From an uncultured Bacilli bacterium (lineage in GTDB: Bacteria > Bacillota_I > Bacilli_A > RF39 > UBA660): 61,170 nucleotides of DNA. Below, in pieces: positions 1 through 61,170 of this stretch. The position numbers and the translations under genes were made by a program. Positions within the stretch are counted from its first letter, which is position 1; each line of letters opens with the position of its first letter. Below the pieces are notes generated by a model, which was given only the letters and a program-made list of their open reading frames with translations, did not search any database and had not been told where the DNA came from. The stretch spans positions 74,889 through 136,058 of the forward strand of contig CANQYE010000001.1 of NCBI GenBank assembly GCA_947627995.1. Reading direction: 5' to 3'.

Positions 1-723
1 TTTGCCGTAGGATTTGACAAATATTTTAAAGTTTCTGAAATGGTAGAAAATAGTTATATTATCATAAATAAAATTTTAGATAGTGATGATGTTATTAATT
101 TAGAAAATTTGATTTTAGAAATGAAAAAACAAAAAATCAAAGGAATTATTTTTTCTGATGTAGGTGTTTATGAAATATTTAAGAAAGAGAAATTTGACTT
201 AATATGGAACAATATTCATTTTACTATAAATAGTCAAGCAATTAATTTTTTTAAAGATATTTATAGTTCAATTATATCTAATGATATCACTAGCGATGAA
301 GTAAAATTTATATTAAATAATGCTAATAAACCTTTAATTATTAATTTATTAACCCACAATATGCTTTCCTATTCTAAAAGAAATTTTATTAAAAATTATA
401 ACAGATTTTATAATAAAAACTTAAATAATAAAACTATTATTAAGGATAAAATTACTAATAGGAAAATGTTAGTTTATGATGAAGAAAATAGTACAACAAT
501 TTTTAGTAGCAATGTTGTTAATAATATTTCTTTAATAAATGAAAAAAATATTCTTTTTTTCTTTGTTAATACATTCAATATAAAACAAGAATTTATTTTA
601 GATTTTTTAAATTGTTTAAAAAAAGGTGAATTTGCTAAAACGCAATATTTAATTAATAATTTAGATACTGGATTTTTAAATGAAGAAATGACTTATAAAA
701 TAAAAGGTGATATAGATGATTAA
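1..723 (+). CDS. U32-family peptidase-like protein, YrrN/TrhP1-like partner; the frame is open to base 1, so the 5' end may lie outside the window
   Basis: ORF 40..723 has its frame open upstream to the window edge. It overlaps the following canonical U32 gene by 8 nt (ATGATTAA). This is the yrrN-yrrO type pairing found near greA in Bacillus. Confidence 0.5.
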   Translation, partial: FAVGFDKYFKVSEMVENSYIIINKILDSDDVINLENLILEMKKQKIKGIIFSDVGVYEIFKKEKFDLIWNNIHFTINSQAINFFKDIYSSIISNDITSDEVKFILNNANKPLIINLLTHNMLSYSKRNFIKNYNRFYNKNLNNKTIIKDKITNRKMLVYDEENSTTIFSSNVVNNISLINEKNILFFFVNTFNIKQEFILDFLNCLKKGEFAKTQYLINNLDTGFLNEEMTYKIKGDIDD

Positions 724-1909
724 GCCAGAAATATTATGCCCAGCAGGTGATTTTGAACGTTTAAAAATAGCAATTTTATATGGTGCCGATGCTGTATATT
801 GTGGTGGTAAAAATTATAGTTTAAGAGCAAATGCTACCAATTTTTCTAACGATGAATTAAAAGAAGCTGTTAAATATGTGCATAAACATAATAAAAAAAT
901 ATATATAACTATAAATATAGTATTTCATGATCAAGATTTTAAAAATTTAATTTCCTATTTATATTTTTTAAGTAAAATAAAGGTTGATGGTGTCATTGTA
1001 TCTGATATTGCAGTAATAAATATAATAAATAAAGAAAATATAAATTTAGATATTATCGTTTCTACACAATGTAGCGTTTTAAATAAAAAAGCGGCCCAAT
1101 TTTATAAAAATTTAGGTTGTAAGAGGGTGGTTTTAGCACGTGAAGCGATGCTGAAAGATATTAAAGCAATAAAAAGTTGTGGTATTGAAGTCGAAATGTT
1201 TATTCAAGGGGCAATGTGCACAAATTTTAGTGGTCAATGTATACTTTCGAACTATTTTACTAATAGAGATTCTAATCGTGGTGGTTGTGCACAAGTTTGT
1301 AGATGGAATTTTGCTTGTGAAGAAGGATCTGATTTTTCTATTATGCCAAAAGATTTAAACAGTGTAAGTAATATTAAGACTTTGATGGAATTAGGAGTGG
1401 ATTCTTTTAAAATAGAAGGAAGAATGCGTTCGATTTATTATATAGCAACAGTTTGTTTGGTTTATAAAAAAGTTATAGATTTAATTATCACAAATAAAAT
1501 AGATGATGAATATATTATTTATTATCAGAATATATTAAATAGATGTGCTAACAGAGATTCTGTCCCTCAATTTTTAAATAATTTACCGGATGAAAAAGCA
1601 CAATATTATACGGGCAGAGAAGAAGCATCTAATCAAGATTTTATTGGTATAGTATTGGATTATGATGAAAATAAATCTTTAATTAAATTGGAAGTTAGAA
1701 ATTTTTTTCAAATTGGATATGTGTTACAAATTTTTGGGCCTAACACTGAAACTTTTGATCTAATAGTTGAAAATATTTATGATGAAAGTGGAGTAATGAT
1801 TGAAAAAGCTAACCATCCAATGATGAATGTATTTATTTCATGTAATCAAAAAGTAGAAAAACTAGATATGATAAGAATAAAAACAATTGACAAAATAGAA
1901 AAAAAGTAG
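716..1909 (+). CDS. Peptidase U32 family protein (YrrO/TrhP2-like, tRNA ho5U-associated family)
   Basis: 397 aa. EMFIQGAMCTNFSGQCILS matches the U32 signature. RGGCAQVCRW and FKIEGRMRS motifs are also present. Confidence 0.8.
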   Translation: MIKPEILCPAGDFERLKIAILYGADAVYCGGKNYSLRANATNFSNDELKEAVKYVHKHNKKIYITINIVFHDQDFKNLISYLYFLSKIKVDGVIVSDIAVINIINKENINLDIIVSTQCSVLNKKAAQFYKNLGCKRVVLAREAMLKDIKAIKSCGIEVEMFIQGAMCTNFSGQCILSNYFTNRDSNRGGCAQVCRWNFACEEGSDFSIMPKDLNSVSNIKTLMELGVDSFKIEGRMRSIYYIATVCLVYKKVIDLIITNKIDDEYIIYYQNILNRCANRDSVPQFLNNLPDEKAQYYTGREEASNQDFIGIVLDYDENKSLIKLEVRNFFQIGYVLQIFGPNTETFDLIVENIYDESGVMIEKANHPMMNVFISCNQKVEKLDMIRIKTIDKIEKK

Positions 1910-1943
1910 TATTCTTATCTAGGCTTGTTTAGGAGGAATAAAA

Positions 1944-2414
1944 ATGGCAGAAAAAAAAGAATGTTTAATAACTTCAGAAGGTTTTTTAAAACTAGAAGAA
2001 CAATTAAATGATTTAAAATTAAATAAACGTCCTGAAATTATACAACAATTAAAGGAGGCTAGAGCACAAGGAGATTTATCAGAAAATGCTGATTATGATG
2101 CTGCTAGAACTGCTCAAGCAGAATTAGAAAGTAAAATTAAAGAAATAGAATATACTTTAGAACATGCTAAAATTATAGATAATAAAGGTAAAAATGTAGT
2201 TAGTGTTGGAAGCACTGTTACTATAAATTATATTGAAGAAGGAGAAGAAGAAGAATATACTATAGTAGGTTCTTTAGAAGCTGATCCTTTAGAAAACAAA
2301 ATATCTAATGAATCACCTATTGGTTTATCATTAATGAATAAAAAAGTAGGGGACATAATAAGTGTTGATAGTCCTAATGGTTCATACGATATTAAAATTA
2401 TTAAAATATCATAG
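1944..2414 (+). CDS. greA: Transcription elongation factor GreA
   Basis: 156 aa with a GDLSENADYDAAR motif and an N-terminal coiled coil. AGGAGG SD upstream and a hairpin terminator downstream. Confidence 0.95.
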   Translation: MAEKKECLITSEGFLKLEEQLNDLKLNKRPEIIQQLKEARAQGDLSENADYDAARTAQAELESKIKEIEYTLEHAKIIDNKGKNVVSVGSTVTINYIEEGEEEEYTIVGSLEADPLENKISNESPIGLSLMNKKVGDIISVDSPNGSYDIKIIKIS

Positions 2415-2442
2415 AATTAATCAAGTATTAATTCTTTTTTTT
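2413..2442 (+). terminator. Rho-independent terminator after greA
   Basis: AGAATTAAT / ATTAATTCT 9-bp stem with a 5-nt loop, followed by a T8 run. Confidence 0.7.
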
Positions 2443-2465
2443 GGTTTAAAATAAAATTAGGTGGT

Positions 2466-3206
2466 ATGATGAATAATAAATCATTTATGTTTTTAGATAT
2501 AGCGTCTTCAACAATATTAAAAAACAATTATAAAATTGACACTAAAGAAACTAAAAATGCTACAATTTCTCATTTTATTATCGATGATAATAATTATAAA
2601 AATTTTAAAAAAAATAAAGGAGATTATTATACTATTCATTTAAATGATGAAAGATATAATAAAAAATATTTAATTAAAGAAATAGAAAGAATAATCGATC
2701 GTTTGTTAAATAAATATAATTGTTTTAATAAATTTTTAGTTGTTGGTTTAGGAAATAAAAATGTAATCTCAGATTCTATAGGAGTAAAAACTTGTGAAAA
2801 AATAATTGCAACTAATCAATATGATTTTTTATCTATACCTAAAGTAGTAGTCTTTGTTCCAGATATAATTAATAATACTGGAATTTCTTCTTTTGAATTA
2901 ATTAAAATGATTGTGTCTAGTTATAAACCAAAATGTATAATCATAATTGATTCTATGCTTACAAAACATGAGTATAACTTAAATAAAACTATTGAAATTA
3001 CTGATTGTGGTATTATTCCAGCGCAAGATTTAAAATTTAATAAAGAAATAAGTTATTCTACTTTTAAAATTCCTGTAATTTCGATTGGAATACCTTTAGT
3101 CATTAAAAAAAATAGTTTTTTGTTTTCTAGTGTTGATGTTTCTATGAAAGTTGATGAAATATCTAGTATTATTGCAAATAGTTTAAATAATATCTTTTTG
3201 TCTTAA
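2466..3206 (+). CDS. gpr: GPR/YyaC-family spore protease (germination protease-like), short form
   Basis: 246 aa. VVGLGNKNVISDSIG and IIIIDSM motifs resemble the A25 GPR family. Sits directly upstream of spoIIP, as gpr does in Bacillus. Confidence 0.55.
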   Translation: MMNNKSFMFLDIASSTILKNNYKIDTKETKNATISHFIIDDNNYKNFKKNKGDYYTIHLNDERYNKKYLIKEIERIIDRLLNKYNCFNKFLVVGLGNKNVISDSIGVKTCEKIIATNQYDFLSIPKVVVFVPDIINNTGISSFELIKMIVSSYKPKCIIIIDSMLTKHEYNLNKTIEITDCGIIPAQDLKFNKEISYSTFKIPVISIGIPLVIKKNSFLFSSVDVSMKVDEISSIIANSLNNIFLS

Positions 3207-3263
3207 TTCTACAAAAAAATTAATTTCTTTAATTTATAATACCCTTTAAGGAGGGTAGTTCAA

Positions 3264-4259
3264 ATGGCAAAGAAATTTAAAAGTAAAAAGATAAAGAAAA
3301 AAACTATTTTAAAAATAATATTTTTTTTAATATTTATTTATTTAACTAGTTTATTAACATATAATTTTTTATTTAAAAAATTTTTGAGTAATAAAATTAA
3401 TAATGAAAATCTTATTAATTATTTAATTAATAATACAATTAATGAGTCAGATAAAAAAAATATAAATGCTCATAATATTTTCAATTTAAATTTTAATCGT
3501 ACTTCTTCTTTGATAAATAAGAGCTTAAATAATATTGTAAAAAGTGATGAATATTTTGATAATAATGATGATGAAGAGTATGAATATGAAAAGCTAGAAA
3601 CAAAAACAGAATATTTTAAAGACCCTAATCCTACAGTAGTAGATAATCCAATAGTTTATATTTACAATACGCATCAGTTAGAAAATTATGCGGCCACGTA
3701 TTTATCTTCTTATAATATTGAACCGAATGTATTAATGGCTTCATATTTGCTTAAAGAAAAATTGAATGATTTAAATGTTTTATCAATTGTAGAAGAAGAA
3801 GATATTACTAACTTATTGAGAATAAATAATTGGAAATATAGTTATTCATATAAAGCCAGTAGATATTTTATTGATAATGCTTTAAAAAATAATCCGACTA
3901 TAAAATATATTATTGATGTTCATCGTGATTCGATTAGTAGAGATAAAACAACAATAACAATTGCTAATGTAAATTACGCAAAATTATTATTTTTAATTGG
4001 TTTGGAAAATCCTAATTATGAAAGTAATTTAAATGTAGCTAATAGAATGTGTGAAATAATTAACGAAAACTATAATAATTTATGTAAAGGAATTTATAAA
4101 AAAGGAGGAAAAGGAGTAAATGGAGTATATAATCAAGACGCTTTAAATACGGCTATGCTTATTGAAGTAGGCGGAGTTGAAAATACAATAGATGAAGTTG
4201 CAAATAGTATAGATGCTTTTTCTAAAAGTTTTTATAAATATTTAAAGGAGAATTCATGA
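3264..4259 (+). CDS. spoIIP: Stage II sporulation protein P (SpoIIP)
   Basis: 331 aa with an N-terminal TM segment and DVHRDS and MLIEVGGVENT motifs. Lies in gpr-spoIIP-yqxA-lepA synteny. Confidence 0.8.
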   Translation: MAKKFKSKKIKKKTILKIIFFLIFIYLTSLLTYNFLFKKFLSNKINNENLINYLINNTINESDKKNINAHNIFNLNFNRTSSLINKSLNNIVKSDEYFDNNDDEEYEYEKLETKTEYFKDPNPTVVDNPIVYIYNTHQLENYAATYLSSYNIEPNVLMASYLLKEKLNDLNVLSIVEEEDITNLLRINNWKYSYSYKASRYFIDNALKNNPTIKYIIDVHRDSISRDKTTITIANVNYAKLLFLIGLENPNYESNLNVANRMCEIINENYNNLCKGIYKKGGKGVNGVYNQDALNTAMLIEVGGVENTIDEVANSIDAFSKSFYKYLKENS

Positions 4260-4588
4260 AAGAGAAAAAAAAACATAGATTTTGGATTTTTCTTTTGATT
4301 TTATCATTAATTATTTATGGTGGGCTATACATTGCAAATATAAGTGGATATTATGAGACCTCTATTTCTAAAAAAACTATATTAACTAATGAAAATATTA
4401 AAAAATTTGAACAAGATATTAAAAGTGGTAAAGAAGTTAATATTAATGATTATTATGAAAAAAATAAAAAAGATTATAATAATGCGGTTTCAAAGGCTGG
4501 AATAAAATTTTCTAATGGTGTAGAAAAATTTATGACTAAAGGTTTATCTGCAACTTTAAAATTATTAGGAAAACTATTTAGTACTTGA
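4256..4588 (+). CDS. Small membrane protein, YqxA-like (DUF3679) by position
   Basis: 110 aa with one N-terminal TM and a 4-nt overlap with spoIIP. Occupies the Bacillus yqxA position between spoIIP and lepA. Confidence 0.5.
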   Translation: MKEKKKHRFWIFLLILSLIIYGGLYIANISGYYETSISKKTILTNENIKKFEQDIKSGKEVNINDYYEKNKKDYNNAVSKAGIKFSNGVEKFMTKGLSATLKLLGKLFST

Positions 4589-4621
4589 TTTTAAATAAAT
4601 AAAAAAGTAATATTATATTAG

Positions 4622-6421
4622 GTGAAAAACATGAATAATATTCGTAATTTTTCTATTATTGCACATATTGATCACGGGAAATCAACTTTAGCTGATCGAA
4701 TTTTAGAAAAGACAGGGGCAATTGATAAAAGAGAAATGAAAGATCAACTACTAGATAATATGGACTTAGAACGTGAAAGAGGTATTACAATTAAATTAAA
4801 TGCTGTAAAATTAAAATATAAATATAAAGATGAAGAATATATTTTGAATTTAATAGATACTCCAGGACACGTTGATTTTTCATACGAAGTGTCAAGAAGC
4901 CTTGCCGCTTGTGAAGGGGCGATTTTAGTGGTTGATGCAGCTCAAGGTATTGAGGCACAAACGCTTGCAAATTTATATTTAGCTATGGAAAATGATTTAA
5001 AAATAATACCAGTAATTAATAAAATTGATTTACCAAACGCTGATATTAAAAAAGTAAAACAAGAATTACATGATGTTTTAGGTTTTAAAGAAGAAGAAAT
5101 AGTTTGTACCAGTGGAAAAACAGGAGAAGGAATAGATAATTTGTTAAAAGCTATAATTGAACAGATTCCAGCTCCTAAGATTAATGATAATGCTCCTTTG
5201 AAAGCTCTTGTTTTTGATAGCCATTTCGATCCTTATTTAGGCGTAGTAGCACTTATTAGAGTTTTTGAAGGTAAAATAAGTAAAAAGGATAAAATAAAAT
5301 TTATGGCTAATGATGGTGTTTTTGAAGTAGTTGAACTTGGTGTAAATACACCAAAGAAAGTCATGCAAGATTGTTTAACGAGTGGTAATGTTGGATTTAT
5401 TAGTGCTAGTATTAAAAATTTAAGCGATGTCCATGTTGGTGATACAATAACATTAGAAAATAATCCTGCTAAAGAAGCTTTGGCTGGTTATCAAGCAATG
5501 AAACCAATGGTATATTCAGGACTATTTCCTGTTGAGCCTAATAAATATGAAGCGTTGAATGAAGCAATTGAAAAACTTAAATTAAATGATGCCTCTTTAA
5601 CCATTGAAAAAGAGACATCTGATGCATTAGGATTTGGATTTAGAGTTGGATTTCTTGGATTATTGCATATGGAAATAATAATGAGCCGATTGGAAAGAGA
5701 ATTTAATTTAGAAGTAATTGCTACTTCTCCTTCAGTTATTTATGAAGTTTTATTAACAAATGGAGAGACAATAATGATTGATTCTCCAAATAAAATGCCA
5801 GATAAAGTTAAGATTAATGATATTAAAGAGCCATATATTAAAACAAATATTTTTGTTCCAAGTGAGTATATTGGACCAATTATGGAGTTATGTCAAGAAA
5901 AAAGGGGAATTTATAATTCTATAGAATATTTAGATAAAACAAGAGTAAATATTCACTATGAATTACCTCTTTCTGAAATAGTTTATGATTTTTTTGATAA
6001 ACTTAAAAGTTATACAAAAGGGTATGCATCTTTTGATTACGAATTAATTGGTTATAAATCTTCCCAATTAGTTAAAATGGATATTTTAATAAATAATCAA
6101 ATTGTTGATGCATTATCTATTATTGTTCATAAAGATTTTGCATATAATAGAGGTAAAACTATTGTGGAAAATCTTAAAGAAATAATTCCAAGACAATTAT
6201 TTCAAGTGCCGATACAAGCCAGTATTGGATCAAAGGTTATTGCAAGGGAAAATATATCTGCAATGCGTAAAAATGTTCTTGCAAAATGTTATGGTGGAGA
6301 TATAACAAGAAAAAGAAAACTTTTAGAAAAACAAAAAGAAGGAAAAAAGAAAATGAAAATGGTAGGAAATGTTGAGATACCAAATGAAGCATTTTTAGCG
6401 ATATTAAAAGAAAAAAACTAG
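4622..6421 (+). CDS. lepA: Elongation factor 4 (LepA)
   Basis: [18 protein letters not shown] and DTPGHVDF GTPase motifs. About 600 aa. An ATG at 4631 is an alternative start. Confidence 0.97.
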
Positions 6422-6504
6422 AAAATTTATAATTCAATGTTATAGCAAAAAATAAAATATGAATATTTTATTTTTTTTGTTATAATAAAATAAGGTGATA
6501 ATAA

Positions 6505-7695
6505 ATGAAAAGAAAAATAGTAATGATTATTACTTTGATAATTTTAATTATAATTTTAATTATTTTTTCATTTAAACTTTATAAATATATAAAAATTAAA
6601 AATGCCAAAATTGATGTAAAATTAATAGATAATTTAAATTTAGAATTTAATGATAAAAAAAACATTTCATATTTTATTAAAAGTATTAATGGTAAAATTG
6701 TAAATGATTATGTTATTGATTCTTCTAAAATAGGAAAGAAAAAAGTCAATTTTGAATTTATAAATGATGATAATATAAAAGTAAAATATTTTTTTAATGT
6801 AAATATAATTGATAGTAAAAGTCCTCTTATATGGGTAGATAATTCATATACAGTAAATATTGGGACTGATATTGATTTAACTAAAAAAATATTATGTGGT
6901 GATAATTATGATAATAATCCTACATGTATTATTGAAGGATATTATAATTTAAATGAACTTGGAAATTATCCTTTAACCTTTAAAGCAACAGATAAAAGCG
7001 GTAATGAAACAATAAAAAAATTTACTTTAAATGTTATCGAAGAAAAGAAAAATAATCAATCAATTTCAACTTCTACTAGTTTTAAAAAAATAAAAGAAGA
7101 ATATCAAAATATGGATGTTGAAATAGGCTTAGATATTTCTCGATTTCAAGGAGATATTGATTTTGCAAAGTTAAAGCAAGCAGGCGTAGATTTTTTAATG
7201 CTGCGACTTGGTGGCTCTCTTAGTACTAATAATGAATATTTTATTGATAGTAAATTTGAAGAATATGCAAAGCTTGCAAATGAGTATAAAATACCTATAG
7301 GAGTTTATTTTTATTCTTATGCTAACTCTTCAAAAACAGCAATAAAAGATGCTAAATGGGTTTTAAATCAGATAAAAAATTATGATATAGAATTACCAAT
7401 TGCCTTAGATTGGGAAGAATGGGGAAATTTTAATAATTATAATTTGAGTTTTTTTGGTTTAACTAATCTGGCAAACGATTTCTTAGATGAAATAAAAAAA
7501 TCTGGATATAAAACTATGCTTTATAGTAGTAAAAAATATTTAGAAAATATTTGGATGCAACCAAAACATGATATATGGCTTGCTCATTACACTAATAAAA
7601 CAGATTATAATGGTAAATATAAAATGTGGCAATTATGTAATAATGGTAAAATAGATGGTATTAATAATTTTGTGGATATAGATATTATGTATTAA
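6505..7695 (+). CDS. Membrane-anchored GH25 muramidase (lysozyme) with an Ig-like middle region
   Basis: N-terminal TM. GLDISRFQGDIDFAKLKQAGVDFLMLR and the C-terminal DIDIMY are typical of glycoside hydrolase family 25. Confidence 0.8.
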   Translation: MKRKIVMIITLIILIIILIIFSFKLYKYIKIKNAKIDVKLIDNLNLEFNDKKNISYFIKSINGKIVNDYVIDSSKIGKKKVNFEFINDDNIKVKYFFNVNIIDSKSPLIWVDNSYTVNIGTDIDLTKKILCGDNYDNNPTCIIEGYYNLNELGNYPLTFKATDKSGNETIKKFTLNVIEEKKNNQSISTSTSFKKIKEEYQNMDVEIGLDISRFQGDIDFAKLKQAGVDFLMLRLGGSLSTNNEYFIDSKFEEYAKLANEYKIPIGVYFYSYANSSKTAIKDAKWVLNQIKNYDIELPIALDWEEWGNFNNYNLSFFGLTNLANDFLDEIKKSGYKTMLYSSKKYLENIWMQPKHDIWLAHYTNKTDYNGKYKMWQLCNNGKIDGINNFVDIDIMY

Positions 7696-7748
7696 TTATT
7701 TTAATAATTATTAAAAGTTGTTATAATTAAAATAGAAGGAGTGAATTT

Positions 7749-8831
7749 ATGGAAAGTGTATATATTCATATCCCTTTTTGTAGAAATATTTGTACATATT
7801 GTGATTTTTGTAAAATGTATTACAATTCTACTTGGATCAGTAAATATTTAAAATCATTAAAAAATGAAATAGAGGACTCTTATCATAATGAGTTAATAAA
7901 AACTATTTATATTGGTGGGGGCACTCCATCATGTTTAGCTACTCAAGATTTATTAGAATTATTTGAGATTATAAAAATATTTAATTTACATGAAAATGTT
8001 GAGTTTACTTTTGAATGTAATCTAAGTGATATAAATGAAAATCTATTAGTGTTATTAAAACAAAATAAGGTTAATAGATTAAGTATTGGAATTCAATCTT
8101 TTAATAATGAAAAATTAGAATTTATGAATCGTCTAGCAAATTTAGAAGATGCAATGCATAAAATTTCTTTATGTAGGAGATTAGGCTTTAATAATATAAA
8201 TATTGATTTAATTTATGGTATTCCGAATGAAAATATAAAAGTTTTAAAACAAGATTTAAAAAGTATTATTAAATTGAAGCCAGACCATATAAGCACTTAT
8301 TCCTTAATTATGGAAGATAATACATTATATGGAATTAGTAAGATAAATGGAATTTCAGATGATTTAGATTTAAAAATGTATAAAATGATAAAGAAGTATT
8401 TGAAAAAATATAAATATATTCATTATGAAATTAGTAATTTTGCTTTAAAAGGTAAGGAATCTTTACATAATATTAATTATTGGAAAAATAATGAATATTA
8501 TGGTTTTGGATTAGGTGCACATGGTTTTGTCTTAGGTTTTAGATATGAAAATACTAGAAGTTTAACTAATTATTTAAAAGGAGAGTATAGGTTAAAACAA
8601 AATATTATTTCAAAAAAAGAAAATATGGAAAATGAATTAATGTTGGGATTACGATTAATTAATGGAATAAATATAAAAGAATTTTATAAAAAATTTAATA
8701 TAAACATTCAAGAAGTTTTTGATTTTAATGAAGTAATAAAAAATAAAGAAATTATATATAAAAAGGGATATATTTTTATTCCAGATGATAAATTATATAT
8801 AATGAATGAAATTTTAATCAAATTATTATAA
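7749..8831 (+). CDS. hemW: Radical SAM heme chaperone HemW (HemN-like, oxygen-independent coproporphyrinogen oxidase family)
   Basis: IHIPFCRNICTYCDF CxxxCxxC motif, 360 aa. Follows lepA as in Bacillus. Confidence 0.85.
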   Translation: MESVYIHIPFCRNICTYCDFCKMYYNSTWISKYLKSLKNEIEDSYHNELIKTIYIGGGTPSCLATQDLLELFEIIKIFNLHENVEFTFECNLSDINENLLVLLKQNKVNRLSIGIQSFNNEKLEFMNRLANLEDAMHKISLCRRLGFNNINIDLIYGIPNENIKVLKQDLKSIIKLKPDHISTYSLIMEDNTLYGISKINGISDDLDLKMYKMIKKYLKKYKYIHYEISNFALKGKESLHNINYWKNNEYYGFGLGAHGFVLGFRYENTRSLTNYLKGEYRLKQNIISKKENMENELMLGLRLINGINIKEFYKKFNINIQEVFDFNEVIKNKEIIYKKGYIFIPDDKLYIMNEILIKLL

Positions 8832-8930
8832 GATATTTAAATTTTAAAAGAAAAAACAAAGTATATTAAATGTATTTTGTTCGACAATATGCTAAATTTT
8901 TTTGTGTTATTATTTTCATGGTGATTTTCT

Positions 8931-9389
8931 ATGAAAAAATTTTTTGTTGTAATTTTATTTGCTACATTTATCGGTTCTTTATGTGGAATTTTTTTATTTC
9001 TTGATAGTAATAGCAAAGTAGATGCTATGATAAATAGTAAAAGCAAGTTATTTTTTTTCCAATTAGGAGTTTTTGAAAATTATGATAATGCTTTAGAGTT
9101 TCAAAAAAAATATGATAATTCAATAATAGAAAAAGATGACAATTATTATCGAGTATATTTTGCTATATTAAAAAATAAAAAAAACATTGAAAAATTATCT
9201 GATTATTTAAAAACAAATAATATAAATTTTTATATAAGAAATAAACAAATTAATTCTGCTTCTTTTCTTAGTAAAAATACAGAATATGAAAAAATAATTT
9301 CTAAAACTAAAGATGAAGAAGTATTTATAAAGACAATCAAGAAAATAAATAGTTTGTATCAAAAGGAAGTATTAGATAATGAAAATTAA
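8931..9389 (+). CDS. Membrane-anchored SPOR-like domain protein
   Basis: N-terminal TM. The FFFQLGVFENYDNALEFQKKY...YYRVYFAIL pattern resembles a SPOR repeat. Confidence 0.4.
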   Translation: MKKFFVVILFATFIGSLCGIFLFLDSNSKVDAMINSKSKLFFFQLGVFENYDNALEFQKKYDNSIIEKDDNYYRVYFAILKNKKNIEKLSDYLKTNNINFYIRNKQINSASFLSKNTEYEKIISKTKDEEVFIKTIKKINSLYQKEVLDNEN

Positions 9390-10053
9390 AGATCTTCCAG
9401 ATAGTGAAAAACCAAGAGAAAAGCTTATAAAATTTGGTGTACACAATTTAAGTGATTCAGAAATATTATCGATAATATTAAGAACTGGTATTAAAAATTA
9501 TTCTGTAAAAGATATTTCCTTAAATTTATTAAAAGAAATAAAGGAAATTAAAAATTTAAAAAATTATAATTATTATTCTCTTTCTAAATTAAAAGGTATT
9601 GGTAGTATTAAAGCGATGGAGTTAGCAGCAAGTATTGAACTTGGAAAAAGAATTTTTTTAAATGATGTAAAACAAAAAATAAAAGTTAATAATACCCGCA
9701 TTGTTTTTGAATTATATAATGATTATTTTAAAGATATTTATCAAGAACAATTTATTTGTTTATACTTGGATTCAAAAAAAAATTTAATAGAATCAAAAAT
9801 TTTATTTATAGGTACTATTAATCAAAGCATAGTACATCCGCGTGAAGTTTTTAAATACGCATATAAACTATCATCAAGTGCTTTAATATGTGTTCATAAT
9901 CACCCTAGTGGGGATGTAACTCCAAGTAGTGATGATATTAATTTTACTACTAGATTAAAAGAAATTGGTAAAATTATGGGAATTGAGGTATTAGATCATA
10001 TTATTATTGGTTATAATATATATTATAGTTTCTTAGAACATGGAAAGATGTGA
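9379..10053 (+). CDS. radC: RadC-family JAB/MPN domain protein (UPF0758)
   Basis: HhH-like N-terminus and a VHNHPSGDVTPSSDD JAMM motif. Lies upstream of mreC as in Bacillus. Confidence 0.85.
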   Translation: MKIKDLPDSEKPREKLIKFGVHNLSDSEILSIILRTGIKNYSVKDISLNLLKEIKEIKNLKNYNYYSLSKLKGIGSIKAMELAASIELGKRIFLNDVKQKIKVNNTRIVFELYNDYFKDIYQEQFICLYLDSKKNLIESKILFIGTINQSIVHPREVFKYAYKLSSSALICVHNHPSGDVTPSSDDINFTTRLKEIGKIMGIEVLDHIIIGYNIYYSFLEHGKM

Positions 10054-10747
10054 TAATATGAGAAATATATTTAAAAAAAGTTATTTATTTTTGATTTTAT
10101 TTTTAATTATAATTTTTAAATCAAATTTATTTAATTTACTTGGAAATTTAAATAGTCTTTTTGTTGAAAAAAATATTAATAAAATTGATAATAATATTTT
10201 AATTGCAGAAAATAAAACTTTAAAAAAAGAATTGAATGATCTTTCTAAGTCAATAAATATGAAGGAAGTTTATAATTATAAATATACAATAGCTAAAGTA
10301 TCTTTAAGAGATATTTATGAATTTTATGATACTTTTACAATTAATAAAGGAAAGGAATCGGGAATTAAAAAAGGAGATGCGGTAGTATGTAATGAAGGTT
10401 TATTAGGAGTGGTAAAAAAAGTTGGTAAAAATTATAGTAAAGTTAATCTTATTTCCAATAAAGATGAAAATATATCAATTAAAATAAAAGATTCATATGG
10501 TGTATTAGATAATTATAATTATGTTGATAATATTTTTGAAATAAATAAAATTACTAATTTAGAAAATATTAATAAGGATGATAATGTTTATACATCTGGA
10601 TTAGGATTGTTACCCCCTAATATTTATATTGGTAAAATAAGAAGTGTTAAAAATAATTTAGGGATTGAAAGTATATTAACGATGGAAGTAAATTATGATA
10701 TTAATAATATTAACTATGTGGCGGTTATAATAGGTGATAATAAATGA
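10040..10747 (+). CDS. mreC: Rod shape-determining protein MreC
   Basis: N-terminal TM, coiled coil and a GDAVVCNEGLLGVVKKV motif. Followed by mreD with a 4-nt overlap. An ATG at 10058 is an alternative start. Confidence 0.8.
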   Translation: MERCDNMRNIFKKSYLFLILFLIIIFKSNLFNLLGNLNSLFVEKNINKIDNNILIAENKTLKKELNDLSKSINMKEVYNYKYTIAKVSLRDIYEFYDTFTINKGKESGIKKGDAVVCNEGLLGVVKKVGKNYSKVNLISNKDENISIKIKDSYGVLDNYNYVDNIFEINKITNLENINKDDNVYTSGLGLLPPNIYIGKIRSVKNNLGIESILTMEVNYDINNINYVAVIIGDNK

Positions 10748-11154
10748 TGTGGATAGTATTATTAGATATTTTTATTTATAATCTTACTTCGTTCAGTAGT
10801 TATTTTTTTCTATTTTTAATTCCTTATTATGCATTAAAAAAAAATATTTTAAATCTTATTTTTATTGGGATTTTATTAGATATTTTAATGGATGTGTTTT
10901 TAATTAATTTATTTTTATTAGTAATTTTATATTTTTTAAATAAAATAATTTTTAAATATTTAAGAAATAAAATTTATGTTTTTTTGGGATTAATTCATTT
11001 AAATTTAATAATATACTTAATAACTTTATCAATATTTAATAATTTAAATATTTTATATTTAATAAAATATTTATTTAATAACTATTTAATAAATATAATT
11101 TTTTATATTTTAATATATTCAATAGTATATAAAAAGATTAAAAATTTAAGATAA
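10744..11154 (+). CDS. mreD: Rod shape-determining protein MreD
   Basis: 136-aa polytopic membrane protein, translationally coupled to mreC. Confidence 0.6.
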   Translation: MMWIVLLDIFIYNLTSFSSYFFLFLIPYYALKKNILNLIFIGILLDILMDVFLINLFLLVILYFLNKIIFKYLRNKIYVFLGLIHLNLIIYLITLSIFNNLNILYLIKYLFNNYLINIIFYILIYSIVYKKIKNLR

Positions 11155-11156
11155 TT

Positions 11157-11981
11157 TTATTCTAAAATTTTAGTTATAAAAAAAGAAATTATTAAAAAAA
11201 TAAAAGAAGAAATTAATAAAGTTGGCGTGTATGTTACATTAGTTGGAATTAAAATTAATGAGCTCATAACAATCATACCATATATGAAACTCATTGTTTT
11301 ATTACGATATTTTTTAAGTAAAGTATAAGATATTTTTGAACCTATAAAAATCCCAATTAAATCTCCAATAAAATAGCAACATAGTGGTAAAATATAAATG
11401 ATATTTTCATTTAAATTTGCTAAATATGATTTATATAAGAAATATGGTCCAATAATCATCATTACCATTGATCCGGAAATACCGGGGAAAATTGTTAAAA
11501 TTCCATCAAGCATCCCAAATAAGGTGAAGATAAAAAGAAAAATTAGTGAGATTTGGGGAAAATTTTTAATAATATAAGTTGGATTTTCTGGAACAAAATT
11601 GGATAATATTGCAATTATAAATAAGCCGATAATAAAAAAAATAATATTAATTTTTGAATCTTTAAATTCTTTTTTATAAAATTTTGGAATATTAAATAAT
11701 ACAAAACCAGAAAACATAAATAAAGTTTGAATCGGAATAAAAGTAAAAAGTAATTCAGTCACATTAGCAAAAGTTATAGATCCTAAAATAATGCCCAATA
11801 TTATAAAAATAATAAAATTTTTATTATTTTTAACATTTTTATTAAAAATATTGGTTAATTCATAAATAAATTTATCAAATTGATTTAATAAAACTAAAGC
11901 TGTTCCTCCAGAAATTCCTGGAATTAATGATAAAGCACCAACTAAGTATCCACTAATAAAATTTTTCAAATAAATCACCAA
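11157..11981 (-). CDS. DUF368 family membrane protein (PopT-like, family implicated in undecaprenyl-phosphate recycling)
   Basis: Duplicated GISGGTALVLLN and FPGISGSMVMMIIG motifs in a polytopic 274-aa protein. Confidence 0.7.
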   Translation of the reverse strand: MVIYLKNFISGYLVGALSLIPGISGGTALVLLNQFDKFIYELTNIFNKNVKNNKNFIIFIILGIILGSITFANVTELLFTFIPIQTLFMFSGFVLFNIPKFYKKEFKDSKINIIFFIIGLFIIAILSNFVPENPTYIIKNFPQISLIFLFIFTLFGMLDGILTIFPGISGSMVMMIIGPYFLYKSYLANLNENIIYILPLCCYFIGDLIGIFIGSKISYTLLKKYRNKTMSFIYGMIVMSSLILIPTNVTYTPTLLISSFIFLIISFFITKILE

Positions 11982-12063
11982 TCAATTATATGAAAATATA
12001 AAAAAAATTATCCATATACTAAAATATATAATGTGATATAATCATATACATAAAGAGGTAAGT

Positions 12064-13284
12064 ATGAATAAAAAATTTTTATTAATTATTTTATTAATTA
12101 TTTTCCCAATTAAAGTAAGTGCTTTAAATATTTCTGATTTAGCATTAAAATCAAATAATATAGTACTTTATAATTTAGATGATAACTCTATATTATATGA
12201 GCGTAATAAAGATGAAAAAGTATCAATTGCCAGTATGACTAAAATATTAACAGCTATGGTAGTTATTGAAAATAAAAAAGATCTAAATGAAAAAATCATT
12301 TTGAAATCAGCAGATTTTAAAAATGTAGAAAAATATAATTTAGCAACTGCTGGATTTAAAATAGGGGATAATGTAACATATGAAGATTTATTATATGGAC
12401 TTTTATTTTTATCTGGTGGTGAATGTGCTTTTGCTTTAGCTAATAACACTATTTTTAATTATGATACATTTATAATTAATATGAATAAACTAGCAAAAAA
12501 AATCGGCTTAAAAAATTCTTCTTTTACTAATCCTGTAGGTTATGATGAAGATAAACATTACTCTACAGTAAATGATGTATATTTATTATTTAAATATGCT
12601 ATGGAGAATAGTACTTTTAAAAAAATTATAACTAAAAAAAGTTTTACAACTTCTAATAACATGTTTATTAAAAATAATGTTTTAAATAAATTTTTAAGTA
12701 TTTCCGGCAAAAAGTATATGATTGCTGGAAAAACTGGAACTACTAAAAAAGCAGGATATTCACTGGCTTCTGTTATTAAATTAAAAGATATAAATTTAAT
12801 GTTAGTTACAACTTCGACTCCCCTTGATTATAAAGCATATTATAATTTTTATGATGCATATAAAATATATGAATATTTTTTAAATAATTACGAATATAGA
12901 AATTTAACACCTCAAGGTAAAGTTTTAGTAACAACAAAAATAAAGTATACAAAAGATGATAAAGCCTTAATTACAACCAATGAAAAGTTAAAAAAATATA
13001 TTAATAAAAATACTAATAACATAAAATATAAATATATAAGTAATAACAAACTTAAATTTAATTCAAAGAAAAATAAATTAGTTGGCAAAATAAAAGTATA
13101 TGTGGATGATAAAGAGGTTGGAGTGGTCAATGCTATTTTAAAAAATGATTTGAAATTTAGTTTGCAAAAATGGATAATGGCTAATAAACTTGTTTTTTTC
13201 TTTGTTATTATATGCATAATATTTATTGTCATATTTAATTTAAAAATTTTAAAAAAACTAATAAATAGAATTAAAAGTTTTTGA
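12064..13284 (+). CDS. D-alanyl-D-alanine carboxypeptidase (S11, PBP5-like) with a C-terminal membrane anchor
   Basis: Signal peptide, SIASMTKIL (SxxK) and KTGTT (KTG) motifs, and a C-terminal TM. Confidence 0.85.
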   Translation: MNKKFLLIILLIIFPIKVSALNISDLALKSNNIVLYNLDDNSILYERNKDEKVSIASMTKILTAMVVIENKKDLNEKIILKSADFKNVEKYNLATAGFKIGDNVTYEDLLYGLLFLSGGECAFALANNTIFNYDTFIINMNKLAKKIGLKNSSFTNPVGYDEDKHYSTVNDVYLLFKYAMENSTFKKIITKKSFTTSNNMFIKNNVLNKFLSISGKKYMIAGKTGTTKKAGYSLASVIKLKDINLMLVTTSTPLDYKAYYNFYDAYKIYEYFLNNYEYRNLTPQGKVLVTTKIKYTKDDKALITTNEKLKKYINKNTNNIKYKYISNNKLKFNSKKNKLVGKIKVYVDDKEVGVVNAILKNDLKFSLQKWIMANKLVFFFVIICIIFIVIFNLKILKKLINRIKSF

Positions 13285-13327
13285 TTGTGAAAAATAGGTT
13301 TATATGATAAGATGTAATATATAGGAG

Positions 13328-13897
13328 GTGCTTATGAGTACTATTACAATTATTTTAATTATTATTGGAGCTGTGATATTATTAGTATTATTTTATATTA
13401 TTGGTACAAGAAATTCATTTATTGGGCTTAAAAATAATGTTGAAAATGAATGGAGCCAAATAGATATTCAGTTGAAGAAAAGATATGATTTAATTCCAAA
13501 TTTAGTAGAAACAGTTAAAGGTTATGCAAAGCATGAAAAAGAAACTTTAAATAGTGTTATCAATGCTAGAAATGCCTATGCGAATGCCACTACCCAAGAA
13601 GGTCAAATTAAAGCTAGTAATGATCTTAGTAATGCAATATCTAAATTATTCGCTTTATCGGAAAGTTATCCAGATTTGAAAGCGAATACTAATTTTATTG
13701 ATTTACAAGATACATTAAAAGAAATAGAAGAAAAAATTGCTTATTCAAGAAGTTTTTATAATGATTCTGTTTTAAAATATAATAATAAAGTTGAAATGTT
13801 TCCAAGTAATATAATAGCTTCGTTATTTCACTTTAACAAAAAGACATTTTTTGAAATTATTGAAGAACAAAGAGAAAATGTTCAAGTTAAATTTTAA
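13328..13897 (+). CDS. LemA family protein
   Basis: N-terminal TM and the WSQIDIQLKKRYDLIPNLVETVKGYAKHEKETL signature region. Confidence 0.85.
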   Translation: MLMSTITIILIIIGAVILLVLFYIIGTRNSFIGLKNNVENEWSQIDIQLKKRYDLIPNLVETVKGYAKHEKETLNSVINARNAYANATTQEGQIKASNDLSNAISKLFALSESYPDLKANTNFIDLQDTLKEIEEKIAYSRSFYNDSVLKYNNKVEMFPSNIIASLFHFNKKTFFEIIEEQRENVQVKF

Positions 13898-13923
13898 TTT
13901 GAACTTTTTTTAAGGAGAAAATT

Positions 13924-15150
13924 ATGAATATAAAAGATATTATTGAAAAAAAGAAAGATGGTAAAGAATTAAGTTATGCAGAATTAGAATTTGCATTTAA
14001 TGGATTTTTAAACAAAGAAATTCCTGATTATCAAATAAGTGCGCTATTAATGGCTATTACAATTAATAGTATGACTTTTAATGAAACTTTAAATTTAACT
14101 GATATTTTTATTAAAAGTGGGGAAGTATTAAATTTATGTAATTTATATAAAGAAACTGCTGATAAGCATTCAACAGGTGGGATTGGTGATAAAGTATCTT
14201 TAATAGTAGTTCCTTTGGTAGCTTCATGCGGTATAATAGTACCGAAAATGAGTGGTAGAGAGCTTGGCATTACTGGAGGAACAATTGATAAATTAGAAAG
14301 CATTCCTGGTTTTAAAATTAATGTTCCTAAAGAAGATTTCTTTAAAGAATTAAAAGATGTTGGTTGTGCAATAATTGCGCAAAGTAATGAAATTGCTCCT
14401 TTAGATAAAATCGTTTATGAATTAAGAGATGTTACTGCTACAGTTTCCTCTGTACCTTTAATTGCATCAAGTATTATGAGTAAAAAAATAGCTCTTGGAG
14501 CTAAAAATATTTTAATTGATTTAAAAATAGGTAAAGGTGCTCTTATACAAAGTAATAAAGATGCAATTTTACTTAAAACGTGGTTAGAAAATATTGGAAG
14601 TCATTACGATAAAAATGTTAGGGTTATTATTAGTAATATGGATAATCCTCTTGGAAATAATGTTGGAAATGCTTTAGAAGTAGTAGAAGCAATTGATGTA
14701 CTGAAAGGCAAGAAGGGAAATTTAAGGGATGTATGTCTTTTAATTGCTGCAAATATTGTTAATATGACTAAAAAAATTTCTTTTAATGATGCTAAGGAAA
14801 TGGTTGTTAAAAATTTGGATAATAATAATGCACTAAAAAAGTTTTATGAAATGGTAAAATATCAAGGTGGTAATATAGAAAAATTAAAGCTTAGTAAAAA
14901 AATAATTGAAATAAAATCTAATAAAGAAGGTATTTTAAAACAAATTGATGCTAAAAAAATTGGCGAAATAACATTATTATTAGGAGCAGGTCGTATGAGT
15001 AAGAATGATGCTATTGATTATGGCGTAGGATTAGAAATAGTTCAAGAATTAGGTAATAAAATTGCAAAAGGAGATATTCTTTGCAAACTATATGTTAAAG
15101 ATAATTTTATAAATAATTTAAATATAGAAGATGCTTTTTTAATAAATTAA
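13924..15150 (+). CDS. pdp: Pyrimidine-nucleoside (thymidine) phosphorylase
   Basis: KHSTGGIGDKVSL motif, 408 aa. Confidence 0.9.
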   Translation: MNIKDIIEKKKDGKELSYAELEFAFNGFLNKEIPDYQISALLMAITINSMTFNETLNLTDIFIKSGEVLNLCNLYKETADKHSTGGIGDKVSLIVVPLVASCGIIVPKMSGRELGITGGTIDKLESIPGFKINVPKEDFFKELKDVGCAIIAQSNEIAPLDKIVYELRDVTATVSSVPLIASSIMSKKIALGAKNILIDLKIGKGALIQSNKDAILLKTWLENIGSHYDKNVRVIISNMDNPLGNNVGNALEVVEAIDVLKGKKGNLRDVCLLIAANIVNMTKKISFNDAKEMVVKNLDNNNALKKFYEMVKYQGGNIEKLKLSKKIIEIKSNKEGILKQIDAKKIGEITLLLGAGRMSKNDAIDYGVGLEIVQELGNKIAKGDILCKLYVKDNFINNLNIEDAFLIN

Positions 15151-15221
15151 AATTGATTTGATTAAATATCTTGTTAATATTTTTTATTTATTATATAATA
15201 TAAAAAGTGAATGGAGGAATT

Positions 15222-16460
15222 ATGAAAAATATTCATGAAATAGAAATAAAATTAGAAAAGGAATGGACAGATGCTTTAGATGTTACTTTTAAGAAAAAAA
15301 GTAAAGATGCAAATGTTGATGGTTTTAGAAAAGGAAATGTGCCAAAGGATATTTTTATAAAAAAATTTGGAATAGAATCATTATATATGGATAGTGTTGA
15401 TGCAGTAATTTCTATTGCTTATAAAAAGATATTGGATCAAAATAAACTAATACCAGAAATAGAACCTAAAGTAGATATTAAAGATATAAATGAAAAAAGT
15501 ATAACTTTTTTGTTTACTATTGTCACTAAGCCTGAACTAAAATTAGGAGAATATAAAAATCTTGGAATAAAAAAAGGTAAAGTAACAATTTCAAAAGATG
15601 AAATTGAAAATGAAATTAAAAATTTAAGATCACGTTATGCAGAAATTGTTATAAAAGAAAAAGGAACAGTAGAAGATGGAAATACTGCAGTTATTGATTT
15701 TGAAGGAACCGTAGATGGTAAAAAACTAGAGGGCGGTTCTGGTAAAGATTATCCATTAGAAATTGGTTCTAATACTTTTATTCCTGGATTTGAAAGTGGC
15801 CTTATTGGCATGAAAGTTGGGGAGAAAAAAACACTTAAATTAAAATTCCCTGAAAATTATACTGATGATCTTAAAAATAAAGATGTAACTTTCGATGTTA
15901 CTATTAAGGAAATAAAAGAACGTGTTTTACCAGAATTAAATAAAGACTTTTATGAAGATTTAGGTTATGAAGTAAAAGATGAAAATGAATTCAAAGAAAG
16001 AGTAAAAAAAGATCTTAAAGATCGTAAACAACAAGAAGTTGATGATAAATATTTAGAAGATGTTATGGAAAAAGCAGCTGCTAATATGAAAGGAGAAATA
16101 AATAACGAAATTATACATGAAGAAATTCATAGAATGATACATCAATATGAAGAACAATTAAAAATGCAAGGTTTATCAATTGATCAATATTTAGAATTTA
16201 CTAAACAGACTCGTGAAGATTTGGAAAAAATGATGGAAAAAGAAGCGGCTAAAAGAGTAAAATATCGTTATTTATTAGAAAATGTTGCAGAGGCAGAGAA
16301 AATTGAGATAAGTGATGCTGATGCTAAAAAAGAAGCAAAAATAATGGCAGAAACTTATGGTATGAAAGAAAATGAATTCTTAACACAATTTGGTGGTTTA
16401 GATATCGTAAAATATGACATGAAAATGCGTAAAGCAATGGAAATATTAAAAAATAATTAA
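15222..16460 (+). CDS. tig: Trigger factor
   Basis: FRKGNVPKDIF and the FKBP-type IPGFESGLIGMKVGE motif. The ATG at 15222 is preceded by a GGAGGA SD; the track's GTG at 15207 is less likely. Confidence 0.93.
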   Translation: MKNIHEIEIKLEKEWTDALDVTFKKKSKDANVDGFRKGNVPKDIFIKKFGIESLYMDSVDAVISIAYKKILDQNKLIPEIEPKVDIKDINEKSITFLFTIVTKPELKLGEYKNLGIKKGKVTISKDEIENEIKNLRSRYAEIVIKEKGTVEDGNTAVIDFEGTVDGKKLEGGSGKDYPLEIGSNTFIPGFESGLIGMKVGEKKTLKLKFPENYTDDLKNKDVTFDVTIKEIKERVLPELNKDFYEDLGYEVKDENEFKERVKKDLKDRKQQEVDDKYLEDVMEKAAANMKGEINNEIIHEEIHRMIHQYEEQLKMQGLSIDQYLEFTKQTREDLEKMMEKEAAKRVKYRYLLENVAEAEKIEISDADAKKEAKIMAETYGMKENEFLTQFGGLDIVKYDMKMRKAMEILKNN

Positions 16461-16480
16461 GCAAATAATTTGCTTTTTTT
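16459..16480 (+). terminator. Rho-independent terminator after tig
   Basis: AAGCAAA-TAA-TTTGCTT hairpin followed by a T run. Confidence 0.6.
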
Positions 16481-16577
16481 ATTTTAAATAAAAATTGCAA
16501 AAAATGTCGAAAAATTATTTACAAAAAAAGATTTTTTATTTATAATATACTTTAAATTCATTAAGGAGGTTTGCAGT

Positions 16578-18887
16578 ATGAATTATAATTTACCAGTTAT
16601 CCTTCTTAAAAATCTTGTTATTTTACCTCATGGTGAGGTAAGAATTGAATTGAATAATGATATTAGCAAAAAAGTTATCGCGATTTCCTCTAAATATCAC
16701 GATGATAAACTTTTAGTTGTTTGCCCCATTGATCAAAAAGAAGAAAATCCTGAAGTTAGTGATTTACCTAATATCGGTGTTGTTGCACATATAAAAAGTA
16801 AAATTGAATTACCTAATGGTAATATTAAGATTGTTTTAACGGGAGAAGAAAGAGTTAATATTCAAAAATATGTTAATTATAGTAATGAGGAAGAAATTTT
16901 AGAATCCATTTGTAATAAAATAGAAATAGCAGAAATAGATGAAATAAAAGAAACAGCATTTTTGCGAAAATTACTTGATTTATTTCATAAATTAATAAAA
17001 AAATCTCCTAAATTATCAAATAGTATTTTATCAAGTTTAACTGGAATTACTGAATTATCAAAACTTACTGATTTGATTGCTTCTTTTATGCCTTTATCTT
17101 TCGATAAAAAAATTAACTTAATGAAAGAAAATAATCCAATTAATAGAGCTACAATATTAATTAAGACTATTAATATTGAACTTGAGCTTTTAATTTTGGA
17201 TGAAAATATGGATATTGCTTTGCAAAAAGAAATGGAAAAAACAAACAAAAATTTTATTATTAAAGAAAAAATTAAATTTTTGAAAAAGGAATTAGGTGAA
17301 GAGAATTCACACGATAATAATGCTAATTTATATCGAGAAAAATTAAATGATTTACAAATTGATAATAAAAGTAAAATTAAAATTGAAAAAGAAATTTTTA
17401 AATTTGAAAATATGTCTGAAATGTCTCCTGAAGTATCTAGTGTAAGAGGCTATTTAGATTTAATTTTAAATTTACCATGGAATTTAGAAAAAAAAGAAGA
17501 AACTAATATTTTAAAAGTTAAAAAAAGTTTAGATGAAACGCATTATGGAATGAATAATTTAAAAGAACGAATTATTGAATATTTAGCAGTGAAAAAAAGA
17601 AATCCAAAAATTAATTGTCCTATTATTTGTTTAGTTGGACCACCAGGTGTTGGAAAAACAAGCTTTACTTTTTCTTTAGCAAAGGCATTAAATCGTGATT
17701 TTTGTAAAATCAGTGTAGGAGGCCTTAATGATGTTTCTGAATTAGTTGGACATCGTCGTACATATATTGGAGCATCTCCTGGTAAAATTATTGCAAATAT
17801 TAATAAATCTGGAAGTAATAATCCTATCATGCTAATAGATGAAGTTGATAAGATGGTGAAAGATTATAAAGGGGATCCAGCTAGTGCACTTTTGGAAATC
17901 CTTGATCCTGAACAAAATAAAATATTTGTAGATAATTATTTAGAAGAACCATTTGATTTGTCAAAAGTATTATTTATATTAACTGCAAATAATATTGAAA
18001 ATATTCCTCCAGAATTAAAGGATCGATTAGAAATTATTGAAATTAATAGTTATTCAGAAATAGACAAAGTTACGATTGCTAAAAATTATATAATACCAAA
18101 AATTTTACAAAATCATTTAGTTAAAAATAATGAAATTATTTTTAGCGATGCTATAATTTTAAAAATTATAAGACATTATACTAGTGAAGGTGGAGTACGA
18201 GAACTTTCGCGTTCTTTAAGTAAAATAGTTCGGAAAGTCATTACAAAATCAATTACAAACAATAATAAAATTAATATAAAAGTAACAAAAGATGATTTAT
18301 TAATTTTTTTAGGTCAATTTAAATATAAAGCTGGTTCAAAAGTAGCAAACGATTTTGGAGTAGTCAATTCATTAGCTTTTACGCCTATTGGTGGCCTTGT
18401 TATGAATATTGAAACAATATTATCTGATGGTCATGAAAATATTATATTAACTGGTTTATTAGGTAAAATAATGCAAGAAAGTGTAAAGGTTTCAATCTCT
18501 TATATTAAATCACATTATAATAAATTAAATTTAAATATTAATTCATTAAAAAATGTTGATATCCATGTACATGCTTTAGCAGCAGCAATTAATAAAGAAG
18601 GACCTTCAGCCGGAACTGCAATAACTACTTCCATAATCAGTGCAGTTTTAAAGAAAAGAATAAGTAATTCTGTTGCTATGACAGGAGAAATATCATTAAA
18701 TGGTTGTATACTAAAAGTCGGCGGTTTAAAAGATAAAATAATCGGTGCATATAATAATAATATTAAAACAGTTTATATTCCATATGATAATAAGAATGAG
18801 CTAATTGAAATTCCTGAAAAAATAAAAAATAAAATAAAAATAATACCTGTGAAAAATTATATTGAAATATTTAATGATTTGTTTTAA
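16578..18887 (+). CDS. lon: ATP-dependent Lon protease (LonA type)
   Basis: LON N-domain, GPPGVGKTS Walker A and the KEGPSAGTAITT catalytic Ser region. 769 aa. Confidence 0.95.
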   Translation: MNYNLPVILLKNLVILPHGEVRIELNNDISKKVIAISSKYHDDKLLVVCPIDQKEENPEVSDLPNIGVVAHIKSKIELPNGNIKIVLTGEERVNIQKYVNYSNEEEILESICNKIEIAEIDEIKETAFLRKLLDLFHKLIKKSPKLSNSILSSLTGITELSKLTDLIASFMPLSFDKKINLMKENNPINRATILIKTINIELELLILDENMDIALQKEMEKTNKNFIIKEKIKFLKKELGEENSHDNNANLYREKLNDLQIDNKSKIKIEKEIFKFENMSEMSPEVSSVRGYLDLILNLPWNLEKKEETNILKVKKSLDETHYGMNNLKERIIEYLAVKKRNPKINCPIICLVGPPGVGKTSFTFSLAKALNRDFCKISVGGLNDVSELVGHRRTYIGASPGKIIANINKSGSNNPIMLIDEVDKMVKDYKGDPASALLEILDPEQNKIFVDNYLEEPFDLSKVLFILTANNIENIPPELKDRLEIIEINSYSEIDKVTIAKNYIIPKILQNHLVKNNEIIFSDAIILKIIRHYTSEGGVRELSRSLSKIVRKVITKSITNNNKINIKVTKDDLLIFLGQFKYKAGSKVANDFGVVNSLAFTPIGGLVMNIETILSDGHENIILTGLLGKIMQESVKVSISYIKSHYNKLNLNINSLKNVDIHVHALAAAINKEGPSAGTAITTSIISAVLKKRISNSVAMTGEISLNGCILKVGGLKDKIIGAYNNNIKTVYIPYDNKNELIEIPEKIKNKIKIIPVKNYIEIFNDLF

Positions 18888-18939
18888 ATCATAATTAATC
18901 ATTTCTTTCATAAACTTAATTAGAAAGGAATGATTTTTT

Positions 18940-19668
18940 ATGAAACAAACTATCCCATTTTCAAAAGATATTATTTTTCAAACAAAGATAGCAGATATCA
19001 CTAGTATTTCCTTGGAACATGAATATAATATTACCGATGAAGGAATAAAAGGAGATTTTATCGTTTCAGGTACTTATAAAACTCATGAAGTAAGTATAAA
19101 TAAGGAAAGCTTTTTATATCGTTTACCATTTTTTGTTGAATTAACAGATGATATTGATAAAGATTCTGTAAATTTTGAAATAGAAGATTTTACGTATGAA
19201 TTAGTATCTGATGATGATTTAAAAGTTAATATTGAATTCAATGTCGAGGGGAATGTTTTAGAAAAAGAAGAAATTCAAACACCTGAAGTTGAAGAAATTA
19301 ATGAAATAATCATGCCAACAGCTACCGAAGAAAGATTAGAAACAAAAGATGAAATAGTAGAAGAAAAAACAGAAGTAGGAGAGGAAATAATTGAAGATAA
19401 AATAGAGGATGATGTTAGTTCAGAAGATTTAAAAAAAGAAGAAAAATCTAGATTAGATGAAGAAACAAAACAAAATATAATGGCAACTGTAAGTAATAGT
19501 GAAGAAACATATATTACTTATCACGTTCATATTATTCGTGAAAATGATACAATTGAGAGTATTTGTCAAAATTATAAAATTTCAATGGAACAAATTAAGC
19601 AATATAATAATATAGATTCTATAACTATTGGCGATAAAATTATAATTCCAGAAGTTATTGATGAATAA
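18940..19668 (+). CDS. spoVID: SpoVID-like spore morphogenetic protein (N-terminal SPOCS-like region, acidic linker, C-terminal LysM)
   Basis: N-terminus FSKDIIFQTKIADITSISLEH...GDFIVSGTY, a Glu-rich middle, and the C-terminal YHVHIIRENDTIESICQNYKISMEQIKQYNN LysM. Followed by a ysxE-like gene as in Bacillus. Confidence 0.6.
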   Translation: MKQTIPFSKDIIFQTKIADITSISLEHEYNITDEGIKGDFIVSGTYKTHEVSINKESFLYRLPFFVELTDDIDKDSVNFEIEDFTYELVSDDDLKVNIEFNVEGNVLEKEEIQTPEVEEINEIIMPTATEERLETKDEIVEEKTEVGEEIIEDKIEDDVSSEDLKKEEKSRLDEETKQNIMATVSNSEETYITYHVHIIRENDTIESICQNYKISMEQIKQYNNIDSITIGDKIIIPEVIDE

Positions 19669-20560
19669 ATCCTTAGATGTTATTAAAAAAGCATACAAAC
19701 CTTATCGCTATACAATAAAAAATAAAGCTACAATAATTGAAACAACTTCTGGTACCTATGTAGTTAAAAATAAAAAGCAAAAAAATATTCATAAATTATA
19801 TGAATATTTAAAATCTCGTAATTTTGATTATTTTCCAGCTATTATCGAAGAAAATAGAGATGGTGTTAATATTTTTGAGTATATAGAAGAAATTGAAATA
19901 CCTAAAGAACAAAAGGCAGAGGATATGATTGATCTTGTTGCTTTATTACATAATAAAACTTCTTTTTTTAAAGAAGTTAATTTAGATAGTTATCAAGAAA
20001 TTTATGATAACATAATAAATAATATTAATGATTTAAAAATATTTTATAATAATTTATTTGATAATATTGAAAATATGATATATTTATCTCCTAGTGCTTA
20101 TTTGTTAATAAGAAATTCTTCTAAAATTAACAGTGCTTTAGATTTTTGTGAAAGTGAGATAAAAGAATGGTTTGAACTAGTTAAAAATGAAGATAAGCAA
20201 CGTGTAGCGACAATTCATAATAATTTATCAACTACTCATTTCATTCACAATAATAAAAATTATTTAATAAGTTGGGAGAATTCTAAAATAGATTCACCTG
20301 TTTTAGATCTAATTAATTTTTATAAAAATGATTATTTGGATTTAAGGTTTGATGAAATTTTAAAAAGATATTTGAGAACATTTCCTTTATCAAATGCTGA
20401 ACTTAAACTTTTTTATATTGTTATATCCATTCCTCCTAAAATAAGAGTTTTAAAAAATGAATTCCAAAATTGTAGGAATATAAGTACAATTTTAGATTAT
20501 ATTTATAAAACTGAAAAACTAGTGCGGCCATACTATTCTGAACAAGAAGAAAAAAAGTAA
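19658..20560 (+). CDS. YsxE/CotS-family spore coat kinase-like protein
   Basis: 300 aa with a phosphotransferase-like IHNNLSTTHFIHN segment. Overlaps the spoVID-like gene; synteny supports the call. Confidence 0.5.
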   Translation: MMNKSLDVIKKAYKPYRYTIKNKATIIETTSGTYVVKNKKQKNIHKLYEYLKSRNFDYFPAIIEENRDGVNIFEYIEEIEIPKEQKAEDMIDLVALLHNKTSFFKEVNLDSYQEIYDNIINNINDLKIFYNNLFDNIENMIYLSPSAYLLIRNSSKINSALDFCESEIKEWFELVKNEDKQRVATIHNNLSTTHFIHNNKNYLISWENSKIDSPVLDLINFYKNDYLDLRFDEILKRYLRTFPLSNAELKLFYIVISIPPKIRVLKNEFQNCRNISTILDYIYKTEKLVRPYYSEQEEKK

Positions 20561-20701
20561 TGCCAATTCAATTAATAGAATAAAAATATTAAATCTAAAA
20601 GGGAGAATTAATGTTATAATTGTTTGATAAAAGATTAAAATGGAAAGTCCAGCGATAGCTAAAATACTAAATAATCCTGGTGGTCTATATTTAGGATACA
20701 T
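20519..20701 (-). CDS. Small hydrophobic protein (about 60 aa), function unknown
   Basis: AGGTGA SD lies 5 nt upstream of the ATG at 20701. Two predicted TM segments. The 3' end overlaps the convergent ysxE-like gene by 42 nt. Confidence 0.3.
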   Translation of the reverse strand: MYPKYRPPGLFSILAIAGLSILIFYQTIITLILPFRFNIFILLIELALLFFFLFRIVWPH

Positions 20702-20795
20702 ATTAATCACCTATTATATTTTATGAAAAGATAAAAATATTGAAACTATTTTTATCTTTTTTATGATATAATTATTTTAAATAGAGGGTGTTTTT

Positions 20796-21539
20796 ATGAA
20801 AAAAAGTGGGTTTATAGCAATATCATTATTGTATTCTTTTTTGCTTATTTTTGTAACTTTAATTTTAGCCTTAATATTATCTTATGCTCAAAATAGAATT
20901 TTGAATAAAAACATGAGTAAAGTTGCAAATAATAATATCGAAAAATATAAAGTTATAAAAAAAGATAATTCATTTGCTAATCAACCTATTCTTATGGATT
21001 ATATGTTGCCTATTAGATTAAATAATAATAATAAGTGGATAATTGCTGATAGTAAAAATACTAATAATGATTATAAATGGTATAATTATACTCAAGCTAT
21101 TTGGGCTCATAGTGTAAAATTCAAGGATAGTTATAAAGATTGTGATGATACAATTATTGAAGTTGGTACGCAAGTTGAAGATAATACAAAATTAAAAAAT
21201 TGCATAGAAGGTTATTATGTTTGGATACCTATTTTTTCATTTATGAAAACAAATAATTATTATTCAATAAATTTTCAAGCTATTATTAATGATTCTTTTA
21301 CTTTGGATAAAATATTTGTATATAGTTCAATAGTTGATTCTGGATCATTATTTGAAAATAAAGAAGAAAAACATTATAGAGGCATTTGGGTAAAACTTAA
21401 TGATAGTAGTTATAGTTCTAATGATGCTTTAAATACAATTAACAAACTTAAAAATAGTAAATATGGTAATTATGGAACATGTGAGAAGCATAATTGTGCT
21501 CTTATAAAAGATAAAGCAACTTATATAGCAATAGAATAG
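20796..21539 (+). CDS. Pseudopilin-like protein (N-terminal hydrophobic helix, no conserved Glu5)
   Basis: MKKSGFIAISLLYSFLLIFVTLIL has a prepilin-like leader and helix. It is the first gene of three pilin-like genes. Confidence 0.45.
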   Translation: MKKSGFIAISLLYSFLLIFVTLILALILSYAQNRILNKNMSKVANNNIEKYKVIKKDNSFANQPILMDYMLPIRLNNNNKWIIADSKNTNNDYKWYNYTQAIWAHSVKFKDSYKDCDDTIIEVGTQVEDNTKLKNCIEGYYVWIPIFSFMKTNNYYSINFQAIINDSFTLDKIFVYSSIVDSGSLFENKEEKHYRGIWVKLNDSSYSSNDALNTINKLKNSKYGNYGTCEKHNCALIKDKATYIAIE

Positions 21540-21547
21540 GTGATATT

Positions 21548-22411
21548 GTGAAAAAAAATGGATTTGTTTTTGTTGAAACTTTAGTAGTAGTAGCAATTGT
21601 TTCAGTTGCAATAATTTCTCTTTATATAATTTATATTAGAGTTTTAAGCGAGGAAAGAAGACGTAGTAATTACGATGAAACAGAGTATCAGTATTATGGA
21701 TATCATATAGCAAACTATTTAGAAGATATTAATTTAGCAAATTGTTATCGAGATTTTTCTAAAACAGTAAAATTTTTAACGATATATAAAGATAATAATA
21801 TACATGAATGTTTAACAGAGATTAATAATAAAAAAATAAATGGCGAAAATACTTATATTAGCGAGTTATCTGGAGTAATATTAAATAAAAAATTAACGGA
21901 TGATTCAGATAATGATACTAGTACATTAGATGAATATACTGCATATGTTAAAAGTAATGATCTAAATCCAACTATTAAAATAATTTCTCGATATAAAGAT
22001 GCTCTAATTGTTTGTATTCCTTATAATAATAATCAAGGAATTGTAAGCGATTCTAATATAAATAATTCTAATGGAGAAATTGAATGTAAATTTAATGATT
22101 ATTCAAAATTAAGAATAGAAATTAATGGCGATTATTCATTTTATTTAAACAAAGTTACAGATGACGAAAATGGGGATAGTCTAAGTTTTTTTAATAATCT
22201 AATTGAATCTACCGGTTTAAAAGAGATATACTTAACTGATTATAATGTTAATGATTTAAAAAAAAGTGATGCATTTGATACCTTCCCAGCTTTAACCGCT
22301 GAATATATAAAGACTATTAATGAAAAAAAAGATATCAGTGAAGTAGGGGATTTATATCGTCTGATTTTTCGATTTGAAAATGATAAATTTTCAAATGTAA
22401 AGGTAGTGTAG
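21548..22411 (+). CDS. Prepilin-type N-terminal cleavage/methylation domain protein (minor pilin)
   Basis: MKKNGFVFVETLVVVAIVSVAII matches the G-F-x-x-x-E class III signal. GTG start with an AGGTGA SD. Confidence 0.65.
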   Translation: MKKNGFVFVETLVVVAIVSVAIISLYIIYIRVLSEERRRSNYDETEYQYYGYHIANYLEDINLANCYRDFSKTVKFLTIYKDNNIHECLTEINNKKINGENTYISELSGVILNKKLTDDSDNDTSTLDEYTAYVKSNDLNPTIKIISRYKDALIVCIPYNNNQGIVSDSNINNSNGEIECKFNDYSKLRIEINGDYSFYLNKVTDDENGDSLSFFNNLIESTGLKEIYLTDYNVNDLKKSDAFDTFPALTAEYIKTINEKKDISEVGDLYRLIFRFENDKFSNVKVV

Positions 22412-22416
22412 AAATT

Positions 22417-23553
22417 ATGAAAAAATTAAATAATAAGGGAATAACTTTAGTAGAAATTATCGTCACAATTACTTTAATTTCTTTAATATCTTTGTTTTTA
22501 TTTAGAATACTTACTTCTGTAAAATCCGATGATGTTTTAGATAAAAATTATTCAAAATTAAACGTCATAAAAGCTGATATAATAAATGAGATACAAAAAG
22601 GTTTTAATGATGAAAGAATGAATTTTAATTTTATATCTTATACTATGACTGCCGGGATAAAACATTATTATGTGCAAACAGAGAATGTTATAAAAAATAT
22701 GCAAAATTTAATTTCAAGTATTAAATCTAAATATTATAATAAACTACCTGATGGTTATAATTTTGATCATATTACTAATGTCAATGATAAAGGGAATTTA
22801 ATTGAAATTAGTTTTAAAATTATGAAAAATGGGAAAGAATTTGATGAGATAAATACAATTTATTATTATAATGAAACAGAACTTCTTAACGAATTTAATA
22901 ATGGTGATGCAAATATTAATACTGCTCCTAGAATTAAAAATATAGATGGTACTACAAATAATATACTATACGATAATTTTCATGATGACCAATCAAAAAC
23001 AAATTTTGATATTTATGTATCCAGCGGATCATCTGGAATATATATTTATACTGATAATGATGTTGAATTGTTTAGTCAAAATAAAGTGGAAGAAACTAGT
23101 TATCCTTTGAATAAAAGATGGGGCTTACGTTATACTATACCTCAGACAATATCTCTTGCATTATCTAAAAATAATTGTGTGGCTATATATAAAATTAACA
23201 TTAAAGAAGCAATAAATGAGCAGATTGAAAAAATTACTAATAATACATTTACTCCAGAAACATATGTAGGAAAAGGAATTACTAATATAAACGCTAATAA
23301 TACAACCATCACAATTGATTATAAAGTTAGTAGTAGTGGTAATGGTTCTATATTTGTTTATCCTACATCAGGTTATTATGTAGGAGATGTAAAAGATAAT
23401 TATTATTCAACCCCTACTTGTAGTACAACAAACTTTAGCTCTATTGGAATATCAAATTGTTCACCAGGAAATAAAATTACCAAATATATTCCATATTGTA
23501 AAAAAGATAATTCTACTAAAGGATATTTTCAAGTTGTAATTAATTGTCAATAA
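22417..23553 (+). CDS. Prepilin-type N-terminal cleavage/methylation domain protein (large minor pilin)
   Basis: NNKGITLVEIIVTITLISLISLFLF class III signal. 378 aa with a Cys-containing C-terminus. Confidence 0.65.
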   Translation: MKKLNNKGITLVEIIVTITLISLISLFLFRILTSVKSDDVLDKNYSKLNVIKADIINEIQKGFNDERMNFNFISYTMTAGIKHYYVQTENVIKNMQNLISSIKSKYYNKLPDGYNFDHITNVNDKGNLIEISFKIMKNGKEFDEINTIYYYNETELLNEFNNGDANINTAPRIKNIDGTTNNILYDNFHDDQSKTNFDIYVSSGSSGIYIYTDNDVELFSQNKVEETSYPLNKRWGLRYTIPQTISLALSKNNCVAIYKINIKEAINEQIEKITNNTFTPETYVGKGITNINANNTTITIDYKVSSSGNGSIFVYPTSGYYVGDVKDNYYSTPTCSTTNFSSIGISNCSPGNKITKYIPYCKKDNSTKGYFQVVINCQ

Positions 23554-24503
23554 AATAAAAAATATAATACTATAAACAATATCATAGAAATAAAGGCATG
23601 AATTATTCTAGCTATAAAAAAGTATTTATATGAAATAGAAGTATCAGCTATGATACTTTTTATTTGGGTATGAACGGATAAGCTGCCAAAAGATAAAAAA
23701 CAAATCATTAATATACCTTTGATTAGCATAGAAATATTATAGTTTATAAGCATATTTAAACCATTAGAAAATTCTATCAAACCACATATAATTACTTTAA
23801 TAAAATACGGTATATTTATATTTTTAATTAGAGAGATTATAATAGTAAATGTTATTATTGTCCCTAATATTAAAAGCATACTATTTATAGCATTATTTAT
23901 AGCTTTTACAAAGCACGGAAAAAACTTTTGTTTATTCTTATTAATAGTTTTGATCATTTCGTTAAAGCTTTTTTTATTTGTTATAGAACTATTTTTATTA
24001 AAATTTCGAAAAATTAATCCTATTATAATATTTGTAAAATAATGAATGCATAGTATTAATAATATTATTAACCAGTTATTTTCAAAAATATAATAACCCA
24101 TACTAATTATGAAAACTGGATTGGCAAAAAAGCTAAACATAATTATTTTATTTGCATCTTTAGTATTTATTAATTTTTTTTCTAATAATTCTTTAGTATA
24201 TATGGCATTTGATGGTGTTCCAGTTATCATTGACATAATAAAAATAAAACAAGCATTTTCATTTGTTTTAAATAAAATTTTAAAAATTTTATTTAAATAG
24301 AAAGCAAGAAATTCAACAAATCCATAGTTTATTAATAATGATGATATAATAAAAAATGGAAATAATGAAGGAAAAACTTTTGTTAAAAATAATTGGAAAC
24401 CAAAAACAATATTATTACTAATTAGATTATTGTTTATAATAAGCAAGATAATTAAAAAAATAAAAATAATAATTTTGATAAAAGCTAGTAAATTATTTTT
24501 CAT
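23547..24503 (-). CDS. YlbJ-like sporulation integral membrane protein (nucleoside-recognition/Gate-domain family)
   Basis: 318-aa polytopic membrane protein, divergent from a ylbL-like gene as in the Bacillus ylb region. Confidence 0.5.
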   Translation of the reverse strand: MKNNLLAFIKIIIFIFLIILLIINNNLISNNIVFGFQLFLTKVFPSLFPFFIISSLLINYGFVEFLAFYLNKIFKILFKTNENACFIFIMSMITGTPSNAIYTKELLEKKLINTKDANKIIMFSFFANPVFIISMGYYIFENNWLIILLILCIHYFTNIIIGLIFRNFNKNSSITNKKSFNEMIKTINKNKQKFFPCFVKAINNAINSMLLILGTIITFTIIISLIKNINIPYFIKVIICGLIEFSNGLNMLINYNISMLIKGILMICFLSFGSLSVHTQIKSIIADTSISYKYFFIARIIHAFISMILFIVLYFLFY

Positions 24504-24542
24504 AATTTCTCCATTATTTGTTATAATTATATTGGTGATAAT

Positions 24543-25553
24543 ATGTTTAATAAATTATATGAAAAACTAAAACGATTTTTGCAAATTAATTGGAAATTCA
24601 TTTTATCTATAATTATAATTTTTGGTTTATTTTATATAGATTTACCATATGTCATTTATGCTCCTGGTGGAACTATTGATTTAGAAAATAGGGTAAGTAT
24701 TAATAATGAGAAAACTTCTTCTGGCAAATTATCTATGGCTTATGTCAAAATGATAAAAGGCAATTTACCATTTTTAGCAGCATCATATATTATTAAGGAT
24801 TGGGATTTAATAAAAAGGTCTGAAATAACTATGGATAATGAAAGTGTAGATAATATGATTAAAAGAGATCATTTATATTTATTAGAATCTTTATCTAATG
24901 CAACTATTGTTGCTTATCGTAAGGCTGAAAAAGATATAAAAATTAAAAAGAAAAATTTTAATGTAATTTATATTGATGAAAAAAGCGAAACTTCTTTACA
25001 ATTATATGATAAATTAATTAGTGTAGATGATACTATGATTACTTCTCTTGAAGAATATAAAAATATAGTGAATTCTCATGAAGTTGGTGATACGCTTAAT
25101 CTAAAAGTAATTAGAGATAACAAAGAAAAAAATGTAACTATCAAAGTTTATGAGAACAATAATGAGAAATTAACAGGGTTAGCTATTTTAACAACTTATG
25201 ATTTAGAAACTAATCCAAAAATAGAAATTAAAAGTAAACAAAATGAATCTGGTTCTTCAGGCGGATTAATGCTTGCTTTAAGTATTTATAATAAACTAAC
25301 TGAAAAAGATATTACTAAAGGGAAAAATATTGTTGGAACTGGAACAATTAATGAAAACGGTCAGGTCGGAGAAATAGATGGAGTTAAATATAAACTTTTA
25401 GGAGCGAATAAAAATAATGCAGATGTATTTTTATGTCCTAAAGAAAATTATAAAGAAGCTAAAAAAATTGTGAATAAATATAAATTGAAAATAAAATTAA
25501 AATCAGTATCTACATTTGATGAAGCAATTAACTATTTAAATAGTTTAAAATAA
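24543..25553 (+). CDS. YlbL/SepM-type PDZ plus Lon-C (S16) peptidase
   Basis: N-terminal TM, a PDZ-like segment (DKLISVDD...GDTLNLKV), and GSSGGLMLALSIYNKL with GVKYKLLGA, the Lon-type Ser/Lys region. Confidence 0.75.
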   Translation: MFNKLYEKLKRFLQINWKFILSIIIIFGLFYIDLPYVIYAPGGTIDLENRVSINNEKTSSGKLSMAYVKMIKGNLPFLAASYIIKDWDLIKRSEITMDNESVDNMIKRDHLYLLESLSNATIVAYRKAEKDIKIKKKNFNVIYIDEKSETSLQLYDKLISVDDTMITSLEEYKNIVNSHEVGDTLNLKVIRDNKEKNVTIKVYENNNEKLTGLAILTTYDLETNPKIEIKSKQNESGSSGGLMLALSIYNKLTEKDITKGKNIVGTGTINENGQVGEIDGVKYKLLGANKNNADVFLCPKENYKEAKKIVNKYKLKIKLKSVSTFDEAINYLNSLK

Positions 25554-25603
25554 TTGTTTCTTTTTTTTATAATTTATACATGTTATAATAAAGATGATGT
25601 AAT

Positions 25604-28156
25604 ATGAAAAGAAACGAAGTAAATAAAGAAAAATTAAGTCCAATGATGAAACAATATATGGAAATAAAAGATAATTATGAAGATGAGCTTTTATTTTTTC
25701 GATTAGGAGATTTTTATGAGCTTTTTTTTGAAGATGGAGAAATTGCTTCAAGGGAATTAGAACTAACATTAACTGGTAAAAATGCCGGTTTAGATGAAAG
25801 AATACCAATGTGTGGAGTTCCTCATCATTCAGTAAAACCATATCTTGAAGCGTTAGTAAATAAAGGATATAAAGTTGCAATAGCTGAACAACTGGAGGAT
25901 CCTAAGAATGCAAAAGGCACAGTAAAACGAGGAGTTGTTTCGGTTGTAAGTAAAGCTACTTTAGTAGATTTAGATTTTTTAAAAAGCTATGATTCAAATT
26001 ATATTGCTAGTTTATTAGTTTTTAACGATTCATATTTACTTACATATAGCGATATTTCAACGGGTAATATTTTTATTCAAACTATTGCTAAAGAAAATGA
26101 AAAGCTTTTTAATGAATTGTTAAGGTTATCAATTAAAGAGATTGTTGTTAATAGTGATTTTGATTTAGAAACTTTAAATATTATTGAAAATCAATATGGA
26201 ATTTGTATCTCTAATAATGATGATTTTTTAGAAAATGAATATGAATATTTATATAATAATCTAGTTAATTTAAGATATAAACAAGGTGTTAAGCATTTAT
26301 TATACTATTTAGTTAAAAAACAATTAAAAGATTTATCACATATTAAAAATGTTGAAGTTATTGATAATAATGAATATTTAAATATGGATATCCATACTAT
26401 TAGAAATTTAGAATTATTTGAAACTCTAAGACTAAAAGAAAGAAACAATTCATTAATTTCTTTAATTGATAAAACAAAAACAGCGATGGGAAGTAGAAAA
26501 CTAAAAAATTGGATGTTAAATCCTTTATTGGATATAAAACGAATCAACTTTAGATATGACTTAATTGAAAAAATAAATAATGAATTTATTTTGAGAGAAA
26601 AATTACAAAATGCTTTATATGAAGTTTATGATTTAGAAAGACTTTGTGGTAAAGTTAGCTGTGGTTCTTTAACGGCTCGTGATTTATTGCAAATAAAAAA
26701 GTCATTAGCTGTAATTCCTGAAATAAAAAATATAGTAGATAAATTAGATATTGGTATGAAAATCGATACTCATGAAGAATTATATAAATTACTTTGTGAT
26801 GCTTTATATGAAAATCCACCATTATCATTAAAGGAAGGATTTTTAATCAAAGAAGGATATAATAAAGAATTGGATGAATTGAAATCAATTCGTTCTGGTG
26901 GCAAAGAGTTTATTTCTTCTTTAGAAGCAAGTGAAAAAGAGAAAACAGGTATTAAAACCTTAAAAGTCGGCTATAATAAAGTTTTTGGCTATTATATTGA
27001 AGTATCTAAGGGCCAAACAAAGTTAGTTAATCCACAATGGGGATGGGAACGCCGTCAGACATTAGCTGATAAAGAAAGATACATAACTCCTATTTTAAAG
27101 GAAAAAGAAGCTTTAGTTTTAAATTCTGAAGAAAAAATAATTGAGCTTGAATATAATATGTTTTTAGAAATAAAAGAAAAAGTAAAAACTTTTATTTCTT
27201 CACTTCAAGTTTTATCTGATTCGATAAGTGAACTTGATGCTATACTATCATTAGCGATAGTTAGTGAAGAATATGGTTTTGTAAGACCAAAAATCAACAC
27301 AAAACAAAATATTTGTATTAGAAAAGCTTTTCATCCAGTTGTAAAAAAAGTAAATAAAAATGAATATGTTGCTAATGATTGTATTATGGATAGTAATACA
27401 AGTACATTATTAATTACTGGACCAAATATGGCTGGTAAATCAACTTATATGCGACAATTAGCGGTAATTATTATACTTGCTCAAATGGGTTCATTTGTAC
27501 CTTGTGAGTCATGTGATATTCCTATTTTTGATAAAATTTTTACGAGAATTGGTGCAAGTGATGATTTAGTTGGGGGTGAATCTACATTTATGGTTGAAAT
27601 GCTGGAAGCAAAAAATGCAATCATTAACTCAACTGCTAATAGTTTAATATTATTCGATGAATTAGGAAGAGGAACTTCGACATATGATGGTATGGCATTG
27701 GCTTTTTCAATTTTAGAATTTGTAAGTCAAAAAATAAAATGTAAAGTTTTATTTTCTACTCATTATCATGAGCTCACAAAACTTACTGAAAAATATGAAA
27801 ATATAAAAAATATTCATGTTTCTGCAATTGAAAAAGACGATAATATAACTTTTTTACATAAAGTAGAAGATGGACCTACAGATAAAAGTTATGGGATAAG
27901 TGTTGCAAATCTTGCAGGAATGCCTTCTATTATTATTAAAAGAGCCAAAGAAATTCTTACTAATTATGAAAATAAATCAAATAATAAAAATAATTATATA
28001 GAATATACTTTACCATTAAATGATAATAATAATAATAATGTTTATCAAGAATTAAATGAATATTTAAATAAAATTGATGTTTTAAATATAACGCCAATAG
28101 AAGCATTAAATGAATTATATAAAATTAAAGAAATGAGTGATCGAATTGAAAAATAG
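25604..28156 (+). CDS. mutS: DNA mismatch repair protein MutS
   Basis: MMKQYMEIK N-terminus, GPNMAGKSTYMRQ Walker A and STFMVEM. 850 aa. Confidence 0.97.
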   Translation: MKRNEVNKEKLSPMMKQYMEIKDNYEDELLFFRLGDFYELFFEDGEIASRELELTLTGKNAGLDERIPMCGVPHHSVKPYLEALVNKGYKVAIAEQLEDPKNAKGTVKRGVVSVVSKATLVDLDFLKSYDSNYIASLLVFNDSYLLTYSDISTGNIFIQTIAKENEKLFNELLRLSIKEIVVNSDFDLETLNIIENQYGICISNNDDFLENEYEYLYNNLVNLRYKQGVKHLLYYLVKKQLKDLSHIKNVEVIDNNEYLNMDIHTIRNLELFETLRLKERNNSLISLIDKTKTAMGSRKLKNWMLNPLLDIKRINFRYDLIEKINNEFILREKLQNALYEVYDLERLCGKVSCGSLTARDLLQIKKSLAVIPEIKNIVDKLDIGMKIDTHEELYKLLCDALYENPPLSLKEGFLIKEGYNKELDELKSIRSGGKEFISSLEASEKEKTGIKTLKVGYNKVFGYYIEVSKGQTKLVNPQWGWERRQTLADKERYITPILKEKEALVLNSEEKIIELEYNMFLEIKEKVKTFISSLQVLSDSISELDAILSLAIVSEEYGFVRPKINTKQNICIRKAFHPVVKKVNKNEYVANDCIMDSNTSTLLITGPNMAGKSTYMRQLAVIIILAQMGSFVPCESCDIPIFDKIFTRIGASDDLVGGESTFMVEMLEAKNAIINSTANSLILFDELGRGTSTYDGMALAFSILEFVSQKIKCKVLFSTHYHELTKLTEKYENIKNIHVSAIEKDDNITFLHKVEDGPTDKSYGISVANLAGMPSIIIKRAKEILTNYENKSNNKNNYIEYTLPLNDNNNNNVYQELNEYLNKIDVLNITPIEALNELYKIKEMSDRIEK

Positions 28157-28463
28157 TATTTTTTTACCTAAAAGTATATTTGGTAAAAATCTACCATGTG
28201 ATATGACCAAAAAAGCTAAAAAGATAAGAATTAAATATTATATTATTGAATCAATTTTCTTTGGTGTGTTAATTAGTGTTATAGATATTGTTGTTTTAAT
28301 CATTAAAAAACTTATTGATACAATAACTATTTTTAAAAGCAATATATTAAATGTTATTTTTACTTGTTTAACAACTTTTATATTATCATTTTTAATCTCA
28401 TACATTTTTAATTATGTATTAAGCGAAAGAAAAATAAAAAAATATCATAATCTGATTCAATGA
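28137..28463 (+). CDS. Small membrane protein, function unknown
   Basis: 108 aa with two hydrophobic helices. Overlaps the mutS 3' end by 20 nt. Confidence 0.35.
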   Translation: MIELKNSIFLPKSIFGKNLPCDMTKKAKKIRIKYYIIESIFFGVLISVIDIVVLIIKKLIDTITIFKSNILNVIFTCLTTFILSFLISYIFNYVLSERKIKKYHNLIQ

Positions 28464-28519
28464 AAAATAAAGAGGTGGACCATCACTTTTTTTTTTGCTA
28501 TAATTATATTGGTGAGATT

Positions 28520-28921
28520 ATGAGTAAGAATCGTAGTAAATTAAGAGAAAAAATAATGATTATTTTATATCAAAATGAAATTTTAGCTAAAACTGATAAA
28601 CAAATAGATATTAATAAAATTATTAAGGATAATGTAGAAATAGATTCTGAATTTGTTAAAGATATTGTTTATGGTGTCATAACACATAAAGAGGAAATTG
28701 ATGGAATAGCTAATGAGAAATTAGTAGATTGGAAAATTAATCGAATTGATTTAACTGGGGCATCAATTTTAAGAATGGCAATTTTTGAATTATTATATAC
28801 TGATACACCAGATATTGTAGTAATAAATGAAGCTGTAGAGCTTGCTAAAAAATATAGTGATGATGCTGTTTTTAAAATAATAAATGCAGTTTTGGATAAA
28901 TTAATAAATGATGAAAAATAG
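28520..28921 (+). CDS. nusB: Transcription antitermination factor NusB
   Basis: Begins MSKNRSKLREKIMIILYQ with a GGTGAG SD upstream, and carries an ILRMAIFELLY motif. The track ORF begins 60 nt earlier, which is implausible. Confidence 0.9.
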   Translation: MSKNRSKLREKIMIILYQNEILAKTDKQIDINKIIKDNVEIDSEFVKDIVYGVITHKEEIDGIANEKLVDWKINRIDLTGASILRMAIFELLYTDTPDIVVINEAVELAKKYSDDAVFKIINAVLDKLINDEK

Positions 28922-28923
28922 GT

Positions 28924-30141
28924 TTGATTATGAATAATAAATATATAAATATAAGTGACTTAACAAAATATTTGAAAACTAAATTTGATAGTGATGATAA
29001 GCTTCAAAAAGTATTTTTAAAAGGAGAAATTTCTAATTTTAAAGCTCATTCTAGGGGACATTTTTATTTTTCATTAAAGGATGAAAATTCTAAAATAAAT
29101 GCTATAATGTTTTCTTTTAACGCTAAGAATTTAAAATTTATTCCTATGGATGGTATGAACGTATTAGTTACAGGTAAAATAAGTATTTATGAAGCGACTG
29201 GAAATTATCAAATATATGTGGATACTATGGAAGATGATGGATTAGGAAATCTTTATAAAAAGTTTGAGTTATTAAAAGAAGAACTTTCTAAAGCTGGCCT
29301 TTTTGATCCTTCTCATAAACAAAAAATACCAAAAATTCCTAAAACAATAGGTATTGTTACAGCTCCAACTGGTGCGGCGATTAGAGATATTATTTCTACA
29401 TTAAATAGAAGATGGCCGAGTGTTAAAACAATATTATTTCCAGCATTAGTACAAGGAGATAATGCAGCCTCTAGTATAGCTCACCAAATTGAAATAGCTA
29501 ATACTTATGATATTGACATCCTTATAGTTGGAAGAGGCGGCGGATCAATCGAAGATTTATGGGCTTTTAATGAAAAAGAAGTGGCTTATGCAATATTTAA
29601 TTCTAAAGTACCAATTATTAGTGCTGTTGGTCACGAAATAGATTTTACGATAGCGGATTTTGTTGCTGATTTAAGAGCACCAACTCCTACAGGAGCTGCT
29701 GAATTATCGGTTCCTAATATAGATGATTTTAGAAATTATTGTAAACAAATAAATATTAGATTAAAAAAGTCTTTAGAGTATATAATTCAAAAAAATAAAA
29801 AAAGATTAGATTTTTTAAAAAATAGTTATGTATTAAAAAATCCTTTAGCTTTATATGAAATTAAAGAACAAAAATTATCTAGTTTAATAGATCGATTAAC
29901 TTTGATTATGCAAAATAAACTGCAAAAAGAAAAACATAATTTTGATATTATATTAAATAAATTAGAACTTTTAAATCCGTTAAATTTGTTAAAAAAAGGT
30001 TTTAGTGTTGTCGAAAAAGATAACGAACTTGTAAAAACAGTTGATACAATATCAAGAGGAGATTTAATAAATATTAAATTTTGCAATGGATTAATTAAAG
30101 CGGAAGTGTTGGAGGTAGAAAAAAATGAAAGAAACAAATAA
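28924..30141 (+). CDS. xseA: Exodeoxyribonuclease VII large subunit
   Basis: OB-fold N-terminus, GRGGGSIEDLWAFNEKE and a coiled-coil C-terminus. Confidence 0.93.
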   Translation: MIMNNKYINISDLTKYLKTKFDSDDKLQKVFLKGEISNFKAHSRGHFYFSLKDENSKINAIMFSFNAKNLKFIPMDGMNVLVTGKISIYEATGNYQIYVDTMEDDGLGNLYKKFELLKEELSKAGLFDPSHKQKIPKIPKTIGIVTAPTGAAIRDIISTLNRRWPSVKTILFPALVQGDNAASSIAHQIEIANTYDIDILIVGRGGGSIEDLWAFNEKEVAYAIFNSKVPIISAVGHEIDFTIADFVADLRAPTPTGAAELSVPNIDDFRNYCKQINIRLKKSLEYIIQKNKKRLDFLKNSYVLKNPLALYEIKEQKLSSLIDRLTLIMQNKLQKEKHNFDIILNKLELLNPLNLLKKGFSVVEKDNELVKTVDTISRGDLINIKFCNGLIKAEVLEVEKNERNK

Positions 30142-30355
30142 TTTCGAATTACAAATAAAAGAACTTGAAAAAATTGTTAATGATTTAGAAAATGGTGAGG
30201 TTAATTTAGATGATGCTATTGAAAAATTTAGTAAAGCAATGAATTTAGCAAAATCACTAGGAGAAAAACTTAATCAAGCATCTGATAAGGTTAATAAAAT
30301 ATTAGCAGAAAATGGTAATTTGGAAGATTTTACTATTGAAAATGACAACCAATAA
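30125..30355 (+). CDS. xseB: Exodeoxyribonuclease VII small subunit
   Basis: 76 aa with the FELQIKELEKIVNDLENGEVNLDDAIEKFSKAMNL pattern. Overlaps xseA. Confidence 0.85.
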   Translation: MKETNNFELQIKELEKIVNDLENGEVNLDDAIEKFSKAMNLAKSLGEKLNQASDKVNKILAENGNLEDFTIENDNQ

Positions 30356-30409
30356 TTGTCTTTTTTTTTATGGTAATAAAGGGCATAATAAATATATGAG
30401 GGTGATAAA

Positions 30410-31393
30410 ATGAAAAAATTATATTCGCAAATTATGCTAATTATTTTAACATTTTTAATTTTTCCATTTTCTGTTTTTGCATATTCAAATAGGATAATTC
30501 CAGGTGGAGAAAATCTTGGTATTGAAATTAATTCCAAAGGTGTTATGGTAGTAGGATTTTACAAAATAAATAATAAATTAAATAAAGGTACGCCTGCTTT
30601 AAAAGTTGGGGATGTGATAACTTATGTTGGTGAAAATAAAATTTCTTCTATTGATGAACTAGTTGAAAACATGGATGTTAATATTAAAAATAACCAAGTT
30701 AAATTAAAATTTATTCGAGACGATAAAGAAAAAGAAACGATATTAACTTTAAAAAAAATAGATGGAGTTTATAAAACTGGATTATATGTTAAAGATAGCT
30801 TAACTGGAATAGGAACACTTACGTATATTGATCCTACAACTAATATATATGGAGCTCTAGGACATGAAATTGTTGAATCAAATACGAATAAATTAATTGA
30901 AATAAAAACTGGTATCATTTTTAAAAGTTCTATTACCAGTATTCAGAAAAGTGAATATGGTTCTCCTGGAGGAAAAAAAGCAAAATTTTTCTATGATACT
31001 AAATATGGAAATATATTAAAAAATACTAAATATGGTATATATGGCACTTATGATGAAAGTTTACCAAATAAAGATTGGATAGAAGTATCAAGACCAGATG
31101 AAATAAAATTAGGAAAAGCTAATATTTATACAGTTTTAAAGGACGAAGAAGTTGGCAAATATGAAATTAATATTACTAAAATTAATAATGATAATAAAAT
31201 AAAAAATATTTATTTTGAAATAGTAGACAAAGAACTTTTAGAAAAAACAGGTGGTATTGTTCAAGGAATGAGCGGCAGTCCAATTATTCAAAATAATAAG
31301 ATAATTGGAGCAGTAACGCATGTAATTGTAGATAATCCCACTAGTGGGTATGGAATATTTATTACTACAATGTTAGAAGAAGGAGAAAATTGA
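30410..31393 (+). CDS. spoIVB: SpoIVB peptidase (S55) with PDZ domain
   Basis: Signal/TM segment, PDZ (LKVGDVITYVGENKISSIDELV), and the QGMSGSPIIQNNKIIGAVTHV catalytic Ser region. Confidence 0.85.
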   Translation: MKKLYSQIMLIILTFLIFPFSVFAYSNRIIPGGENLGIEINSKGVMVVGFYKINNKLNKGTPALKVGDVITYVGENKISSIDELVENMDVNIKNNQVKLKFIRDDKEKETILTLKKIDGVYKTGLYVKDSLTGIGTLTYIDPTTNIYGALGHEIVESNTNKLIEIKTGIIFKSSITSIQKSEYGSPGGKKAKFFYDTKYGNILKNTKYGIYGTYDESLPNKDWIEVSRPDEIKLGKANIYTVLKDEEVGKYEINITKINNDNKIKNIYFEIVDKELLEKTGGIVQGMSGSPIIQNNKIIGAVTHVIVDNPTSGYGIFITTMLEEGEN

Positions 31394-31461
31394 AAATACA
31401 ATATTTCTTTTTATTTGTTTGACATATATTAATATTATAGTACAAAAGAAAAGGTGATATT

Positions 31462-32013
31462 GTGTATGATGTTTTAATTAATAAAAATAATAAATTACCG
31501 GAAAATATCAATTTTGAAATAGTCAAGACTGATTCTAAATATGCTTTAGATATTTATGCTGAAAAAAATACATTTAAAAATTTTAAAAAATTACAAACTT
31601 ACATATTTGAAAAATATGGTTTTGTAATAGATATTGAAAGTGGATATCGTAGTATAGAAAAACAAGAAAAATTATTTAATGAAATTTGCTTGCAAAAGGG
31701 ATTAAAGCATACGCTTAAATACGTAGCAAAGCCGGGATATTCAGAACATAATAGTGGTTTGGCTATAGATATTACTTTATTTGATAATGGAAGATTTTTA
31801 GTAGATTTTGAGTTTTCTAGTCATGAAATAATAAATATAATTGAAAAAAATGCTCATAAATTTGGCTTTATTATTAGGTATCCTAAAAATAAAGAATACA
31901 TAACTGGATATGGTTATGAGCCATGGCATTTAAGATATGTTGGCAAAAAAATTGCTAAATATATTTATAACCATAATATAACATTAGAAGAGTATAAAAT
32001 TCTAACTATCTAG
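31462..32013 (+). CDS. VanY-type D-alanyl-D-alanine carboxypeptidase (M15B)
   Basis: SGYRS, SEHNSGLAIDI and EPWHLRYVG zinc-peptidase motifs. GTG start with an AAGGTGA SD. Confidence 0.8.
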   Translation: MYDVLINKNNKLPENINFEIVKTDSKYALDIYAEKNTFKNFKKLQTYIFEKYGFVIDIESGYRSIEKQEKLFNEICLQKGLKHTLKYVAKPGYSEHNSGLAIDITLFDNGRFLVDFEFSSHEIINIIEKNAHKFGFIIRYPKNKEYITGYGYEPWHLRYVGKKIAKYIYNHNITLEEYKILTI

Positions 32014-32051
32014 AATTTTTTTAATTTGTTATAATAATTTTGGTGAATGTT

Positions 32052-34217
32052 ATGAAACGAGTGGAATTATTAGTTCCAGCAGGCAATAAAAAATGTGCAA
32101 TAGCCGCAATAAAAAATGAAGCTGATGCAATTTATTTAGGCGGAAAGTTTTTTAATTCTCGTATGTATGCTGAAAATTTTTCTAATGAAGAATTGGAAGA
32201 AATTGTATATCTTGCTCATTTATATAATGTTAAAGTATATGTAACAATTAACACAATCATTTTTAATGACGAAATAGAGAGTTTTGTAAAATATGTTTCG
32301 TTTTTAGAAGAAATAAAGGTTGATGCAGTAATTGTGCAAGACATCGGTATGATATATTTAATTAATAAATATTTTAAAAAAATGGTTATTCATGCATCTA
32401 CGCAAGTAAATACTTTTAATAAATATACTCTTAAATTTTTAAAAAAATTAGGCGTAAAAAGGGTAGTAGTTGCAAGAGAATTATCTTTAGAAAAAATTAA
32501 AGAAATAAAAAATTATATTGATGAAATTGAAATTTTTGTTTATGGAGCTTTGTGTGTATGTTTTTCTGGAAATTGTTTATTAAGTTATTTAAACGGAAAG
32601 AGAAGTGCAAATAGAGGATGCTGTGCACAAGCCTGCCGTTTATCGTATAAATTATATGAAAATAATGTCTTAAAAGATTCTGGGTATTTGCTTAGTACTA
32701 AAGATTTAAATACATTACCAAGACTTAATGATTTAATAGAATCGGGAGTTTCTTCATTTAAAATTGAAGGAAGAATGAAAAGTCCAGAATATGTTTTTTA
32801 TGTTACAAAAATTTTTAAAGATAAGATAAATAAATATTATTTAAAAAAGAATAATAAATTAAATAATATGGAAATTGATAATTTAAAGGTTTTATTTAAT
32901 AGAAAATTTACTACTGGGCATTTGTTTCACGAAAATATTATTAATAAAAGCACTTGCAATCATCAAGGAATTGTAATAGGTAAAACAATTGAAATTAAAA
33001 AAGATTTTATAAAATTAAAATTAGACAAAGACTTAAATATATCAGATGGAATAAGGTTTAAAAATGCTAATTTGGGTATGATTGTAAATAAACTTTATGA
33101 TAAAAATAAATATTTGGTAAGTAAAATTTCAGCCGGGAATATAGGCTATATACCGAATAAAGTAAATCTTAAAAATCCAGATATTTTATTAAAAACTTTT
33201 GATTATGTATTTACTAAAAATATTAATGATTACAGTCTACCTAAAGTTAATTTAAATATGGAATTTAGAGCATTTATAAATCAAAAATTATATTTAAAAA
33301 TATATGATGAAAAAGATGCAATAATTGTTTATGGGAATATAGTAGAAAAATCAATTAATTATCCTATTACTAAAGAAAAAATAGAGGAGCAATTAAATAA
33401 GCTTGGTAACACTATATTCATAGCTAATAAAATTGAAATTAAAAAAGATAATAATATTTTTATTAATATTAAAGATATAAATGAACTTAGGAGAAATGCT
33501 ATTAATAAATTTATTTCATTAAAAAAACAAAAAAACAAAAATAATAGTATTAAATTATTAAAATTTAGTGAAACTAAAGCAAATAATGACATAATAGTTT
33601 CGGTATCTAATGAAAAACAATTAAAAACTTGCTTAAAATATAATATTAAAACATTTTATACACCTTCATATAAGTTATATTTAACTTATAAAAATAAGCT
33701 CAATATTTTTTATAAAACATTATTAAACGAAGATAATTTAAAAAATTTTAAAAATGAAAAATTAGTTGTTTCTGATTTAGGTTCGATATTTAAATACACA
33801 AATGATAATTTGGTAAGAACAGATTATTTATTAAATATATGTAATGATTATTCAATTTCGATAATAAAACAATTTGTTGATAAAATTTGTTTATCTTTAG
33901 AATTAAACACTAACATGCTTTCTAAAATTGCTGATAAAGAAAAGTGTGAAATACTTATTTATGGTCAAGTTATAGCAATGAATATTAAAGGAAATATTTT
34001 TAATATTAAAAACCATGCATATATTGAGGACATAAATAAAAATAAATATCCAGTTATATACAATGATAATAATCATAATACTTTAATTTATCACAAGAAT
34101 AAAATTAATAAAATCCATGAAATAGAAAATTTTAAAAACTTTGTTATTCGGTTAGACTTTTTTGATGAGAGTAGCAAAGAAATAGAAGATATTTTAAAAA
34201 AAGTATTGAAAAATTAA
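32052..34217 (+). CDS. Large U32-family peptidase with a long C-terminal extension
   Basis: [20 protein letters not shown]32 signature, RGCCAQACR and FKIEGRMKS. About 720 aa. The ATG at 32052 follows a GGTGA SD. Confidence 0.8.
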
Positions 34218-34257
34218 AATTTTCATTTATAATTTTTTAATGAAAGGAGTATTGACG

Positions 34258-34653
34258 ATGTTTAAAGAATTTAAAAAATTCATTTCTAGAGGTAATGTTT
34301 TAGATATGGCTGTAGGTATTATTATCGGAAGTGCTTTTACTGCAATAGTTTCATCGGCGGTAAATGATATAATAATGCCACTTATTGGAATTATTAGTGG
34401 AGGAATTGATTTTACTAATTTATCTTTCACAATTGGTGGAGCCGTAGTTAAATATGGAAGTTTTATTCAAAATATAATAGATTTTCTTATTGTAGCCTTT
34501 TGTTTATTTATGACAATAAGATTTATGAATAAATTAACACATATTAGAAAAAAACAAGAACAAGAAAAAGAAAAAGAAGTTATACCAAAAGATATTGAAT
34601 TACTTACAGAAATAAGAGATTTATTAAAAAAAGAAAAGAAAAAAAATAAATAA
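34258..34653 (+). CDS. mscL: Large-conductance mechanosensitive channel MscL
   Basis: [27 protein letters not shown] canonical N-terminus. AAGGAG SD 8 nt upstream of the ATG at 34258. Confidence 0.93.
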
Positions 34654-34680
34654 AAAATCATATTTTATATATGATTTTTT
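34652..34680. terminator. Bidirectional hairpin between convergent mscL and def
   Basis: AAAAAATCATA ... TATGATTTTTT inverted repeat flanked by A and T runs. Confidence 0.55.
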
Positions 34681-34688
34681 ATTTATTA

Positions 34689-35240
34689 TTATATTTCTCT
34701 CATTTTATCTTTATTTTTATATGGATCTTTAGGATCAATTTTATCTACGAATAAAATCCCGTTTAAATGATCTAGTTCATGTTGAAAAGCAACTGCTAAT
34801 TCTTCTCTTGCTCTAATCGTTTTTTTATTGCCTTCTAAATCATAAGTTTCTAAAGTAATACGCGCATGTCTTGGAACTATTCCTTCAACTTCACGATTTA
34901 CGCTTAAACATCCTTCCCCCTCAGAAACGTATATCATTTCTTCTGAAACACTTTTAATTTGTGGATTAATTAAAACATAATTTTTGAATTTATTTTCTTC
35001 TTCTTCATGAACTATAACAAATATTCTTTTAAGTTCACCGGTTTGAACAAAGGCTAGACCCATTCCAGCACGGAGATTATATTTATCACAAAGTTTTTCA
35101 TCTTGTGAAATTCTTAAATAATCTTGCATATCTTGTATTTTTTTCTTTGTTTCATCGGATAAGGGAAAAGTTACTTCTTCGCTTTTTTTATGAAGAATAT
35201 TATTTTTTTCATCTAAGATTTCTAATTTAGGTAATCTCAT
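34689..35240 (-). CDS. def: Peptide deformylase
   Basis: GMGLAFVQ, EGCLSV and HELDHLNG motifs. Confidence 0.93.
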   Translation of the reverse strand: MRLPKLEILDEKNNILHKKSEEVTFPLSDETKKKIQDMQDYLRISQDEKLCDKYNLRAGMGLAFVQTGELKRIFVIVHEEEENKFKNYVLINPQIKSVSEEMIYVSEGEGCLSVNREVEGIVPRHARITLETYDLEGNKKTIRAREELAVAFQHELDHLNGILFVDKIDPKDPYKNKDKMREI

Positions 35241-35296
35241 ATTAATACCGCCTTTTCATATGAGATTATAAGAAAAAAAATAAAAAATGTCAATTT

Positions 35297-35320
35297 AAAA
35301 AGGAAGCAGACTTCCTTTTT
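35297..35320 (-). terminator. Hairpin terminator for the small Gly/Tyr-rich gene
   Basis: AAAAAGGAAG-CAGA-CTTCCTTTTT, a perfect 10-bp stem overlapping the stop codon. Confidence 0.6.
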
Positions 35321-35510
35321 AATTATTATAGTTATTATTGTTGAACCATCCAGCTCCAATTATGATTACTAAAAGAATAAATAAAACAATCCAGATGGCT
35401 GCTCCTATGCCATATCCAGAAGTATATCCAGCATAGCCTCCTCCTTGATTACAACAAGGATTTCCTCCTGCATATCCGCCATAGTAGCCATTATTTCCAT
35501 AATAATACAT
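35319..35510 (-). CDS. Small Gly/Tyr-rich protein with a C-terminal TM helix, YjcZ-like sporulation peptide family
   Basis: 63 aa: MYYYGNNGYYGGYAGG...AAIWIVLFILLVIIIGAGWF. AAGGAGG SD upstream. Confidence 0.5.
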   Translation of the reverse strand: MYYYGNNGYYGGYAGGNPCCNQGGGYAGYTSGYGIGAAIWIVLFILLVIIIGAGWFNNNNYNN

Positions 35511-35642
35511 ATTATTATACCTCCTTTATGTATCTAATATAGTTTACTCAACATAGTTTGTTTTTGACATTAAAAAAGTCTAATTTTTTAAATTTAGTTT
35601 AATTACTTTTTTTTTTATGCTATTATTAAAATAGGTGGAGTT

Positions 35643-36797
35643 ATGAAAAATATATTAAAAAAAATGGATATTTGGTTACTTTTTTTTACCTTTTTATTTT
35701 CATTATTTGGGTTGATAATGATTTTTAGTGCATCGAGTGTTTCGGCTGTTTTAAGATATAATTATAGTACAAATTATTATTTTTTTAGACAACTTATTTT
35801 TTTATTTGTTTCTTTTATAATAGGATTTTGTTTTGTGCTTAAATTTCCTACCAAAAAATATAAATATTTTATAAAATTAATCATTACTATAATTATTATG
35901 ATGTTGGTTTATGTTTTATTAAATGGCAAAACGGTTAATAGCGCTAAAAGTTGGATAGGAATAGGATCATTCGGAATACAGCCAACTGAATTTGCTAAGG
36001 CAGCTTTAATCATTTATATGGGTGTTTTTTTTGATGATTTTATAAAAAAAAGAAATCATCCATATGCATTTTTAATTCCAATTACTATATCTGTTATAAT
36101 TACCATTTTAATTCTTATTCAGCCTGATTTAGGAGGAGCACTTATTATATCGGGAATAGTTTTCTTTGTTTTTTTAGGTATTCCAATTAAAAAAAATATA
36201 AAAATAAAATTATTTAAAATTTTAGGGATAGGAGTTATATTACTAGCTTTAATATTAGCTTTTTTTGGTAATAATATTTTAAATTCTAATCAATTAAAAC
36301 GATTTGAATTTAAAAACCCTTGTTCAAGATATACGGAGGATACTGGTTATCAAGTATGTAATGGTTTGATAGCCATTAGTAATGGTGGTATTTTTGGACT
36401 TGGACTCGGTAATTCTACACAAAAATATTTATATTTGCCAGAAGCACATACTGATTTTATTTTTCCAATAATAGTTGAAGAACTTGGAGCAGTAGGAGGA
36501 ATACTTGTCATTTTAGGCTATATATTTATTCTTTATAGAATTTTAAAAATAGCAAAAGATGCAGAACATTTAAGAGGATCTATTATTGCTTATGGTACAT
36601 TTTTCCTTTTATTATTTCATATATTCATTAATATAATGGGCGTATTAGGAATTATTCCATTAACAGGAGTTCCATTGCCATTTTTAAGTTATGGTGGTAG
36701 TTTCAATATGGTGATTATTATTTTAATGTTTGTTTTACAACGAATATGTATTGAATCAAAAACAATTAAAGGTAAAAGAGAAATAGAAAATTTATAA
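35643..36797 (+). CDS. SEDS-family peptidoglycan polymerase (FtsW/RodA/SpoVE)
   Basis: QPTEFAKAALIIY, LPEAHTDFIF and PLPFLSYGGS motifs. 384 aa, polytopic. Confidence 0.9.
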   Translation: MKNILKKMDIWLLFFTFLFSLFGLIMIFSASSVSAVLRYNYSTNYYFFRQLIFLFVSFIIGFCFVLKFPTKKYKYFIKLIITIIIMMLVYVLLNGKTVNSAKSWIGIGSFGIQPTEFAKAALIIYMGVFFDDFIKKRNHPYAFLIPITISVIITILILIQPDLGGALIISGIVFFVFLGIPIKKNIKIKLFKILGIGVILLALILAFFGNNILNSNQLKRFEFKNPCSRYTEDTGYQVCNGLIAISNGGIFGLGLGNSTQKYLYLPEAHTDFIFPIIVEELGAVGGILVILGYIFILYRILKIAKDAEHLRGSIIAYGTFFLLLFHIFINIMGVLGIIPLTGVPLPFLSYGGSFNMVIIILMFVLQRICIESKTIKGKREIENL

Positions 36798-36866
36798 GCT
36801 TAGAAGTTATGTTCTTGACATATAGAAAGTAAAATAGTATTATATAGTGAACAAAGAGGGGATTTT

Positions 36867-37604
36867 ATGAAAGTCAAAGATTTACTTATAATTTTACTTA
36901 TTTTTACTTTCGTATCATCATTTGCTATGGTTGTTTATTTATTTCATTCTAGGGAAGATGCAAGAGAAATAGAAAAATTGCAAAATTCATATAAAAAAGT
37001 TGATGAAAAATCTGAAATTGCTAATGATAACTTTAAAAATATAGATATAATGAATAAAATAGATAATTTAAAAAAAGAGTTTAACAATACCGATATTATA
37101 GGTACTATAAATATATATGGCACTAATATAAATACTCCTATTGTGCAAGGAAATGATAATAGTTTTTATTTAAGTCATTCTATAGATAAAAGTGAGAATA
37201 TTTTGGGTTCTGTGTATTTAGATTATCATAATACTTTAAGTGATAAAGTCTTAATATTTTATGGTCATAATTCCCGTAGTTTAAAACCATTATTTCATGA
37301 CTTAGAGAAATTTTTGGATGAAGCTTTTTTTCAAGAAAATAATAAAATTAATTTAGTTACTGAAAATGGCGATAATATTTATGAAATATTTTCAGTTATG
37401 GTAGTACCTAAAAATGATACAATTCATGCAATTACTTTGTTTGAATCAAATGATGAATATTTAGAACATTTAAAATATTTAAAAGCAAGTAGTAAATTTT
37501 ATACTGATACATATTTAACTTCTGATGATGAAATTATAGTATTGCAAACTTGTTATTATAACCCTGAAAATACTTTTTTAGTTGTAGTTGCAAAAAAAAT
37601 ATAA
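36867..37604 (+). CDS. srtB: Class B sortase
   Basis: N-terminal TM, a YGHNS segment and the VLQTCYY catalytic Cys motif. Confidence 0.75.
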   Translation: MKVKDLLIILLIFTFVSSFAMVVYLFHSREDAREIEKLQNSYKKVDEKSEIANDNFKNIDIMNKIDNLKKEFNNTDIIGTINIYGTNINTPIVQGNDNSFYLSHSIDKSENILGSVYLDYHNTLSDKVLIFYGHNSRSLKPLFHDLEKFLDEAFFQENNKINLVTENGDNIYEIFSVMVVPKNDTIHAITLFESNDEYLEHLKYLKASSKFYTDTYLTSDDEIIVLQTCYYNPENTFLVVVAKKI

Positions 37605-37671
37605 TCTCTTAAATAAGAGATTTTTTTAAGCAATTTTTTATATATTTTAATAAAATATAAAAGGAGGATTT

Positions 37672-38082
37672 ATGATTAGATATGCAAATATAAATGATAT
37701 TAATATTTTATGTAATTTTAGGGTTCTACTAGAACAAGAAGATGGTATAGAAGAAAATTTTGCCTATTTATATACCATGATGAAAAATTATTACATGATA
37801 CATTTAAATAAAGATTGTTTTGTGTTGGTTTATACTATTAATGATAAAATAATAGCATGTGCATGTTTAATTTTATCAATAAAAAATAATAAGAAAATAG
37901 GTTATTTATGTAATGTGTATACTTTAAAAGAATATCGTAATAAAGGAATTCAAACAAAATTATTAAAAACTTGTTTACAAGAGGCAAAAAAATATAATAT
38001 TTATAGTATAAATTTGAACGTTAATAAAAATAATAAAAAAGCAATTAATTTGTATGGTAAATTAGGATTTTATTTTTTATAA
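37672..38082 (+). CDS. GNAT family N-acetyltransferase
   Basis: VYTLKEYRNKGIQTKLLK acetyl-CoA binding motif, 136 aa. Confidence 0.75.
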   Translation: MIRYANINDINILCNFRVLLEQEDGIEENFAYLYTMMKNYYMIHLNKDCFVLVYTINDKIIACACLILSIKNNKKIGYLCNVYTLKEYRNKGIQTKLLKTCLQEAKKYNIYSINLNVNKNNKKAINLYGKLGFYFL

Positions 38083-38127
38083 TTTGTATTTATCTTTTTA
38101 TTTTGATAAAATAAAAAAGGTGGTATA

Positions 38128-38769
38128 ATGATCATTAATTTAGATGGACATTTTATTAATGTAATAATAAAACGAAAAAAAATTAAAAATATTTATTTTC
38201 GTTTTAATGAAAATATTGATTTATGTATAAGTGTAAACAATTTTATGAGTTTAAAATCGATTGAACAAATGATTTATCAAAATAAAAATAGTATTTTAAA
38301 ATTGTATGATAGAGCTTTGAAAGAAAATGAATATAATAAATATTTTAATTATTTAGGGGCATCTTATATAAAAGTATTTGATGAAAAAATGAAGGTAAAA
38401 GATACTTATATTTATAATGATTTTATTTACGCAAAGAATGAAAAAGCTTTAAATAAATTTTATTATAATGAATGTAATAGAATTTTTAATAAAAGAATAG
38501 AAAGTTTAAAAGAAATGTTCATTGATCTACCAAATTTTACTTTAAAAATTCGTTTTATGAAAACTCGTTGGGGAGTTTGTAATTTTGTTAATAAAATCAT
38601 TACTTTAAATTCTGAGCTATTAAAAAAGGATATAAATTTAATTGATTATGTTATTATTCATGAATTTTGTCATTTTTATTATCATGATCATAGTAAAAAT
38701 TTTTGGGAAAAAGTTGCTACATATTATCCTTATTATAAAAAAGCTAGATCAATGTTAAAGGAGGTATAA
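38128..38769 (+). CDS. YgjP-like metal-dependent hydrolase (DUF45/M48 superfamily)
   Basis: TRWGVCN and the IIHEFCHFYYHDHS HExxH motif. Confidence 0.7.
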   Translation: MIINLDGHFINVIIKRKKIKNIYFRFNENIDLCISVNNFMSLKSIEQMIYQNKNSILKLYDRALKENEYNKYFNYLGASYIKVFDEKMKVKDTYIYNDFIYAKNEKALNKFYYNECNRIFNKRIESLKEMFIDLPNFTLKIRFMKTRWGVCNFVNKIITLNSELLKKDINLIDYVIIHEFCHFYYHDHSKNFWEKVATYYPYYKKARSMLKEV

Positions 38770-38770
38770 T

Positions 38771-39484
38771 ATGGAAGTTATTTATTCACTCCAAAATAAA
38801 AAGATTAAAGAAATAAGTAAATTAAAACAAAAAAAGTACCGTGATGAAAGTGATTTTTTTGTAATTGAAACGCCGCATTTAATACAAGAAGCAAAAAAAT
38901 CTGGATTGCTAGAATTTATTATTTCTAGTGATGAAAAAGACAAACCAGATATCTTAGTAAATAAAAATATTTTAAAGAAATTGTCTAATTTAGAATCTCC
39001 TAATATAATAGGTGTTTGTAAAAAGTTAGATAGAAATTTTTTAGGGAAAAAAGTTATAATTTTAAATAATATTCAAGATCCTGGAAATTTTGGAACTATT
39101 ATTCGGAGTGCTGTTGCTTTTGATATTGATACCATAATATTTGATGATAAATGCGTTGATTTATATAATCCTAAAACTATTTTATCTTCTCAAGGGATGA
39201 TTTTTAAAATGAATTTTATTAAAAGTGATAATTTATCTATTATAGATAAATTAAAAAAATCAAATTATAAGATATACGCAACAGATGTGAATGAAGGTTG
39301 TAGTTTAAAAAATGTGAAAAAACCAGATTATTATGCTATAATATTAGGAAATGAAGGAAATGGAATTTCAAAAGAAATAATTCAAAAGGCTGATGAAAAA
39401 ATTAATATTAAAATTAATCAAACTTGTGAAAGCTTGAATGTAGGTGTCGCTGCTAGTATTATTCTATATGAATTTAATAGGTGA
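38771..39484 (+). CDS. TrmH/SpoU-family RNA 2'-O-methyltransferase
   Basis: DPGNFGTIIRSA, LGNEGNGIS and ESLNVGVAASIILYE motifs. Confidence 0.8.
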   Translation: MEVIYSLQNKKIKEISKLKQKKYRDESDFFVIETPHLIQEAKKSGLLEFIISSDEKDKPDILVNKNILKKLSNLESPNIIGVCKKLDRNFLGKKVIILNNIQDPGNFGTIIRSAVAFDIDTIIFDDKCVDLYNPKTILSSQGMIFKMNFIKSDNLSIIDKLKKSNYKIYATDVNEGCSLKNVKKPDYYAIILGNEGNGISKEIIQKADEKINIKINQTCESLNVGVAASIILYEFNR

Positions 39485-39488
39485 TTAT

Positions 39489-39980
39489 ATGGATTATATA
39501 TTTATTGGAAAATATGTTAATACTCATGGTATTAAAGGCGAAATTAGAATTATATCTGATTTTGAAAAAAAGGAAAAAGTTTTTAAGATTGGCAATGATT
39601 TATATTTAGGAAAAAATAAGAATAAGTTTAAGATAAAAAATTACAGAATTCATAAAAATTATGATATGGTGGTATTTGAAAATATAGATTCAATAAATGA
39701 TATTATTAGTTTCAAAGGTTCTAATGTATATTTTTTAAAAAAAGATTTACATTTAAAGCCAGATGAATATGTATATGAAGAATTAATTGCAATGGATGTA
39801 TATGATAATAATATCTATATAGGAAAAGTTCAGGATTATATAAATATTAATTCCAATACTTTATTAGAGATTATTGGTGAAAAAAAGTTTTATATTCCTC
39901 TTAAATCAGTTTATATAAAAGAGATAGACAAAAAAAATAATAAAATAATAACTAATAATGGAAGTGATTTAATTTTATGA
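39489..39980 (+). CDS. rimM: 16S rRNA processing protein RimM
   Basis: MDYIFIGKYVNTHGIKGEIRI N-terminus. Lies upstream of trmD. The track ORF begins earlier inside the preceding gene. Confidence 0.85.
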   Translation: MDYIFIGKYVNTHGIKGEIRIISDFEKKEKVFKIGNDLYLGKNKNKFKIKNYRIHKNYDMVVFENIDSINDIISFKGSNVYFLKKDLHLKPDEYVYEELIAMDVYDNNIYIGKVQDYININSNTLLEIIGEKKFYIPLKSVYIKEIDKKNNKIITNNGSDLIL

Positions 39981-40642
39981 AAATAGATATTTTAACACTT
40001 TTTCCGGAAATGTTTGAAAATGGTTTTTTGTCTAGTTCAATAATTAAAAGAGCTATTCAAAAAAAATTAGTAGAAATTAATGTGATTAATTTTCGTAAAT
40101 ATTCTCCTTTAAAAAATGGACAAGTTGATGATACACCATATGGCGGTGGCCCAGGAATGGTTCTTAGACCAGAACCTATATTTAATGCTATTGATGAATT
40201 AAAAAAAGATGATACTATAGTAATTATGTTAACTCCAGATGGTCAAAAATATAATCAAAAATTTGCTAAAAAATTTTCAAAATATAAGCATATTATTCTT
40301 TTATGTGGTCATTATGAAGGTTTTGATGAACGAGTAAGAACAATATGTGATTTTGAAATAAGTATAGGTGATTTTATATTAACTGGTGGGGAAATACCTG
40401 CAATGGTATTGACTGACAGTATTGTTAGATTAATTAATGGTGTAATAAAAAGTGAAAGTGTTGAAAATGAATCTTTTAATAATAATTTGCTTGATTATGC
40501 AAATTATACTAAACCGAGTGTTTATCGTGGAATGAAAGTCCCAGATGTTTTATTAAATGGAGATCATAAAAAAATAGATGAATTTAGGAAAAATTCACAA
40601 ATAGAAAAGACAAGTAAAAGAAGACCTGATATAATTAAATAG
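39977..40642 (+). CDS. trmD: tRNA (guanine37-N1)-methyltransferase TrmD
   Basis: DDTPYGGGPGMVL and GHYEGFDERV motifs. 4-nt overlap with rimM. Confidence 0.95.
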   Translation: MKIDILTLFPEMFENGFLSSSIIKRAIQKKLVEINVINFRKYSPLKNGQVDDTPYGGGPGMVLRPEPIFNAIDELKKDDTIVIMLTPDGQKYNQKFAKKFSKYKHIILLCGHYEGFDERVRTICDFEISIGDFILTGGEIPAMVLTDSIVRLINGVIKSESVENESFNNNLLDYANYTKPSVYRGMKVPDVLLNGDHKKIDEFRKNSQIEKTSKRRPDIIK

Positions 40643-40654
40643 GAGTTGAAAGTT

Positions 40655-41095
40655 ATGTCTAGTTTTATAATAAAAAAAACAATTAAAAATGTTAATAAAA
40701 TAGAAAAAATAAGTGTTGATGGATATAGCTTTGTGCCCAAAAAAACTAATATAACTTCTATTACTATTAAACAGGTTACTATTGCTAATCCTAAATTGAT
40801 TGATACTATTTTAATGACAAAATTTGATAAAATGTTTAAAAAAATTGCTAAAAGTGTTGTATATGTTATAGCAGATGATGATACAGATGAAACAGATGTT
40901 TTAATTGCGTTAGATGAAATTGCTCGATTAAGAGCAATAATATTAAATAAATATCAAAAATTTTTAACAAAAGAAAAAGAAAAATATTGTTTACAAAAAA
41001 TTAGAATGTTAGAAAATGAACTTCGTAATAAAATGGTATACTTAACTCGAAATTACGAACATATTGAAGAAAGAAAAATTGGTAGAAGCAGATAA
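40655..41095 (+). CDS. Hypothetical protein (no recognisable motif), in the position where rplS usually follows trmD
   Basis: AGGAG SD 9 nt upstream of the ATG at 40655. About 146 aa with an acidic DDDTDETD patch and a helical C-terminus. Confidence 0.4.
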   Translation: MSSFIIKKTIKNVNKIEKISVDGYSFVPKKTNITSITIKQVTIANPKLIDTILMTKFDKMFKKIAKSVVYVIADDDTDETDVLIALDEIARLRAIILNKYQKFLTKEKEKYCLQKIRMLENELRNKMVYLTRNYEHIEERKIGRSR

Positions 41096-41111
41096 AAAAC
41101 AATTTGAAAAT

Positions 41112-41140
41112 TTGACCTTATATATAAAATATGCTATAAT
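41112..41140 (+). promoter_or_regulatory. Sigma-A-type promoter for the tandem unknown genes
   Basis: TTGACC, a 17-nt spacer, then TGcTATAAT (extended -10). Confidence 0.6.
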
Positions 41141-41151
41141 CGGTCATATAA

Positions 41152-41715
41152 ATGGGTGGTATTATGGTTGCAAAAAATAACGAAAAACGATTTTTAGCTT
41201 TTATGTTTGGTAATTCTATTGCTCCAATTGGAGAAATGAAAAAAATTGAAGACATTGATAAATTTACAGGTAATTTTACTGATGTTGAAGAATTAAAACT
41301 AAAACTTGAAAATTATAATATTATTAATCAAAGAAATTTAAATGGTATTCCAGTTCTTTATGATCCGTTAAATAAACATTATGATAAAAATATTGTTTAT
41401 AAAAATGTACTTCATATTGTTACAGCTGAATTCTTAAAGGAAAATATTGATTTAATATTGGCAAATCCAGAAATTACAAATCATATTTATAATAAATTTA
41501 AAAATATGAAAGATAAAACAACTTTAGAATTTAAATTTTTTATTAGCTGTATGAATAGTAAAAATCATAGAAGTGCAATTATTGATTGTAAAGAAGCATT
41601 TTATTTATTAATAGATAAAATGAAATATATTGAATTACGTTATTTATGTTTATTTATAAATAGTGAACTTGAAAAATTAGAAAATGGACAAATATTAGTA
41701 AAGAAAGTAGCTTAA
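41152..41715 (+). CDS. Hypothetical protein, paralog A of a tandem pair
   Basis: 187 aa. Shares the pattern KIEDIDKFTGNFTDVEELKLKL (versus NLEKLDSFTMNFENKDQLAAYL) with the next gene. Alternative start at 41164. Confidence 0.45.
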   Translation: MGGIMVAKNNEKRFLAFMFGNSIAPIGEMKKIEDIDKFTGNFTDVEELKLKLENYNIINQRNLNGIPVLYDPLNKHYDKNIVYKNVLHIVTAEFLKENIDLILANPEITNHIYNKFKNMKDKTTLEFKFFISCMNSKNHRSAIIDCKEAFYLLIDKMKYIELRYLCLFINSELEKLENGQILVKKVA

Positions 41716-41717
41716 TA

Positions 41718-42380
41718 ATGTATAATATAGTGTGTAAAGATTTATTAAGTAAAAATTCAAGTCTTATTATATTACATTTAGAAGATAAATTTTCTAATTT
41801 AGAAAAATTAGATTCTTTTACTATGAATTTTGAAAACAAGGATCAATTAGCTGCTTATCTTTGTTCTAAAAATCCTATTTTAAAACGTACATATATAGAA
41901 TTGTATGTCAAAAAAACTAATAGTTATAAAATAAAAGAAATACTTTATTCAGATATAAAAGCTTATTTTAATTCGGATTTTTATGATTTACTTTTTACAT
42001 ATTGTAATAATTTGGAATTTGTACAAGAATTTATTAAGTTCGCTTATACATTTTATAAAAAAGATTATGCCTTATTAAATCAATTAAAAAATAAATTATA
42101 TGATTTAAAATATAATGGCATAAATGTTTATGATTTAGTACTTGATATAATTAGAAGTTTTGAAAAAAATACTAAGAGTTCTAAAATTCCTTATAATATT
42201 TATCGAAGTATAAACTTATTAATTTATAATTTTGATAAAAAACATGGATTACTCAAAAAAGAAGAAACAAATGATGAAGAAGATATGACAATAAAACAAC
42301 CAGTAAAAAGTCTTACTAAATTTGAAAATTCTGAATTAACAAATGATGGACAAATTATTGGACAAATGAAGTTTTTTTAA
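41718..42380 (+). CDS. Hypothetical protein, paralog B of a tandem pair
   Basis: 220 aa, separated by 2 nt from paralog A. The N-terminal half is co-linear with A, and it has an extra acidic C-terminal tail. Confidence 0.45.
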   Translation: MYNIVCKDLLSKNSSLIILHLEDKFSNLEKLDSFTMNFENKDQLAAYLCSKNPILKRTYIELYVKKTNSYKIKEILYSDIKAYFNSDFYDLLFTYCNNLEFVQEFIKFAYTFYKKDYALLNQLKNKLYDLKYNGINVYDLVLDIIRSFEKNTKSSKIPYNIYRSINLLIYNFDKKHGLLKKEETNDEEDMTIKQPVKSLTKFENSELTNDGQIIGQMKFF

Positions 42381-42418
42381 TAAAAACTTTTTTTATGTTA
42401 TAATTTTATTGTGATATT

Positions 42419-43309
42419 ATGATAAAAACAAAAAATAAATTTTTAAAATATTTACAATTTGAAAGAAACTATTCTGCAAAAACTATATATAATTACAATG
42501 AAGATATAGAAAACTTTAATAATTATTTAACACGAAGAAAATTGAATTATTATTTAGACAAACAAGAAGTTCGTGAATATTTAAAATATTTAAGTAGTTG
42601 TAATTATAGCAGTGCTACTATATCTCGTCATTTAAGTTCTTTAAGAAGTTATTATAATTTTTTGAATATGAAAGAAATTATTGATATAAACCCATTTTAT
42701 AACATAAAAAACCCTAAAAAAGATAAAAAATTACCGATGTTTTTAACATATAAAGATTTAATTATTATGTTAAAAAATACTAATGTATCTAATGATGAAA
42801 ATTTAAACATTCGAAATAATTTTATTTTAGAATTAATATATTCAACTGGTATGCGGGTTAGTGAAGTTACAAATATTAAACTTAATGATATTGATTACAA
42901 TAATAAAACTATTATAGTTCATGGTAAAGGCAATAAAGAAAGAATAGTATATTTTGGAGAAGTGCTTTCTGATATTTTTGCAAAATATTTAAAAGCTAGA
43001 AAATGTATTATAAAAGATAAAAAAAATGATTATTTAATAATAAATAGTAGGGGAGAAAAAATAACTACTAGAGGAATAAGTGAAATAATTAATAAAATTT
43101 TAAAAAAGTCATCTTTAAAAAATAAAATTACACCACATACAATCCGGCATACTTTTGCAACTCATTTATTAAATAATGGTGCTGATCTTAAAACAGTCCA
43201 AGAATTATTAGGGCATTCCTCACTATCAACTACGGGAATTTATACACATGTTTCTAACGAAAGATTAAGAAATGTCTATTTAAAAACGCATCCACGTGGG
43301 AAAGAATAA
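42419..43309 (+). CDS. Tyrosine recombinase, XerC/XerD family
   Basis: SAM-like N-domain (FLKYLQFERNYSAKTIYNY) and RHTFATHLLNNGADLKTVQELLGHSSLSTTGIYTHV catalytic residues. Confidence 0.85.
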   Translation: MIKTKNKFLKYLQFERNYSAKTIYNYNEDIENFNNYLTRRKLNYYLDKQEVREYLKYLSSCNYSSATISRHLSSLRSYYNFLNMKEIIDINPFYNIKNPKKDKKLPMFLTYKDLIIMLKNTNVSNDENLNIRNNFILELIYSTGMRVSEVTNIKLNDIDYNNKTIIVHGKGNKERIVYFGEVLSDIFAKYLKARKCIIKDKKNDYLIINSRGEKITTRGISEIINKILKKSSLKNKITPHTIRHTFATHLLNNGADLKTVQELLGHSSLSTTGIYTHVSNERLRNVYLKTHPRGKE

Positions 43310-43402
43310 TATGTTAAATTGATGTAAAAAAAATTATAAAAGATTATTATTTTTAAATATTTTTTGATATAATATTTAGGTAATGTTTAAGGAGGAAAGA
43401 AA

Positions 43403-46045
43403 ATGGAAAAATATGTTTATCTTTTTAGCGAAGGTAATGCAGAAATGCGTAATTTGCTTGGTGGTAAGGGTGCTAATTTAGCAGAAATGACTAATTTAGG
43501 ACTTCCAATACCACAAGGTTTTACCGTAACTACAGAAGCTTGTACAAAATATTATGAAGATGGTAAAAATATTAATGAAGAAATTCAAAAGCAAATTTTT
43601 GAAGCTTTAAAAGAAATTGAAAAAATTCAAGGTAAAAAATTTGGTGATGTTAATGATCCATTACTTGTATCAGTAAGAAGTGGAGCAAGAGCATCTATGC
43701 CTGGAATGATGGATACAATTTTAAATTTAGGATTAAATGATGAAGCTGTTGAAGGCTTTGCAAAGAAAACTGGAAATGAAAGATTTGCCTATGATTCATA
43801 TCGTAGATTTATTCAAATGTATTCTGATGTTGTAATGGAGGTGCCAAAATCTTATTTTGAAAAAATAATTGATGAAGTTAAGGCAGAAAAGGGAGTTAAA
43901 TTTGATACTGAATTGACAGTTGAAGATTTAAAAGAACTTGTTTCAAGATTTAAACAAGTTTATAAAGATTCAATGAATGGAGAAGAATTCCCACAAGAAC
44001 CTAACGAACAATTAATGGGAGCAGTAAAAGCTGTATTTAGATCTTGGGATAATCCAAGAGCAATAGTTTATCGTCGTATGAATGATATTCCAGGTGACTG
44101 GGGAACAGCTGTAAATGTTCAATCAATGGTATTTGGTAATATGGGTGAAACATCTGGAACAGGTGTTGCATTTACTCGTAACCCTTCTACTGGAGAAAAA
44201 GGTATTTATGGCGAATATTTAATTAATGCTCAAGGTGAGGATGTAGTTGCTGGAGTTCGAACTCCTCAACCTATATCTAAATTAGAAGAAGATTTACCTG
44301 AATGTTATAAAGAATTTATGGAACTTGCTCATAAACTTGAAAATCATTATCGTGATATGCAAGATATGGAATTTACTATTCAAGAAGGAAAATTATATTT
44401 CTTGCAAACTAGAAATGGTAAAAGAACTGCTCAAGCAGCTATTCAAATTGCTTGTGACTTAGTAGATGAAGGAATGATTACTCCTGAAGAGGCAGTACTC
44501 AGAATAGAAGCTAAGTCTTTAGATCAATTATTACATCCAACATTTAATAAGGAAGCACTAAAAACTGGAAAAGTGATAGGGGAAGCTCTTCCTGCAAGTC
44601 CTGGCGCAGCTGCTGGTAAAGTTGTATTTACTGCTGATGATGCAAAAGAAAAAGGAATTGGTGGTAAAGGAGAAAGAGTTATTTTAGTTCGTCTAGAAAC
44701 TACTCCAGAAGATATTGAAGGTATGATTGCTGCTCAAGGTATTTTAACTGTTCGTGGTGGTATGACATCACATGCAGCAGTAGTTGCACGTGGTATGGGT
44801 ACTTGTTGTGTTTCTGGCTGTGGAGAAATTAAAATAAATGAAGAAAATAAAACATTTGAATTAGATGGAAAAACTTTCCATGAAGGCGATTATATTTCTT
44901 TGGATGGTTCAACTGGTAAAATATATGATGGAGATATTAAAACAGAGGAAGCAACTGTTTCAGGAAACTTTGGTCGTATTATGGCATGGGCTGACGAATT
45001 TAGAACATTAATTGTAAGAACTAATGCTGATAATCCAAGAGATACAAAAAATGCTGTAAATCTTGGTGCTGAAGGTATAGGACTTTGTCGTACAGAACAC
45101 ATGTTCTTTGAAGAAGATAGAATTCCAAAAATTAGAAAAATGATTTTATCTGAAACAATAGAAGAAAGAGAAGCAGCTTTAAATGAATTAATTCCATATC
45201 AAAAAAGTGATTTTAAAGCTATGTATAAAGAACTTAAAGGGCTTCCAATGACAGTACGTTATTTAGACCCACCTTTACATGAATTTTTACCAACAGATGA
45301 AGAAGATATTAAAGAACTTGCCAAAGATATGAATGTTACTATAGAGCATTTAAAAGCTAAATGTGCTGAACTTCATGAATTTAATCCAATGATGGGACAT
45401 AGAGGTTGTAGACTTGCAGTTACTTACCCAGAAATTGCAAAAATGCAAACAAGAGCTTTAATAGAAGCTGCTATTGAAGTAAAAGAAGAAGATGGATATG
45501 ATATTATTCCAGAAATTATGATTCCTCTTGTTGGTGAGAAAAAAGAATTAAAATTTGTTAAAGATATTGTAGTTGAAACTGCTGAAAAAGTTAAAAAAGA
45601 AAAAGGATCAGATATTGAATATCATATTGGTACTATGATTGAAATCCCAAGAGCAGCTTTAACTGCTGATGAAATTGCTGAAGAAGCTGAATTCTTCTCA
45701 TTTGGAACAAATGATTTAACACAAATGACATTTGGTTTTTCAAGAGATGATGCTGGTAAATTTTTAGATTCATATTATCAAAATAAAATATATGAGTCAG
45801 ATCCATTTGCAAAACTTGATCAAAATGGTGTTGGCAAGCTTGTCAAAATGGCAGTAGAAAAAGGAAAAAATACGCGTCCAAATATAAAATTAGGCATTTG
45901 TGGTGAACATGGTGGTGATCCAGCATCTGTAGAATTCTGTCATAATGTTGGACTTAATTATGTTTCTTGTTCTCCATTTAGAGTACCGATTGCAAGACTT
46001 GCTGCAGCTCAAGCTGCAATCAAATCAGGCAGTCAAAAGAAGTAA
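43403..46045 (+). CDS. ppdK: Pyruvate, phosphate dikinase
   Basis: 880 aa. GGKGANLAEM, the GGMTSHAAVVARGMG phospho-His motif, and a PEP-utilising C-terminus. Confidence 0.97.
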   Translation: MEKYVYLFSEGNAEMRNLLGGKGANLAEMTNLGLPIPQGFTVTTEACTKYYEDGKNINEEIQKQIFEALKEIEKIQGKKFGDVNDPLLVSVRSGARASMPGMMDTILNLGLNDEAVEGFAKKTGNERFAYDSYRRFIQMYSDVVMEVPKSYFEKIIDEVKAEKGVKFDTELTVEDLKELVSRFKQVYKDSMNGEEFPQEPNEQLMGAVKAVFRSWDNPRAIVYRRMNDIPGDWGTAVNVQSMVFGNMGETSGTGVAFTRNPSTGEKGIYGEYLINAQGEDVVAGVRTPQPISKLEEDLPECYKEFMELAHKLENHYRDMQDMEFTIQEGKLYFLQTRNGKRTAQAAIQIACDLVDEGMITPEEAVLRIEAKSLDQLLHPTFNKEALKTGKVIGEALPASPGAAAGKVVFTADDAKEKGIGGKGERVILVRLETTPEDIEGMIAAQGILTVRGGMTSHAAVVARGMGTCCVSGCGEIKINEENKTFELDGKTFHEGDYISLDGSTGKIYDGDIKTEEATVSGNFGRIMAWADEFRTLIVRTNADNPRDTKNAVNLGAEGIGLCRTEHMFFEEDRIPKIRKMILSETIEEREAALNELIPYQKSDFKAMYKELKGLPMTVRYLDPPLHEFLPTDEEDIKELAKDMNVTIEHLKAKCAELHEFNPMMGHRGCRLAVTYPEIAKMQTRALIEAAIEVKEEDGYDIIPEIMIPLVGEKKELKFVKDIVVETAEKVKKEKGSDIEYHIGTMIEIPRAALTADEIAEEAEFFSFGTNDLTQMTFGFSRDDAGKFLDSYYQNKIYESDPFAKLDQNGVGKLVKMAVEKGKNTRPNIKLGICGEHGGDPASVEFCHNVGLNYVSCSPFRVPIARLAAAQAAIKSGSQKK

Positions 46046-46176
46046 AAAGTATTGATATCTTTTTAACCCGTATAGTTATTACAAAAGACGATATTTTAAG
46101 GTATTTAGAAAAAATACCAGAGATAATCCGATATGGTAAGAAAGATCCAATATTTGTCGATATCTATATATAAATT

Positions 46177-46219
46177 AAGACTAAGATGACTTAATAAGTC
46201 GCAAATCTTAGTCTTTTTT
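46177..46219 (+). terminator. Strong hairpin plus T-run, 130 nt downstream of ppdK
   Basis: AAGACTAAGAT ... ATCTTAGTCTT, a perfect 11-bp stem with an inner GACTTA/TAAGTC pairing, followed by TTTT. Confidence 0.65.
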
Positions 46220-46253
46220 GTTGATGTGCGACAGAGAATTGGAGGAATAAAAA

Positions 46254-46730
46254 ATGCGATTATTATATTTAAAACCTGAATTAAAAGATTTATCACAAGG
46301 ATCAAGAATTGCTTTTGTAAGACAGTTTAGAAGATTAACACAAGATTATATTGCTGGTGAACTAGGATTAAGTCATGATAATAAAAGAAGAATTATGACT
46401 AGATATGAAAAAGGTAATAGATGTCCTAAAGATGATAGAACATTAGAATTATCAAAAATATTAAATGTAAGTTTTAATGCAATAAAAAAATATGATTTTA
46501 ATAAACCTATAGACTTGATTTATATGTTTATGTGGCTAGAAGAACTTATACCTAATTATCAAATTGATTTATCAATAACTCCTAATATAAAAAATGAATA
46601 TTTTCCTATTTATCAAAAATTTATGGATGAATGGAATGTTATGAGAAGAAAAAGAAAATATAGAGAGATATCATATGATGAATATTTAGAATGGAAATTT
46701 AAATATGAGTTAGGTGATGATAAATTATGA
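46254..46730 (+). CDS. XRE-family helix-turn-helix regulator (mobile-element type)
   Basis: IAFVRQFRRLTQDYIAGELGLSHDNKRRIMTRYEKGNRCP...LSKILNVSFNAI HTH pattern. GGAGGA SD upstream. Confidence 0.65.
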   Translation: MRLLYLKPELKDLSQGSRIAFVRQFRRLTQDYIAGELGLSHDNKRRIMTRYEKGNRCPKDDRTLELSKILNVSFNAIKKYDFNKPIDLIYMFMWLEELIPNYQIDLSITPNIKNEYFPIYQKFMDEWNVMRRKRKYREISYDEYLEWKFKYELGDDKL

Positions 46731-46795
46731 ATGAATACAAAACTGTAAAATTAAGTGAAATAGATTCATTTAAAAATCATCCCTTGAGAAGATAA
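46727..46795 (+). pseudogene. ParB-like N-terminal stub (22 codons), truncated
   Basis: MNEYKTVKLSEIDSFKNHPLRR-stop. The (I/L)SEIxxFxNHP(F) motif is the usual start of ICE ParB/Srx-domain proteins. ATGA overlap with the XRE gene. Confidence 0.4.
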
Positions 46796-46806
46796 AATAG
46801 TTTTAG

Positions 46807-47988
46807 GATTATATAAATCAAAAAAAATATGGTTCAAAATCAAAAGACGCTTTAGTAAGCATTTTAAGCGCAAGTGATAATACGTATAAATCTATTACAG
46901 CAGTATTTGGACAAAAGATGAATATATTTGATGATGTTAATGTTGCTAATGTTACATCAACATCTGATTTTAAATTTAATGATTTAGGTAAAGAACCAAC
47001 TGCAATATATATGATAGTACCAGATGAGGATAAAACTTATTTTACTTTAGTTACTATTATAGTAGGACTTCTTTATAGAGATTTAGTTAAACTTGCTAAT
47101 TCAAATGAAGAAAAGAAACTCCCATATGAAATTGATTTTATATTAGATGAGTTTGCAAACTGTCCACCTCTTGCAGACATTGAAGCAATAGTATCTGTTG
47201 CAAGAAGTAGGGGCATGCACTTCCATTTTTTTATTCAATCTTTTTCTCAACTTGATAATGTCTATGGTAAAGATGTAGCACAAATTATTCTAGATAACTG
47301 TGGTCTTACATATTTAAAGACAAATACGCAAGAAACTGCCGAAGCTATTTCCAAAAGATTAGGTAAGAAAACTATCGAATCAAATAGTGTAAGACAGTCA
47401 ATGTCATTAATGAATTATAATGGTGATAGATCAACAAATCTTATAGGAAGAGATTTAATGACCCCGGAAGAAGTAAAACAATTACATTATAAGACAATTA
47501 TATTTCCGATTATTGGATTTCCAATATTTAGAGATACTATAATGTATAATAAATTTTCTTGCTATAAACCTGGAATGATAGAAAGAATACCTAAGCCACT
47601 GAAAGATTTATTTTATACTTATTTTGTTGTTGAAGATATTAAACATAAAATAAAAACAAGAAAATCAATACAAAATGATGAAAAAGAAATATATGAGCAA
47701 ATGGAACTTGCTGATAAAGAAAATTTAAAACCTTTAGAAGAAGTTATAGAAAAAATATTTAAAGAGGACTTTGATATAAAATATAATAGAACATTAAATA
47801 ATAGATGTTACTTATCAGTAACTATTAAAGACAATATTAATCAGAGACAAAAATTATTAATTAAATCTAAAATTAGAGAGGAACAATATCATGTAGAAAT
47901 AATTGAAAAAAAAGATAAGACAATCATAAATATACATAATGAAAATCCAAATTTAAATTTATTACAAAATATAAATAACGAAAGGTAG
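46807..47988 (+). pseudogene. VirD4/TraG-family type IV coupling protein, C-terminal fragment
   Basis: EIDFILDEFANCPP (Walker B-like), RSRGMHFHFFIQSFSQLDNVYG and LGKKTIES are typical of T4CP. No Walker A, N-terminal TM region or plausible start is present. The frame is open from 46807. Confidence 0.6.
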
Positions 47989-48010
47989 CCAGAAATGGCT
48001 ACCTTTTTTT
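47984..48010 (+). terminator. Rho-independent terminator after the T4CP fragment
   Basis: GGTAGCC-AGAAAT-GGCTACC hairpin followed by T7. Confidence 0.75.
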
Positions 48011-48085
48011 CTTGCCAAAAATGGATGTATATTTTAAACTAAGTATAGAATCAATCTATTTTGCCAGTAATAACTTTACGTATAT

Positions 48086-48114
48086 TTGACAAAATAACGT
48101 TTTTGTGCTATTAT
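48086..48114 (+). promoter_or_regulatory. Near-consensus sigma-A promoter upstream of the ANL ligase gene
   Basis: TTGACA, a 17-nt spacer, then TGcTATTAT. This leaves a leader of roughly 100 nt before the start codon. Confidence 0.65.
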
Positions 48115-48212
48115 ATACAGCCAAACAAAGGGATTGGTTTGATTGTGAGGGGTTAGTCTGAAAAATAATCTTTTCATGACTATGTGTGCCTTGAACGAAG
48201 TGAAAGGAATGT

Positions 48213-49943
48213 GTGGTTTATATGAAAAATATTAATGAAACCAAATATAATTATATGCTTGAACAAAACAAAGATTATATGGATTTAACAGCTTTGTCTT
48301 TTGGTGATAGAAAAATAACTTATGAAGAAATGCATGATAGAATTGAAAAATATGTTAGATTATTATATTCAAAAGGAGTAAGACAAGGAGATGTTATAGG
48401 TATTTGTGCATACAATACTCCAGAATCTGTATATTTACTTTATGCTTTAGATGTCATTGGTGCTATAGTTGTTGGTTATAGTCCGTTTGATAATAAAGAA
48501 AAAACGAAATTAGATATAGAAATGACTAAACCTAAAATGGTTATTAGTGTTGATATGTGTTATAAAAATTTTAAAGATTGGGAAAAAGCATTAAACTTTT
48601 CTACTATCTTATATTCACCAGTCGATTCATTAGATGATATGAAGATAAAAGCCGGATATAAATTATTACAATTAAAAAATGGTAACTTTAAATTATCTAA
48701 AGATAGTAATTTAAAATCATTATTAAAGAAAAACTATAGTGATGTTGATTATGTAAAAGCTCCATTTGAACAAGATGGATTAAGAGATATTTTATTTACA
48801 GGTGGATCAACAGGAGTTCATAAGGGTGTTGAATTATCAGATAATGGATTAAATTCAGTAGTTGAGGGAATGAATTCTATATTCCCAGCTGAACCTGGAA
48901 TGATCCATTTAGGAAATATTCCATTCGGACATATGGCATATGGTCGTTCAATATTACACTATGCTTTATGTAATAATATGGAATATGCTTTAACACTTAA
49001 AGCAATGCCAAGTGATCTATATGATGAAATTGTTAGAACACATGCAAATGCTGCTGTTGGTGGGCCTCCGCATTGGGTTTCCTTAATAGAACAACAAGGT
49101 GATAAATTTGTTCCAAGCAGTAGATTAAAACCAGGATCACTTAGTGAATTACATTATGCTACTTCTGGTGGTGAAGCTAAAAAAGCTACTACTGAAAATG
49201 CTATTAATGAAGCATTAAAGTATTGTGGTAGTGATGCTAAATTAGGTGATGGATTAGGTGCTACTGAAACATGGGCTTCAATGATGATTAATAATGGTAA
49301 AATTCATCATAGAGGCACAGTAGGTGAACCTATATCTACATTAGATGTTAAATTAGTTGATCCAGACACTGGTAAAGAAGCAAAAGATGGAGAAAAAGGA
49401 TTACTTTATGTATCTGGTCCATCTGTCATGTTAGGATATCATAATAATCCAGAGGAAACTGCAAAAGTAATTTCTTATGATGAAAACGGAAAAAGATGGA
49501 TTAATATTGGCGACTTATTAATGAAAACACCTGATGGTGAATATAAATATGTTGGTAGACAAAAAAGAAATTTCGTTTCAGGTTGTGATAACATCTATCC
49601 AGAAGAATTAGAAAGTTTATTATTAACAATACCTGAAATCAGAGAAGTAGTTGTTACACCAATATCTGATGAAATGGTTCAGTATATTCCAAGATATCAT
49701 ATATCTTTATATGATACAAACATTGATTATAAAGAATTAGAAGAAAAAATAAATATATTAGTTATGTCAAAATTAAATGAAAACTGGTTACCAGGATCAA
49801 TTGCATATTACGATAAACCACTTGAAAGAATGCAAAATTCAAAAGTTAATATTTCATATTATAAAGAATTAGATCAAAAAGCTTTAGAAAATAATGAAAT
49901 AGACAATACAAGTGCAAAACAATTAAGATTAAAGAAAATTTAA
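48213..49943 (+). CDS. ANL-superfamily adenylate-forming enzyme (acyl/aryl-CoA ligase or amide-forming ligase)
   Basis: LFTGGSTGVHKGVELS (variant AMP-binding motif), GDGLGATE, SGPSVMLGYHNNPEET and INIGDLL...YVGRQKRNF. The ATG at 48222 is an alternative start. Confidence 0.8.
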   Translation: MVYMKNINETKYNYMLEQNKDYMDLTALSFGDRKITYEEMHDRIEKYVRLLYSKGVRQGDVIGICAYNTPESVYLLYALDVIGAIVVGYSPFDNKEKTKLDIEMTKPKMVISVDMCYKNFKDWEKALNFSTILYSPVDSLDDMKIKAGYKLLQLKNGNFKLSKDSNLKSLLKKNYSDVDYVKAPFEQDGLRDILFTGGSTGVHKGVELSDNGLNSVVEGMNSIFPAEPGMIHLGNIPFGHMAYGRSILHYALCNNMEYALTLKAMPSDLYDEIVRTHANAAVGGPPHWVSLIEQQGDKFVPSSRLKPGSLSELHYATSGGEAKKATTENAINEALKYCGSDAKLGDGLGATETWASMMINNGKIHHRGTVGEPISTLDVKLVDPDTGKEAKDGEKGLLYVSGPSVMLGYHNNPEETAKVISYDENGKRWINIGDLLMKTPDGEYKYVGRQKRNFVSGCDNIYPEELESLLLTIPEIREVVVTPISDEMVQYIPRYHISLYDTNIDYKELEEKINILVMSKLNENWLPGSIAYYDKPLERMQNSKVNISYYKELDQKALENNEIDNTSAKQLRLKKI

Positions 49944-49947
49944 TTTA

Positions 49948-49975
49948 TTGACTTTTAAAAAAAGAATGTTATTAT
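49948..49975 (+). promoter_or_regulatory. Sigma-A-type promoter upstream of the ackA-like gene
   Basis: TTGACT, a 16-nt spacer, then TGtTATTAT. Confidence 0.55.
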
Positions 49976-50000
49976 ATGAAGTACTCAAAGGAGGATTATT

Positions 50001-51242
50001 ATGAGTGAAAAATATTTAATAATTAATGCAGGTAGCTCATCTTTGAAATTTTCATTATATAATATGCCTGAGACTATTGAAATAGTCAATGGATACATTG
50101 AAAAAATTGGAAATACAGATAGTTTTTATACATTAAAGTATGCTGGTAATAAGGTAGAAAAAAAGCAAGTTATTATGAATCATACTGATGCTGTGCAAAC
50201 AATGCTAAAAGAATTATTGGATAATAATTTTATTCAAGATGTTTCTGATATAAAAGGTATTGGCCACCGTGTTTTACATGGAGGAGAATATTATTCTGAA
50301 TCAGTTTTAATTGATGATATTGTTTTAGACAATATTAAGTCATTAACAAAGCTTGGACCACTACATCATCCTGGAGAAATTGCAGGTATTGAAAGTATGA
50401 AAAGCGTAATGCCAGATGTTCCACAAGTAGCTGTTTTTGATACAGCATTTCATCAAACAATGCCTAAAGAAAATTATATGTATGCTGTTCCATATGAATG
50501 GTATGAAGAAAACGGTGTAAGAAAATATGGATTCCATGGTACAAGTCATAAGTATATTACTGAAACAATGCAAAAACAACTAGGAAAAAAAGATGTGAAT
50601 TTAATAATTTGCCATGTCGGAAGTGGCGCAAGTATGTGTTGCGTTAAAAACGGAAAATGCTTTAATACAACAATGGGATTAACTCCTCTTGATGGATTAG
50701 TTATGGGTACTAGATGTGGAACAATAGATAGTTCAATAATTGAATATATATGTAAAGAAAGAAATATGTCTGTTGAGGATGTTAACACAGTATTAAATAA
50801 ACAAAGTGGATTGCTTGGAATAGCAGGTAAAAATGATTTTAGAGATTTAGAAGAATTAGCTAATAGTGGTGACGAAAAAGCTAAATTAGCCATAAAAATG
50901 TTGCAAAATTCTATTACAAAATTCATAGCACAATACTATGTTGAATTAAATGGCATAGTAGATGCTATTGTGTTTACAGCAGGTATTGGTGAAAATGGAA
51001 TCTCTTTAAGAGCAAATGTAGTAAATTCATTATCAAATACATTAAGCATTAAATTAGATGAAAATACTAATAATAAAATTGCAAAATTTAAAGAAAATCA
51101 ATCAGGTGTAATTTCAACACCAGATTCAAAAATTGGAGTATATGTTATTCCGACAGATGAAGAATATATGATTTTAAAAGATACTTATGAGATAAGTAAA
51201 ATTACTAAAGAAAAAAATCCTGTGAAAGTTTTGACTAAATAA
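50001..51242 (+). CDS. ackA: Acetate/propionate kinase family protein
   Basis: LIINAGSSSLKFSLY, GFHGTSHKY and TAGIGEN motifs. 413 aa, AGGAGG SD. Confidence 0.88.
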   Translation: MSEKYLIINAGSSSLKFSLYNMPETIEIVNGYIEKIGNTDSFYTLKYAGNKVEKKQVIMNHTDAVQTMLKELLDNNFIQDVSDIKGIGHRVLHGGEYYSESVLIDDIVLDNIKSLTKLGPLHHPGEIAGIESMKSVMPDVPQVAVFDTAFHQTMPKENYMYAVPYEWYEENGVRKYGFHGTSHKYITETMQKQLGKKDVNLIICHVGSGASMCCVKNGKCFNTTMGLTPLDGLVMGTRCGTIDSSIIEYICKERNMSVEDVNTVLNKQSGLLGIAGKNDFRDLEELANSGDEKAKLAIKMLQNSITKFIAQYYVELNGIVDAIVFTAGIGENGISLRANVVNSLSNTLSIKLDENTNNKIAKFKENQSGVISTPDSKIGVYVIPTDEEYMILKDTYEISKITKEKNPVKVLTK

Positions 51243-51260
51243 TAAATAAGGAAATATAAT

Positions 51261-51917
51261 ATGGAGACTATTTTATTAGAAGAAGAAAATGCATTAGAAT
51301 ATATATATGATAGTATTTGCAAGGTTAAAAATGATGGTGAAGAAGTAAAAAATGCGAAATATCATCATAACACTGCATATAAGGATGCAGTGTCTATTTG
51401 CAAATATGGAATACTAACTTTAATTGACTTGAATTTTAAAGGAATTAGAAAAGATAGTAAAGAATTTTTGAAAATTATGAGTGATATAGATTCACATGTT
51501 AATGGTAATAATTGTGTTTCATTATCTGTGGTAGGTTTAACTGATATTTATCCAAACGAGGATGAATATAACCCTTTTTCACCGAATCTTGTCGACTTCC
51601 TTGTTAGCAGCGATGTACAAGCAAGTAGATCATCAACACATTATGGTAATGAATTTTTAAGTTTTGGCAGTATAATGAGAGACAAAATAAAATCAGTTGA
51701 CATTAGAATTTTAAATCTACTATGTCAAGACAAATCATATATGAATGATTCTTCAACACAAGCTATCATAAAGAAATATAATCATTTAAGGGAAATTGCT
51801 CTGGAATTAAAAAGACAACAATTAGGACTTCCTTTAAGAGAAATGTCTGAATCAAATATTTTTGAAATAAATATCGAAAAATTAGCTGATCAACCTAAAC
51901 TGTTATTAAAAAAATAA
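51261..51917 (+). CDS. Hypothetical 218-aa protein; weak resemblance to H-Y-E type ADP-ribosyltransferase-fold motifs
   Basis: Lies 18 nt after ackA with an AAGGAA SD. KYHHNTAYKDAVSICKYGILTL and HYGNEFLSFG segments. No confident family assignment. Confidence 0.4.
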   Translation: METILLEEENALEYIYDSICKVKNDGEEVKNAKYHHNTAYKDAVSICKYGILTLIDLNFKGIRKDSKEFLKIMSDIDSHVNGNNCVSLSVVGLTDIYPNEDEYNPFSPNLVDFLVSSDVQASRSSTHYGNEFLSFGSIMRDKIKSVDIRILNLLCQDKSYMNDSSTQAIIKKYNHLREIALELKRQQLGLPLREMSESNIFEINIEKLADQPKLLLKK

Positions 51918-51927
51918 TTGTAATTAG

Positions 51928-51957
51928 TTGATTTAATAGATACTTACTTGATAAAAT
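51928..51957 (+). promoter_or_regulatory. Candidate promoter of the WYL regulator gene
   Basis: TTGATT, an 18-nt spacer, then TGaTAAAAT. Confidence 0.4.
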
Positions 51958-51981
51958 GGATATTGATAAGGAGAAGAATAA

Positions 51982-52539
51982 ATGGGTAAATTAGGTAATA
52001 CTTTAGCAATGCTAAAAATTCTTGAAACTGGTAGAAAATATACTGTAAATGAATTAGCTTCTAAGATTGAAGTTTCTCCGAGAATGATTAAAACGTATAA
52101 AGCTGAGTTAGAAAAGGCTGGAATATATATTGATACAATTAATGGAATATATGGTGGATATGTTTATAATCATAAAAATAATTATGATGTATCTTTTAGT
52201 ATTAATGATGTTAGTTGCCTTGAGAAAATTATTCCTATGTTAGAAAACAAAAGTAGGAATGAAGCTGAACAATTACTTGAAAAAATAAAAACTATAGTTA
52301 TTTATTCTGATAGTAGTTCAATAGAAGAACAAGATTCACAAGAACTAAAAAATAAATATAATGTTATATCAAAGGCAATTAAAAATAATATTGATTTAGA
52401 AATTGAATATAAGAATAAAAATAAGATAGTAACTCCACATAATATGAGTTTTTATAAAAATTTCATATATTTAACTGGATATTCAAAAACAGATAAAGAT
52501 TTAAGAACTTATAATTTAAGTGAAATAAAAATTAAATAA
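51982..52539 (+). CDS. Short HTH-WYL transcriptional regulator (YafY/BrxR/CapW-like architecture without the C-terminal WCX extension)
   Basis: Winged-HTH N-terminus NTLAMLKILETGRKYTVNELASKIEVSPRMIKTYKAELEKAGIYI. C-terminus YKNFIYLTGYSKTDKDLRTYNLSEIK is WYL-like. Confidence 0.65.
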   Translation: MGKLGNTLAMLKILETGRKYTVNELASKIEVSPRMIKTYKAELEKAGIYIDTINGIYGGYVYNHKNNYDVSFSINDVSCLEKIIPMLENKSRNEAEQLLEKIKTIVIYSDSSSIEEQDSQELKNKYNVISKAIKNNIDLEIEYKNKNKIVTPHNMSFYKNFIYLTGYSKTDKDLRTYNLSEIKIK

Positions 52540-52569
52540 AATTCAAATAGTACGATATACTGCACCTTT

Positions 52570-52589
52570 TAGTGATATATTAATCACTA
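52570..52589. promoter_or_regulatory. Perfect inverted repeat TAGTGAT-N6-ATCACTA (candidate operator) overlapping a TGaTATATT extended -10 and abutting the SD of the operon's first gene
   Basis: Read directly from 52570..52589. AGGAGG follows at 52589..52594 and the GTG start at 52604. Confidence 0.5.
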
Positions 52590-52603
52590 GGAGGTGTTTT
52601 ATT

Positions 52604-53500
52604 GTGGATATAATTATGAAATTTGAAAAACCAGAAGTCAATATTGAATATTTTGGGCAACAATCAAGATTCTTCAAATTTTTTGAAATGGTAGTTGATG
52701 ATTTACTACATGGAAATGGTATATATGCCGAAACTAATTCAGGTTCAAATGGTAATGCATTTATGTATGCAAAGAAAGGTTATAAAGTCATTACTAATGA
52801 TGCAAGTGAGTATAGTTATTCAGTTGCTAATGCCATTATGAGTGACAATGTACCAAAAGAATTTAATTGCAAGTATAAATGGCTAAATAAATATTGTGAT
52901 TCATACATTGGTCGTGCTTCAGTTTTTGCAAGTGTTGTTGATTTATACGGTTACAATGCTGAAATTCCAAGTGAAGTAAATGAAGAATTAGAAAATAAAA
53001 TAAATGAATATATATCATATTTCAAGAAAATTAATGATGAAAAAGTAAGATCATATAAATCTTATAATGAAGATTTGTTTAACTATTTAAAAAAATTAAA
53101 AGAAGAAAAAATTAATGTAGATATTATGTTTATGGATTTTGCATGGCCATGGAGAGATGGTTCTAAAACAGAAGAATATAATACAACAGCTAATATTTAT
53201 AGTAATGTGTTTGAAAAATCTAAAATTGCAAATATTGAAATTTGGGATAAGGAAAATGTTATTGACAATGTAATTAAAGCAGTTAAAGAAGCTAAAAAAA
53301 TTTCAAAGTATGTTTTATTATCAAATCAAAGTTCAAACTATCCTACGCCAGAAGTTTTAGAAGTTGCATTATTAAAAAATGGTTTAAATTATGATGTAAG
53401 ACATACTATGCTTACAGATGCAGAATATGAGGATAATCTTGGTAAGGAAACATTTTTTAGAGAATACTTATATGTAATTAGAGGCGATATAAATGAGTAA
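52604..53500 (+). CDS. Dam-like (D12-class) methyltransferase-fold protein with divergent catalytic motifs
   Basis: Co-linear with Dam landmarks: YFGQQ (versus WAGGK), AETNSGSNG (versus EPFVGAGS), ITNDASEY (versus LADINSD), MDFAWPW (versus CDPPYAP) and VLLSNQSS (versus VLISNHDT). Confidence 0.5.
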   Translation: MDIIMKFEKPEVNIEYFGQQSRFFKFFEMVVDDLLHGNGIYAETNSGSNGNAFMYAKKGYKVITNDASEYSYSVANAIMSDNVPKEFNCKYKWLNKYCDSYIGRASVFASVVDLYGYNAEIPSEVNEELENKINEYISYFKKINDEKVRSYKSYNEDLFNYLKKLKEEKINVDIMFMDFAWPWRDGSKTEEYNTTANIYSNVFEKSKIANIEIWDKENVIDNVIKAVKEAKKISKYVLLSNQSSNYPTPEVLEVALLKNGLNYDVRHTMLTDAEYEDNLGKETFFREYLYVIRGDINE

Positions 53501-53978
53501 AACTAATTATCCATTAGTAAAAGTTGATTGGAACGAAGTTAAAAGATTAACACAAGGTATAGCAAATAAATTAATAGCAGATAATAAGAATATTGATTTA
53601 ATTGTTCCTATCATTAGAGGCGGAATGCCTATTGCAATGTTGTTATCATCAATGCTTGATGTTGAAGAAATGTCCTGCATTCATATAAGAAGAAGTATTG
53701 ATGATAATCCTAATACAGAATTTAAACGACCAGTTAATAAAGGAATAACAAATACAGAAAAAATTAAGAATTCTAATATATTAATTGTAGATGATACATT
53801 AGATTCAAAAATTACATTAGACTATGCAATTGATTTATTAAAAGAATATCAACCTAAGAGTATTACAGTAGCAATTTTATATAATTTTAACAAAAATACT
53901 TTTGATTCAATATATAGTGGAGAAGAAGTACAAGAATATAAATGGGTTGTTTTCCCTTGGGAAAAAAGTGAAAATTAG
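53493..53978 (+). CDS. Gpt-like type I phosphoribosyltransferase
   Basis: 161 aa. VPIIRGGMPIAMLL, the ILIVDDTLDSKITL PRPP-loop region and the KWVVFPWE C-terminus parallel E. coli Gpt. 8-nt overlap with the upstream gene. Confidence 0.7.
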   Translation: MSKTNYPLVKVDWNEVKRLTQGIANKLIADNKNIDLIVPIIRGGMPIAMLLSSMLDVEEMSCIHIRRSIDDNPNTEFKRPVNKGITNTEKIKNSNILIVDDTLDSKITLDYAIDLLKEYQPKSITVAILYNFNKNTFDSIYSGEEVQEYKWVVFPWEKSEN

Positions 53979-53989
53979 GAGGTATTGAA

Positions 53990-54439
53990 ATGAAAAATAA
54001 TAAATGGCAAGTATGTATATGTGGTGCTATAAAATGCGATAATGAATATTTAATGGTAAAAAGAAGTTTAGATGATGAGGATTGTGCTGGATTTTGGGAA
54101 ATGCCAAGTGGCAAATTAGAATTTGGAGAATCCGTTGAACAGGGATTACAAAGAGAAATTTTTGAAGAAGTTGGAATTGATATTAATCCATTCCAAAAAC
54201 AAATAATTGGTATATCAGAATACAGTTCTGAAAAACCAGAAGGAACTAAATATAGTGTACAATTAAATTATGTTGTTGAAGTTCCTACAAAAGATTTACC
54301 AATCAAGTTGAGTGAAGAACATACTGCTTATGTTTGGGCTACAAGAGATTCTGAATATGTTGATGAATTTATTGCAGAAATAATTGATGCTATAGAGCCA
54401 CAAAGTGAAGTTGGATATGCAAGAACTAAAAAAATGTAA
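53990..54439 (+). CDS. Nudix hydrolase (MutT-like), copy 1
   Basis: Nudix box GKLEFGESVEQGLQREIFEEVGI, AGGAGG SD. Confidence 0.85.
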   Translation: MKNNKWQVCICGAIKCDNEYLMVKRSLDDEDCAGFWEMPSGKLEFGESVEQGLQREIFEEVGIDINPFQKQIIGISEYSSEKPEGTKYSVQLNYVVEVPTKDLPIKLSEEHTAYVWATRDSEYVDEFIAEIIDAIEPQSEVGYARTKKM

Positions 54440-55265
54440 AAAAGTATTGGTTGAAGTAAATCAAACATGCAATTTAAATTGCACATATTGTTTTTATAGA
54501 GATTATGGCAGAGTTACTAATGGAATAAATCTTCAGAATATTGATGATTTGTTAGAAAATTGTCCATTAGCTGATGAATTCTATTTAACTGGTGGTGAAT
54601 GTTTTACTTCACCAATAATTGAAGAGATAATCGAACGATTAGCTCCTAGAGGCAAAGTTATTACTTTTACAAATGGAGTTATCTTAAATAAGTATGATGA
54701 TGAAAGATTAAAAAAAGTGGTGAATAATGTTGATACATTTATTATAACATTTGATAGTTTTGACACTGAAAATTACTTGTGTAGAGATAAATTATCAGAA
54801 ACTATAAGTACAATAAAAAAAATATTGAATATAGATTCAAACAAAGTAGAAGTTAAAGTATGTATTAATGAATATAATTATGATCATATAGAAGAATTAT
54901 TTGTTGGATTAATTGATATGGGAGTTAAATATTTATCTGTTAACTTTGTATTTGATATTCAAAATAGTAAATTAAATCACGAAGTTAAAGAGTTAAAAAA
55001 ATTAAGACATGTTTTTGAAGTTATTAATAATTATAGGGAATATTTTAATTCAAAATACATCGATATGCTATATGATTTATATATTAATAACGAAATAAAT
55101 GAAAGATTTCCATGTATTGCAGATTCTGAATATTATTTCTTAGATTGTTCTAATAATTATCTTATTTGTCCTGGAAATTGCAAAAAGTTAGGTACAAGGG
55201 GTGAATGGAAGGAATGCTTTTCAAAAGAATGTGCAAACGAATGGGAAATGATGTATACGAGGTGA
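54405..55265 (+). CDS. Radical SAM enzyme with a Cys-rich C-terminal (SPASM/twitch-like) region
   Basis: NQTCNLNCTYCFY CxxxCxxC motif and GGECFT. The C-terminus has 6 Cys in about 40 aa (CIADSEYYFLDCSNNYLICPGNCKKLGTRGEWKECFSKEC). Start candidates are GTG 54405, TTG 54411 or ATG 54417, all overlapping the Nudix gene. Confidence 0.8.
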   Translation: MKLDMQELKKCKKVLVEVNQTCNLNCTYCFYRDYGRVTNGINLQNIDDLLENCPLADEFYLTGGECFTSPIIEEIIERLAPRGKVITFTNGVILNKYDDERLKKVVNNVDTFIITFDSFDTENYLCRDKLSETISTIKKILNIDSNKVEVKVCINEYNYDHIEELFVGLIDMGVKYLSVNFVFDIQNSKLNHEVKELKKLRHVFEVINNYREYFNSKYIDMLYDLYINNEINERFPCIADSEYYFLDCSNNYLICPGNCKKLGTRGEWKECFSKECANEWEMMYTR

Positions 55266-55269
55266 TAGT

Positions 55270-55911
55270 ATGAATATAGTATTTGAAGGAATAGACGGAG
55301 TAGGAAAGACTACTGTTATTGATAGTTTAAAAAAAGATTTAGAAGAAAAAGAAGAAATTGTAAGATATGTTGATGAACTTACTCAAGATTCACCAATTAG
55401 TGATATTTTAAACAAAATGTTAAGTGATGATCCATTCTTTATGCTTGATAAAGGTTTTCCAACATCAATATTTGAAAGCTTATTACTAGCTGCAGATATG
55501 CATTATAGACAAGAAAAATACAAATATGATGATGGATTTAACTTATATGATCGAGACTTTTTATCAATTTTATCATATCAAAAAGAAATTTTAAAAGAAG
55601 ATTATAGTAACTATATGGATTTTTACCGTCCTTTTAAAGAAATAGTTTTATTTAATTTAAAACCAATTGATTTGTTAGTGTATATTCATGCTCCTCTAGA
55701 AGTTAGTGTATCTAGAGTTGCTAAAAGAGATAATATTGAATTTATCGAAAGTCAAAGAAAATTCTTACAAGCTTTAAAAACTTCTTTAGAAAGTGAGTTA
55801 ATTCCACAATTAGAAAAACAAAATGTTAAGGTTTTGAAATTGGATGGTAGAGACAAACCATATCAAAATGTTTCAAAAATATATAAGGAAATAGGTTATG
55901 GAAAGAATTAA
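55270..55911 (+). CDS. Thymidylate-kinase-like P-loop (d)NMP kinase
   Basis: MNIVFEGIDGVGKTT P-loop and YDRDFLSILSYQ (DRY-like) region. 213 aa, GAGGTGA SD. Confidence 0.7.
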   Translation: MNIVFEGIDGVGKTTVIDSLKKDLEEKEEIVRYVDELTQDSPISDILNKMLSDDPFFMLDKGFPTSIFESLLLAADMHYRQEKYKYDDGFNLYDRDFLSILSYQKEILKEDYSNYMDFYRPFKEIVLFNLKPIDLLVYIHAPLEVSVSRVAKRDNIEFIESQRKFLQALKTSLESELIPQLEKQNVKVLKLDGRDKPYQNVSKIYKEIGYGKN

Positions 55912-57172
55912 TGTTAATTGTGATTACATGATTTACTCTGATGAGGAAAAAAAGAGTGCATTAGAGTGTTTAGAAAATAGTGATTCAAGTATTTTTGTTG
56001 GTAATACTGTTAGTAATTTTGAACAAAAACTATCTAAATATTTGAATGTTCCATATGCTATAGCACTACCAAATTGCACACTATCTATTTATACAGCATT
56101 ACAAGTTTTAGGAATTGAGAATGGTGATGAAGTTATTGTGCCTAATTTAACTCATGCATCATCAATATATCCTATATTAATGAGTGGGGGAAAAATTAAG
56201 GTGTTTGATTTTGAACCAAATTCTTATTACTATGATTTGGAAAATATAAAGAAGTTAATAACACCAAATACTAAATTTTTCTTGGCATGCTATCTTTATG
56301 GTATGCCCTTAAATATAGAGGAAGTAAAGAAAATTTGTGATGAAAATAATATTACTTTAATAGAAGATGTAGCACAAGCATTTGGAACTAAAGTAAATGG
56401 AAAATATGCCGGAACATTTGGAAAAATAGGATGCTACAGCTTTAATGACACGAAAATGTTAAGAATAGGTGAAGGTGGAGCTATTGTTACTTCCGATAAA
56501 GATATATACGAAAAAGTAGAACATTTTAGACATGTTGGTGAAGTTTTTAATTCAACAAAACAATCTTCTGTAAGTTCAAATACAACATATAGAGATTTAT
56601 TGTTTAATGGATTATCTAATATGGGTAAAGGTTTAAATTTAAGACCATCTCCTATAACTTTTTCAACAGGACTTAAAAGAATTGATCATATCGATGATTA
56701 TATATCAGAACGAAGAAAAAAATTGAAGATTTATTTTGATCAACTTTCTAATCTTGAAGGTGTGCATTTTATAAAAAATTTTGATATTAATAAAGTTGAA
56801 GAATATGGCCCAATTGCATCATGGATTTTATTAGATAATAAATATTATGATAGAAACCGTGTTATTTTAGGTGCAATGAATATGGGAATTCCAGTTGGTT
56901 CATTCAATTATAATACAATTTCAAAAAACGATTATTTTAGTAATTTTATAACAAATAAAGGTGATAATTTAATAAATTCTCAATATGTAAGAGATAATAG
57001 TATTTTTTTACCTTTATACGAAACATTATCTTTAGATGACGTTGACAAAATAAGTAAAGCTTTTGCATACGTAATTAATAATTATTGCAAAGATATAGAA
57101 ATATTTGATGAAAGAGGATATGATGAAGAAATAAATTATTTCGATGGATTTTATCTAATGAGGAAAAAATAA
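55898..57172 (+). CDS. DegT/DnrJ/EryC1/StrS-family PLP-dependent aminotransferase (or dehydratase)
   Basis: GDEVIVPNLTHASS, IEDVAQAFG and the CYSFNDTKMLRIGEGGAIVT Lys region. 14-nt overlap with the kinase gene. Confidence 0.8.
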   Translation: MERINVNCDYMIYSDEEKKSALECLENSDSSIFVGNTVSNFEQKLSKYLNVPYAIALPNCTLSIYTALQVLGIENGDEVIVPNLTHASSIYPILMSGGKIKVFDFEPNSYYYDLENIKKLITPNTKFFLACYLYGMPLNIEEVKKICDENNITLIEDVAQAFGTKVNGKYAGTFGKIGCYSFNDTKMLRIGEGGAIVTSDKDIYEKVEHFRHVGEVFNSTKQSSVSSNTTYRDLLFNGLSNMGKGLNLRPSPITFSTGLKRIDHIDDYISERRKKLKIYFDQLSNLEGVHFIKNFDINKVEEYGPIASWILLDNKYYDRNRVILGAMNMGIPVGSFNYNTISKNDYFSNFITNKGDNLINSQYVRDNSIFLPLYETLSLDDVDKISKAFAYVINNYCKDIEIFDERGYDEEINYFDGFYLMRKK

Positions 57173-57843
57173 TGAATGAAATTTTATGGATATTAACACT
57201 TATTCTTTCATTTAGTTCAATAATTTTATGCTATAAATATTTAGGAAAAAACGGACTGTTTTTATGGATAATAGTTGCTACTATTGTTTCAAATATACAG
57301 ACAGTTAAAACTGTTGAATTATTTGGCTTAGAGACAGCACTAGGTACTATACTATATGGTAGTACATTCTTAGCTACTGATATTCTTAATTATAAATATG
57401 GATTAAAAGAAAGTAGAAAAACTATTATATATGGCTTTTTATCTATGACGATTATGACTTTATTTATGGTTATTTGCTTATTATATAAACCAAGTCCAAA
57501 TGATTTTGCTCAAGATAGTTTAATGACAATATTTTCATTTAATGTAAGAATTACTATTGGCAGTTTATTAGGATTTGTAATTAGTCAATTTATTGATACA
57601 GCTATTTTCCATAAACTGCAAAATAAATATAATAAATTATGGTTAAGTAACAATGTTAGTACAATGATTTGTCAAGCAATTGATACCATTATTTTTACAA
57701 TTGTTACATACATAGGAACTATGAATATAAATACGATTTTTGAAATAATGTTGTCGATGTATATATTCAAAATATTTATAGCAATTTGTGATACACCATT
57801 CATGTACATTGCTTCAAAAATAAAAAAGGTGAAAGAAAATTAA
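57172..57843 (+). CDS. VUT-family (YhhQ/DUF165) membrane transporter, the queuosine-precursor transporter family
   Basis: 223-aa polytopic protein with GSTFLATDILNYKYG, SQFIDTAIF and CQAIDTIIF motifs. The start overlaps the DegT stop (TAATG). Confidence 0.75.
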   Translation: MNEILWILTLILSFSSIILCYKYLGKNGLFLWIIVATIVSNIQTVKTVELFGLETALGTILYGSTFLATDILNYKYGLKESRKTIIYGFLSMTIMTLFMVICLLYKPSPNDFAQDSLMTIFSFNVRITIGSLLGFVISQFIDTAIFHKLQNKYNKLWLSNNVSTMICQAIDTIIFTIVTYIGTMNINTIFEIMLSMYIFKIFIAICDTPFMYIASKIKKVKEN

Positions 57844-58357
57844 AATATATATAGATTTTGACGGAGTAATTCTAAATACATGGGATATTATTTATCAAAA
57901 TTATACAACTCAATATTGCACAGAAGAAATAGATGAAGAAAATTTAAAGAAGTCTATGCTTGATCTTGGCTGGGATGTTATATTAGAAAATAGTGAAGAA
58001 ATTAATAATAGCTTTAAAAAAATTCATCATTTGATGAAAAACTATCAAATATTTATTCTAACTAAAGTAAATTCAGAAGAAGAACAAAAGGCGAAAGAAT
58101 TATTTTTAAAAAAGAAAAATATTTTTAATGTTATCTTTGTTCCATATAATTCTCTGAAATCTGATTTTGTAAAGCCGGTTGGCTCTATTCTAATAGATGA
58201 TGTTATACATAATCTTGAAGAATGGGAACAAAATGGAGGAATTTCTATTCTATTTAATGAACACATGAAAAATGAAGATAGTTATGGTAATAAAAGTAAT
58301 AAATTTATAATTATCGATGATTTATTAAAAATATGTGATATAATTAAAAACAGATAG
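57839..58357 (+). CDS. HAD-superfamily 5'(3')-deoxyribonucleotidase-like (NT5C-type) phosphatase, probably initiated at ATT
   Basis: HAD motif I (IDFDGVI) is encoded at 57851..57871, upstream of the first ATG (57956). The frame opens at 57833. AAGGTGA SD lies 6 nt before ATT 57839. ILIDDVIHNLEEW (motif IV) is in the C-terminus. Confidence 0.6.
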   Translation: MKIYIDFDGVILNTWDIIYQNYTTQYCTEEIDEENLKKSMLDLGWDVILENSEEINNSFKKIHHLMKNYQIFILTKVNSEEEQKAKELFLKKKNIFNVIFVPYNSLKSDFVKPVGSILIDDVIHNLEEWEQNGGISILFNEHMKNEDSYGNKSNKFIIIDDLLKICDIIKNR

Positions 58358-58367
58358 GAGGACTTTT

Positions 58368-58763
58368 ATGAATACGAAAATTGTTTTAACTGGAATTTTA
58401 AAATCTAACGATGAATTTTTAGTAGTTAAAAGAAGCGAAAATGATGATTTATACCCTGGGGCATGGGAATTCCCCGGAGGTCATTTAGAAAATGGTGAAA
58501 CCTTAAAAGAAGGTTTAAAAAGAGAACTATTTGAAGAAATTGGTTTTAATTCAGAATTTGAACCAATTATTACCCATTATTATGATGAAGTTAAAAATAA
58601 AAATGATGAATTGATTCATGATTTAGAAATTGATTTTATTATTAATGTTAATAAATCAGATGTTAATGTTATATTAAGTGATGAACATTGTGATTATAAG
58701 TGGGTAAATAAAGATTCTGAATTATTAGATGAGTACATTAAAGATAAATTGTCAAACATATAA
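58368..58763 (+). CDS. Nudix hydrolase (MutT-like), copy 2, paralogous to 53990..54439
   Basis: Nudix box GGHLENGETLKEGLKRELFEEIGF. The C-terminal LSDEHCDYKWVNKDSELLDEYI parallels LSEEHTAYVWATRDSEYVDEFI of copy 1. Confidence 0.85.
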   Translation: MNTKIVLTGILKSNDEFLVVKRSENDDLYPGAWEFPGGHLENGETLKEGLKRELFEEIGFNSEFEPIITHYYDEVKNKNDELIHDLEIDFIINVNKSDVNVILSDEHCDYKWVNKDSELLDEYIKDKLSNI

Positions 58764-58769
58764 TAAAAT

Positions 58770-58804
58770 AAGTAAGTTAGAATGAACTGAACTTGCTTTT
58801 TTTC
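58770..58804 (+). terminator. Rho-independent terminator closing the nine-gene operon
   Basis: AAGTAAGTT ... AACTTGCTT 9-bp stem (one G-U pair) followed by a T7 run. Confidence 0.6.
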
Positions 58805-58873
58805 TTTTAAGTAAATATTTTTGTTAGTTTTTGATAAATATATGATATAATTGATATAGTACGGGGTGAGATT

Positions 58874-60979
58874 ATGGGAATAGGTGTTTATTTTTCAACA
58901 AGTTCATTTATAATTATTACCATATTAACTTATATATTTTATTCTAAAAAAAGAGTAGAAAATATTGAAACTAAGACATATGGAAAAATATTATTTTTAA
59001 CTTTATTTGGTTTATTTTTAGAAGTTGCGACTTGTATTTGGTATGTTACTGGAGTTAGTTTAGACAATATTTTATATCAATTTGTTTCAAAATTAACTTC
59101 GTCATACTACATGGTTTGGAGTAGCTTATTTGTTAATTATTTAATGAATATTTGTAATGTTAATAAAAATTTTAAAAAAGGATTTAATATTCTTAATGTT
59201 CTATGTTTTGTTGCTATTTTAATTTTACCAATATCTTATGATACTGATAGAATGGGAGTATTGCCAATAGGGCCTGCAATTTATTTAACATATTTTGTTT
59301 GTCTTGTTTATGCAATTATTGATTTGGTTATATGTTTAAAATATAGAAAAAGTATTTCTAGTAAAAAATTTACTCCTGTTTATTCTTTATTGCTATTAGG
59401 TGGTATTGATATTATTTTAGGAGTATTCTTTCCATCTTTATTCTTAATTGGTTATGTATATTCTTTAATTGTAATTATAATGTATTTTACGATAGAAAAT
59501 CCTGATATAAAAATGGTAAATCAATTGGAGCTTGCTAAAGATCAAGCTGAAAGGGCAAATAGAGCGAAAAGTGATTTTTTAAGTTCTATGTCACATGAAA
59601 TTAGAACACCACTTAATGCAATAGTTGGATTATCTGAAGATAATATTAGTTATGCAGATAAATGTCCTCCTGAAGTTGTAGAAAATTCACACGATATAAT
59701 GACAGCTAGTCAAACATTACTTGAAATAGTAGGTAATATATTGGATATTAATAAAATAGAAGCAAACAAAATGGAAATTGTTGAATCACCATATAATTTT
59801 GTTAAAGAAATATCAGATATGTGCAAGATTACACAAACTAGAATTGGTGAAAAAAATGTAATGTTTCATTTAAATATGGCAGAAGATATCCCATATGAAT
59901 TAATTGGTGATAAAGCTAAAGTTAAAGAAATAATTAATAATTTACTTACTAATGCTATAAAGTATACAGAACAAGGTGATATAAATTTAAATATTAAATG
60001 TATTAATGATACAAATAAAAATATTTCAAATTTAATTATTTCTTGTCAAGATACTGGAAGAGGAATTAAAGCTGAATATATAAATAAACTATTTACTAAG
60101 TTTGAAAGATTAGATATAGAAAAAAATACAACAACAGAGGGAACTGGTTTAGGGCTTGCTATCACCAAAGCATTAATTGAAATGATGGGTGGAAAAATAA
60201 ATGTTCAATCACAATTTGGTAAGGGATCAATCTTTGTAGTTCAAATACCTCAAAAGATAAGTAAAATTGCAAAACCTATGACGGAGAGAGAAATGATGGA
60301 TACAGCTACTAGATTATATTCTAACAATAATATCAATAATGTAGTAAAACAACCTAGTGAATCTCAACCAACAACAATATCATCTTCACAGACAAATCCA
60401 TCAAGTAATTATGGTAATAAAAAAATATTAATAGTTGATGATAATAAGTTAAATATTAAAGTGGCTCGTAGAGCATTGCAAGATTTTAATTTTGAAATAG
60501 AGGAATGTTATGATGGACAAGAATGTCTAGATCATGTTGTAAATGGAAATGAATACGATTTAATATTAATGGATATAATGATGCCTAATATGAGTGGAGA
60601 AACTGCAATCGCTAAATTAAAAGAAAATCCTAATTTTAAAATTCCAACAATTGCTTTAACTGCTGATGCAGTTGCAGGAGCAAGAGAAAAGTATATTGGT
60701 GAAGGATTTATTGATTATATAGCAAAACCATTTAACAAAGATCAAATAAAGGAAAAATTAGATTTAGTGTTTGGTAGTACAATTTCATCAGTACAAAATA
60801 TAAAAGAAAAAGATGAAGTATTTGATGCTTTATCTGATATGTCAAAACCAATACAAGAGATTGAACTTCCTAATACTGTAAATACAACTCCAAAGTTTGA
60901 TTCAACGATAGATAGGTTTAAAGACGCTGAAATTCATGTTATAACTGATAATACTGATAAAAATGAAAGTAATGAGTAA
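58874..60979 (+). CDS. Hybrid sensor histidine kinase with a C-terminal receiver domain and a polytopic N-terminal sensor
   Basis: About 6 TM helices. [12 protein letters not shown]-box, [16 protein letters not shown] and GTGLGLAI ATPase boxes. REC domain: [27 protein letters not shown]. Confidence 0.9.
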
Positions 60980-60996
60980 AATCATTACTTTTTTTG
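60968..60996 (+). terminator. Rho-independent terminator after the kinase gene
   Basis: AGTAATGA-GTAAAA-TCATTACT hairpin overlapping the stop codon, followed by T7. Confidence 0.65.
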
Positions 60997-61027
60997 TGAT
61001 ATAATGGTAGATAAGAGTGGTGATGAT

Positions 61028-61170
61028 ATGAATATTGAAAAAATCAAACATCTATTAGCTAAGGATAATAGAGTTATTTTTAAATTATATAGCTTAGAAT
61101 ATGCAATCGAAATTGTAGATAATCAAGTTCGTATTTATTCACTGACATATCCTGATAATATTAAGTTTTA
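61028..61170 (+). CDS. Hypothetical protein, 3'-truncated by the window edge
   Basis: An ATG after a TGTGATATAAT extended -10 and a GGTGATGA SD-like stretch. The frame is open to the end of the window (MNIEKIKHLLAKDNRVIF...). Confidence 0.3.
   Translation, partial: MNIEKIKHLLAKDNRVIFKLYSLEYAIEIVDNQVRIYSLTYPDNIKF

Follow-up and report, generated by a model that had tools for sequence, protein, structure and literature searches.

A conserved radical-SAM operon of uncultured gut Bacilli, possibly for synthesis of a sugar-aminated purine nucleotide

Parallels to the locus studied here are found in several described pathways to modified nucleosides. The adgA-E genes encode a transporter together with homologues of Pur10, Pur4, Pur7, and Pur3, and lead from GTP to 3'-amino-3'-deoxyguanosine, the triphosphate of which terminates RNA chains (PMC9239236); the same four-enzyme core of Pur10, Pur4, Pur7, and Pur3 is common to puromycin, A201A, and cystocin (PMC11641026). 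A second logic, that of a phosphoribosyltransferase (PRTase) combined with Nudix and HAD enzymes, has been described for tubercidin and toyocamycin (PMC6112128). In a third, thmA-C, a radical-SAM (rSAM) enzyme, an AbmG-like nucleoside kinase, and a self-resistance nucleoside triphosphatase yield 4'-thiothymidine (PMC12691670). The pairing of an rSAM enzyme with a DegT-family aminotransferase has a precedent in BtrN and BtrR/S. We found no paper that describes the cluster reported below and, as the first-pass annotation had supposed, neither profile libraries nor the literature map it to a characterised pathway.

The stretch of DNA analysed (the window, 61,170 nucleotides from an uncultured Bacilli bacterium) carries a unit of ten tightly packed genes at 51982-58763 on the forward strand (Table 1). 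A WYL/HTH regulator is followed by genes for a methyltransferase (MTase)-like protein, a PRTase, a first Nudix hydrolase, the rSAM enzyme, a kinase, a DegT aminotransferase, a Vut_1 permease, a HAD phosphatase, and a second Nudix hydrolase. These nine overlap one another or are separated by no more than 11 nt: overlaps of 8 nt (MTase-like gene and PRTase) and 14 nt (kinase and DegT); gaps of 11 nt (PRTase to Nudix-1), 4 nt (rSAM to kinase), and 10 nt (HAD to Nudix-2); and a TAATG junction between DegT and Vut_1. The rSAM gene starts at ATG 54417, as in its homologues, although a GTG at 54405 is open too, and with either start it overlaps Nudix-1. Reading frames and junctions are as first described, and every family assignment was reproduced with Pfam, NCBIfam, PADLOC, and PHROGs. 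The HAD gene is an exception in its start only. Its frame is open from 57833, and the first ATG in that frame comes only after the DFDGV motif; the canonical ATG has been lost in this genome, which has AAG where locus L008 reads ATG, so that the ATT start first proposed, or an ATA, is no more than a guess.

Table 1. Features of the operon and its immediate surroundings (window coordinates)
Feature	Position	Strand	Basis
218-aa protein, no family match	51261-51917	+	no Pfam or PDB match
Region upstream of regulator gene	51928-51981	+	weak sigma-70-like site, promoter scan
HTH_11 and WYL-domain regulator, 185 aa	51982-52539	+	Pfam, PADLOC
Conserved leader with hairpin	52540-52603	+	alignment, folding, covariation
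D12-class (Dam-like) methyltransferase-derived protein	52604-53500	+	PADLOC, homologues' PF02086, BFVD
Type I purine PRTase (Gpt/HGXPRT-like)	53493-53978	+	Pfam, NCBIfam, PDB relatives
Nudix hydrolase 1 (MutT-like)	53990-54439	+	Pfam, Nudix box, PADLOC
Radical-SAM enzyme, 282 aa	54417-55265	+	Pfam, invariant residues, AF2 model
Tmk/dNK-like P-loop nucleotide kinase	55270-55911	+	Pfam, PADLOC, P-loop
DegT/DnrJ/EryC1-family PLP aminotransferase	55898-57172	+	Pfam PF01041, catalytic lysine
Vut_1/YhhQ permease, queuosine-precursor transporter family	57172-57843	+	Pfam, TIGR00697
HAD phosphatase, 5'(3')-deoxyribonucleotidase-like	57839-58357	+	PHROG match
Nudix hydrolase 2 (NudI/MutT-like)	58368-58763	+	Pfam, PDB relatives, Nudix box
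Probable intrinsic terminator: weak hairpin then U7	58765-58804	+	folding

In the reading that we prefer, and to which we give an even chance, the operon encodes a self-contained route to a purine nucleotide or nucleoside that carries an amine on its sugar, with the rSAM enzyme replacing an NAD-dependent oxidase. A purine-type base (guanine-like, possibly a 7-deazaguanine) would be imported by the YhhQ/Vut_1 permease, the direction of transport being itself inferred, and coupled to PRPP by the Gpt-like PRTase to give a nucleoside monophosphate. This would be phosphorylated by the Tmk-like kinase, with host kinases completing the triphosphate. The rSAM enzyme, with its auxiliary Fe-S cluster, would take a hydrogen from the ribose to leave a keto (or keto-deoxy) sugar, and the DegT enzyme could replace the ketone by an amino group, the 3' or 2' position being the most likely. 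The methyltransferase-derived protein would probably N-methylate the product, and the two Nudix enzymes and the HAD phosphatase would trim phosphates or clean the producer's own pools. By analogy, such a pathway would follow the logic of the puromycin/3'-amino-3'-deoxyguanosine core, with an oxygen-independent rSAM enzyme in place of the NAD-dependent dehydrogenase and a dedicated purine salvage supply added, and might be the anaerobe's analogue of it. If this is true, the product would be a GTP/ATP mimic or chain terminator, directed at phage inside the cell or at competitors outside; a role as an antiviral or antibiotic chain terminator is likely. Product, position of the amine, identity of the base, biological role, and every chemical step are inferred, and what we observed (gene families, catalytic motifs that are intact across the unit, operon structure, co-conservation, and contexts) includes nothing biochemical.

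The purine side of this reading is supported by the PRTase (Pfam Pribosyltran, 1.8e-21), which is closest to 6-oxopurine/purine PRTases. Its top NCBIfam matches are xanthine and hypoxanthine PRTases, all under cut-off, among solved structures the enzyme comes nearest to the S. solfataricus purine PRTases GpT-1 and GpT-2 (about 1e-13), and its PRPP motif ILIVDDTLDS is conserved. The DegT protein (PF01041, 2.1e-70) matches no NCBIfam equivalog at its cut-off; its PDB relatives are sugar aminotransferases, inosose aminotransferases of the BtrR/S type, and NtdA, and the motif SFNDTKMLRIGEGG is kept in all DegT-bearing variants. For phosphate removal, Nudix-1 (Pfam NUDIX, 8.2e-14; PADLOC PDC-S07, 9.4e-16) has an intact and conserved box, GX5EX7REX2EEXG, and Nudix-2 (Pfam NUDIX, 2.3e-17), the box of which is also intact, is related in the PDB to NudI, MutT, and a pyrophosphohydrolase. 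The HAD protein matches a PHROG 5'-3' deoxyribonucleotidase (5.1e-13); it is the unit's least conserved gene product (43-58% identity) and is missing from some operons.

Against the preferred reading, close relatives of known function are lacking for all enzymes of the unit, including the rSAM enzyme, which belongs to a tiny family without any characterised member and is itself previously uncharacterised. The protein (Pfam Radical_SAM, 1.3e-10) has a CX3CX2C motif followed by an invariant FYRDYGR, and C233, C251, C267, and C272 form an auxiliary-cluster motif in its C terminus. NCBIfam matches, to MoaA, a W-cofactor maturase, and viperin (29.6 bits vs. 180), are all far under their cut-offs, and with an AF2 model (pLDDT 92.6) Foldseek returned only SPASM/twitch and viperin-like enzymes, BlsE, and MoaA. 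The enzyme is no more than 13-18% identical to any solved structure, and other chemistry is possible: it could, for example, dehydrate its substrate as viperin does, cyclise it as MoaA does, or exchange oxygen for sulfur. A quite unlikely alternative is a cassette of the thm/albomycin type, in which the rSAM enzyme and its adjacent kinase would remodel the sugar's furanose ring, for instance through 4'-thio substitution or through dehydration via cryptic phosphorylation, while the NTP pyrophosphatases confer self-resistance and DegT and the other genes tailor the product later. The invariant association of the rSAM enzyme with a dNK/Tmk-like kinase and an NTPase (Nudix or Ham1) mirrors thmA-C, and the Cys-rich auxiliary-cluster region of the operon's enzyme recalls that of AbmM, reported as a sulfur donor (PMC12691670). 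The kinase (Pfam Thymidylate_kin, 3.5e-11; dNK, 1.8e-9; PADLOC VakA, 1.6e-9) has a conserved P-loop, GIDGVGKTT, and shares one cassette with the rSAM gene in every variant, directly adjacent to it in most. However, its P-loop and best profile are of the Tmk rather than the dNK type, thmA-C need neither a PRTase nor an aminotransferase, and the purine-type PRTase, together with the guanylate kinase and Ham1 of variants, points to purines, in contrast to the thionucleosides known so far, which are pyrimidines.

At least 15 independent gut-MAG loci share the full operon in synteny (rSAM identity 58-99%), and the complete ten-gene order is present in at least seven GTDB species representatives; the genes are strongly co-conserved, and the refuting outcome of chance juxtaposition named in the first-pass annotation does not apply. 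So far it is known only from uncultured gut Bacilli. Could it then serve ordinary metabolism in a reduced-genome bacterium, either salvage of purines or queuosine precursors, or synthesis of cell-surface NDP-amino sugars? The hosts are low-GC uncultured Bacilli/Mycoplasmatota MAGs, and the permease, PRTase, kinase, and Nudix proteins belong to salvage-type families. Nevertheless, we regard this as highly doubtful. The operon is rare and patchily distributed (10 of 185,579 GTDB species; 32 rSAM proteins at E<=1e-30 among 1.84 billion representatives), flanks vary between loci and have recombinases or defence genes close by, and salvage needs no dedicated rSAM and DegT pair. Pfam and NCBIfam profiles also uphold the earlier statement that hallmarks of NDP-sugar and queuosine synthesis are absent: the unit lacks tgt, queA, nucleotidyltransferase, dehydratase, glycosyltransferase, and flippase.

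Diverged cassettes, down to 29% rSAM identity, all keep the trio of rSAM, kinase, and PRTase and exchange accessories around it (DegT, GNAT, FemAB, QueC, Ham1, or guanylate kinase), which supports the sequence of steps first proposed, from base import through PRPP-dependent ribosylation, phosphorylation, and rSAM/PLP tailoring to Nudix/HAD trimming. GNAT (N-acetylation, as by Pac), Ham1/ITPase, guanylate kinase, and Nudix proteins are what would be expected around an amine-bearing purine NTP, as are FemAB-type transferases (aminoacyl-tRNA-dependent aminoacylation), found directly 3' of DegT in L025. DegT is kept in three of five variant types; since types B and C lack it, the amine is not universal to the family. 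Variant C, which we also count in favour of the preferred reading, combines orthologous MTase-like, PRTase, kinase, and Vut_1 genes with a full-length MoaA-like rSAM gene and a QueC that exceeds its equivalog cut-off. An unlikely rival is a base-tailored 7-deazaguanine nucleotide pathway making either a toyocamycin/tubercidin-like antimetabolite or a nucleic-acid modification precursor. The permease would import preQ0, preQ1, or CDG, the PRTase would form a 7-deaza-GMP analogue as ToyH and TubE do, DegT, QueC, or FemAB would tailor the side chain at C7 (by formyl/aminomethyl or carboxy/cyano conversion, or by aminoacylating the amine of preQ1), and the rSAM enzyme would modify the deazapurine nucleotide. 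The ribose need not be the substrate of DegT, which could instead convert a side chain of the base (7-formyl to 7-aminomethyl deazaguanine). The permease (Pfam Vut_1, 8.4e-41) passes the "queuosine precursor transporter" equivalog TIGR00697 (176 bits vs. a cut-off of 51), the QueC of L019, between the orthologous MTase-like gene and Vut_1, exceeds its own (167 vs. 150), DegT-less variants with FemAB need a pre-existing amine, which preQ1 carries, and tubercidin and toyocamycin set the precedent noted above. Yet the window operon is without queD/queE/folE, GMP reductase, tgt, and dpdA, known substrates of the DegT family are sugar and inosose ketones, YhhQ subgroups differ in specificity (PMC5372724), and neither a recent QueC-family survey nor a 7-deazapurine mining survey mentions such a cluster.

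The MTase-like gene 2 encodes the unit's most conserved protein (mean column identity 74%, with long invariant motifs). The "Dam-fold" call made for it holds, if weakly: PADLOC MTase_II matches at 9.6e-9 and, although the window copy has no Pfam match at 0.01, 13 of 17 homologues match PF02086 (best E 4e-5). The AF2 model (pLDDT 86) has adenine-specific DNA methyltransferases as its best BFVD fold matches, against the PDB only generic class-I MTases were found, and motif IV invariantly reads DFAW, not DPPY. In L019 this protein is found with QueC and without DegT, so it need not act on the new amine. We consider it very unlikely that it installs or reads a modified base in DNA or RNA (epigenetic self-marking) for which the other genes make the precursor. 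Its constraint and its derivation from adenine-specific DNA methyltransferases would fit, as would the resemblance of P-loop kinase, PLP enzyme, and rSAM enzyme to phage thymidine hypermodification that the first-pass annotation drew. But for the hypermodification that had been offered as one possible function there is no specific evidence: transglycosylase, polymerase, glycosylase, and restriction partner are all missing from the unit, the MTase-like gene itself is not part of the minimal cassettes, and searches of 2.9 million viral contigs and 50,697 phage genomes turned up no rSAM homologue.

The WYL regulator (Pfam WYL, 2.4e-7; HTH_11, 1.1e-6; PADLOC WYL, 9.5e-23) is the first gene in every full operon, and its control of the operon is inferred from adjacency only. 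The 64-nt spacer before gene 2 carries a 15-bp hairpin (52562-52597) in which CACCUUUU... pairs with the gene 2 Shine-Dalgarno sequence, AGGAGGUG; UUUUAUU follows the hairpin. Across operons with proteins 60-80% identical the leader keeps 85-86% column identity, it folds at -26.1 kcal/mol (z -5.3), and in the helix alignment 93.9% of cells are paired, with three pairs changed on both sides. The G.U pairs are invariant, and the helix therefore exists at the RNA level only. The hairpin was also flagged by the terminator scan and has no match in Rfam; it sequesters the gene 2 ribosome-binding site, and expression would be gated by hairpin and WYL regulator. The operator-like palindrome reported upstream could not be confirmed, because 51900-52000 contains no inverted repeat and is unconserved between operons (58% column identity). 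A putative promoter there, TTGATT-18-TAAAAT with TG, has 9 of 12 matches in a scan in which the number of sigma-70-like sites did not exceed that in shuffles. The terminator noted at the 3' end stands as a hairpin followed by U7, but it is modest (-9.2 kcal/mol, z -2.1) and does not meet the GC-rich criterion of the terminator scan.

A location in defence or mobile islands holds mainly for the diverged five-gene cassettes. Neighbours of the minimal cassettes include DRT2 (4e-122), PDC-M03A, AbiEi, PDC-S31, type I RM, and the DS41 anti-phage protein, above its cut-off, whereas the window's own flanks are housekeeping genes. The "decayed conjugative element" beside the operon comes down to a single truncated gene for a T4SS coupling protein (46918-47988), about 4 kb upstream with housekeeping genes between. 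The 218-aa protein just upstream of the operon is absent at other loci such as L001; homologues with 39-49% identity immediately adjoin the operon, on its upstream side in L041 and its downstream side in L039, and the protein may be an operon accessory or simply ackA-linked.

The operon appears to work like known aminonucleoside and nucleotide-analogue cassettes, with a key enzyme that comes from an uncharacterised radical-SAM (rSAM) family. It is one block of ten same-strand genes, of which the first encodes a 185-aa HTH_11 plus WYL regulator and, after a 64-nt spacer, the other nine overlap or lie no more than 11 nt apart; G+C content is about 24% across the whole window, and the operon is no different from its flanks. 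All family calls of the first-pass annotation were reproduced by profile searches (see table), and the PRTase has its nearest relatives among purine and 6-oxopurine PRTases. The catalytic signatures have been kept undamaged both in the window and in every relative: the rSAM motif CX3CX2C, the PRPP loop of the PRTase, the kinase P-loop (GIDGVGKTT), the Schiff-base lysine of DegT (SFNDTK...GEGG), both Nudix boxes, and HAD motif I (DFDGV). The HAD protein had no match in a PDB sequence search, and its gene has lost its ATG (AAG in the window, ATG in the related operon L008), so that the in-frame start candidates upstream of DFDGV are ATT or ATA only. It is also the least conserved gene and is absent from several operons; together, the lost start, low conservation, and absences suggest that it is dispensable or decaying. 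A hairpin after Nudix-2, which had been read as a terminator, is weak, though a terminator there is plausible.

Coordinates and assignments of the features discussed (L numbers are loci with related operons or cassettes)
Feature	Locus	Coordinates	Assignment or content	Basis
Tyrosine recombinase gene	window	42419-43309
T4SS coupling-protein gene (region)	window	46254-47988	profile positions 234-430 of 468 only
ackA, AMP-binding enzyme, hybrid histidine kinase genes	window	48213-51242; 58874-60979
Same three genes	L041	5674-6918; 16699-20814	other arrangement
~215-aa protein	window	51261-51917	no family match
~215-aa protein	L041	6933-7577	no family match
~215-aa protein	L039	13902-14549	no family match
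Operon	window	51982-58763 (+)	ten genes
Regulator-gene 2 spacer	window	52540-52603	conserved non-coding element
Spacer hairpin	window	52562-52597	15 bp
Gene 2	window	52604-53500	D12-methyltransferase-derived
PRTase	window		type I	profile search
Nudix-1, Nudix-2	window		two Nudix proteins	profile search
rSAM	window	54417-55265	radical-SAM enzyme, 282 aa	profile search
Kinase	window		Tmk/dNK-like P-loop	profile search
DegT	window		DegT/DnrJ/EryC1 aminotransferase	profile search
Vut_1	window		Vut_1/YhhQ permease	TIGR00697, 176 bits vs cut-off 51
HAD	window	57833-57860 (lost start)	5'(3')-deoxyribonucleotidase-like phosphatase	PHROGs only
Type B cassette			FemAB-like transferase, Ham1/ITPase, with or without guanylate kinase, Vut_1, HAD, Nudix, SLOG protein, 219-aa unknown
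219-aa protein (type B)	L014	1015-1674
219-aa protein (type B)	L016	1329-1988
219-aa protein (type B)	L020	7339-7998
Type C cassette	L019 (GCA_964520725.1)	6747-12267	Ham1, HTH regulator, PRTase, MoaA-like rSAM, kinase, DFAW MTase-like, QueC, Vut_1	found via MTase-like protein
Hairpin of type C	L019	7950-8010	SD-sequestering
Type D cassette			GNAT-rSAM-kinase-DegT-PRTase (five genes)
Defence genes at type D	L024	9214-10575; 1366-2571	DRT2 reverse transcriptase, PDC-M03A, AbiEi, McrB-like gene
Defence context of type D	L036	10414-14119	DS41 anti-phage protein, PDC-S31
Defence context of type D	L022	6493-10397	type I RM system, AAA_21
Type E cassette			rSAM-Nudix-PRTase-kinase-DegT-FemAB
567-aa ORF	L032	2532-4235	viperin-like rSAM plus LysR regulator

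The closest complete precedent in the literature is adgA-E of Photorhabdus luminescens, which makes 3'-amino-3'-deoxyguanosine from GTP with an MFS transporter and homologues of Pur10 (oxidase), Pur4 (aminotransferase), Pur7 (Nudix), and Pur3 (phosphatase), and whose product, as the triphosphate, is a GTP mimic and RNA chain terminator (PMC9239236). The Pur10/Pur4/Pur7/Pur3 core also makes the nucleoside of puromycin, A201A, and cystocin, where later steps include N-methylation, possibly aminoacyl-tRNA-dependent aminoacylation, and N-acetylation for self-resistance (PMC11641026). Like these, the window operon is small and combines a transporter, a putative oxidising enzyme, a PLP aminotransferase, a Nudix protein, and a monophosphatase that would act on a purine NTP. 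Across the family, counterparts can be named for Pur10 (rSAM), Pur4 (DegT), Pur7 (Nudix or Ham1), Pur3 (HAD), and AdgA (a permease), and variants supply an N-acetyltransferase like Pac (GNAT), an aminoacyl transferase for the Pur6 function (FemAB), and a methyltransferase for the Pur5 function (the Dam-derived product of gene 2). The likeness is at family level only: the DegT enzyme, with its catalytic lysine, is a candidate for the Pur4/AdgC role without demonstrated orthology, and the two Nudix proteins and the HAD are functional analogues in the Pur7/AdgD and Pur3/AdgE roles. Pur3 itself belongs to a different phosphatase family from HAD. One departure is that a Pur10-type NAD-dependent dehydrogenase is absent from every variant, with the new rSAM family in its place; no oxidoreductase-family gene was found in the window operon or any variant, leaving the rSAM as the only redox candidate. 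Further differences are a Vut_1 permease instead of an MFS exporter, the HAD phosphatase in Pur3's place, the additional PRTase, Tmk-like kinase, D12-methyltransferase-derived protein, and WYL regulator, and the hosts of window-type operons, which, unlike those of adgA-E and the Pur clusters, are anaerobic gut Bacilli.

Because each Pur/Adg function has a counterpart across the family, we propose an aminonucleotide pathway that would be independent of oxygen and NAD and would have its own purine-salvage feed. Every chemical step of it is inference, and the mechanism is unproven. The substrate would be a purine resembling guanine that is processed as far as the triphosphate, a proposal based on the closest relatives of the PRTase and on the guanylate kinase, ITP/XTP-type pyrophosphatase, and MoaA-like rSAM of the variants. 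An auxiliary-cluster rSAM paired with a DegT-family aminotransferase is the way from CH-OH to CH-NH2 taken by BtrN and BtrR(S) in butirosin biosynthesis (alcohol to ketone to amine), where BtrN is a small twitch-type rSAM dehydrogenase; NtdC/NtdA/NtdB perform the same conversion on a sugar phosphate, with the HAD phosphatase NtdB finishing the kanosamine pathway. Both BtrR-type enzymes and NtdA are among the relatives that the window DegT has in the PDB. However, the substrates of these systems are an aminocyclitol and glucose-6-phosphate, not nucleotides, and against the rSAM profile BtrN reaches no more than E ~2e-3.

The rSAM was modelled confidently (pLDDT 92.6), and its fold resembles SPASM/twitch enzymes, viperin-like enzymes, BlsE, and MoaA at only 13-18% identity. 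C251, C267, and C272 do not vary in its C-terminal domain, C233 hardly does, and these conserved cysteines indicate a predicted auxiliary cluster. The resemblance to prokaryotic viperins (pVips) extends to an rSAM of ~280 aa next to a P-loop nucleotide kinase, which weakly matches PADLOC VakA, to a fold near the viperin-like enzymes (TM ~0.64), and to the defence islands in which several family members sit. However, a pVip has a single [4Fe-4S] cluster and, at its C terminus, an NTP-binding extension that holds no auxiliary cluster, and the window rSAM, with a C-terminal Cys cluster that viperins lack, does not qualify: it scores 29.6 bits against the viperin profile NF038283 (cut-off 180), and the matches of PADLOC pVip models, confined to the generic rSAM core, go no further than 1e-9 to 1e-10. 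With a PRTase and an aminotransferase besides, the operon implies a product other than that of viperin. Membership of the Pur/Adg core fails as well, because there is no Pur10-type enzyme.

Ring remodelling of the thmA-C or AbmM type is a rival explanation. The 4'-thiothymidine cassette thmA-C consists of an rSAM, a nucleoside kinase, and an NTP pyrophosphatase, the last for self-resistance, and the invariant rSAM, kinase, and NTPase trio of our family matches it, without homology having been shown (PMC12691670). Both thmA-C and AbmM-AbmG are minimal sets of this kind for a sugar-modified nucleoside prodrug, but they use pyrimidine substrates and sulfur chemistry and have no PRTase or aminotransferase, and the window kinase is Tmk-like by its P-loop and best profile, as opposed to an AbmG-like dNK.

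The rSAM family is very small: among 5.8 billion clusters, a word-indexed search returned 81 hits with a single sequence and 96 with a profile, and in an exhaustive HMM scan of 1.84 billion representatives only 32 proteins reached E<=1e-30 ahead of the generic rSAM background. Ten of 185,579 GTDB species representatives carry it, all of them uncultured gut MAGs labelled Bacilli, 'Mycoplasma', Clostridia, or Lachnospiraceae; one of the ten, a Hadza-gut Bacilli MAG, encodes an rSAM 99% identical to that of the window, and proteins with a named source are 'hypothetical' entries from Tenericutes/Mycoplasmatota MAGs. Two distant relatives of 480-485 aa (P0211 and P0213) are fused to CoaE/AAA-type P-loop kinase domains, and the coupling of an rSAM to a kinase thus seems not to be confined to this family. 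Relatives were absent from IMG/VR viral contigs and INPHARED phages, and PLSDB plasmids held only generic rSAM matches at 25% identity; we thus rejected a phage or plasmid origin.

Absence from phages also bears on the possibility that the operon serves nucleic-acid hypermodification through its Dam-derived protein. The window protein encoded by gene 2 has no Pfam match above threshold (E 0.43 against PF02086) and reaches 9.6e-9 against PADLOC MTase_II, 13/17 of its homologues match PF02086 below the gathering score, and in BFVD its fold fits adenine-specific DNA methyltransferases best; PDB fold matches are generic class-I methyltransferases only, and a PDB sequence search found nothing. Motif IV is an invariant DFAW, versus DPPY, so the protein does not combine PF02086 membership with a (D/N)PP(Y/F/W) motif as a D12-class N6-adenine DNA methyltransferase should. 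By these sequence and fold comparisons it is a distant derivative of that class and not a typical member. With no transglycosylase or polymerase in addition, the hypermodification explanation is weakened.

The genes are co-conserved: among loci with enough flank and an rSAM identity of at least 58%, the regulator and nine-gene order are kept, with occasional losses of the HAD, Nudix-1, or MTase-like gene. Flanks vary, with ftsW and a serine recombinase at L001, a phage-type integrase and an Eco57I-type methylase at L039, AAA_21 and AbiEi at L017, and ackA neighbourhoods at the window and L041. The decayed conjugative element of the first-pass annotation amounts to a single truncated T4SS coupling-protein gene ~4 kb upstream, preceded by a small HTH_19 gene and separated from the operon by genes for an AMP-binding enzyme, ackA, and a 218-aa ORF; beyond it, another 3.6 kb upstream, comes a tyrosine recombinase gene, and the interval holds pyruvate-phosphate dikinase. 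This region is a small mobile-element remnant and not an intact ICE. The genes for ackA, the AMP-binding enzyme, and a hybrid histidine kinase recur near the operon at L041, which indicates local rearrangement in a shared neighbourhood and not a fresh insertion in these lineages. In three lineages a ~215-aa protein (motifs HHN[TS]xYxDAxSIxKxGI and HYGNE[FY]) adjoins the operon on either side, between it and ackA; it is missing from other loci, and the 218-aa neighbour had no match in a PDB sequence search.

At 29-41% identity, rSAMs sit in rearranged cassettes (types B, D, and E) that always keep the rSAM, Tmk-like kinase, and PRTase. Type D cassettes occupy clear defence contexts: at L024 a DRT2 reverse transcriptase (4e-122) lies 400 bp downstream, and at L036 DS41 scores above its cut-off. 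A tRNA-Lys/Met/Phe cluster lies 3 kb upstream at L036. No tRNA genes of the kind that accompany cystocin clusters were found beside FemAB variants. At L032 the 567-aa ORF (126 bits as viperin-like, cut-off 180) is directly upstream of a PRTase-rSAM-kinase-DegT operon without the MTase-like gene; a genuine fusion is possible, as is an artefact of assembly or of a frameshift. The conserved 219-aa protein between FemAB and rSAM in type B was considered as faintly NDK-like (IMVKP, NYVHCPD); this had no Pfam, NCBIfam, or PDB support, an alignment with E. coli Ndk supported neither answer, and it was not used as evidence.

Type C keeps orthologues of the MTase-like protein (64% identity), PRTase, kinase, and Vut_1, but its rSAM is a full-length MoaA-like enzyme (81 bits) with a C-terminal CX2CX16C, DegT is replaced by a QueC above its equivalog cut-off, and Ham1 lies upstream. 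Judged from gene content, it would link this set to 7-deazaguanine chemistry without DegT. Base-side tailoring of salvaged 7-deazaguanine is suggested by this QueC, by FemAB variants that lack DegT, and by the YhhQ equivalog, since Vut_1 (TIGR00697) satisfies the YhhQ/COG1738 transporter definition of queuosine precursor salvage. Toyocamycin and tubercidin pathways are likewise comparable, in that a PRTase (ToyH/TubE) loads a purine analogue, salvaged or synthesised, on PRPP and a Nudix protein (TubG) and a HAD (ToyI) trim phosphates, with QueC and a YhhQ permease present in one of our variants; the window nevertheless lacks FolE, QueD, QueE, GMP reductase, and adenylosuccinate enzymes. Its rSAM is not QueE (QueE models E 7e-4 or worse), and of the preQ0/CDG synthesis genes (folE, queD, queE, with or without queC) only L019 has one, queC, the window having the PRTase alone. 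No tgt, queF, queA, or queG/H was found in the window operon, and queuosine salvage was rejected for want of these defining partners. The rarity and patchiness of the family, its mobile and defence contexts, and missing partner genes are all at odds with ordinary salvage or NDP-sugar metabolism; neither the window operon nor any related locus has a sugar-1-P nucleotidyltransferase, 4,6-dehydratase, glycosyltransferase, or flippase, and the NDP-sugar reading was rejected on this ground.

We found no full-text description of this gene combination and no profile library entry for the set, and a QueC-family survey and a 7-deazapurine mining preprint do not mention the cluster. One tentative reading, which we consider rather doubtful, is that the rSAM, kinase, PRTase, and in part DegT make up a so far undescribed class of nucleotide-analogue immunity, directed against phages or other bacteria. 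This reading would have an unknown rSAM reaction on a purine NTP and a PLP aminotransferase produce amino-sugar chain terminators without oxygen or NAD, with modular caps, an SD-sequestering leader, and in some variants a 7-deazaguanine base; the amine caps would be acetyl (GNAT), aminoacyl from aa-tRNA as in puromycin (FemAB), or methyl (Dam-derived enzyme). As for the biological role of the proposed aminonucleotide pathway, the type D cassettes favour an intracellular antiviral nucleotide, because they lack a transporter and phosphatase and lie in defence islands. For the window operon interbacterial antagonism is equally compatible, because its permease, two Nudix proteins, and phosphatase are the accessory set of the secreted prodrug ADG. 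If the proposed reading of the operon is right, it would mean a new radical-SAM reaction on nucleotides, the anaerobic equivalent of Pur10 oxidation; would bring puromycin/ADG-type chemistry to uncultured human and animal gut Bacilli, beyond actinomycetes and nematode symbionts; and would place a candidate nucleotide-analogue defence family beside viperins. The acetyl, aminoacyl, methyl, and QueC variants would then suggest a small natural library of purine-nucleotide antimetabolites that could serve as antivirals, antibiotics, or translation and transcription probes, and the DFAW protein and the conserved leader hairpin, each unexplained, would be testable in their own right.

That hairpin lies within the operon and not at its 5' end, where an operator-like palindrome had been proposed: an inverted-repeat search of 51900-52000 found none, and what precedes the regulator gene differs from operon to operon without conservation. 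Conservation lies in the spacer that separates the regulator gene from gene 2, with 85-86% column identity although the operons' proteins share only 60-80%; the leader is more conserved than coding sequence. Its hairpin (-26.1 kcal/mol, z -5.3) has the Shine-Dalgarno sequence of gene 2 as its 3' arm, with UUUUAUU directly after. In the alignment 93.9% of cells pair, both sides have changed at three pairs, and three positions are nearly invariant G.U pairs, so the helix is complete only as sense-strand RNA. An E-value-mode Rfam search of 51200-59200 returned a chance miRNA match only, with no preQ1 class or other riboswitch. An undescribed kind of cis-regulatory RNA is one possibility for the leader; another is that the WYL protein targets it. 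Together, the WYL regulator and the hairpin indicate tight control, which is probably inducible. An analogous hairpin, likewise followed by a U-run, sequesters the Shine-Dalgarno sequence before the first biosynthetic gene of the divergent operon at L019.

Follow-up and report, generated by a model that had tools for sequence, protein, structure and literature searches.

Within the window (the whole stretch of DNA that was analysed, 61,170 nt), an 11-gene unit extends from 51261 to 58763, and 10 functionally assignable genes lie from 51982 onward. No gap between genes from 52604 to 58763 exceeds about 15 nt, and some of these genes overlap; the largest spacers in the unit, about 65 nt, both flank the WYL gene. 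The genes are arranged as follows:

51261..51917, + strand: conserved unknown protein, 218 aa; homologs with 37-65% identity adjoin type A and type E operons
51982..52539, + strand: HTH_11 and WYL transcriptional regulator (PF13280 E 2.4e-7, PF08279 E 1.1e-6, PADLOC WYL E 9.5e-23)
52604..53500, + strand: Dam-like class I methyltransferase-fold protein, MT298 (from its relatives' Pfam matches and AF2/Foldseek)
53493..53978, + strand: type I purine-type phosphoribosyltransferase, PRTase (PF00156 E 1.8e-21; PRPP motif ILIVDDTLDS)
53990..54439, + strand: MutT-type Nudix hydrolase 1 (PF00293 E 8e-14; Nudix box intact; overlaps the start of the next gene)
54417..55265 (alternative GTG start 54405), + strand: radical SAM (rSAM) enzyme of a new twitch-like family (PF04055 42.2 bits)
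55270..55911, + strand: Tmk-like P-loop nucleoside-monophosphate kinase (PF02223 43.6 bits, PF01712 38 bits)
55898..57172, + strand: DegT/DnrJ/EryC1/StrS-family PLP aminotransferase, DegT (PF01041 238 bits)
57172..57843, + strand: COG1738/Vut_1 (YhhQ/QPTR-family) queuosine-precursor transporter (TIGR00697 176 bits, cut-off 51; PF02592 E 8e-41)
57833..58357, + strand: HAD/NT5C-like 5'-nucleotidase, canonical start codon mutated here (DFDGV motif; homologs 173-177 aa)
58368..58763, + strand: MutT/NudI-type Nudix hydrolase 2 (PF00293; NudI 55 bits, E 7e-15)

Homologs of the 218-aa protein are often located ahead of the operon. No Pfam or NCBIfam model matched this protein, and its membership in the system is uncertain. 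The rSAM, Tmk-like kinase and DegT genes are real genes at the coordinates listed. The first-pass annotation had described the kinase as coupled between the other two, and it does start 4 nt past the rSAM stop and overlap DegT by 14 nt. The operon is conserved and previously undescribed, with gut bacteria and cyanobacteria as hosts, and no account of the rSAM-kinase-DegT module was found in the literature. As the best explanation, offered tentatively, these three proteins would form the catalytic centre of the 11-gene unit.

The rSAM open reading frame runs from 54405 (GTG) to 55265, but translation more likely begins at the ATG at 54417, as nearly all 82 homolog clusters are 282 aa long. Its PF04055 score exceeded the cut-off of 29.5 bits, and the CNLNCTYC and GGE motifs are invariant in its homologs. 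The former motif and a tail with six cysteines had been picked out in the first-pass annotation, and both were present with the exact spacing reported (C-x10-C-x6-C-x3-C-x11-C-x4-C). The enzyme carries 14 cysteines in 282 aa, 6 of them within the last 55, against an average of 1.15% Cys in the proteins of the window (binomial probability 4e-5 for the tail and 7e-6 for the whole protein). Among 73 full-length homologs, C233, C251, C267 and C272 (282-aa numbering) were conserved at 99-100%, C244 at 55% and C255 at 78%; therefore four tail cysteines, not six, are under constraint. The suggestion of an auxiliary-cluster-like tail thus holds for those four, which would suit one twitch-type auxiliary [4Fe-4S] cluster, and not for the full set. 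A C-x17-C hairpin in the tail resembles the SPASM/twitch motif C-x9-15-G-x4-C, and the SPASM Pfam model gave no match. Basic residues conserved in the family (R28, R32, R123, K147 and K270) would be compatible with a phosphorylated ligand.

No NCBIfam model matched the rSAM enzyme at its cut-off: the best, TIGR04317, scored 57.5 against 380, the viperin model 29.6 bits against 180, the MoaA model 44 against 284 and the clostridial QueE-type model 19 against 260. Foldseek comparison of the AF2 model (pLDDT 90) gave BlsE, SuiB, viperin-like proteins, SkfB, anSME and MoaA as best matches with no clear winner (TM 0.59-0.67), such that decarboxylases, thioether synthases, viperin and MoaA are equally distant structural neighbours. 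Specific likeness to the known dehydrogenases compared, BtrN and SpeY, was not found. Similarity to BtrN was marginal (E 6e-4, core only) and SpeY gave a low TM. The affinity to BtrN or DesII raised in the first-pass annotation was not borne out.

The kinase contains the Tmk signature FEGIDGVGKTT and the motif DRD-x-LS-x-LSYQ. With a TIGR00041 score of 50 against a cut-off of 83, it does not qualify as an orthodox dTMP kinase, and it lies directly 3' of the rSAM gene in operon types A, B, C and D1. DegT, found in types A, B, C and at locus L148, retains the SF-x-x-x-K lysine region noted earlier as SFNDTK (Lys186), together with EDVAQA, in all nine aligned orthologs. Judged by its catalytic Lys and EDxAQ motif, the enzyme is catalytically intact. 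The best models for DegT were of the PseC, LegC and WecE types, all subfamily models falling far short of cut-off; because the best equivalog, PseC, reached 155 against 423, DegT belongs to no characterised subfamily. Its close solved relatives include the Kdo8N transaminase 5k8b (E 2.6e-34).

Among the other partners, the PRTase was most similar to the xanthine and hypoxanthine PRTase models of NCBIfam, all under cut-off. MT298 had no direct Pfam match; of its 34 relatives, 7 match PF02086 (D12 N6-adenine MTase) and 5 match PF22555, and its AF2 model (pLDDT 89) was closest to Mcbe1 and E. coli Dam (TM about 0.45). An invariant D-x-A-W-P-W stands where DPPY would be expected, and MT298 occurs in types A and E. 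The DFDGV motif of the nucleotidase sits 5' of the called ORF, and the start codon is AAG in the window as opposed to ATG in loci L042, L043 and L004. Homologs of this protein occur in types A and D1, and the type E gene that corresponds to it in position (after MT298 and a second Tmk-like kinase) matches PF06941 (NT5C, E 7e-21). The WYL regulator is the first gene of type A and most type E operons, a WYL-like protein also lies upstream of the L149 module, and Nudix hydrolase 2 is conserved as the last gene of type A operons.

The module is conserved across phyla. The rSAM-kinase-DegT order recurs in cyanobacteria (Microcoleus) and on several unrelated low-GC metagenomic contigs: rSAM-Tmk-DegT(-PRTase) was found in Microcoleus (37-40% identity), L032, L146/147 and L149, and L148 holds the same four genes as rSAM-PRTase-Tmk-DegT. 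The identities of the two enzymes co-vary (rSAM and DegT, 55% and 64% between L032 and L146, 37% and 40% between the window and L014), as would be expected for a co-inherited module. The pairing singled out in the first-pass annotation is accordingly recurrent, but it is not obligate: in type D operons (FemX-like) this rSAM family is present, with all its conserved residues, but DegT is not. DegT is also missing from most type E operons; therefore, the rSAM product is not always in need of transamination. The invariant core is rSAM, PRTase and kinase: at all loci not cut off by a contig edge, the rSAM family is found together with a PRTase and a Tmk-like NMP kinase. A Nudix or Ham1 NTP pyrophosphatase is present in types A, D and E and in L034, and nucleotidases are HAD-like in types A and D1 and HD/YfbR-like in L148. 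Type E operons are allelic, lying at the same ackA-linked chromosomal site as the window's operon type; a MoaA-like rSAM (about 100 bits to MoaA models, full length) fills their PRTase-rSAM-kinase slot, and one such operon also carries DegT.

These partners bear out the earlier assignment of a nucleotide substrate, rather than a peptide or NDP-hexose, with a PRTase and NMP kinase always present and NTP pyrophosphatases and 5'-nucleotidases usually so, and we consider this operon likely to be a nucleotide-tailoring operon. Characterised COG1738 members all move preQ0, preQ1 or queuine (PMC5372724, PMC11130926), and orthologs of the transporter are found in types A, D1 and E. At L148 the module is joined to the preQ0 synthesis genes FolE-QueD-QueE-QueC (152, 88, 136 and 147 bits, respectively), and no transglycosylase was found on this 10 kb contig. 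The transporter and the L148 preQ0 genes together indicate a 7-deazaguanine base, and we lean slightly towards a base of the preQ0/preQ1 type. A precedent comes from tubercidin biosynthesis, where a PRTase uses the 7-deazaguanine base CDG as substrate (PMC6112128, 10.64898/2026.04.15.718813). The assignment draws its support from types A, D1 and E and from one locus, L148, since no transporter and no preQ0 genes lie near the module in types B and C; the lack of a preQ1 riboswitch in the window also speaks against it.

Taken together, sequence and analogy suggest a pathway that we put forward as a working proposal, from base to nucleotide, oxidation of a ribose carbinol by the rSAM enzyme, amination by DegT and dephosphorylation. 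The COG1738 transporter, a putative importer, would bring in the base, which the Gpt/Hpt-like PRTase would join to PRPP to give a 5'-monophosphate. The Tmk-like kinase would form the diphosphate, and housekeeping enzymes the triphosphate. The twitch-type rSAM enzyme would then take a ribose hydrogen and convert the carbinol to a ketone, with its auxiliary cluster as electron sink. MoaA abstracts the 3'-H of GTP, and we favour the 3'-H here because the enzyme in the corresponding slot of type E operons is a MoaA-like rSAM. DegT would convert the ketone to an amino-deoxy nucleotide by transamination, and the two MutT-type Nudix enzymes and the HAD/NT5C-type nucleotidase would remove the phosphates. 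Lastly, MT298 would attach a tailoring group, a role that the formyl-, acetyl- or aminoacyl-transferase encoded in sister operons may take, and the WYL protein would regulate the operon. FemX-like and MT298 tailoring genes are also present in operons without DegT, and these enzymes may have a target other than an amine made by DegT. The sugar chemistry itself, ribose oxidation with transamination, is possible and is proposed with some doubt.

The closest systems for comparison are those of puromycin, A201A and cystocin (Pur10, Pur4, Pur7, Pur3, Pur5) and Photorhabdus adgA-E, which makes 3'-amino-3'-deoxyguanosine. In the experimentally defined pathways to puromycin and 3'-amino-3'-deoxyguanosine, a dehydrogenase (Pur10/AdgB), an aminotransferase (Pur4/AdgC), a Nudix enzyme (Pur7/AdgD) and a phosphatase (Pur3/AdgE) act on ATP or GTP (PMC11641026, PMC9239236). 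The proposed keto-then-amine logic is supported by its match to these pathways, and the window would share with them an oxidising enzyme, an aminotransferase, a Nudix NTP pyrophosphatase, a monophosphatase, a transporter and a purine NTP, with Pur5 as a methyltransferase counterpart (PMC11641026, PMC9239236). The window differs in using an rSAM enzyme instead of an NAD-dependent Pur10-type dehydrogenase and an HAD/NT5C-like instead of an IMPase-like phosphatase, and in adding a PRTase, an NMP kinase, the COG1738 transporter and, probably, a 7-deazaguanine base. In this view, the pathway would be the anaerobic counterpart of Pur10/Pur4/Pur7/Pur3.

In butirosin biosynthesis, the DegT-family aminotransferase BtrS is preceded by BtrN, a twitch rSAM dehydrogenase standing in for an NAD enzyme. 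The window likewise has a small rSAM enzyme next to one of the DegT family, its single predicted auxiliary cluster lying in a truncated SPASM (twitch) domain, and the pair is consistent with replacing an NAD dehydrogenase under anaerobic conditions; the Cys spacing differs, and the context is a nucleotide rather than an aminocyclitol. MoaA (GTP 3',8-cyclase) also has a C-terminal auxiliary cluster and a purine NTP substrate, as proposed for the window enzyme, which differs in its four tail Cys, their spacing and the lack of a MoaC/Moco context; a true MoaA-like paralog does fill the same slot in allelic type E operons. Toyocamycin, sangivamycin and tubercidin clusters, whose layout L148 shares, make preQ0/CDG with FolE-QueD-QueE(-QueC), ribosylate it with a PF00156 PRTase and include phosphate-removing enzymes (PMC6112128, 10.64898/2026.04.15.718813). 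These actinomycete clusters, unlike the module of gut Bacilli and cyanobacteria, lack DegT, a Tmk-like kinase and any rSAM besides QueE, and the window has a putative importer in place of base synthesis.

An antiviral or conflict role is unlikely on balance and mainly concerns biological role, its chemistry overlapping that proposed above. The PRTase and kinase would provide an NTP for the rSAM enzyme to turn into a dehydrated, cyclised or aminated chain terminator, with NTP pyrophosphatases shielding the host and the WYL protein turning the system on. Viperin/pVip is likewise an NTP-acting rSAM with an adjacent NMP kinase, and PADLOC gave weak matches of rSAM to pVip (E 7e-11) and of the kinase to VakA, the viperin-associated kinase (1.6e-9), besides WYL; the resemblance in fold is weak as well. 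Restriction-modification genes are immediate neighbours of the modules in Microcoleus and L032 (XamI plus an Eco57I-type methylase, and a type I R-M system plus an AAA_21 ATPase), and at L046 a viperin-like rSAM (126 bits) fused to LysR lies directly upstream. Operons that are otherwise orthologous differ in which of two rSAM families and which of four kinds of tailoring enzyme they carry, which suggests diversifying selection. However, the viperin score is far under cut-off, the window enzyme has a conserved four-Cys auxiliary site and viperins, to our knowledge, have no auxiliary cluster. The PRTase, DegT and transporter are extra partners, and a dedicated base transporter and nucleotidases are better suited to metabolism or secretion than to abortive defence. 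In gut Bacilli the operon occupies a stable syntenic site beside ackA with no obvious island, and close homologs were not found in the phage and plasmid collections searched. Less likely still is that rSAM and DegT act at C7 of a preQ0-type nucleotide, giving an aldehyde and then a 7-aminomethyl (preQ1-type) group without QueF, the amine then being decorated by operon-specific methyl-, formyl-, acetyl- or aminoacyl-transferases to resemble the methyl- and formyl-preQ1 of phage DNA. The absence of QueF beside FolE, QueD, QueE and QueC at L148 agrees with this, as does the aldehyde-aminating activity of the DegT-family relative 5k8b. The N-modifying enzymes of types D and E without DegT would fit imported preQ1, already an amine. 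PurN-like formyltransferases 3' of the module in Microcoleus and L149 parallel the predicted preQ1 formyltransferase DpdN (PMC10516641). The kinase, however, is a typical NMP kinase and not carboxylate-activating, and the universal rSAM would be left without a role in DegT-less operons. The scheme also needs an rSAM conversion of nitrile or carboxylate to aldehyde, of which we know of no example.

Ordinary queuosine-precursor salvage, in which the transporter and its neighbours would recycle queuine, preQ1 and preQ0 for tRNA-guanine transglycosylase (TGT), is very improbable. TGT exchanges free bases, so the PRTase, NMP kinase, NTP pyrophosphatases and sugar-type aminotransferase are out of place in such a pathway; tgt, queA, queG/H and queF are all absent from the operon, no preQ1 riboswitch was found in the window, and types B and C lack the transporter. 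The COG1738 transporter does score above its NCBIfam cut-off, and salvage in Clostridioides difficile uses a radical SAM enzyme, the queuine lyase QueL (PMC11130926, PMC11477304), but the window rSAM is far below the clostridial QueE-type cut-off. We give the least credence to a peptide-modifying SPASM/twitch maturase or to DegT serving a classical NDP-hexose glycan pathway, despite SkfB (1.7e-16) and CteB (3e-12), both RiPP maturases, among the best PDB sequence matches of rSAM and PseC, LegC and WecE types as the best models for DegT. No precursor-peptide gene was present and the tightly packed genes leave no room for one. As the first-pass annotation had stated, NDP-hexose genes were absent from the roughly 40 kb of the window surveyed for Pfam content (the parts outside 16-35 kb), nor did these parts or any of the related loci contain a nucleotidyltransferase or 4,6-dehydratase. 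Across all lineages, the conserved partners belong to nucleotide metabolism.

The first-pass interpretation is thus partly supported overall. The operon context pointing to the base (the COG1738 transporter, the PRTase and the L148 preQ0 pathway) had been missed there. Under the preferred reading, ribose oxidation and amination of a nucleotide probably built on a 7-deazaguanine base, the product may be a nucleoside antibiotic, an antiviral chain terminator or a nucleic-acid precursor.

The operon is a tightly packed set of plus-strand genes at 51261-58763 of the window, the G+C content of which is about 23%.

Genes of the window operon (coordinates, strand, product)
51982-52539, plus strand, HTH/WYL regulator
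52604-53500, plus strand, 298-aa protein of unknown family (MT298)
53493-53978, plus strand, type I purine-type phosphoribosyltransferase (PRTase)
53990-54439, plus strand, MutT-type Nudix hydrolase
54405-55265, plus strand, radical SAM (rSAM) enzyme
55270-55911, plus strand, Tmk-like kinase; PF02223 43.6 bits against a threshold of 27, P-loop FEGIDGVGKTT, DR-x-x-x-S-x-x-x-YQ motif
55898-57172, plus strand, DegT enzyme; PF01041 238 bits, Schiff-base lysine in SFNDTK, EDVAQA
57172-57843, plus strand, COG1738/Vut_1 transporter; TIGR00697 "queuosine precursor transporter", 176 bits against 51
from 57833, plus strand, HAD-like protein with a DFDGV motif
58368-58763, plus strand, second Nudix hydrolase

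A 218-aa protein without a family match is encoded at 51261-51917, and homologs of 37-65% identity adjoin operons of types A and E (types defined below). A few kilobases upstream, between housekeeping genes, lie a tyrosine integrase (42419-43309) and a 356-aa fragment of a TraG/VirD4-type coupling protein (46918-47988), which are possibly remnants of a mobile element.

The rSAM reading frame matched PF04055 with 42.2 bits (gathering score 29.5) and carried, just as the first-pass annotation had described, a CNLNCTYC motif and a six-cysteine tail of the pattern C-x10-C-x6-C-x3-C-x11-C-x4-C. Because nearly all of the 82 clusters of homologs are 282 aa long, translation probably begins at the ATG at 54417, and residues are numbered from it. 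CNLNCTYC and LTGGE were invariant across 73 homologs, and the CxxxCxxC and GGE motifs, with the Pfam score above threshold, assign the protein to the radical SAM superfamily. The presence of six cysteines within the last 55 residues gave a binomial p of 4e-5, given a mean cysteine content of 1.15% in the window proteins. Among 73 full-length homologs, C233, C251, C267 and C272 were 99-100% conserved, and C244 and C255 were less so (55% and 78%, respectively). A hairpin (strand 239-242) is predicted within C233-x17-C251, which is followed by C267-x4-C272. At the level of sequence, this conservation would fit a truncated SPASM ("twitch") domain with a single auxiliary cluster rather than two. 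Twitch-type enzymes are recognised by a cysteine-flanked beta-hairpin at the C terminus and by further cysteines that complete one [4Fe-4S] site; the score against NF033640 (33 bits) lay below the cut-off of 170.

Assignment to the SPASM subfamily, which has two auxiliary clusters, was judged by a match to PF13186 and by the seven-cysteine motif CX9-15GX4C...CX2CX5CX3C...C. The Pfam scan of the rSAM protein gave no PF13186 match, the CX2CX5CX3C block was absent from its tail, and only four tail cysteines were conserved; the subfamily was thereby ruled out. Comparison with BtrN, viperin, QueE and anSME, which had been proposed from the sequence, yielded no specific affinity, with all models below cut-off. 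The match to BtrN (PDB 4m7t, E 6e-4) was confined to residues 7-120, and BtrN was not among the top 50 Foldseek matches, so that membership of the BtrN-type dehydrogenases was rejected on sequence and structure. Viperin or pVip would require at least 180 bits against NF038283 and no auxiliary cluster; the protein scored 29.6 bits (residues 18-128) and its auxiliary cysteines are conserved. The PADLOC pVip model matched the core only (E 7e-11). MoaA GTP 3',8-cyclase was rejected at 43-44 bits against 284-325 (TIGR02666/TIGR02668) and by a tail spacing that differs from Cx2Cx13C, and QueE at 19.3 bits against 260 (TIGR03963). No curated model reached its cut-off, the best being a tungsten-cofactor maturase (57 of 380 bits). 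In Foldseek searches of PDB and BFVD with the AlphaFold model (pLDDT 90), BlsE, SuiB, viperin-like proteins, SkfB, anSME and MoaA all fell at TM 0.59-0.67; none of the many matches at about 0.6 was discriminating, and viral structures in BFVD were no nearer than those in PDB. R28, R32, R123, K147 and K270 are conserved in the family, and these basic residues would suit a phosphorylated ligand.

The rSAM family is small and without informative functional annotation, its source names being only generic (MoaA-type). Outside Microcoleus genomes it was found only in metagenomes and metagenome-assembled genomes. IMG/VR, INPHARED and PLSDB held only remote relatives (at most 27% identity), and a phage or plasmid origin was rejected on this ground.

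The kinase gene begins 4 nt past the rSAM stop and overlaps the DegT gene by 14 nt, in keeping with the coupling noted in the first-pass annotation. Because the protein exceeds the PF02223 threshold and falls short of TIGR00041 (50 bits against the required 83), it is Tmk-like and not an orthodox dTMP kinase. The lysine region SF-x-x-x-K reported for the DegT protein was likewise confirmed: SFNDTK and EDVAQA were kept in 9/9 orthologs, K186 and E155/D156 were conserved in all nine aligned, and the PF01041 match with the SF-x3-K and ED-x-AQ motifs assigns the protein to the DegT/DnrJ/EryC1/StrS aminotransferase family. No model of a characterised subfamily reached its cut-off, the best being PseC (155 against 423 bits). 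The top 120 matches in a homolog search were all operon orthologs, and the search was therefore silent on the nearest characterised subfamily. A search of GTDB representatives with a published primer for the Photorhabdus adg operon, intended for an AdgC-DegT comparison, gave no exact match.

Operon types were defined from a tblastn matrix over all fetched loci and from precomputed Pfam tables.

Operon types by gene content
Type A: window and about 20 loci from gut and rumen Bacilli; WYL, MT298, PRTase, Nudix, rSAM-Tmk-DegT, COG1738, HAD-like, Nudix
Type B: Microcoleus (cyanobacteria) and L149; rSAM-Tmk-DegT-PRTase-PurN-like formyltransferase
Type C: L032, L146/147; GNAT-rSAM-Tmk-DegT-PRTase
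Type D: L001-3, L013, L030/31; FemX-like transferase, PRTase, rSAM, Ham1, Tmk; no DegT
Type D1: type D genes with Gmk, COG1738 and a HAD-like protein
Without type letter: L034; rSAM-Nudix-PRTase-Tmk
Type E: WYL, MT298, PRTase, Tmk, COG1738, Ham1, NT5C-family nucleotidase, MoaA-like rSAM

From the gene content of types A to D and of L034, the invariant core is the rSAM enzyme, the PRTase and the Tmk-like kinase; DegT is frequent but facultative. Wherever DegT was present, its divergence tracked that of the rSAM enzyme, as would be expected of a co-inherited module (rSAM/DegT identities of 55%/64% between L032 and L146, 44%/58% between L014 and L149, and 37%/40% between the window and L014). For a 219-aa protein of type D2, a guess of nucleoside-diphosphate kinase was dropped after Pfam, NCBIfam, PDB and BLAST all proved insignificant.

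Several relatives have distinctive surroundings. In the Microcoleus locus L014 (7272-9784) the module directly follows a XamI endonuclease and an Eco57I-type methylase, near ParA/ParB genes, and in L032 (5889-12397) a type I restriction-modification system with an AAA_21 ATPase lies after it; these neighbours could reflect a defence-island location or a functional link. The type C module of L146 (1-16463) sits within a larger nucleoside-type cluster that also holds an APH-like kinase, a GT2 glycosyltransferase, a cytidine-deaminase-like protein, a second dNK-like kinase and an rSAM/SPASM protein, with an HNH nuclease, a Lactamase_B/Apyc1-like protein and a 905-aa HSP70-like protein upstream. 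In L046 (2532-4235), a 567-aa fusion of a viperin-like radical SAM domain (NF038283, 126 bits) and a LysR-type regulator lies directly upstream of a PRTase-rSAM-Tmk-DegT operon without MT298 and the first Nudix. Upstream of the type B-like module of L149, a 305-aa protein (254-1171) weakly resembles the WYL regulator of the window (25% identity, E 2e-4), so WYL-type regulation may extend past type A and E operons.

Type E (L058-L065 and L068-L071; for example L062, 4130-10108) is an allelic operon of related Bacilli at the same chromosomal site downstream of ackA. Its PRTase-rSAM-kinase slot holds, instead of the window's rSAM, a genuine MoaA-like paralog, with about 100 bits across the full length of MoaA models and a C-x2-C-x16-C tail. 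An NT5C-family nucleotidase occupies the position held in the window by the HAD-like gene, and a second Tmk-like kinase is present; DegT is usually missing, although L064 carries one.

MT298 had only 59 representative relatives in an exhaustive HMMER search; among 34 scanned, seven matched the D12 N6-adenine methyltransferase family and five a phage Dam-like domain. Its AlphaFold model (pLDDT 89) folds as a class I methyltransferase, with Mcbe1 and E. coli Dam as the nearest structures, and an invariant D-x-A-W-P-W takes the position of Dam's DPPY. A link to the phage preQ1 methyltransferase DpdM was rejected as unrelated, DpdM being a DUF3109 metal protein (PMC10516641). In the window, the HAD/NT5C-like gene no longer has the canonical start codon (ATG to AAG, T→A at 57834); ATG is kept in L042, L043 and L004, and AAG also occurs in L006 and L041. 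ATT at 57839, behind a Shine-Dalgarno-like AGGTGA, could be an alternative start; the mechanical ORF call (57956-58357) leaves out the catalytic DFDGV motif.

The base acted on is likely a 7-deazaguanine, because two independent lines, the transporter and the preQ0 genes of one relative, point to it. The TIGR00697 score places the window transporter in the COG1738/QPTR queuosine-precursor family, whose characterised members import preQ0, preQ1 or queuine (PMC5372724, PMC11130926), and types A, D1 and E all have orthologs of it (46-60% identity). In L148 (2832-9944), the genes that come after rSAM-PRTase-Tmk-DegT in the same orientation encode QueC (147 bits), QueD (88), QueE (136) and GTP cyclohydrolase I/FolE (152), which by annotation is a full preQ0 pathway beside the module, and then an HD/YfbR-like 5'-deoxynucleotidase; no transglycosylase was found anywhere in the 10 kb contig. 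A FolE-QueD-QueE(-QueC) core of this kind, together with a PRTase, defines the biosynthetic clusters of 7-deazapurine nucleosides; the window lacks the core and has the transporter instead. Types B and C have neither transporter nor preQ0 genes. The module PRTases are all nearest to hypoxanthine or xanthine PRTases, and tubercidin biosynthesis offers a documented case of a PF00156 PRTase that acts on the 7-deazaguanine base CDG (PMC6112128, 10.64898/2026.04.15.718813). An ATP/ADP translocase (TLC) gene near the L148 module suggests an intracellular host bacterium.

The most economical mechanism, which we propose tentatively and with more doubt than confidence, is that the rSAM enzyme would oxidise a ribose carbinol of the nucleotide, probably at C3', and DegT would transaminate the keto product before dephosphorylation; formyl-, acetyl-, aminoacyl- and methyltransferases would then decorate the amine. 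It is proposed because of the MoaA-like slot of type E and three precedents. MoaA removes the 3'-H from GTP. Enzymes of the DegT family specialise in keto-sugars, and in the BtrN/BtrS pair a twitch rSAM dehydrogenase acts ahead of a DegT enzyme. In the Pur10/Pur4/Pur7/Pur3 and AdgB-E pathways, a dehydrogenase, an aminotransferase, a Nudix enzyme and a phosphatase act on ATP or GTP (PMC11641026, PMC9239236). The window shares with these the Nudix and aminotransferase at family level only; it has no Pur10-type oxidoreductase and its phosphatase is of a different family; the resemblance is functional rather than one of membership. Because DegT is missing from type D and most of type E while the rSAM active-site residues are fully conserved in type D, the rSAM product need not go to a transaminase. 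Of the first-pass interpretation, in which the rSAM/DegT pair modifies the sugar of a nucleotide, the nucleotide substrate is supported and the keto-then-amine order is plausible, but the obligate partners of the rSAM enzyme are the PRTase and kinase, not DegT.

A rival model places the chemistry on the side chain: transamination of a C7 aldehyde would give a preQ1-type amine, and N-formylation or N-methylation would follow, with phage fdPreQ1 and mdPreQ1 as examples of such products (PMC10516641). The model fits the absence of QueF from L148 and the presence of the PurN-like gene, but it is without chemical precedent. A viperin-like defence role is a further rival; the weak PADLOC matches, the restriction-modification neighbours in types B and C, the viperin-like rSAM-LysR fusion adjoining the module in L046 and the alternation of enzymes among operons speak for it, whereas the stable location next to ackA and the presence of a transporter and of nucleotidases speak against it. 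Plain queuosine salvage and an NDP-hexose role are both contradicted by gene content. Across the window, no Rfam family, preQ1 riboswitches included, reached its gathering threshold, and the sole match in 51-59 kb was a chance miRNA match (E 0.38). A RiPP maturase, which the first-pass annotation had named as a competing case, was rejected, as SPASM is not matched, the gene spacing leaves no place for a precursor, and the enzyme is accompanied by nucleotide enzymes.

A broader reading, which we consider unlikely, is a chromosomal system that would build an amino-modified 7-deazaguanine (deoxy)nucleotide via the nucleotide pool, with PRTase and kinases rather than TGT/DpdA exchange, around a new rSAM reaction on a nucleotide. 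Its product would act against viruses as a chain terminator or feed the hypermodification of nucleic acids, and an arms race would lie behind the alternation of methyl, formyl, acetyl and aminoacyl tailoring enzymes and the exchange of one rSAM family for another. The operon itself is a variant of two already known kinds, rSAM-plus-aminotransferase tailoring and PRTase-dependent formation of 7-deazapurine nucleotides. Full-text literature searches for its gene combination found nothing relevant, and a 2026 genome-mining survey of 7-deazapurine clusters lists no DegT or rSAM module.

If the proposed pathway holds, it would be the first in which a radical SAM enzyme leads to an aminated nucleotide and, leaving aside the antibiotic clusters of actinomycetes, the first in which a PRTase brings a 7-deazaguanine base into metabolism. 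Its predicted product is an amino-deoxy 7-deazapurine nucleoside or nucleotide, a class known for antibiotic, antiviral and chain-terminating activity, and the operon is small and self-contained and hence directly testable by heterologous expression. Its hosts are gut Bacilli that are abundant but uncultured, and a cyanobacterium that forms blooms. COG1738 transporters would gain a role beyond tRNA queuosine salvage, and the rSAM family, with its roughly 90 sequence clusters and no informative annotation, would gain a function.
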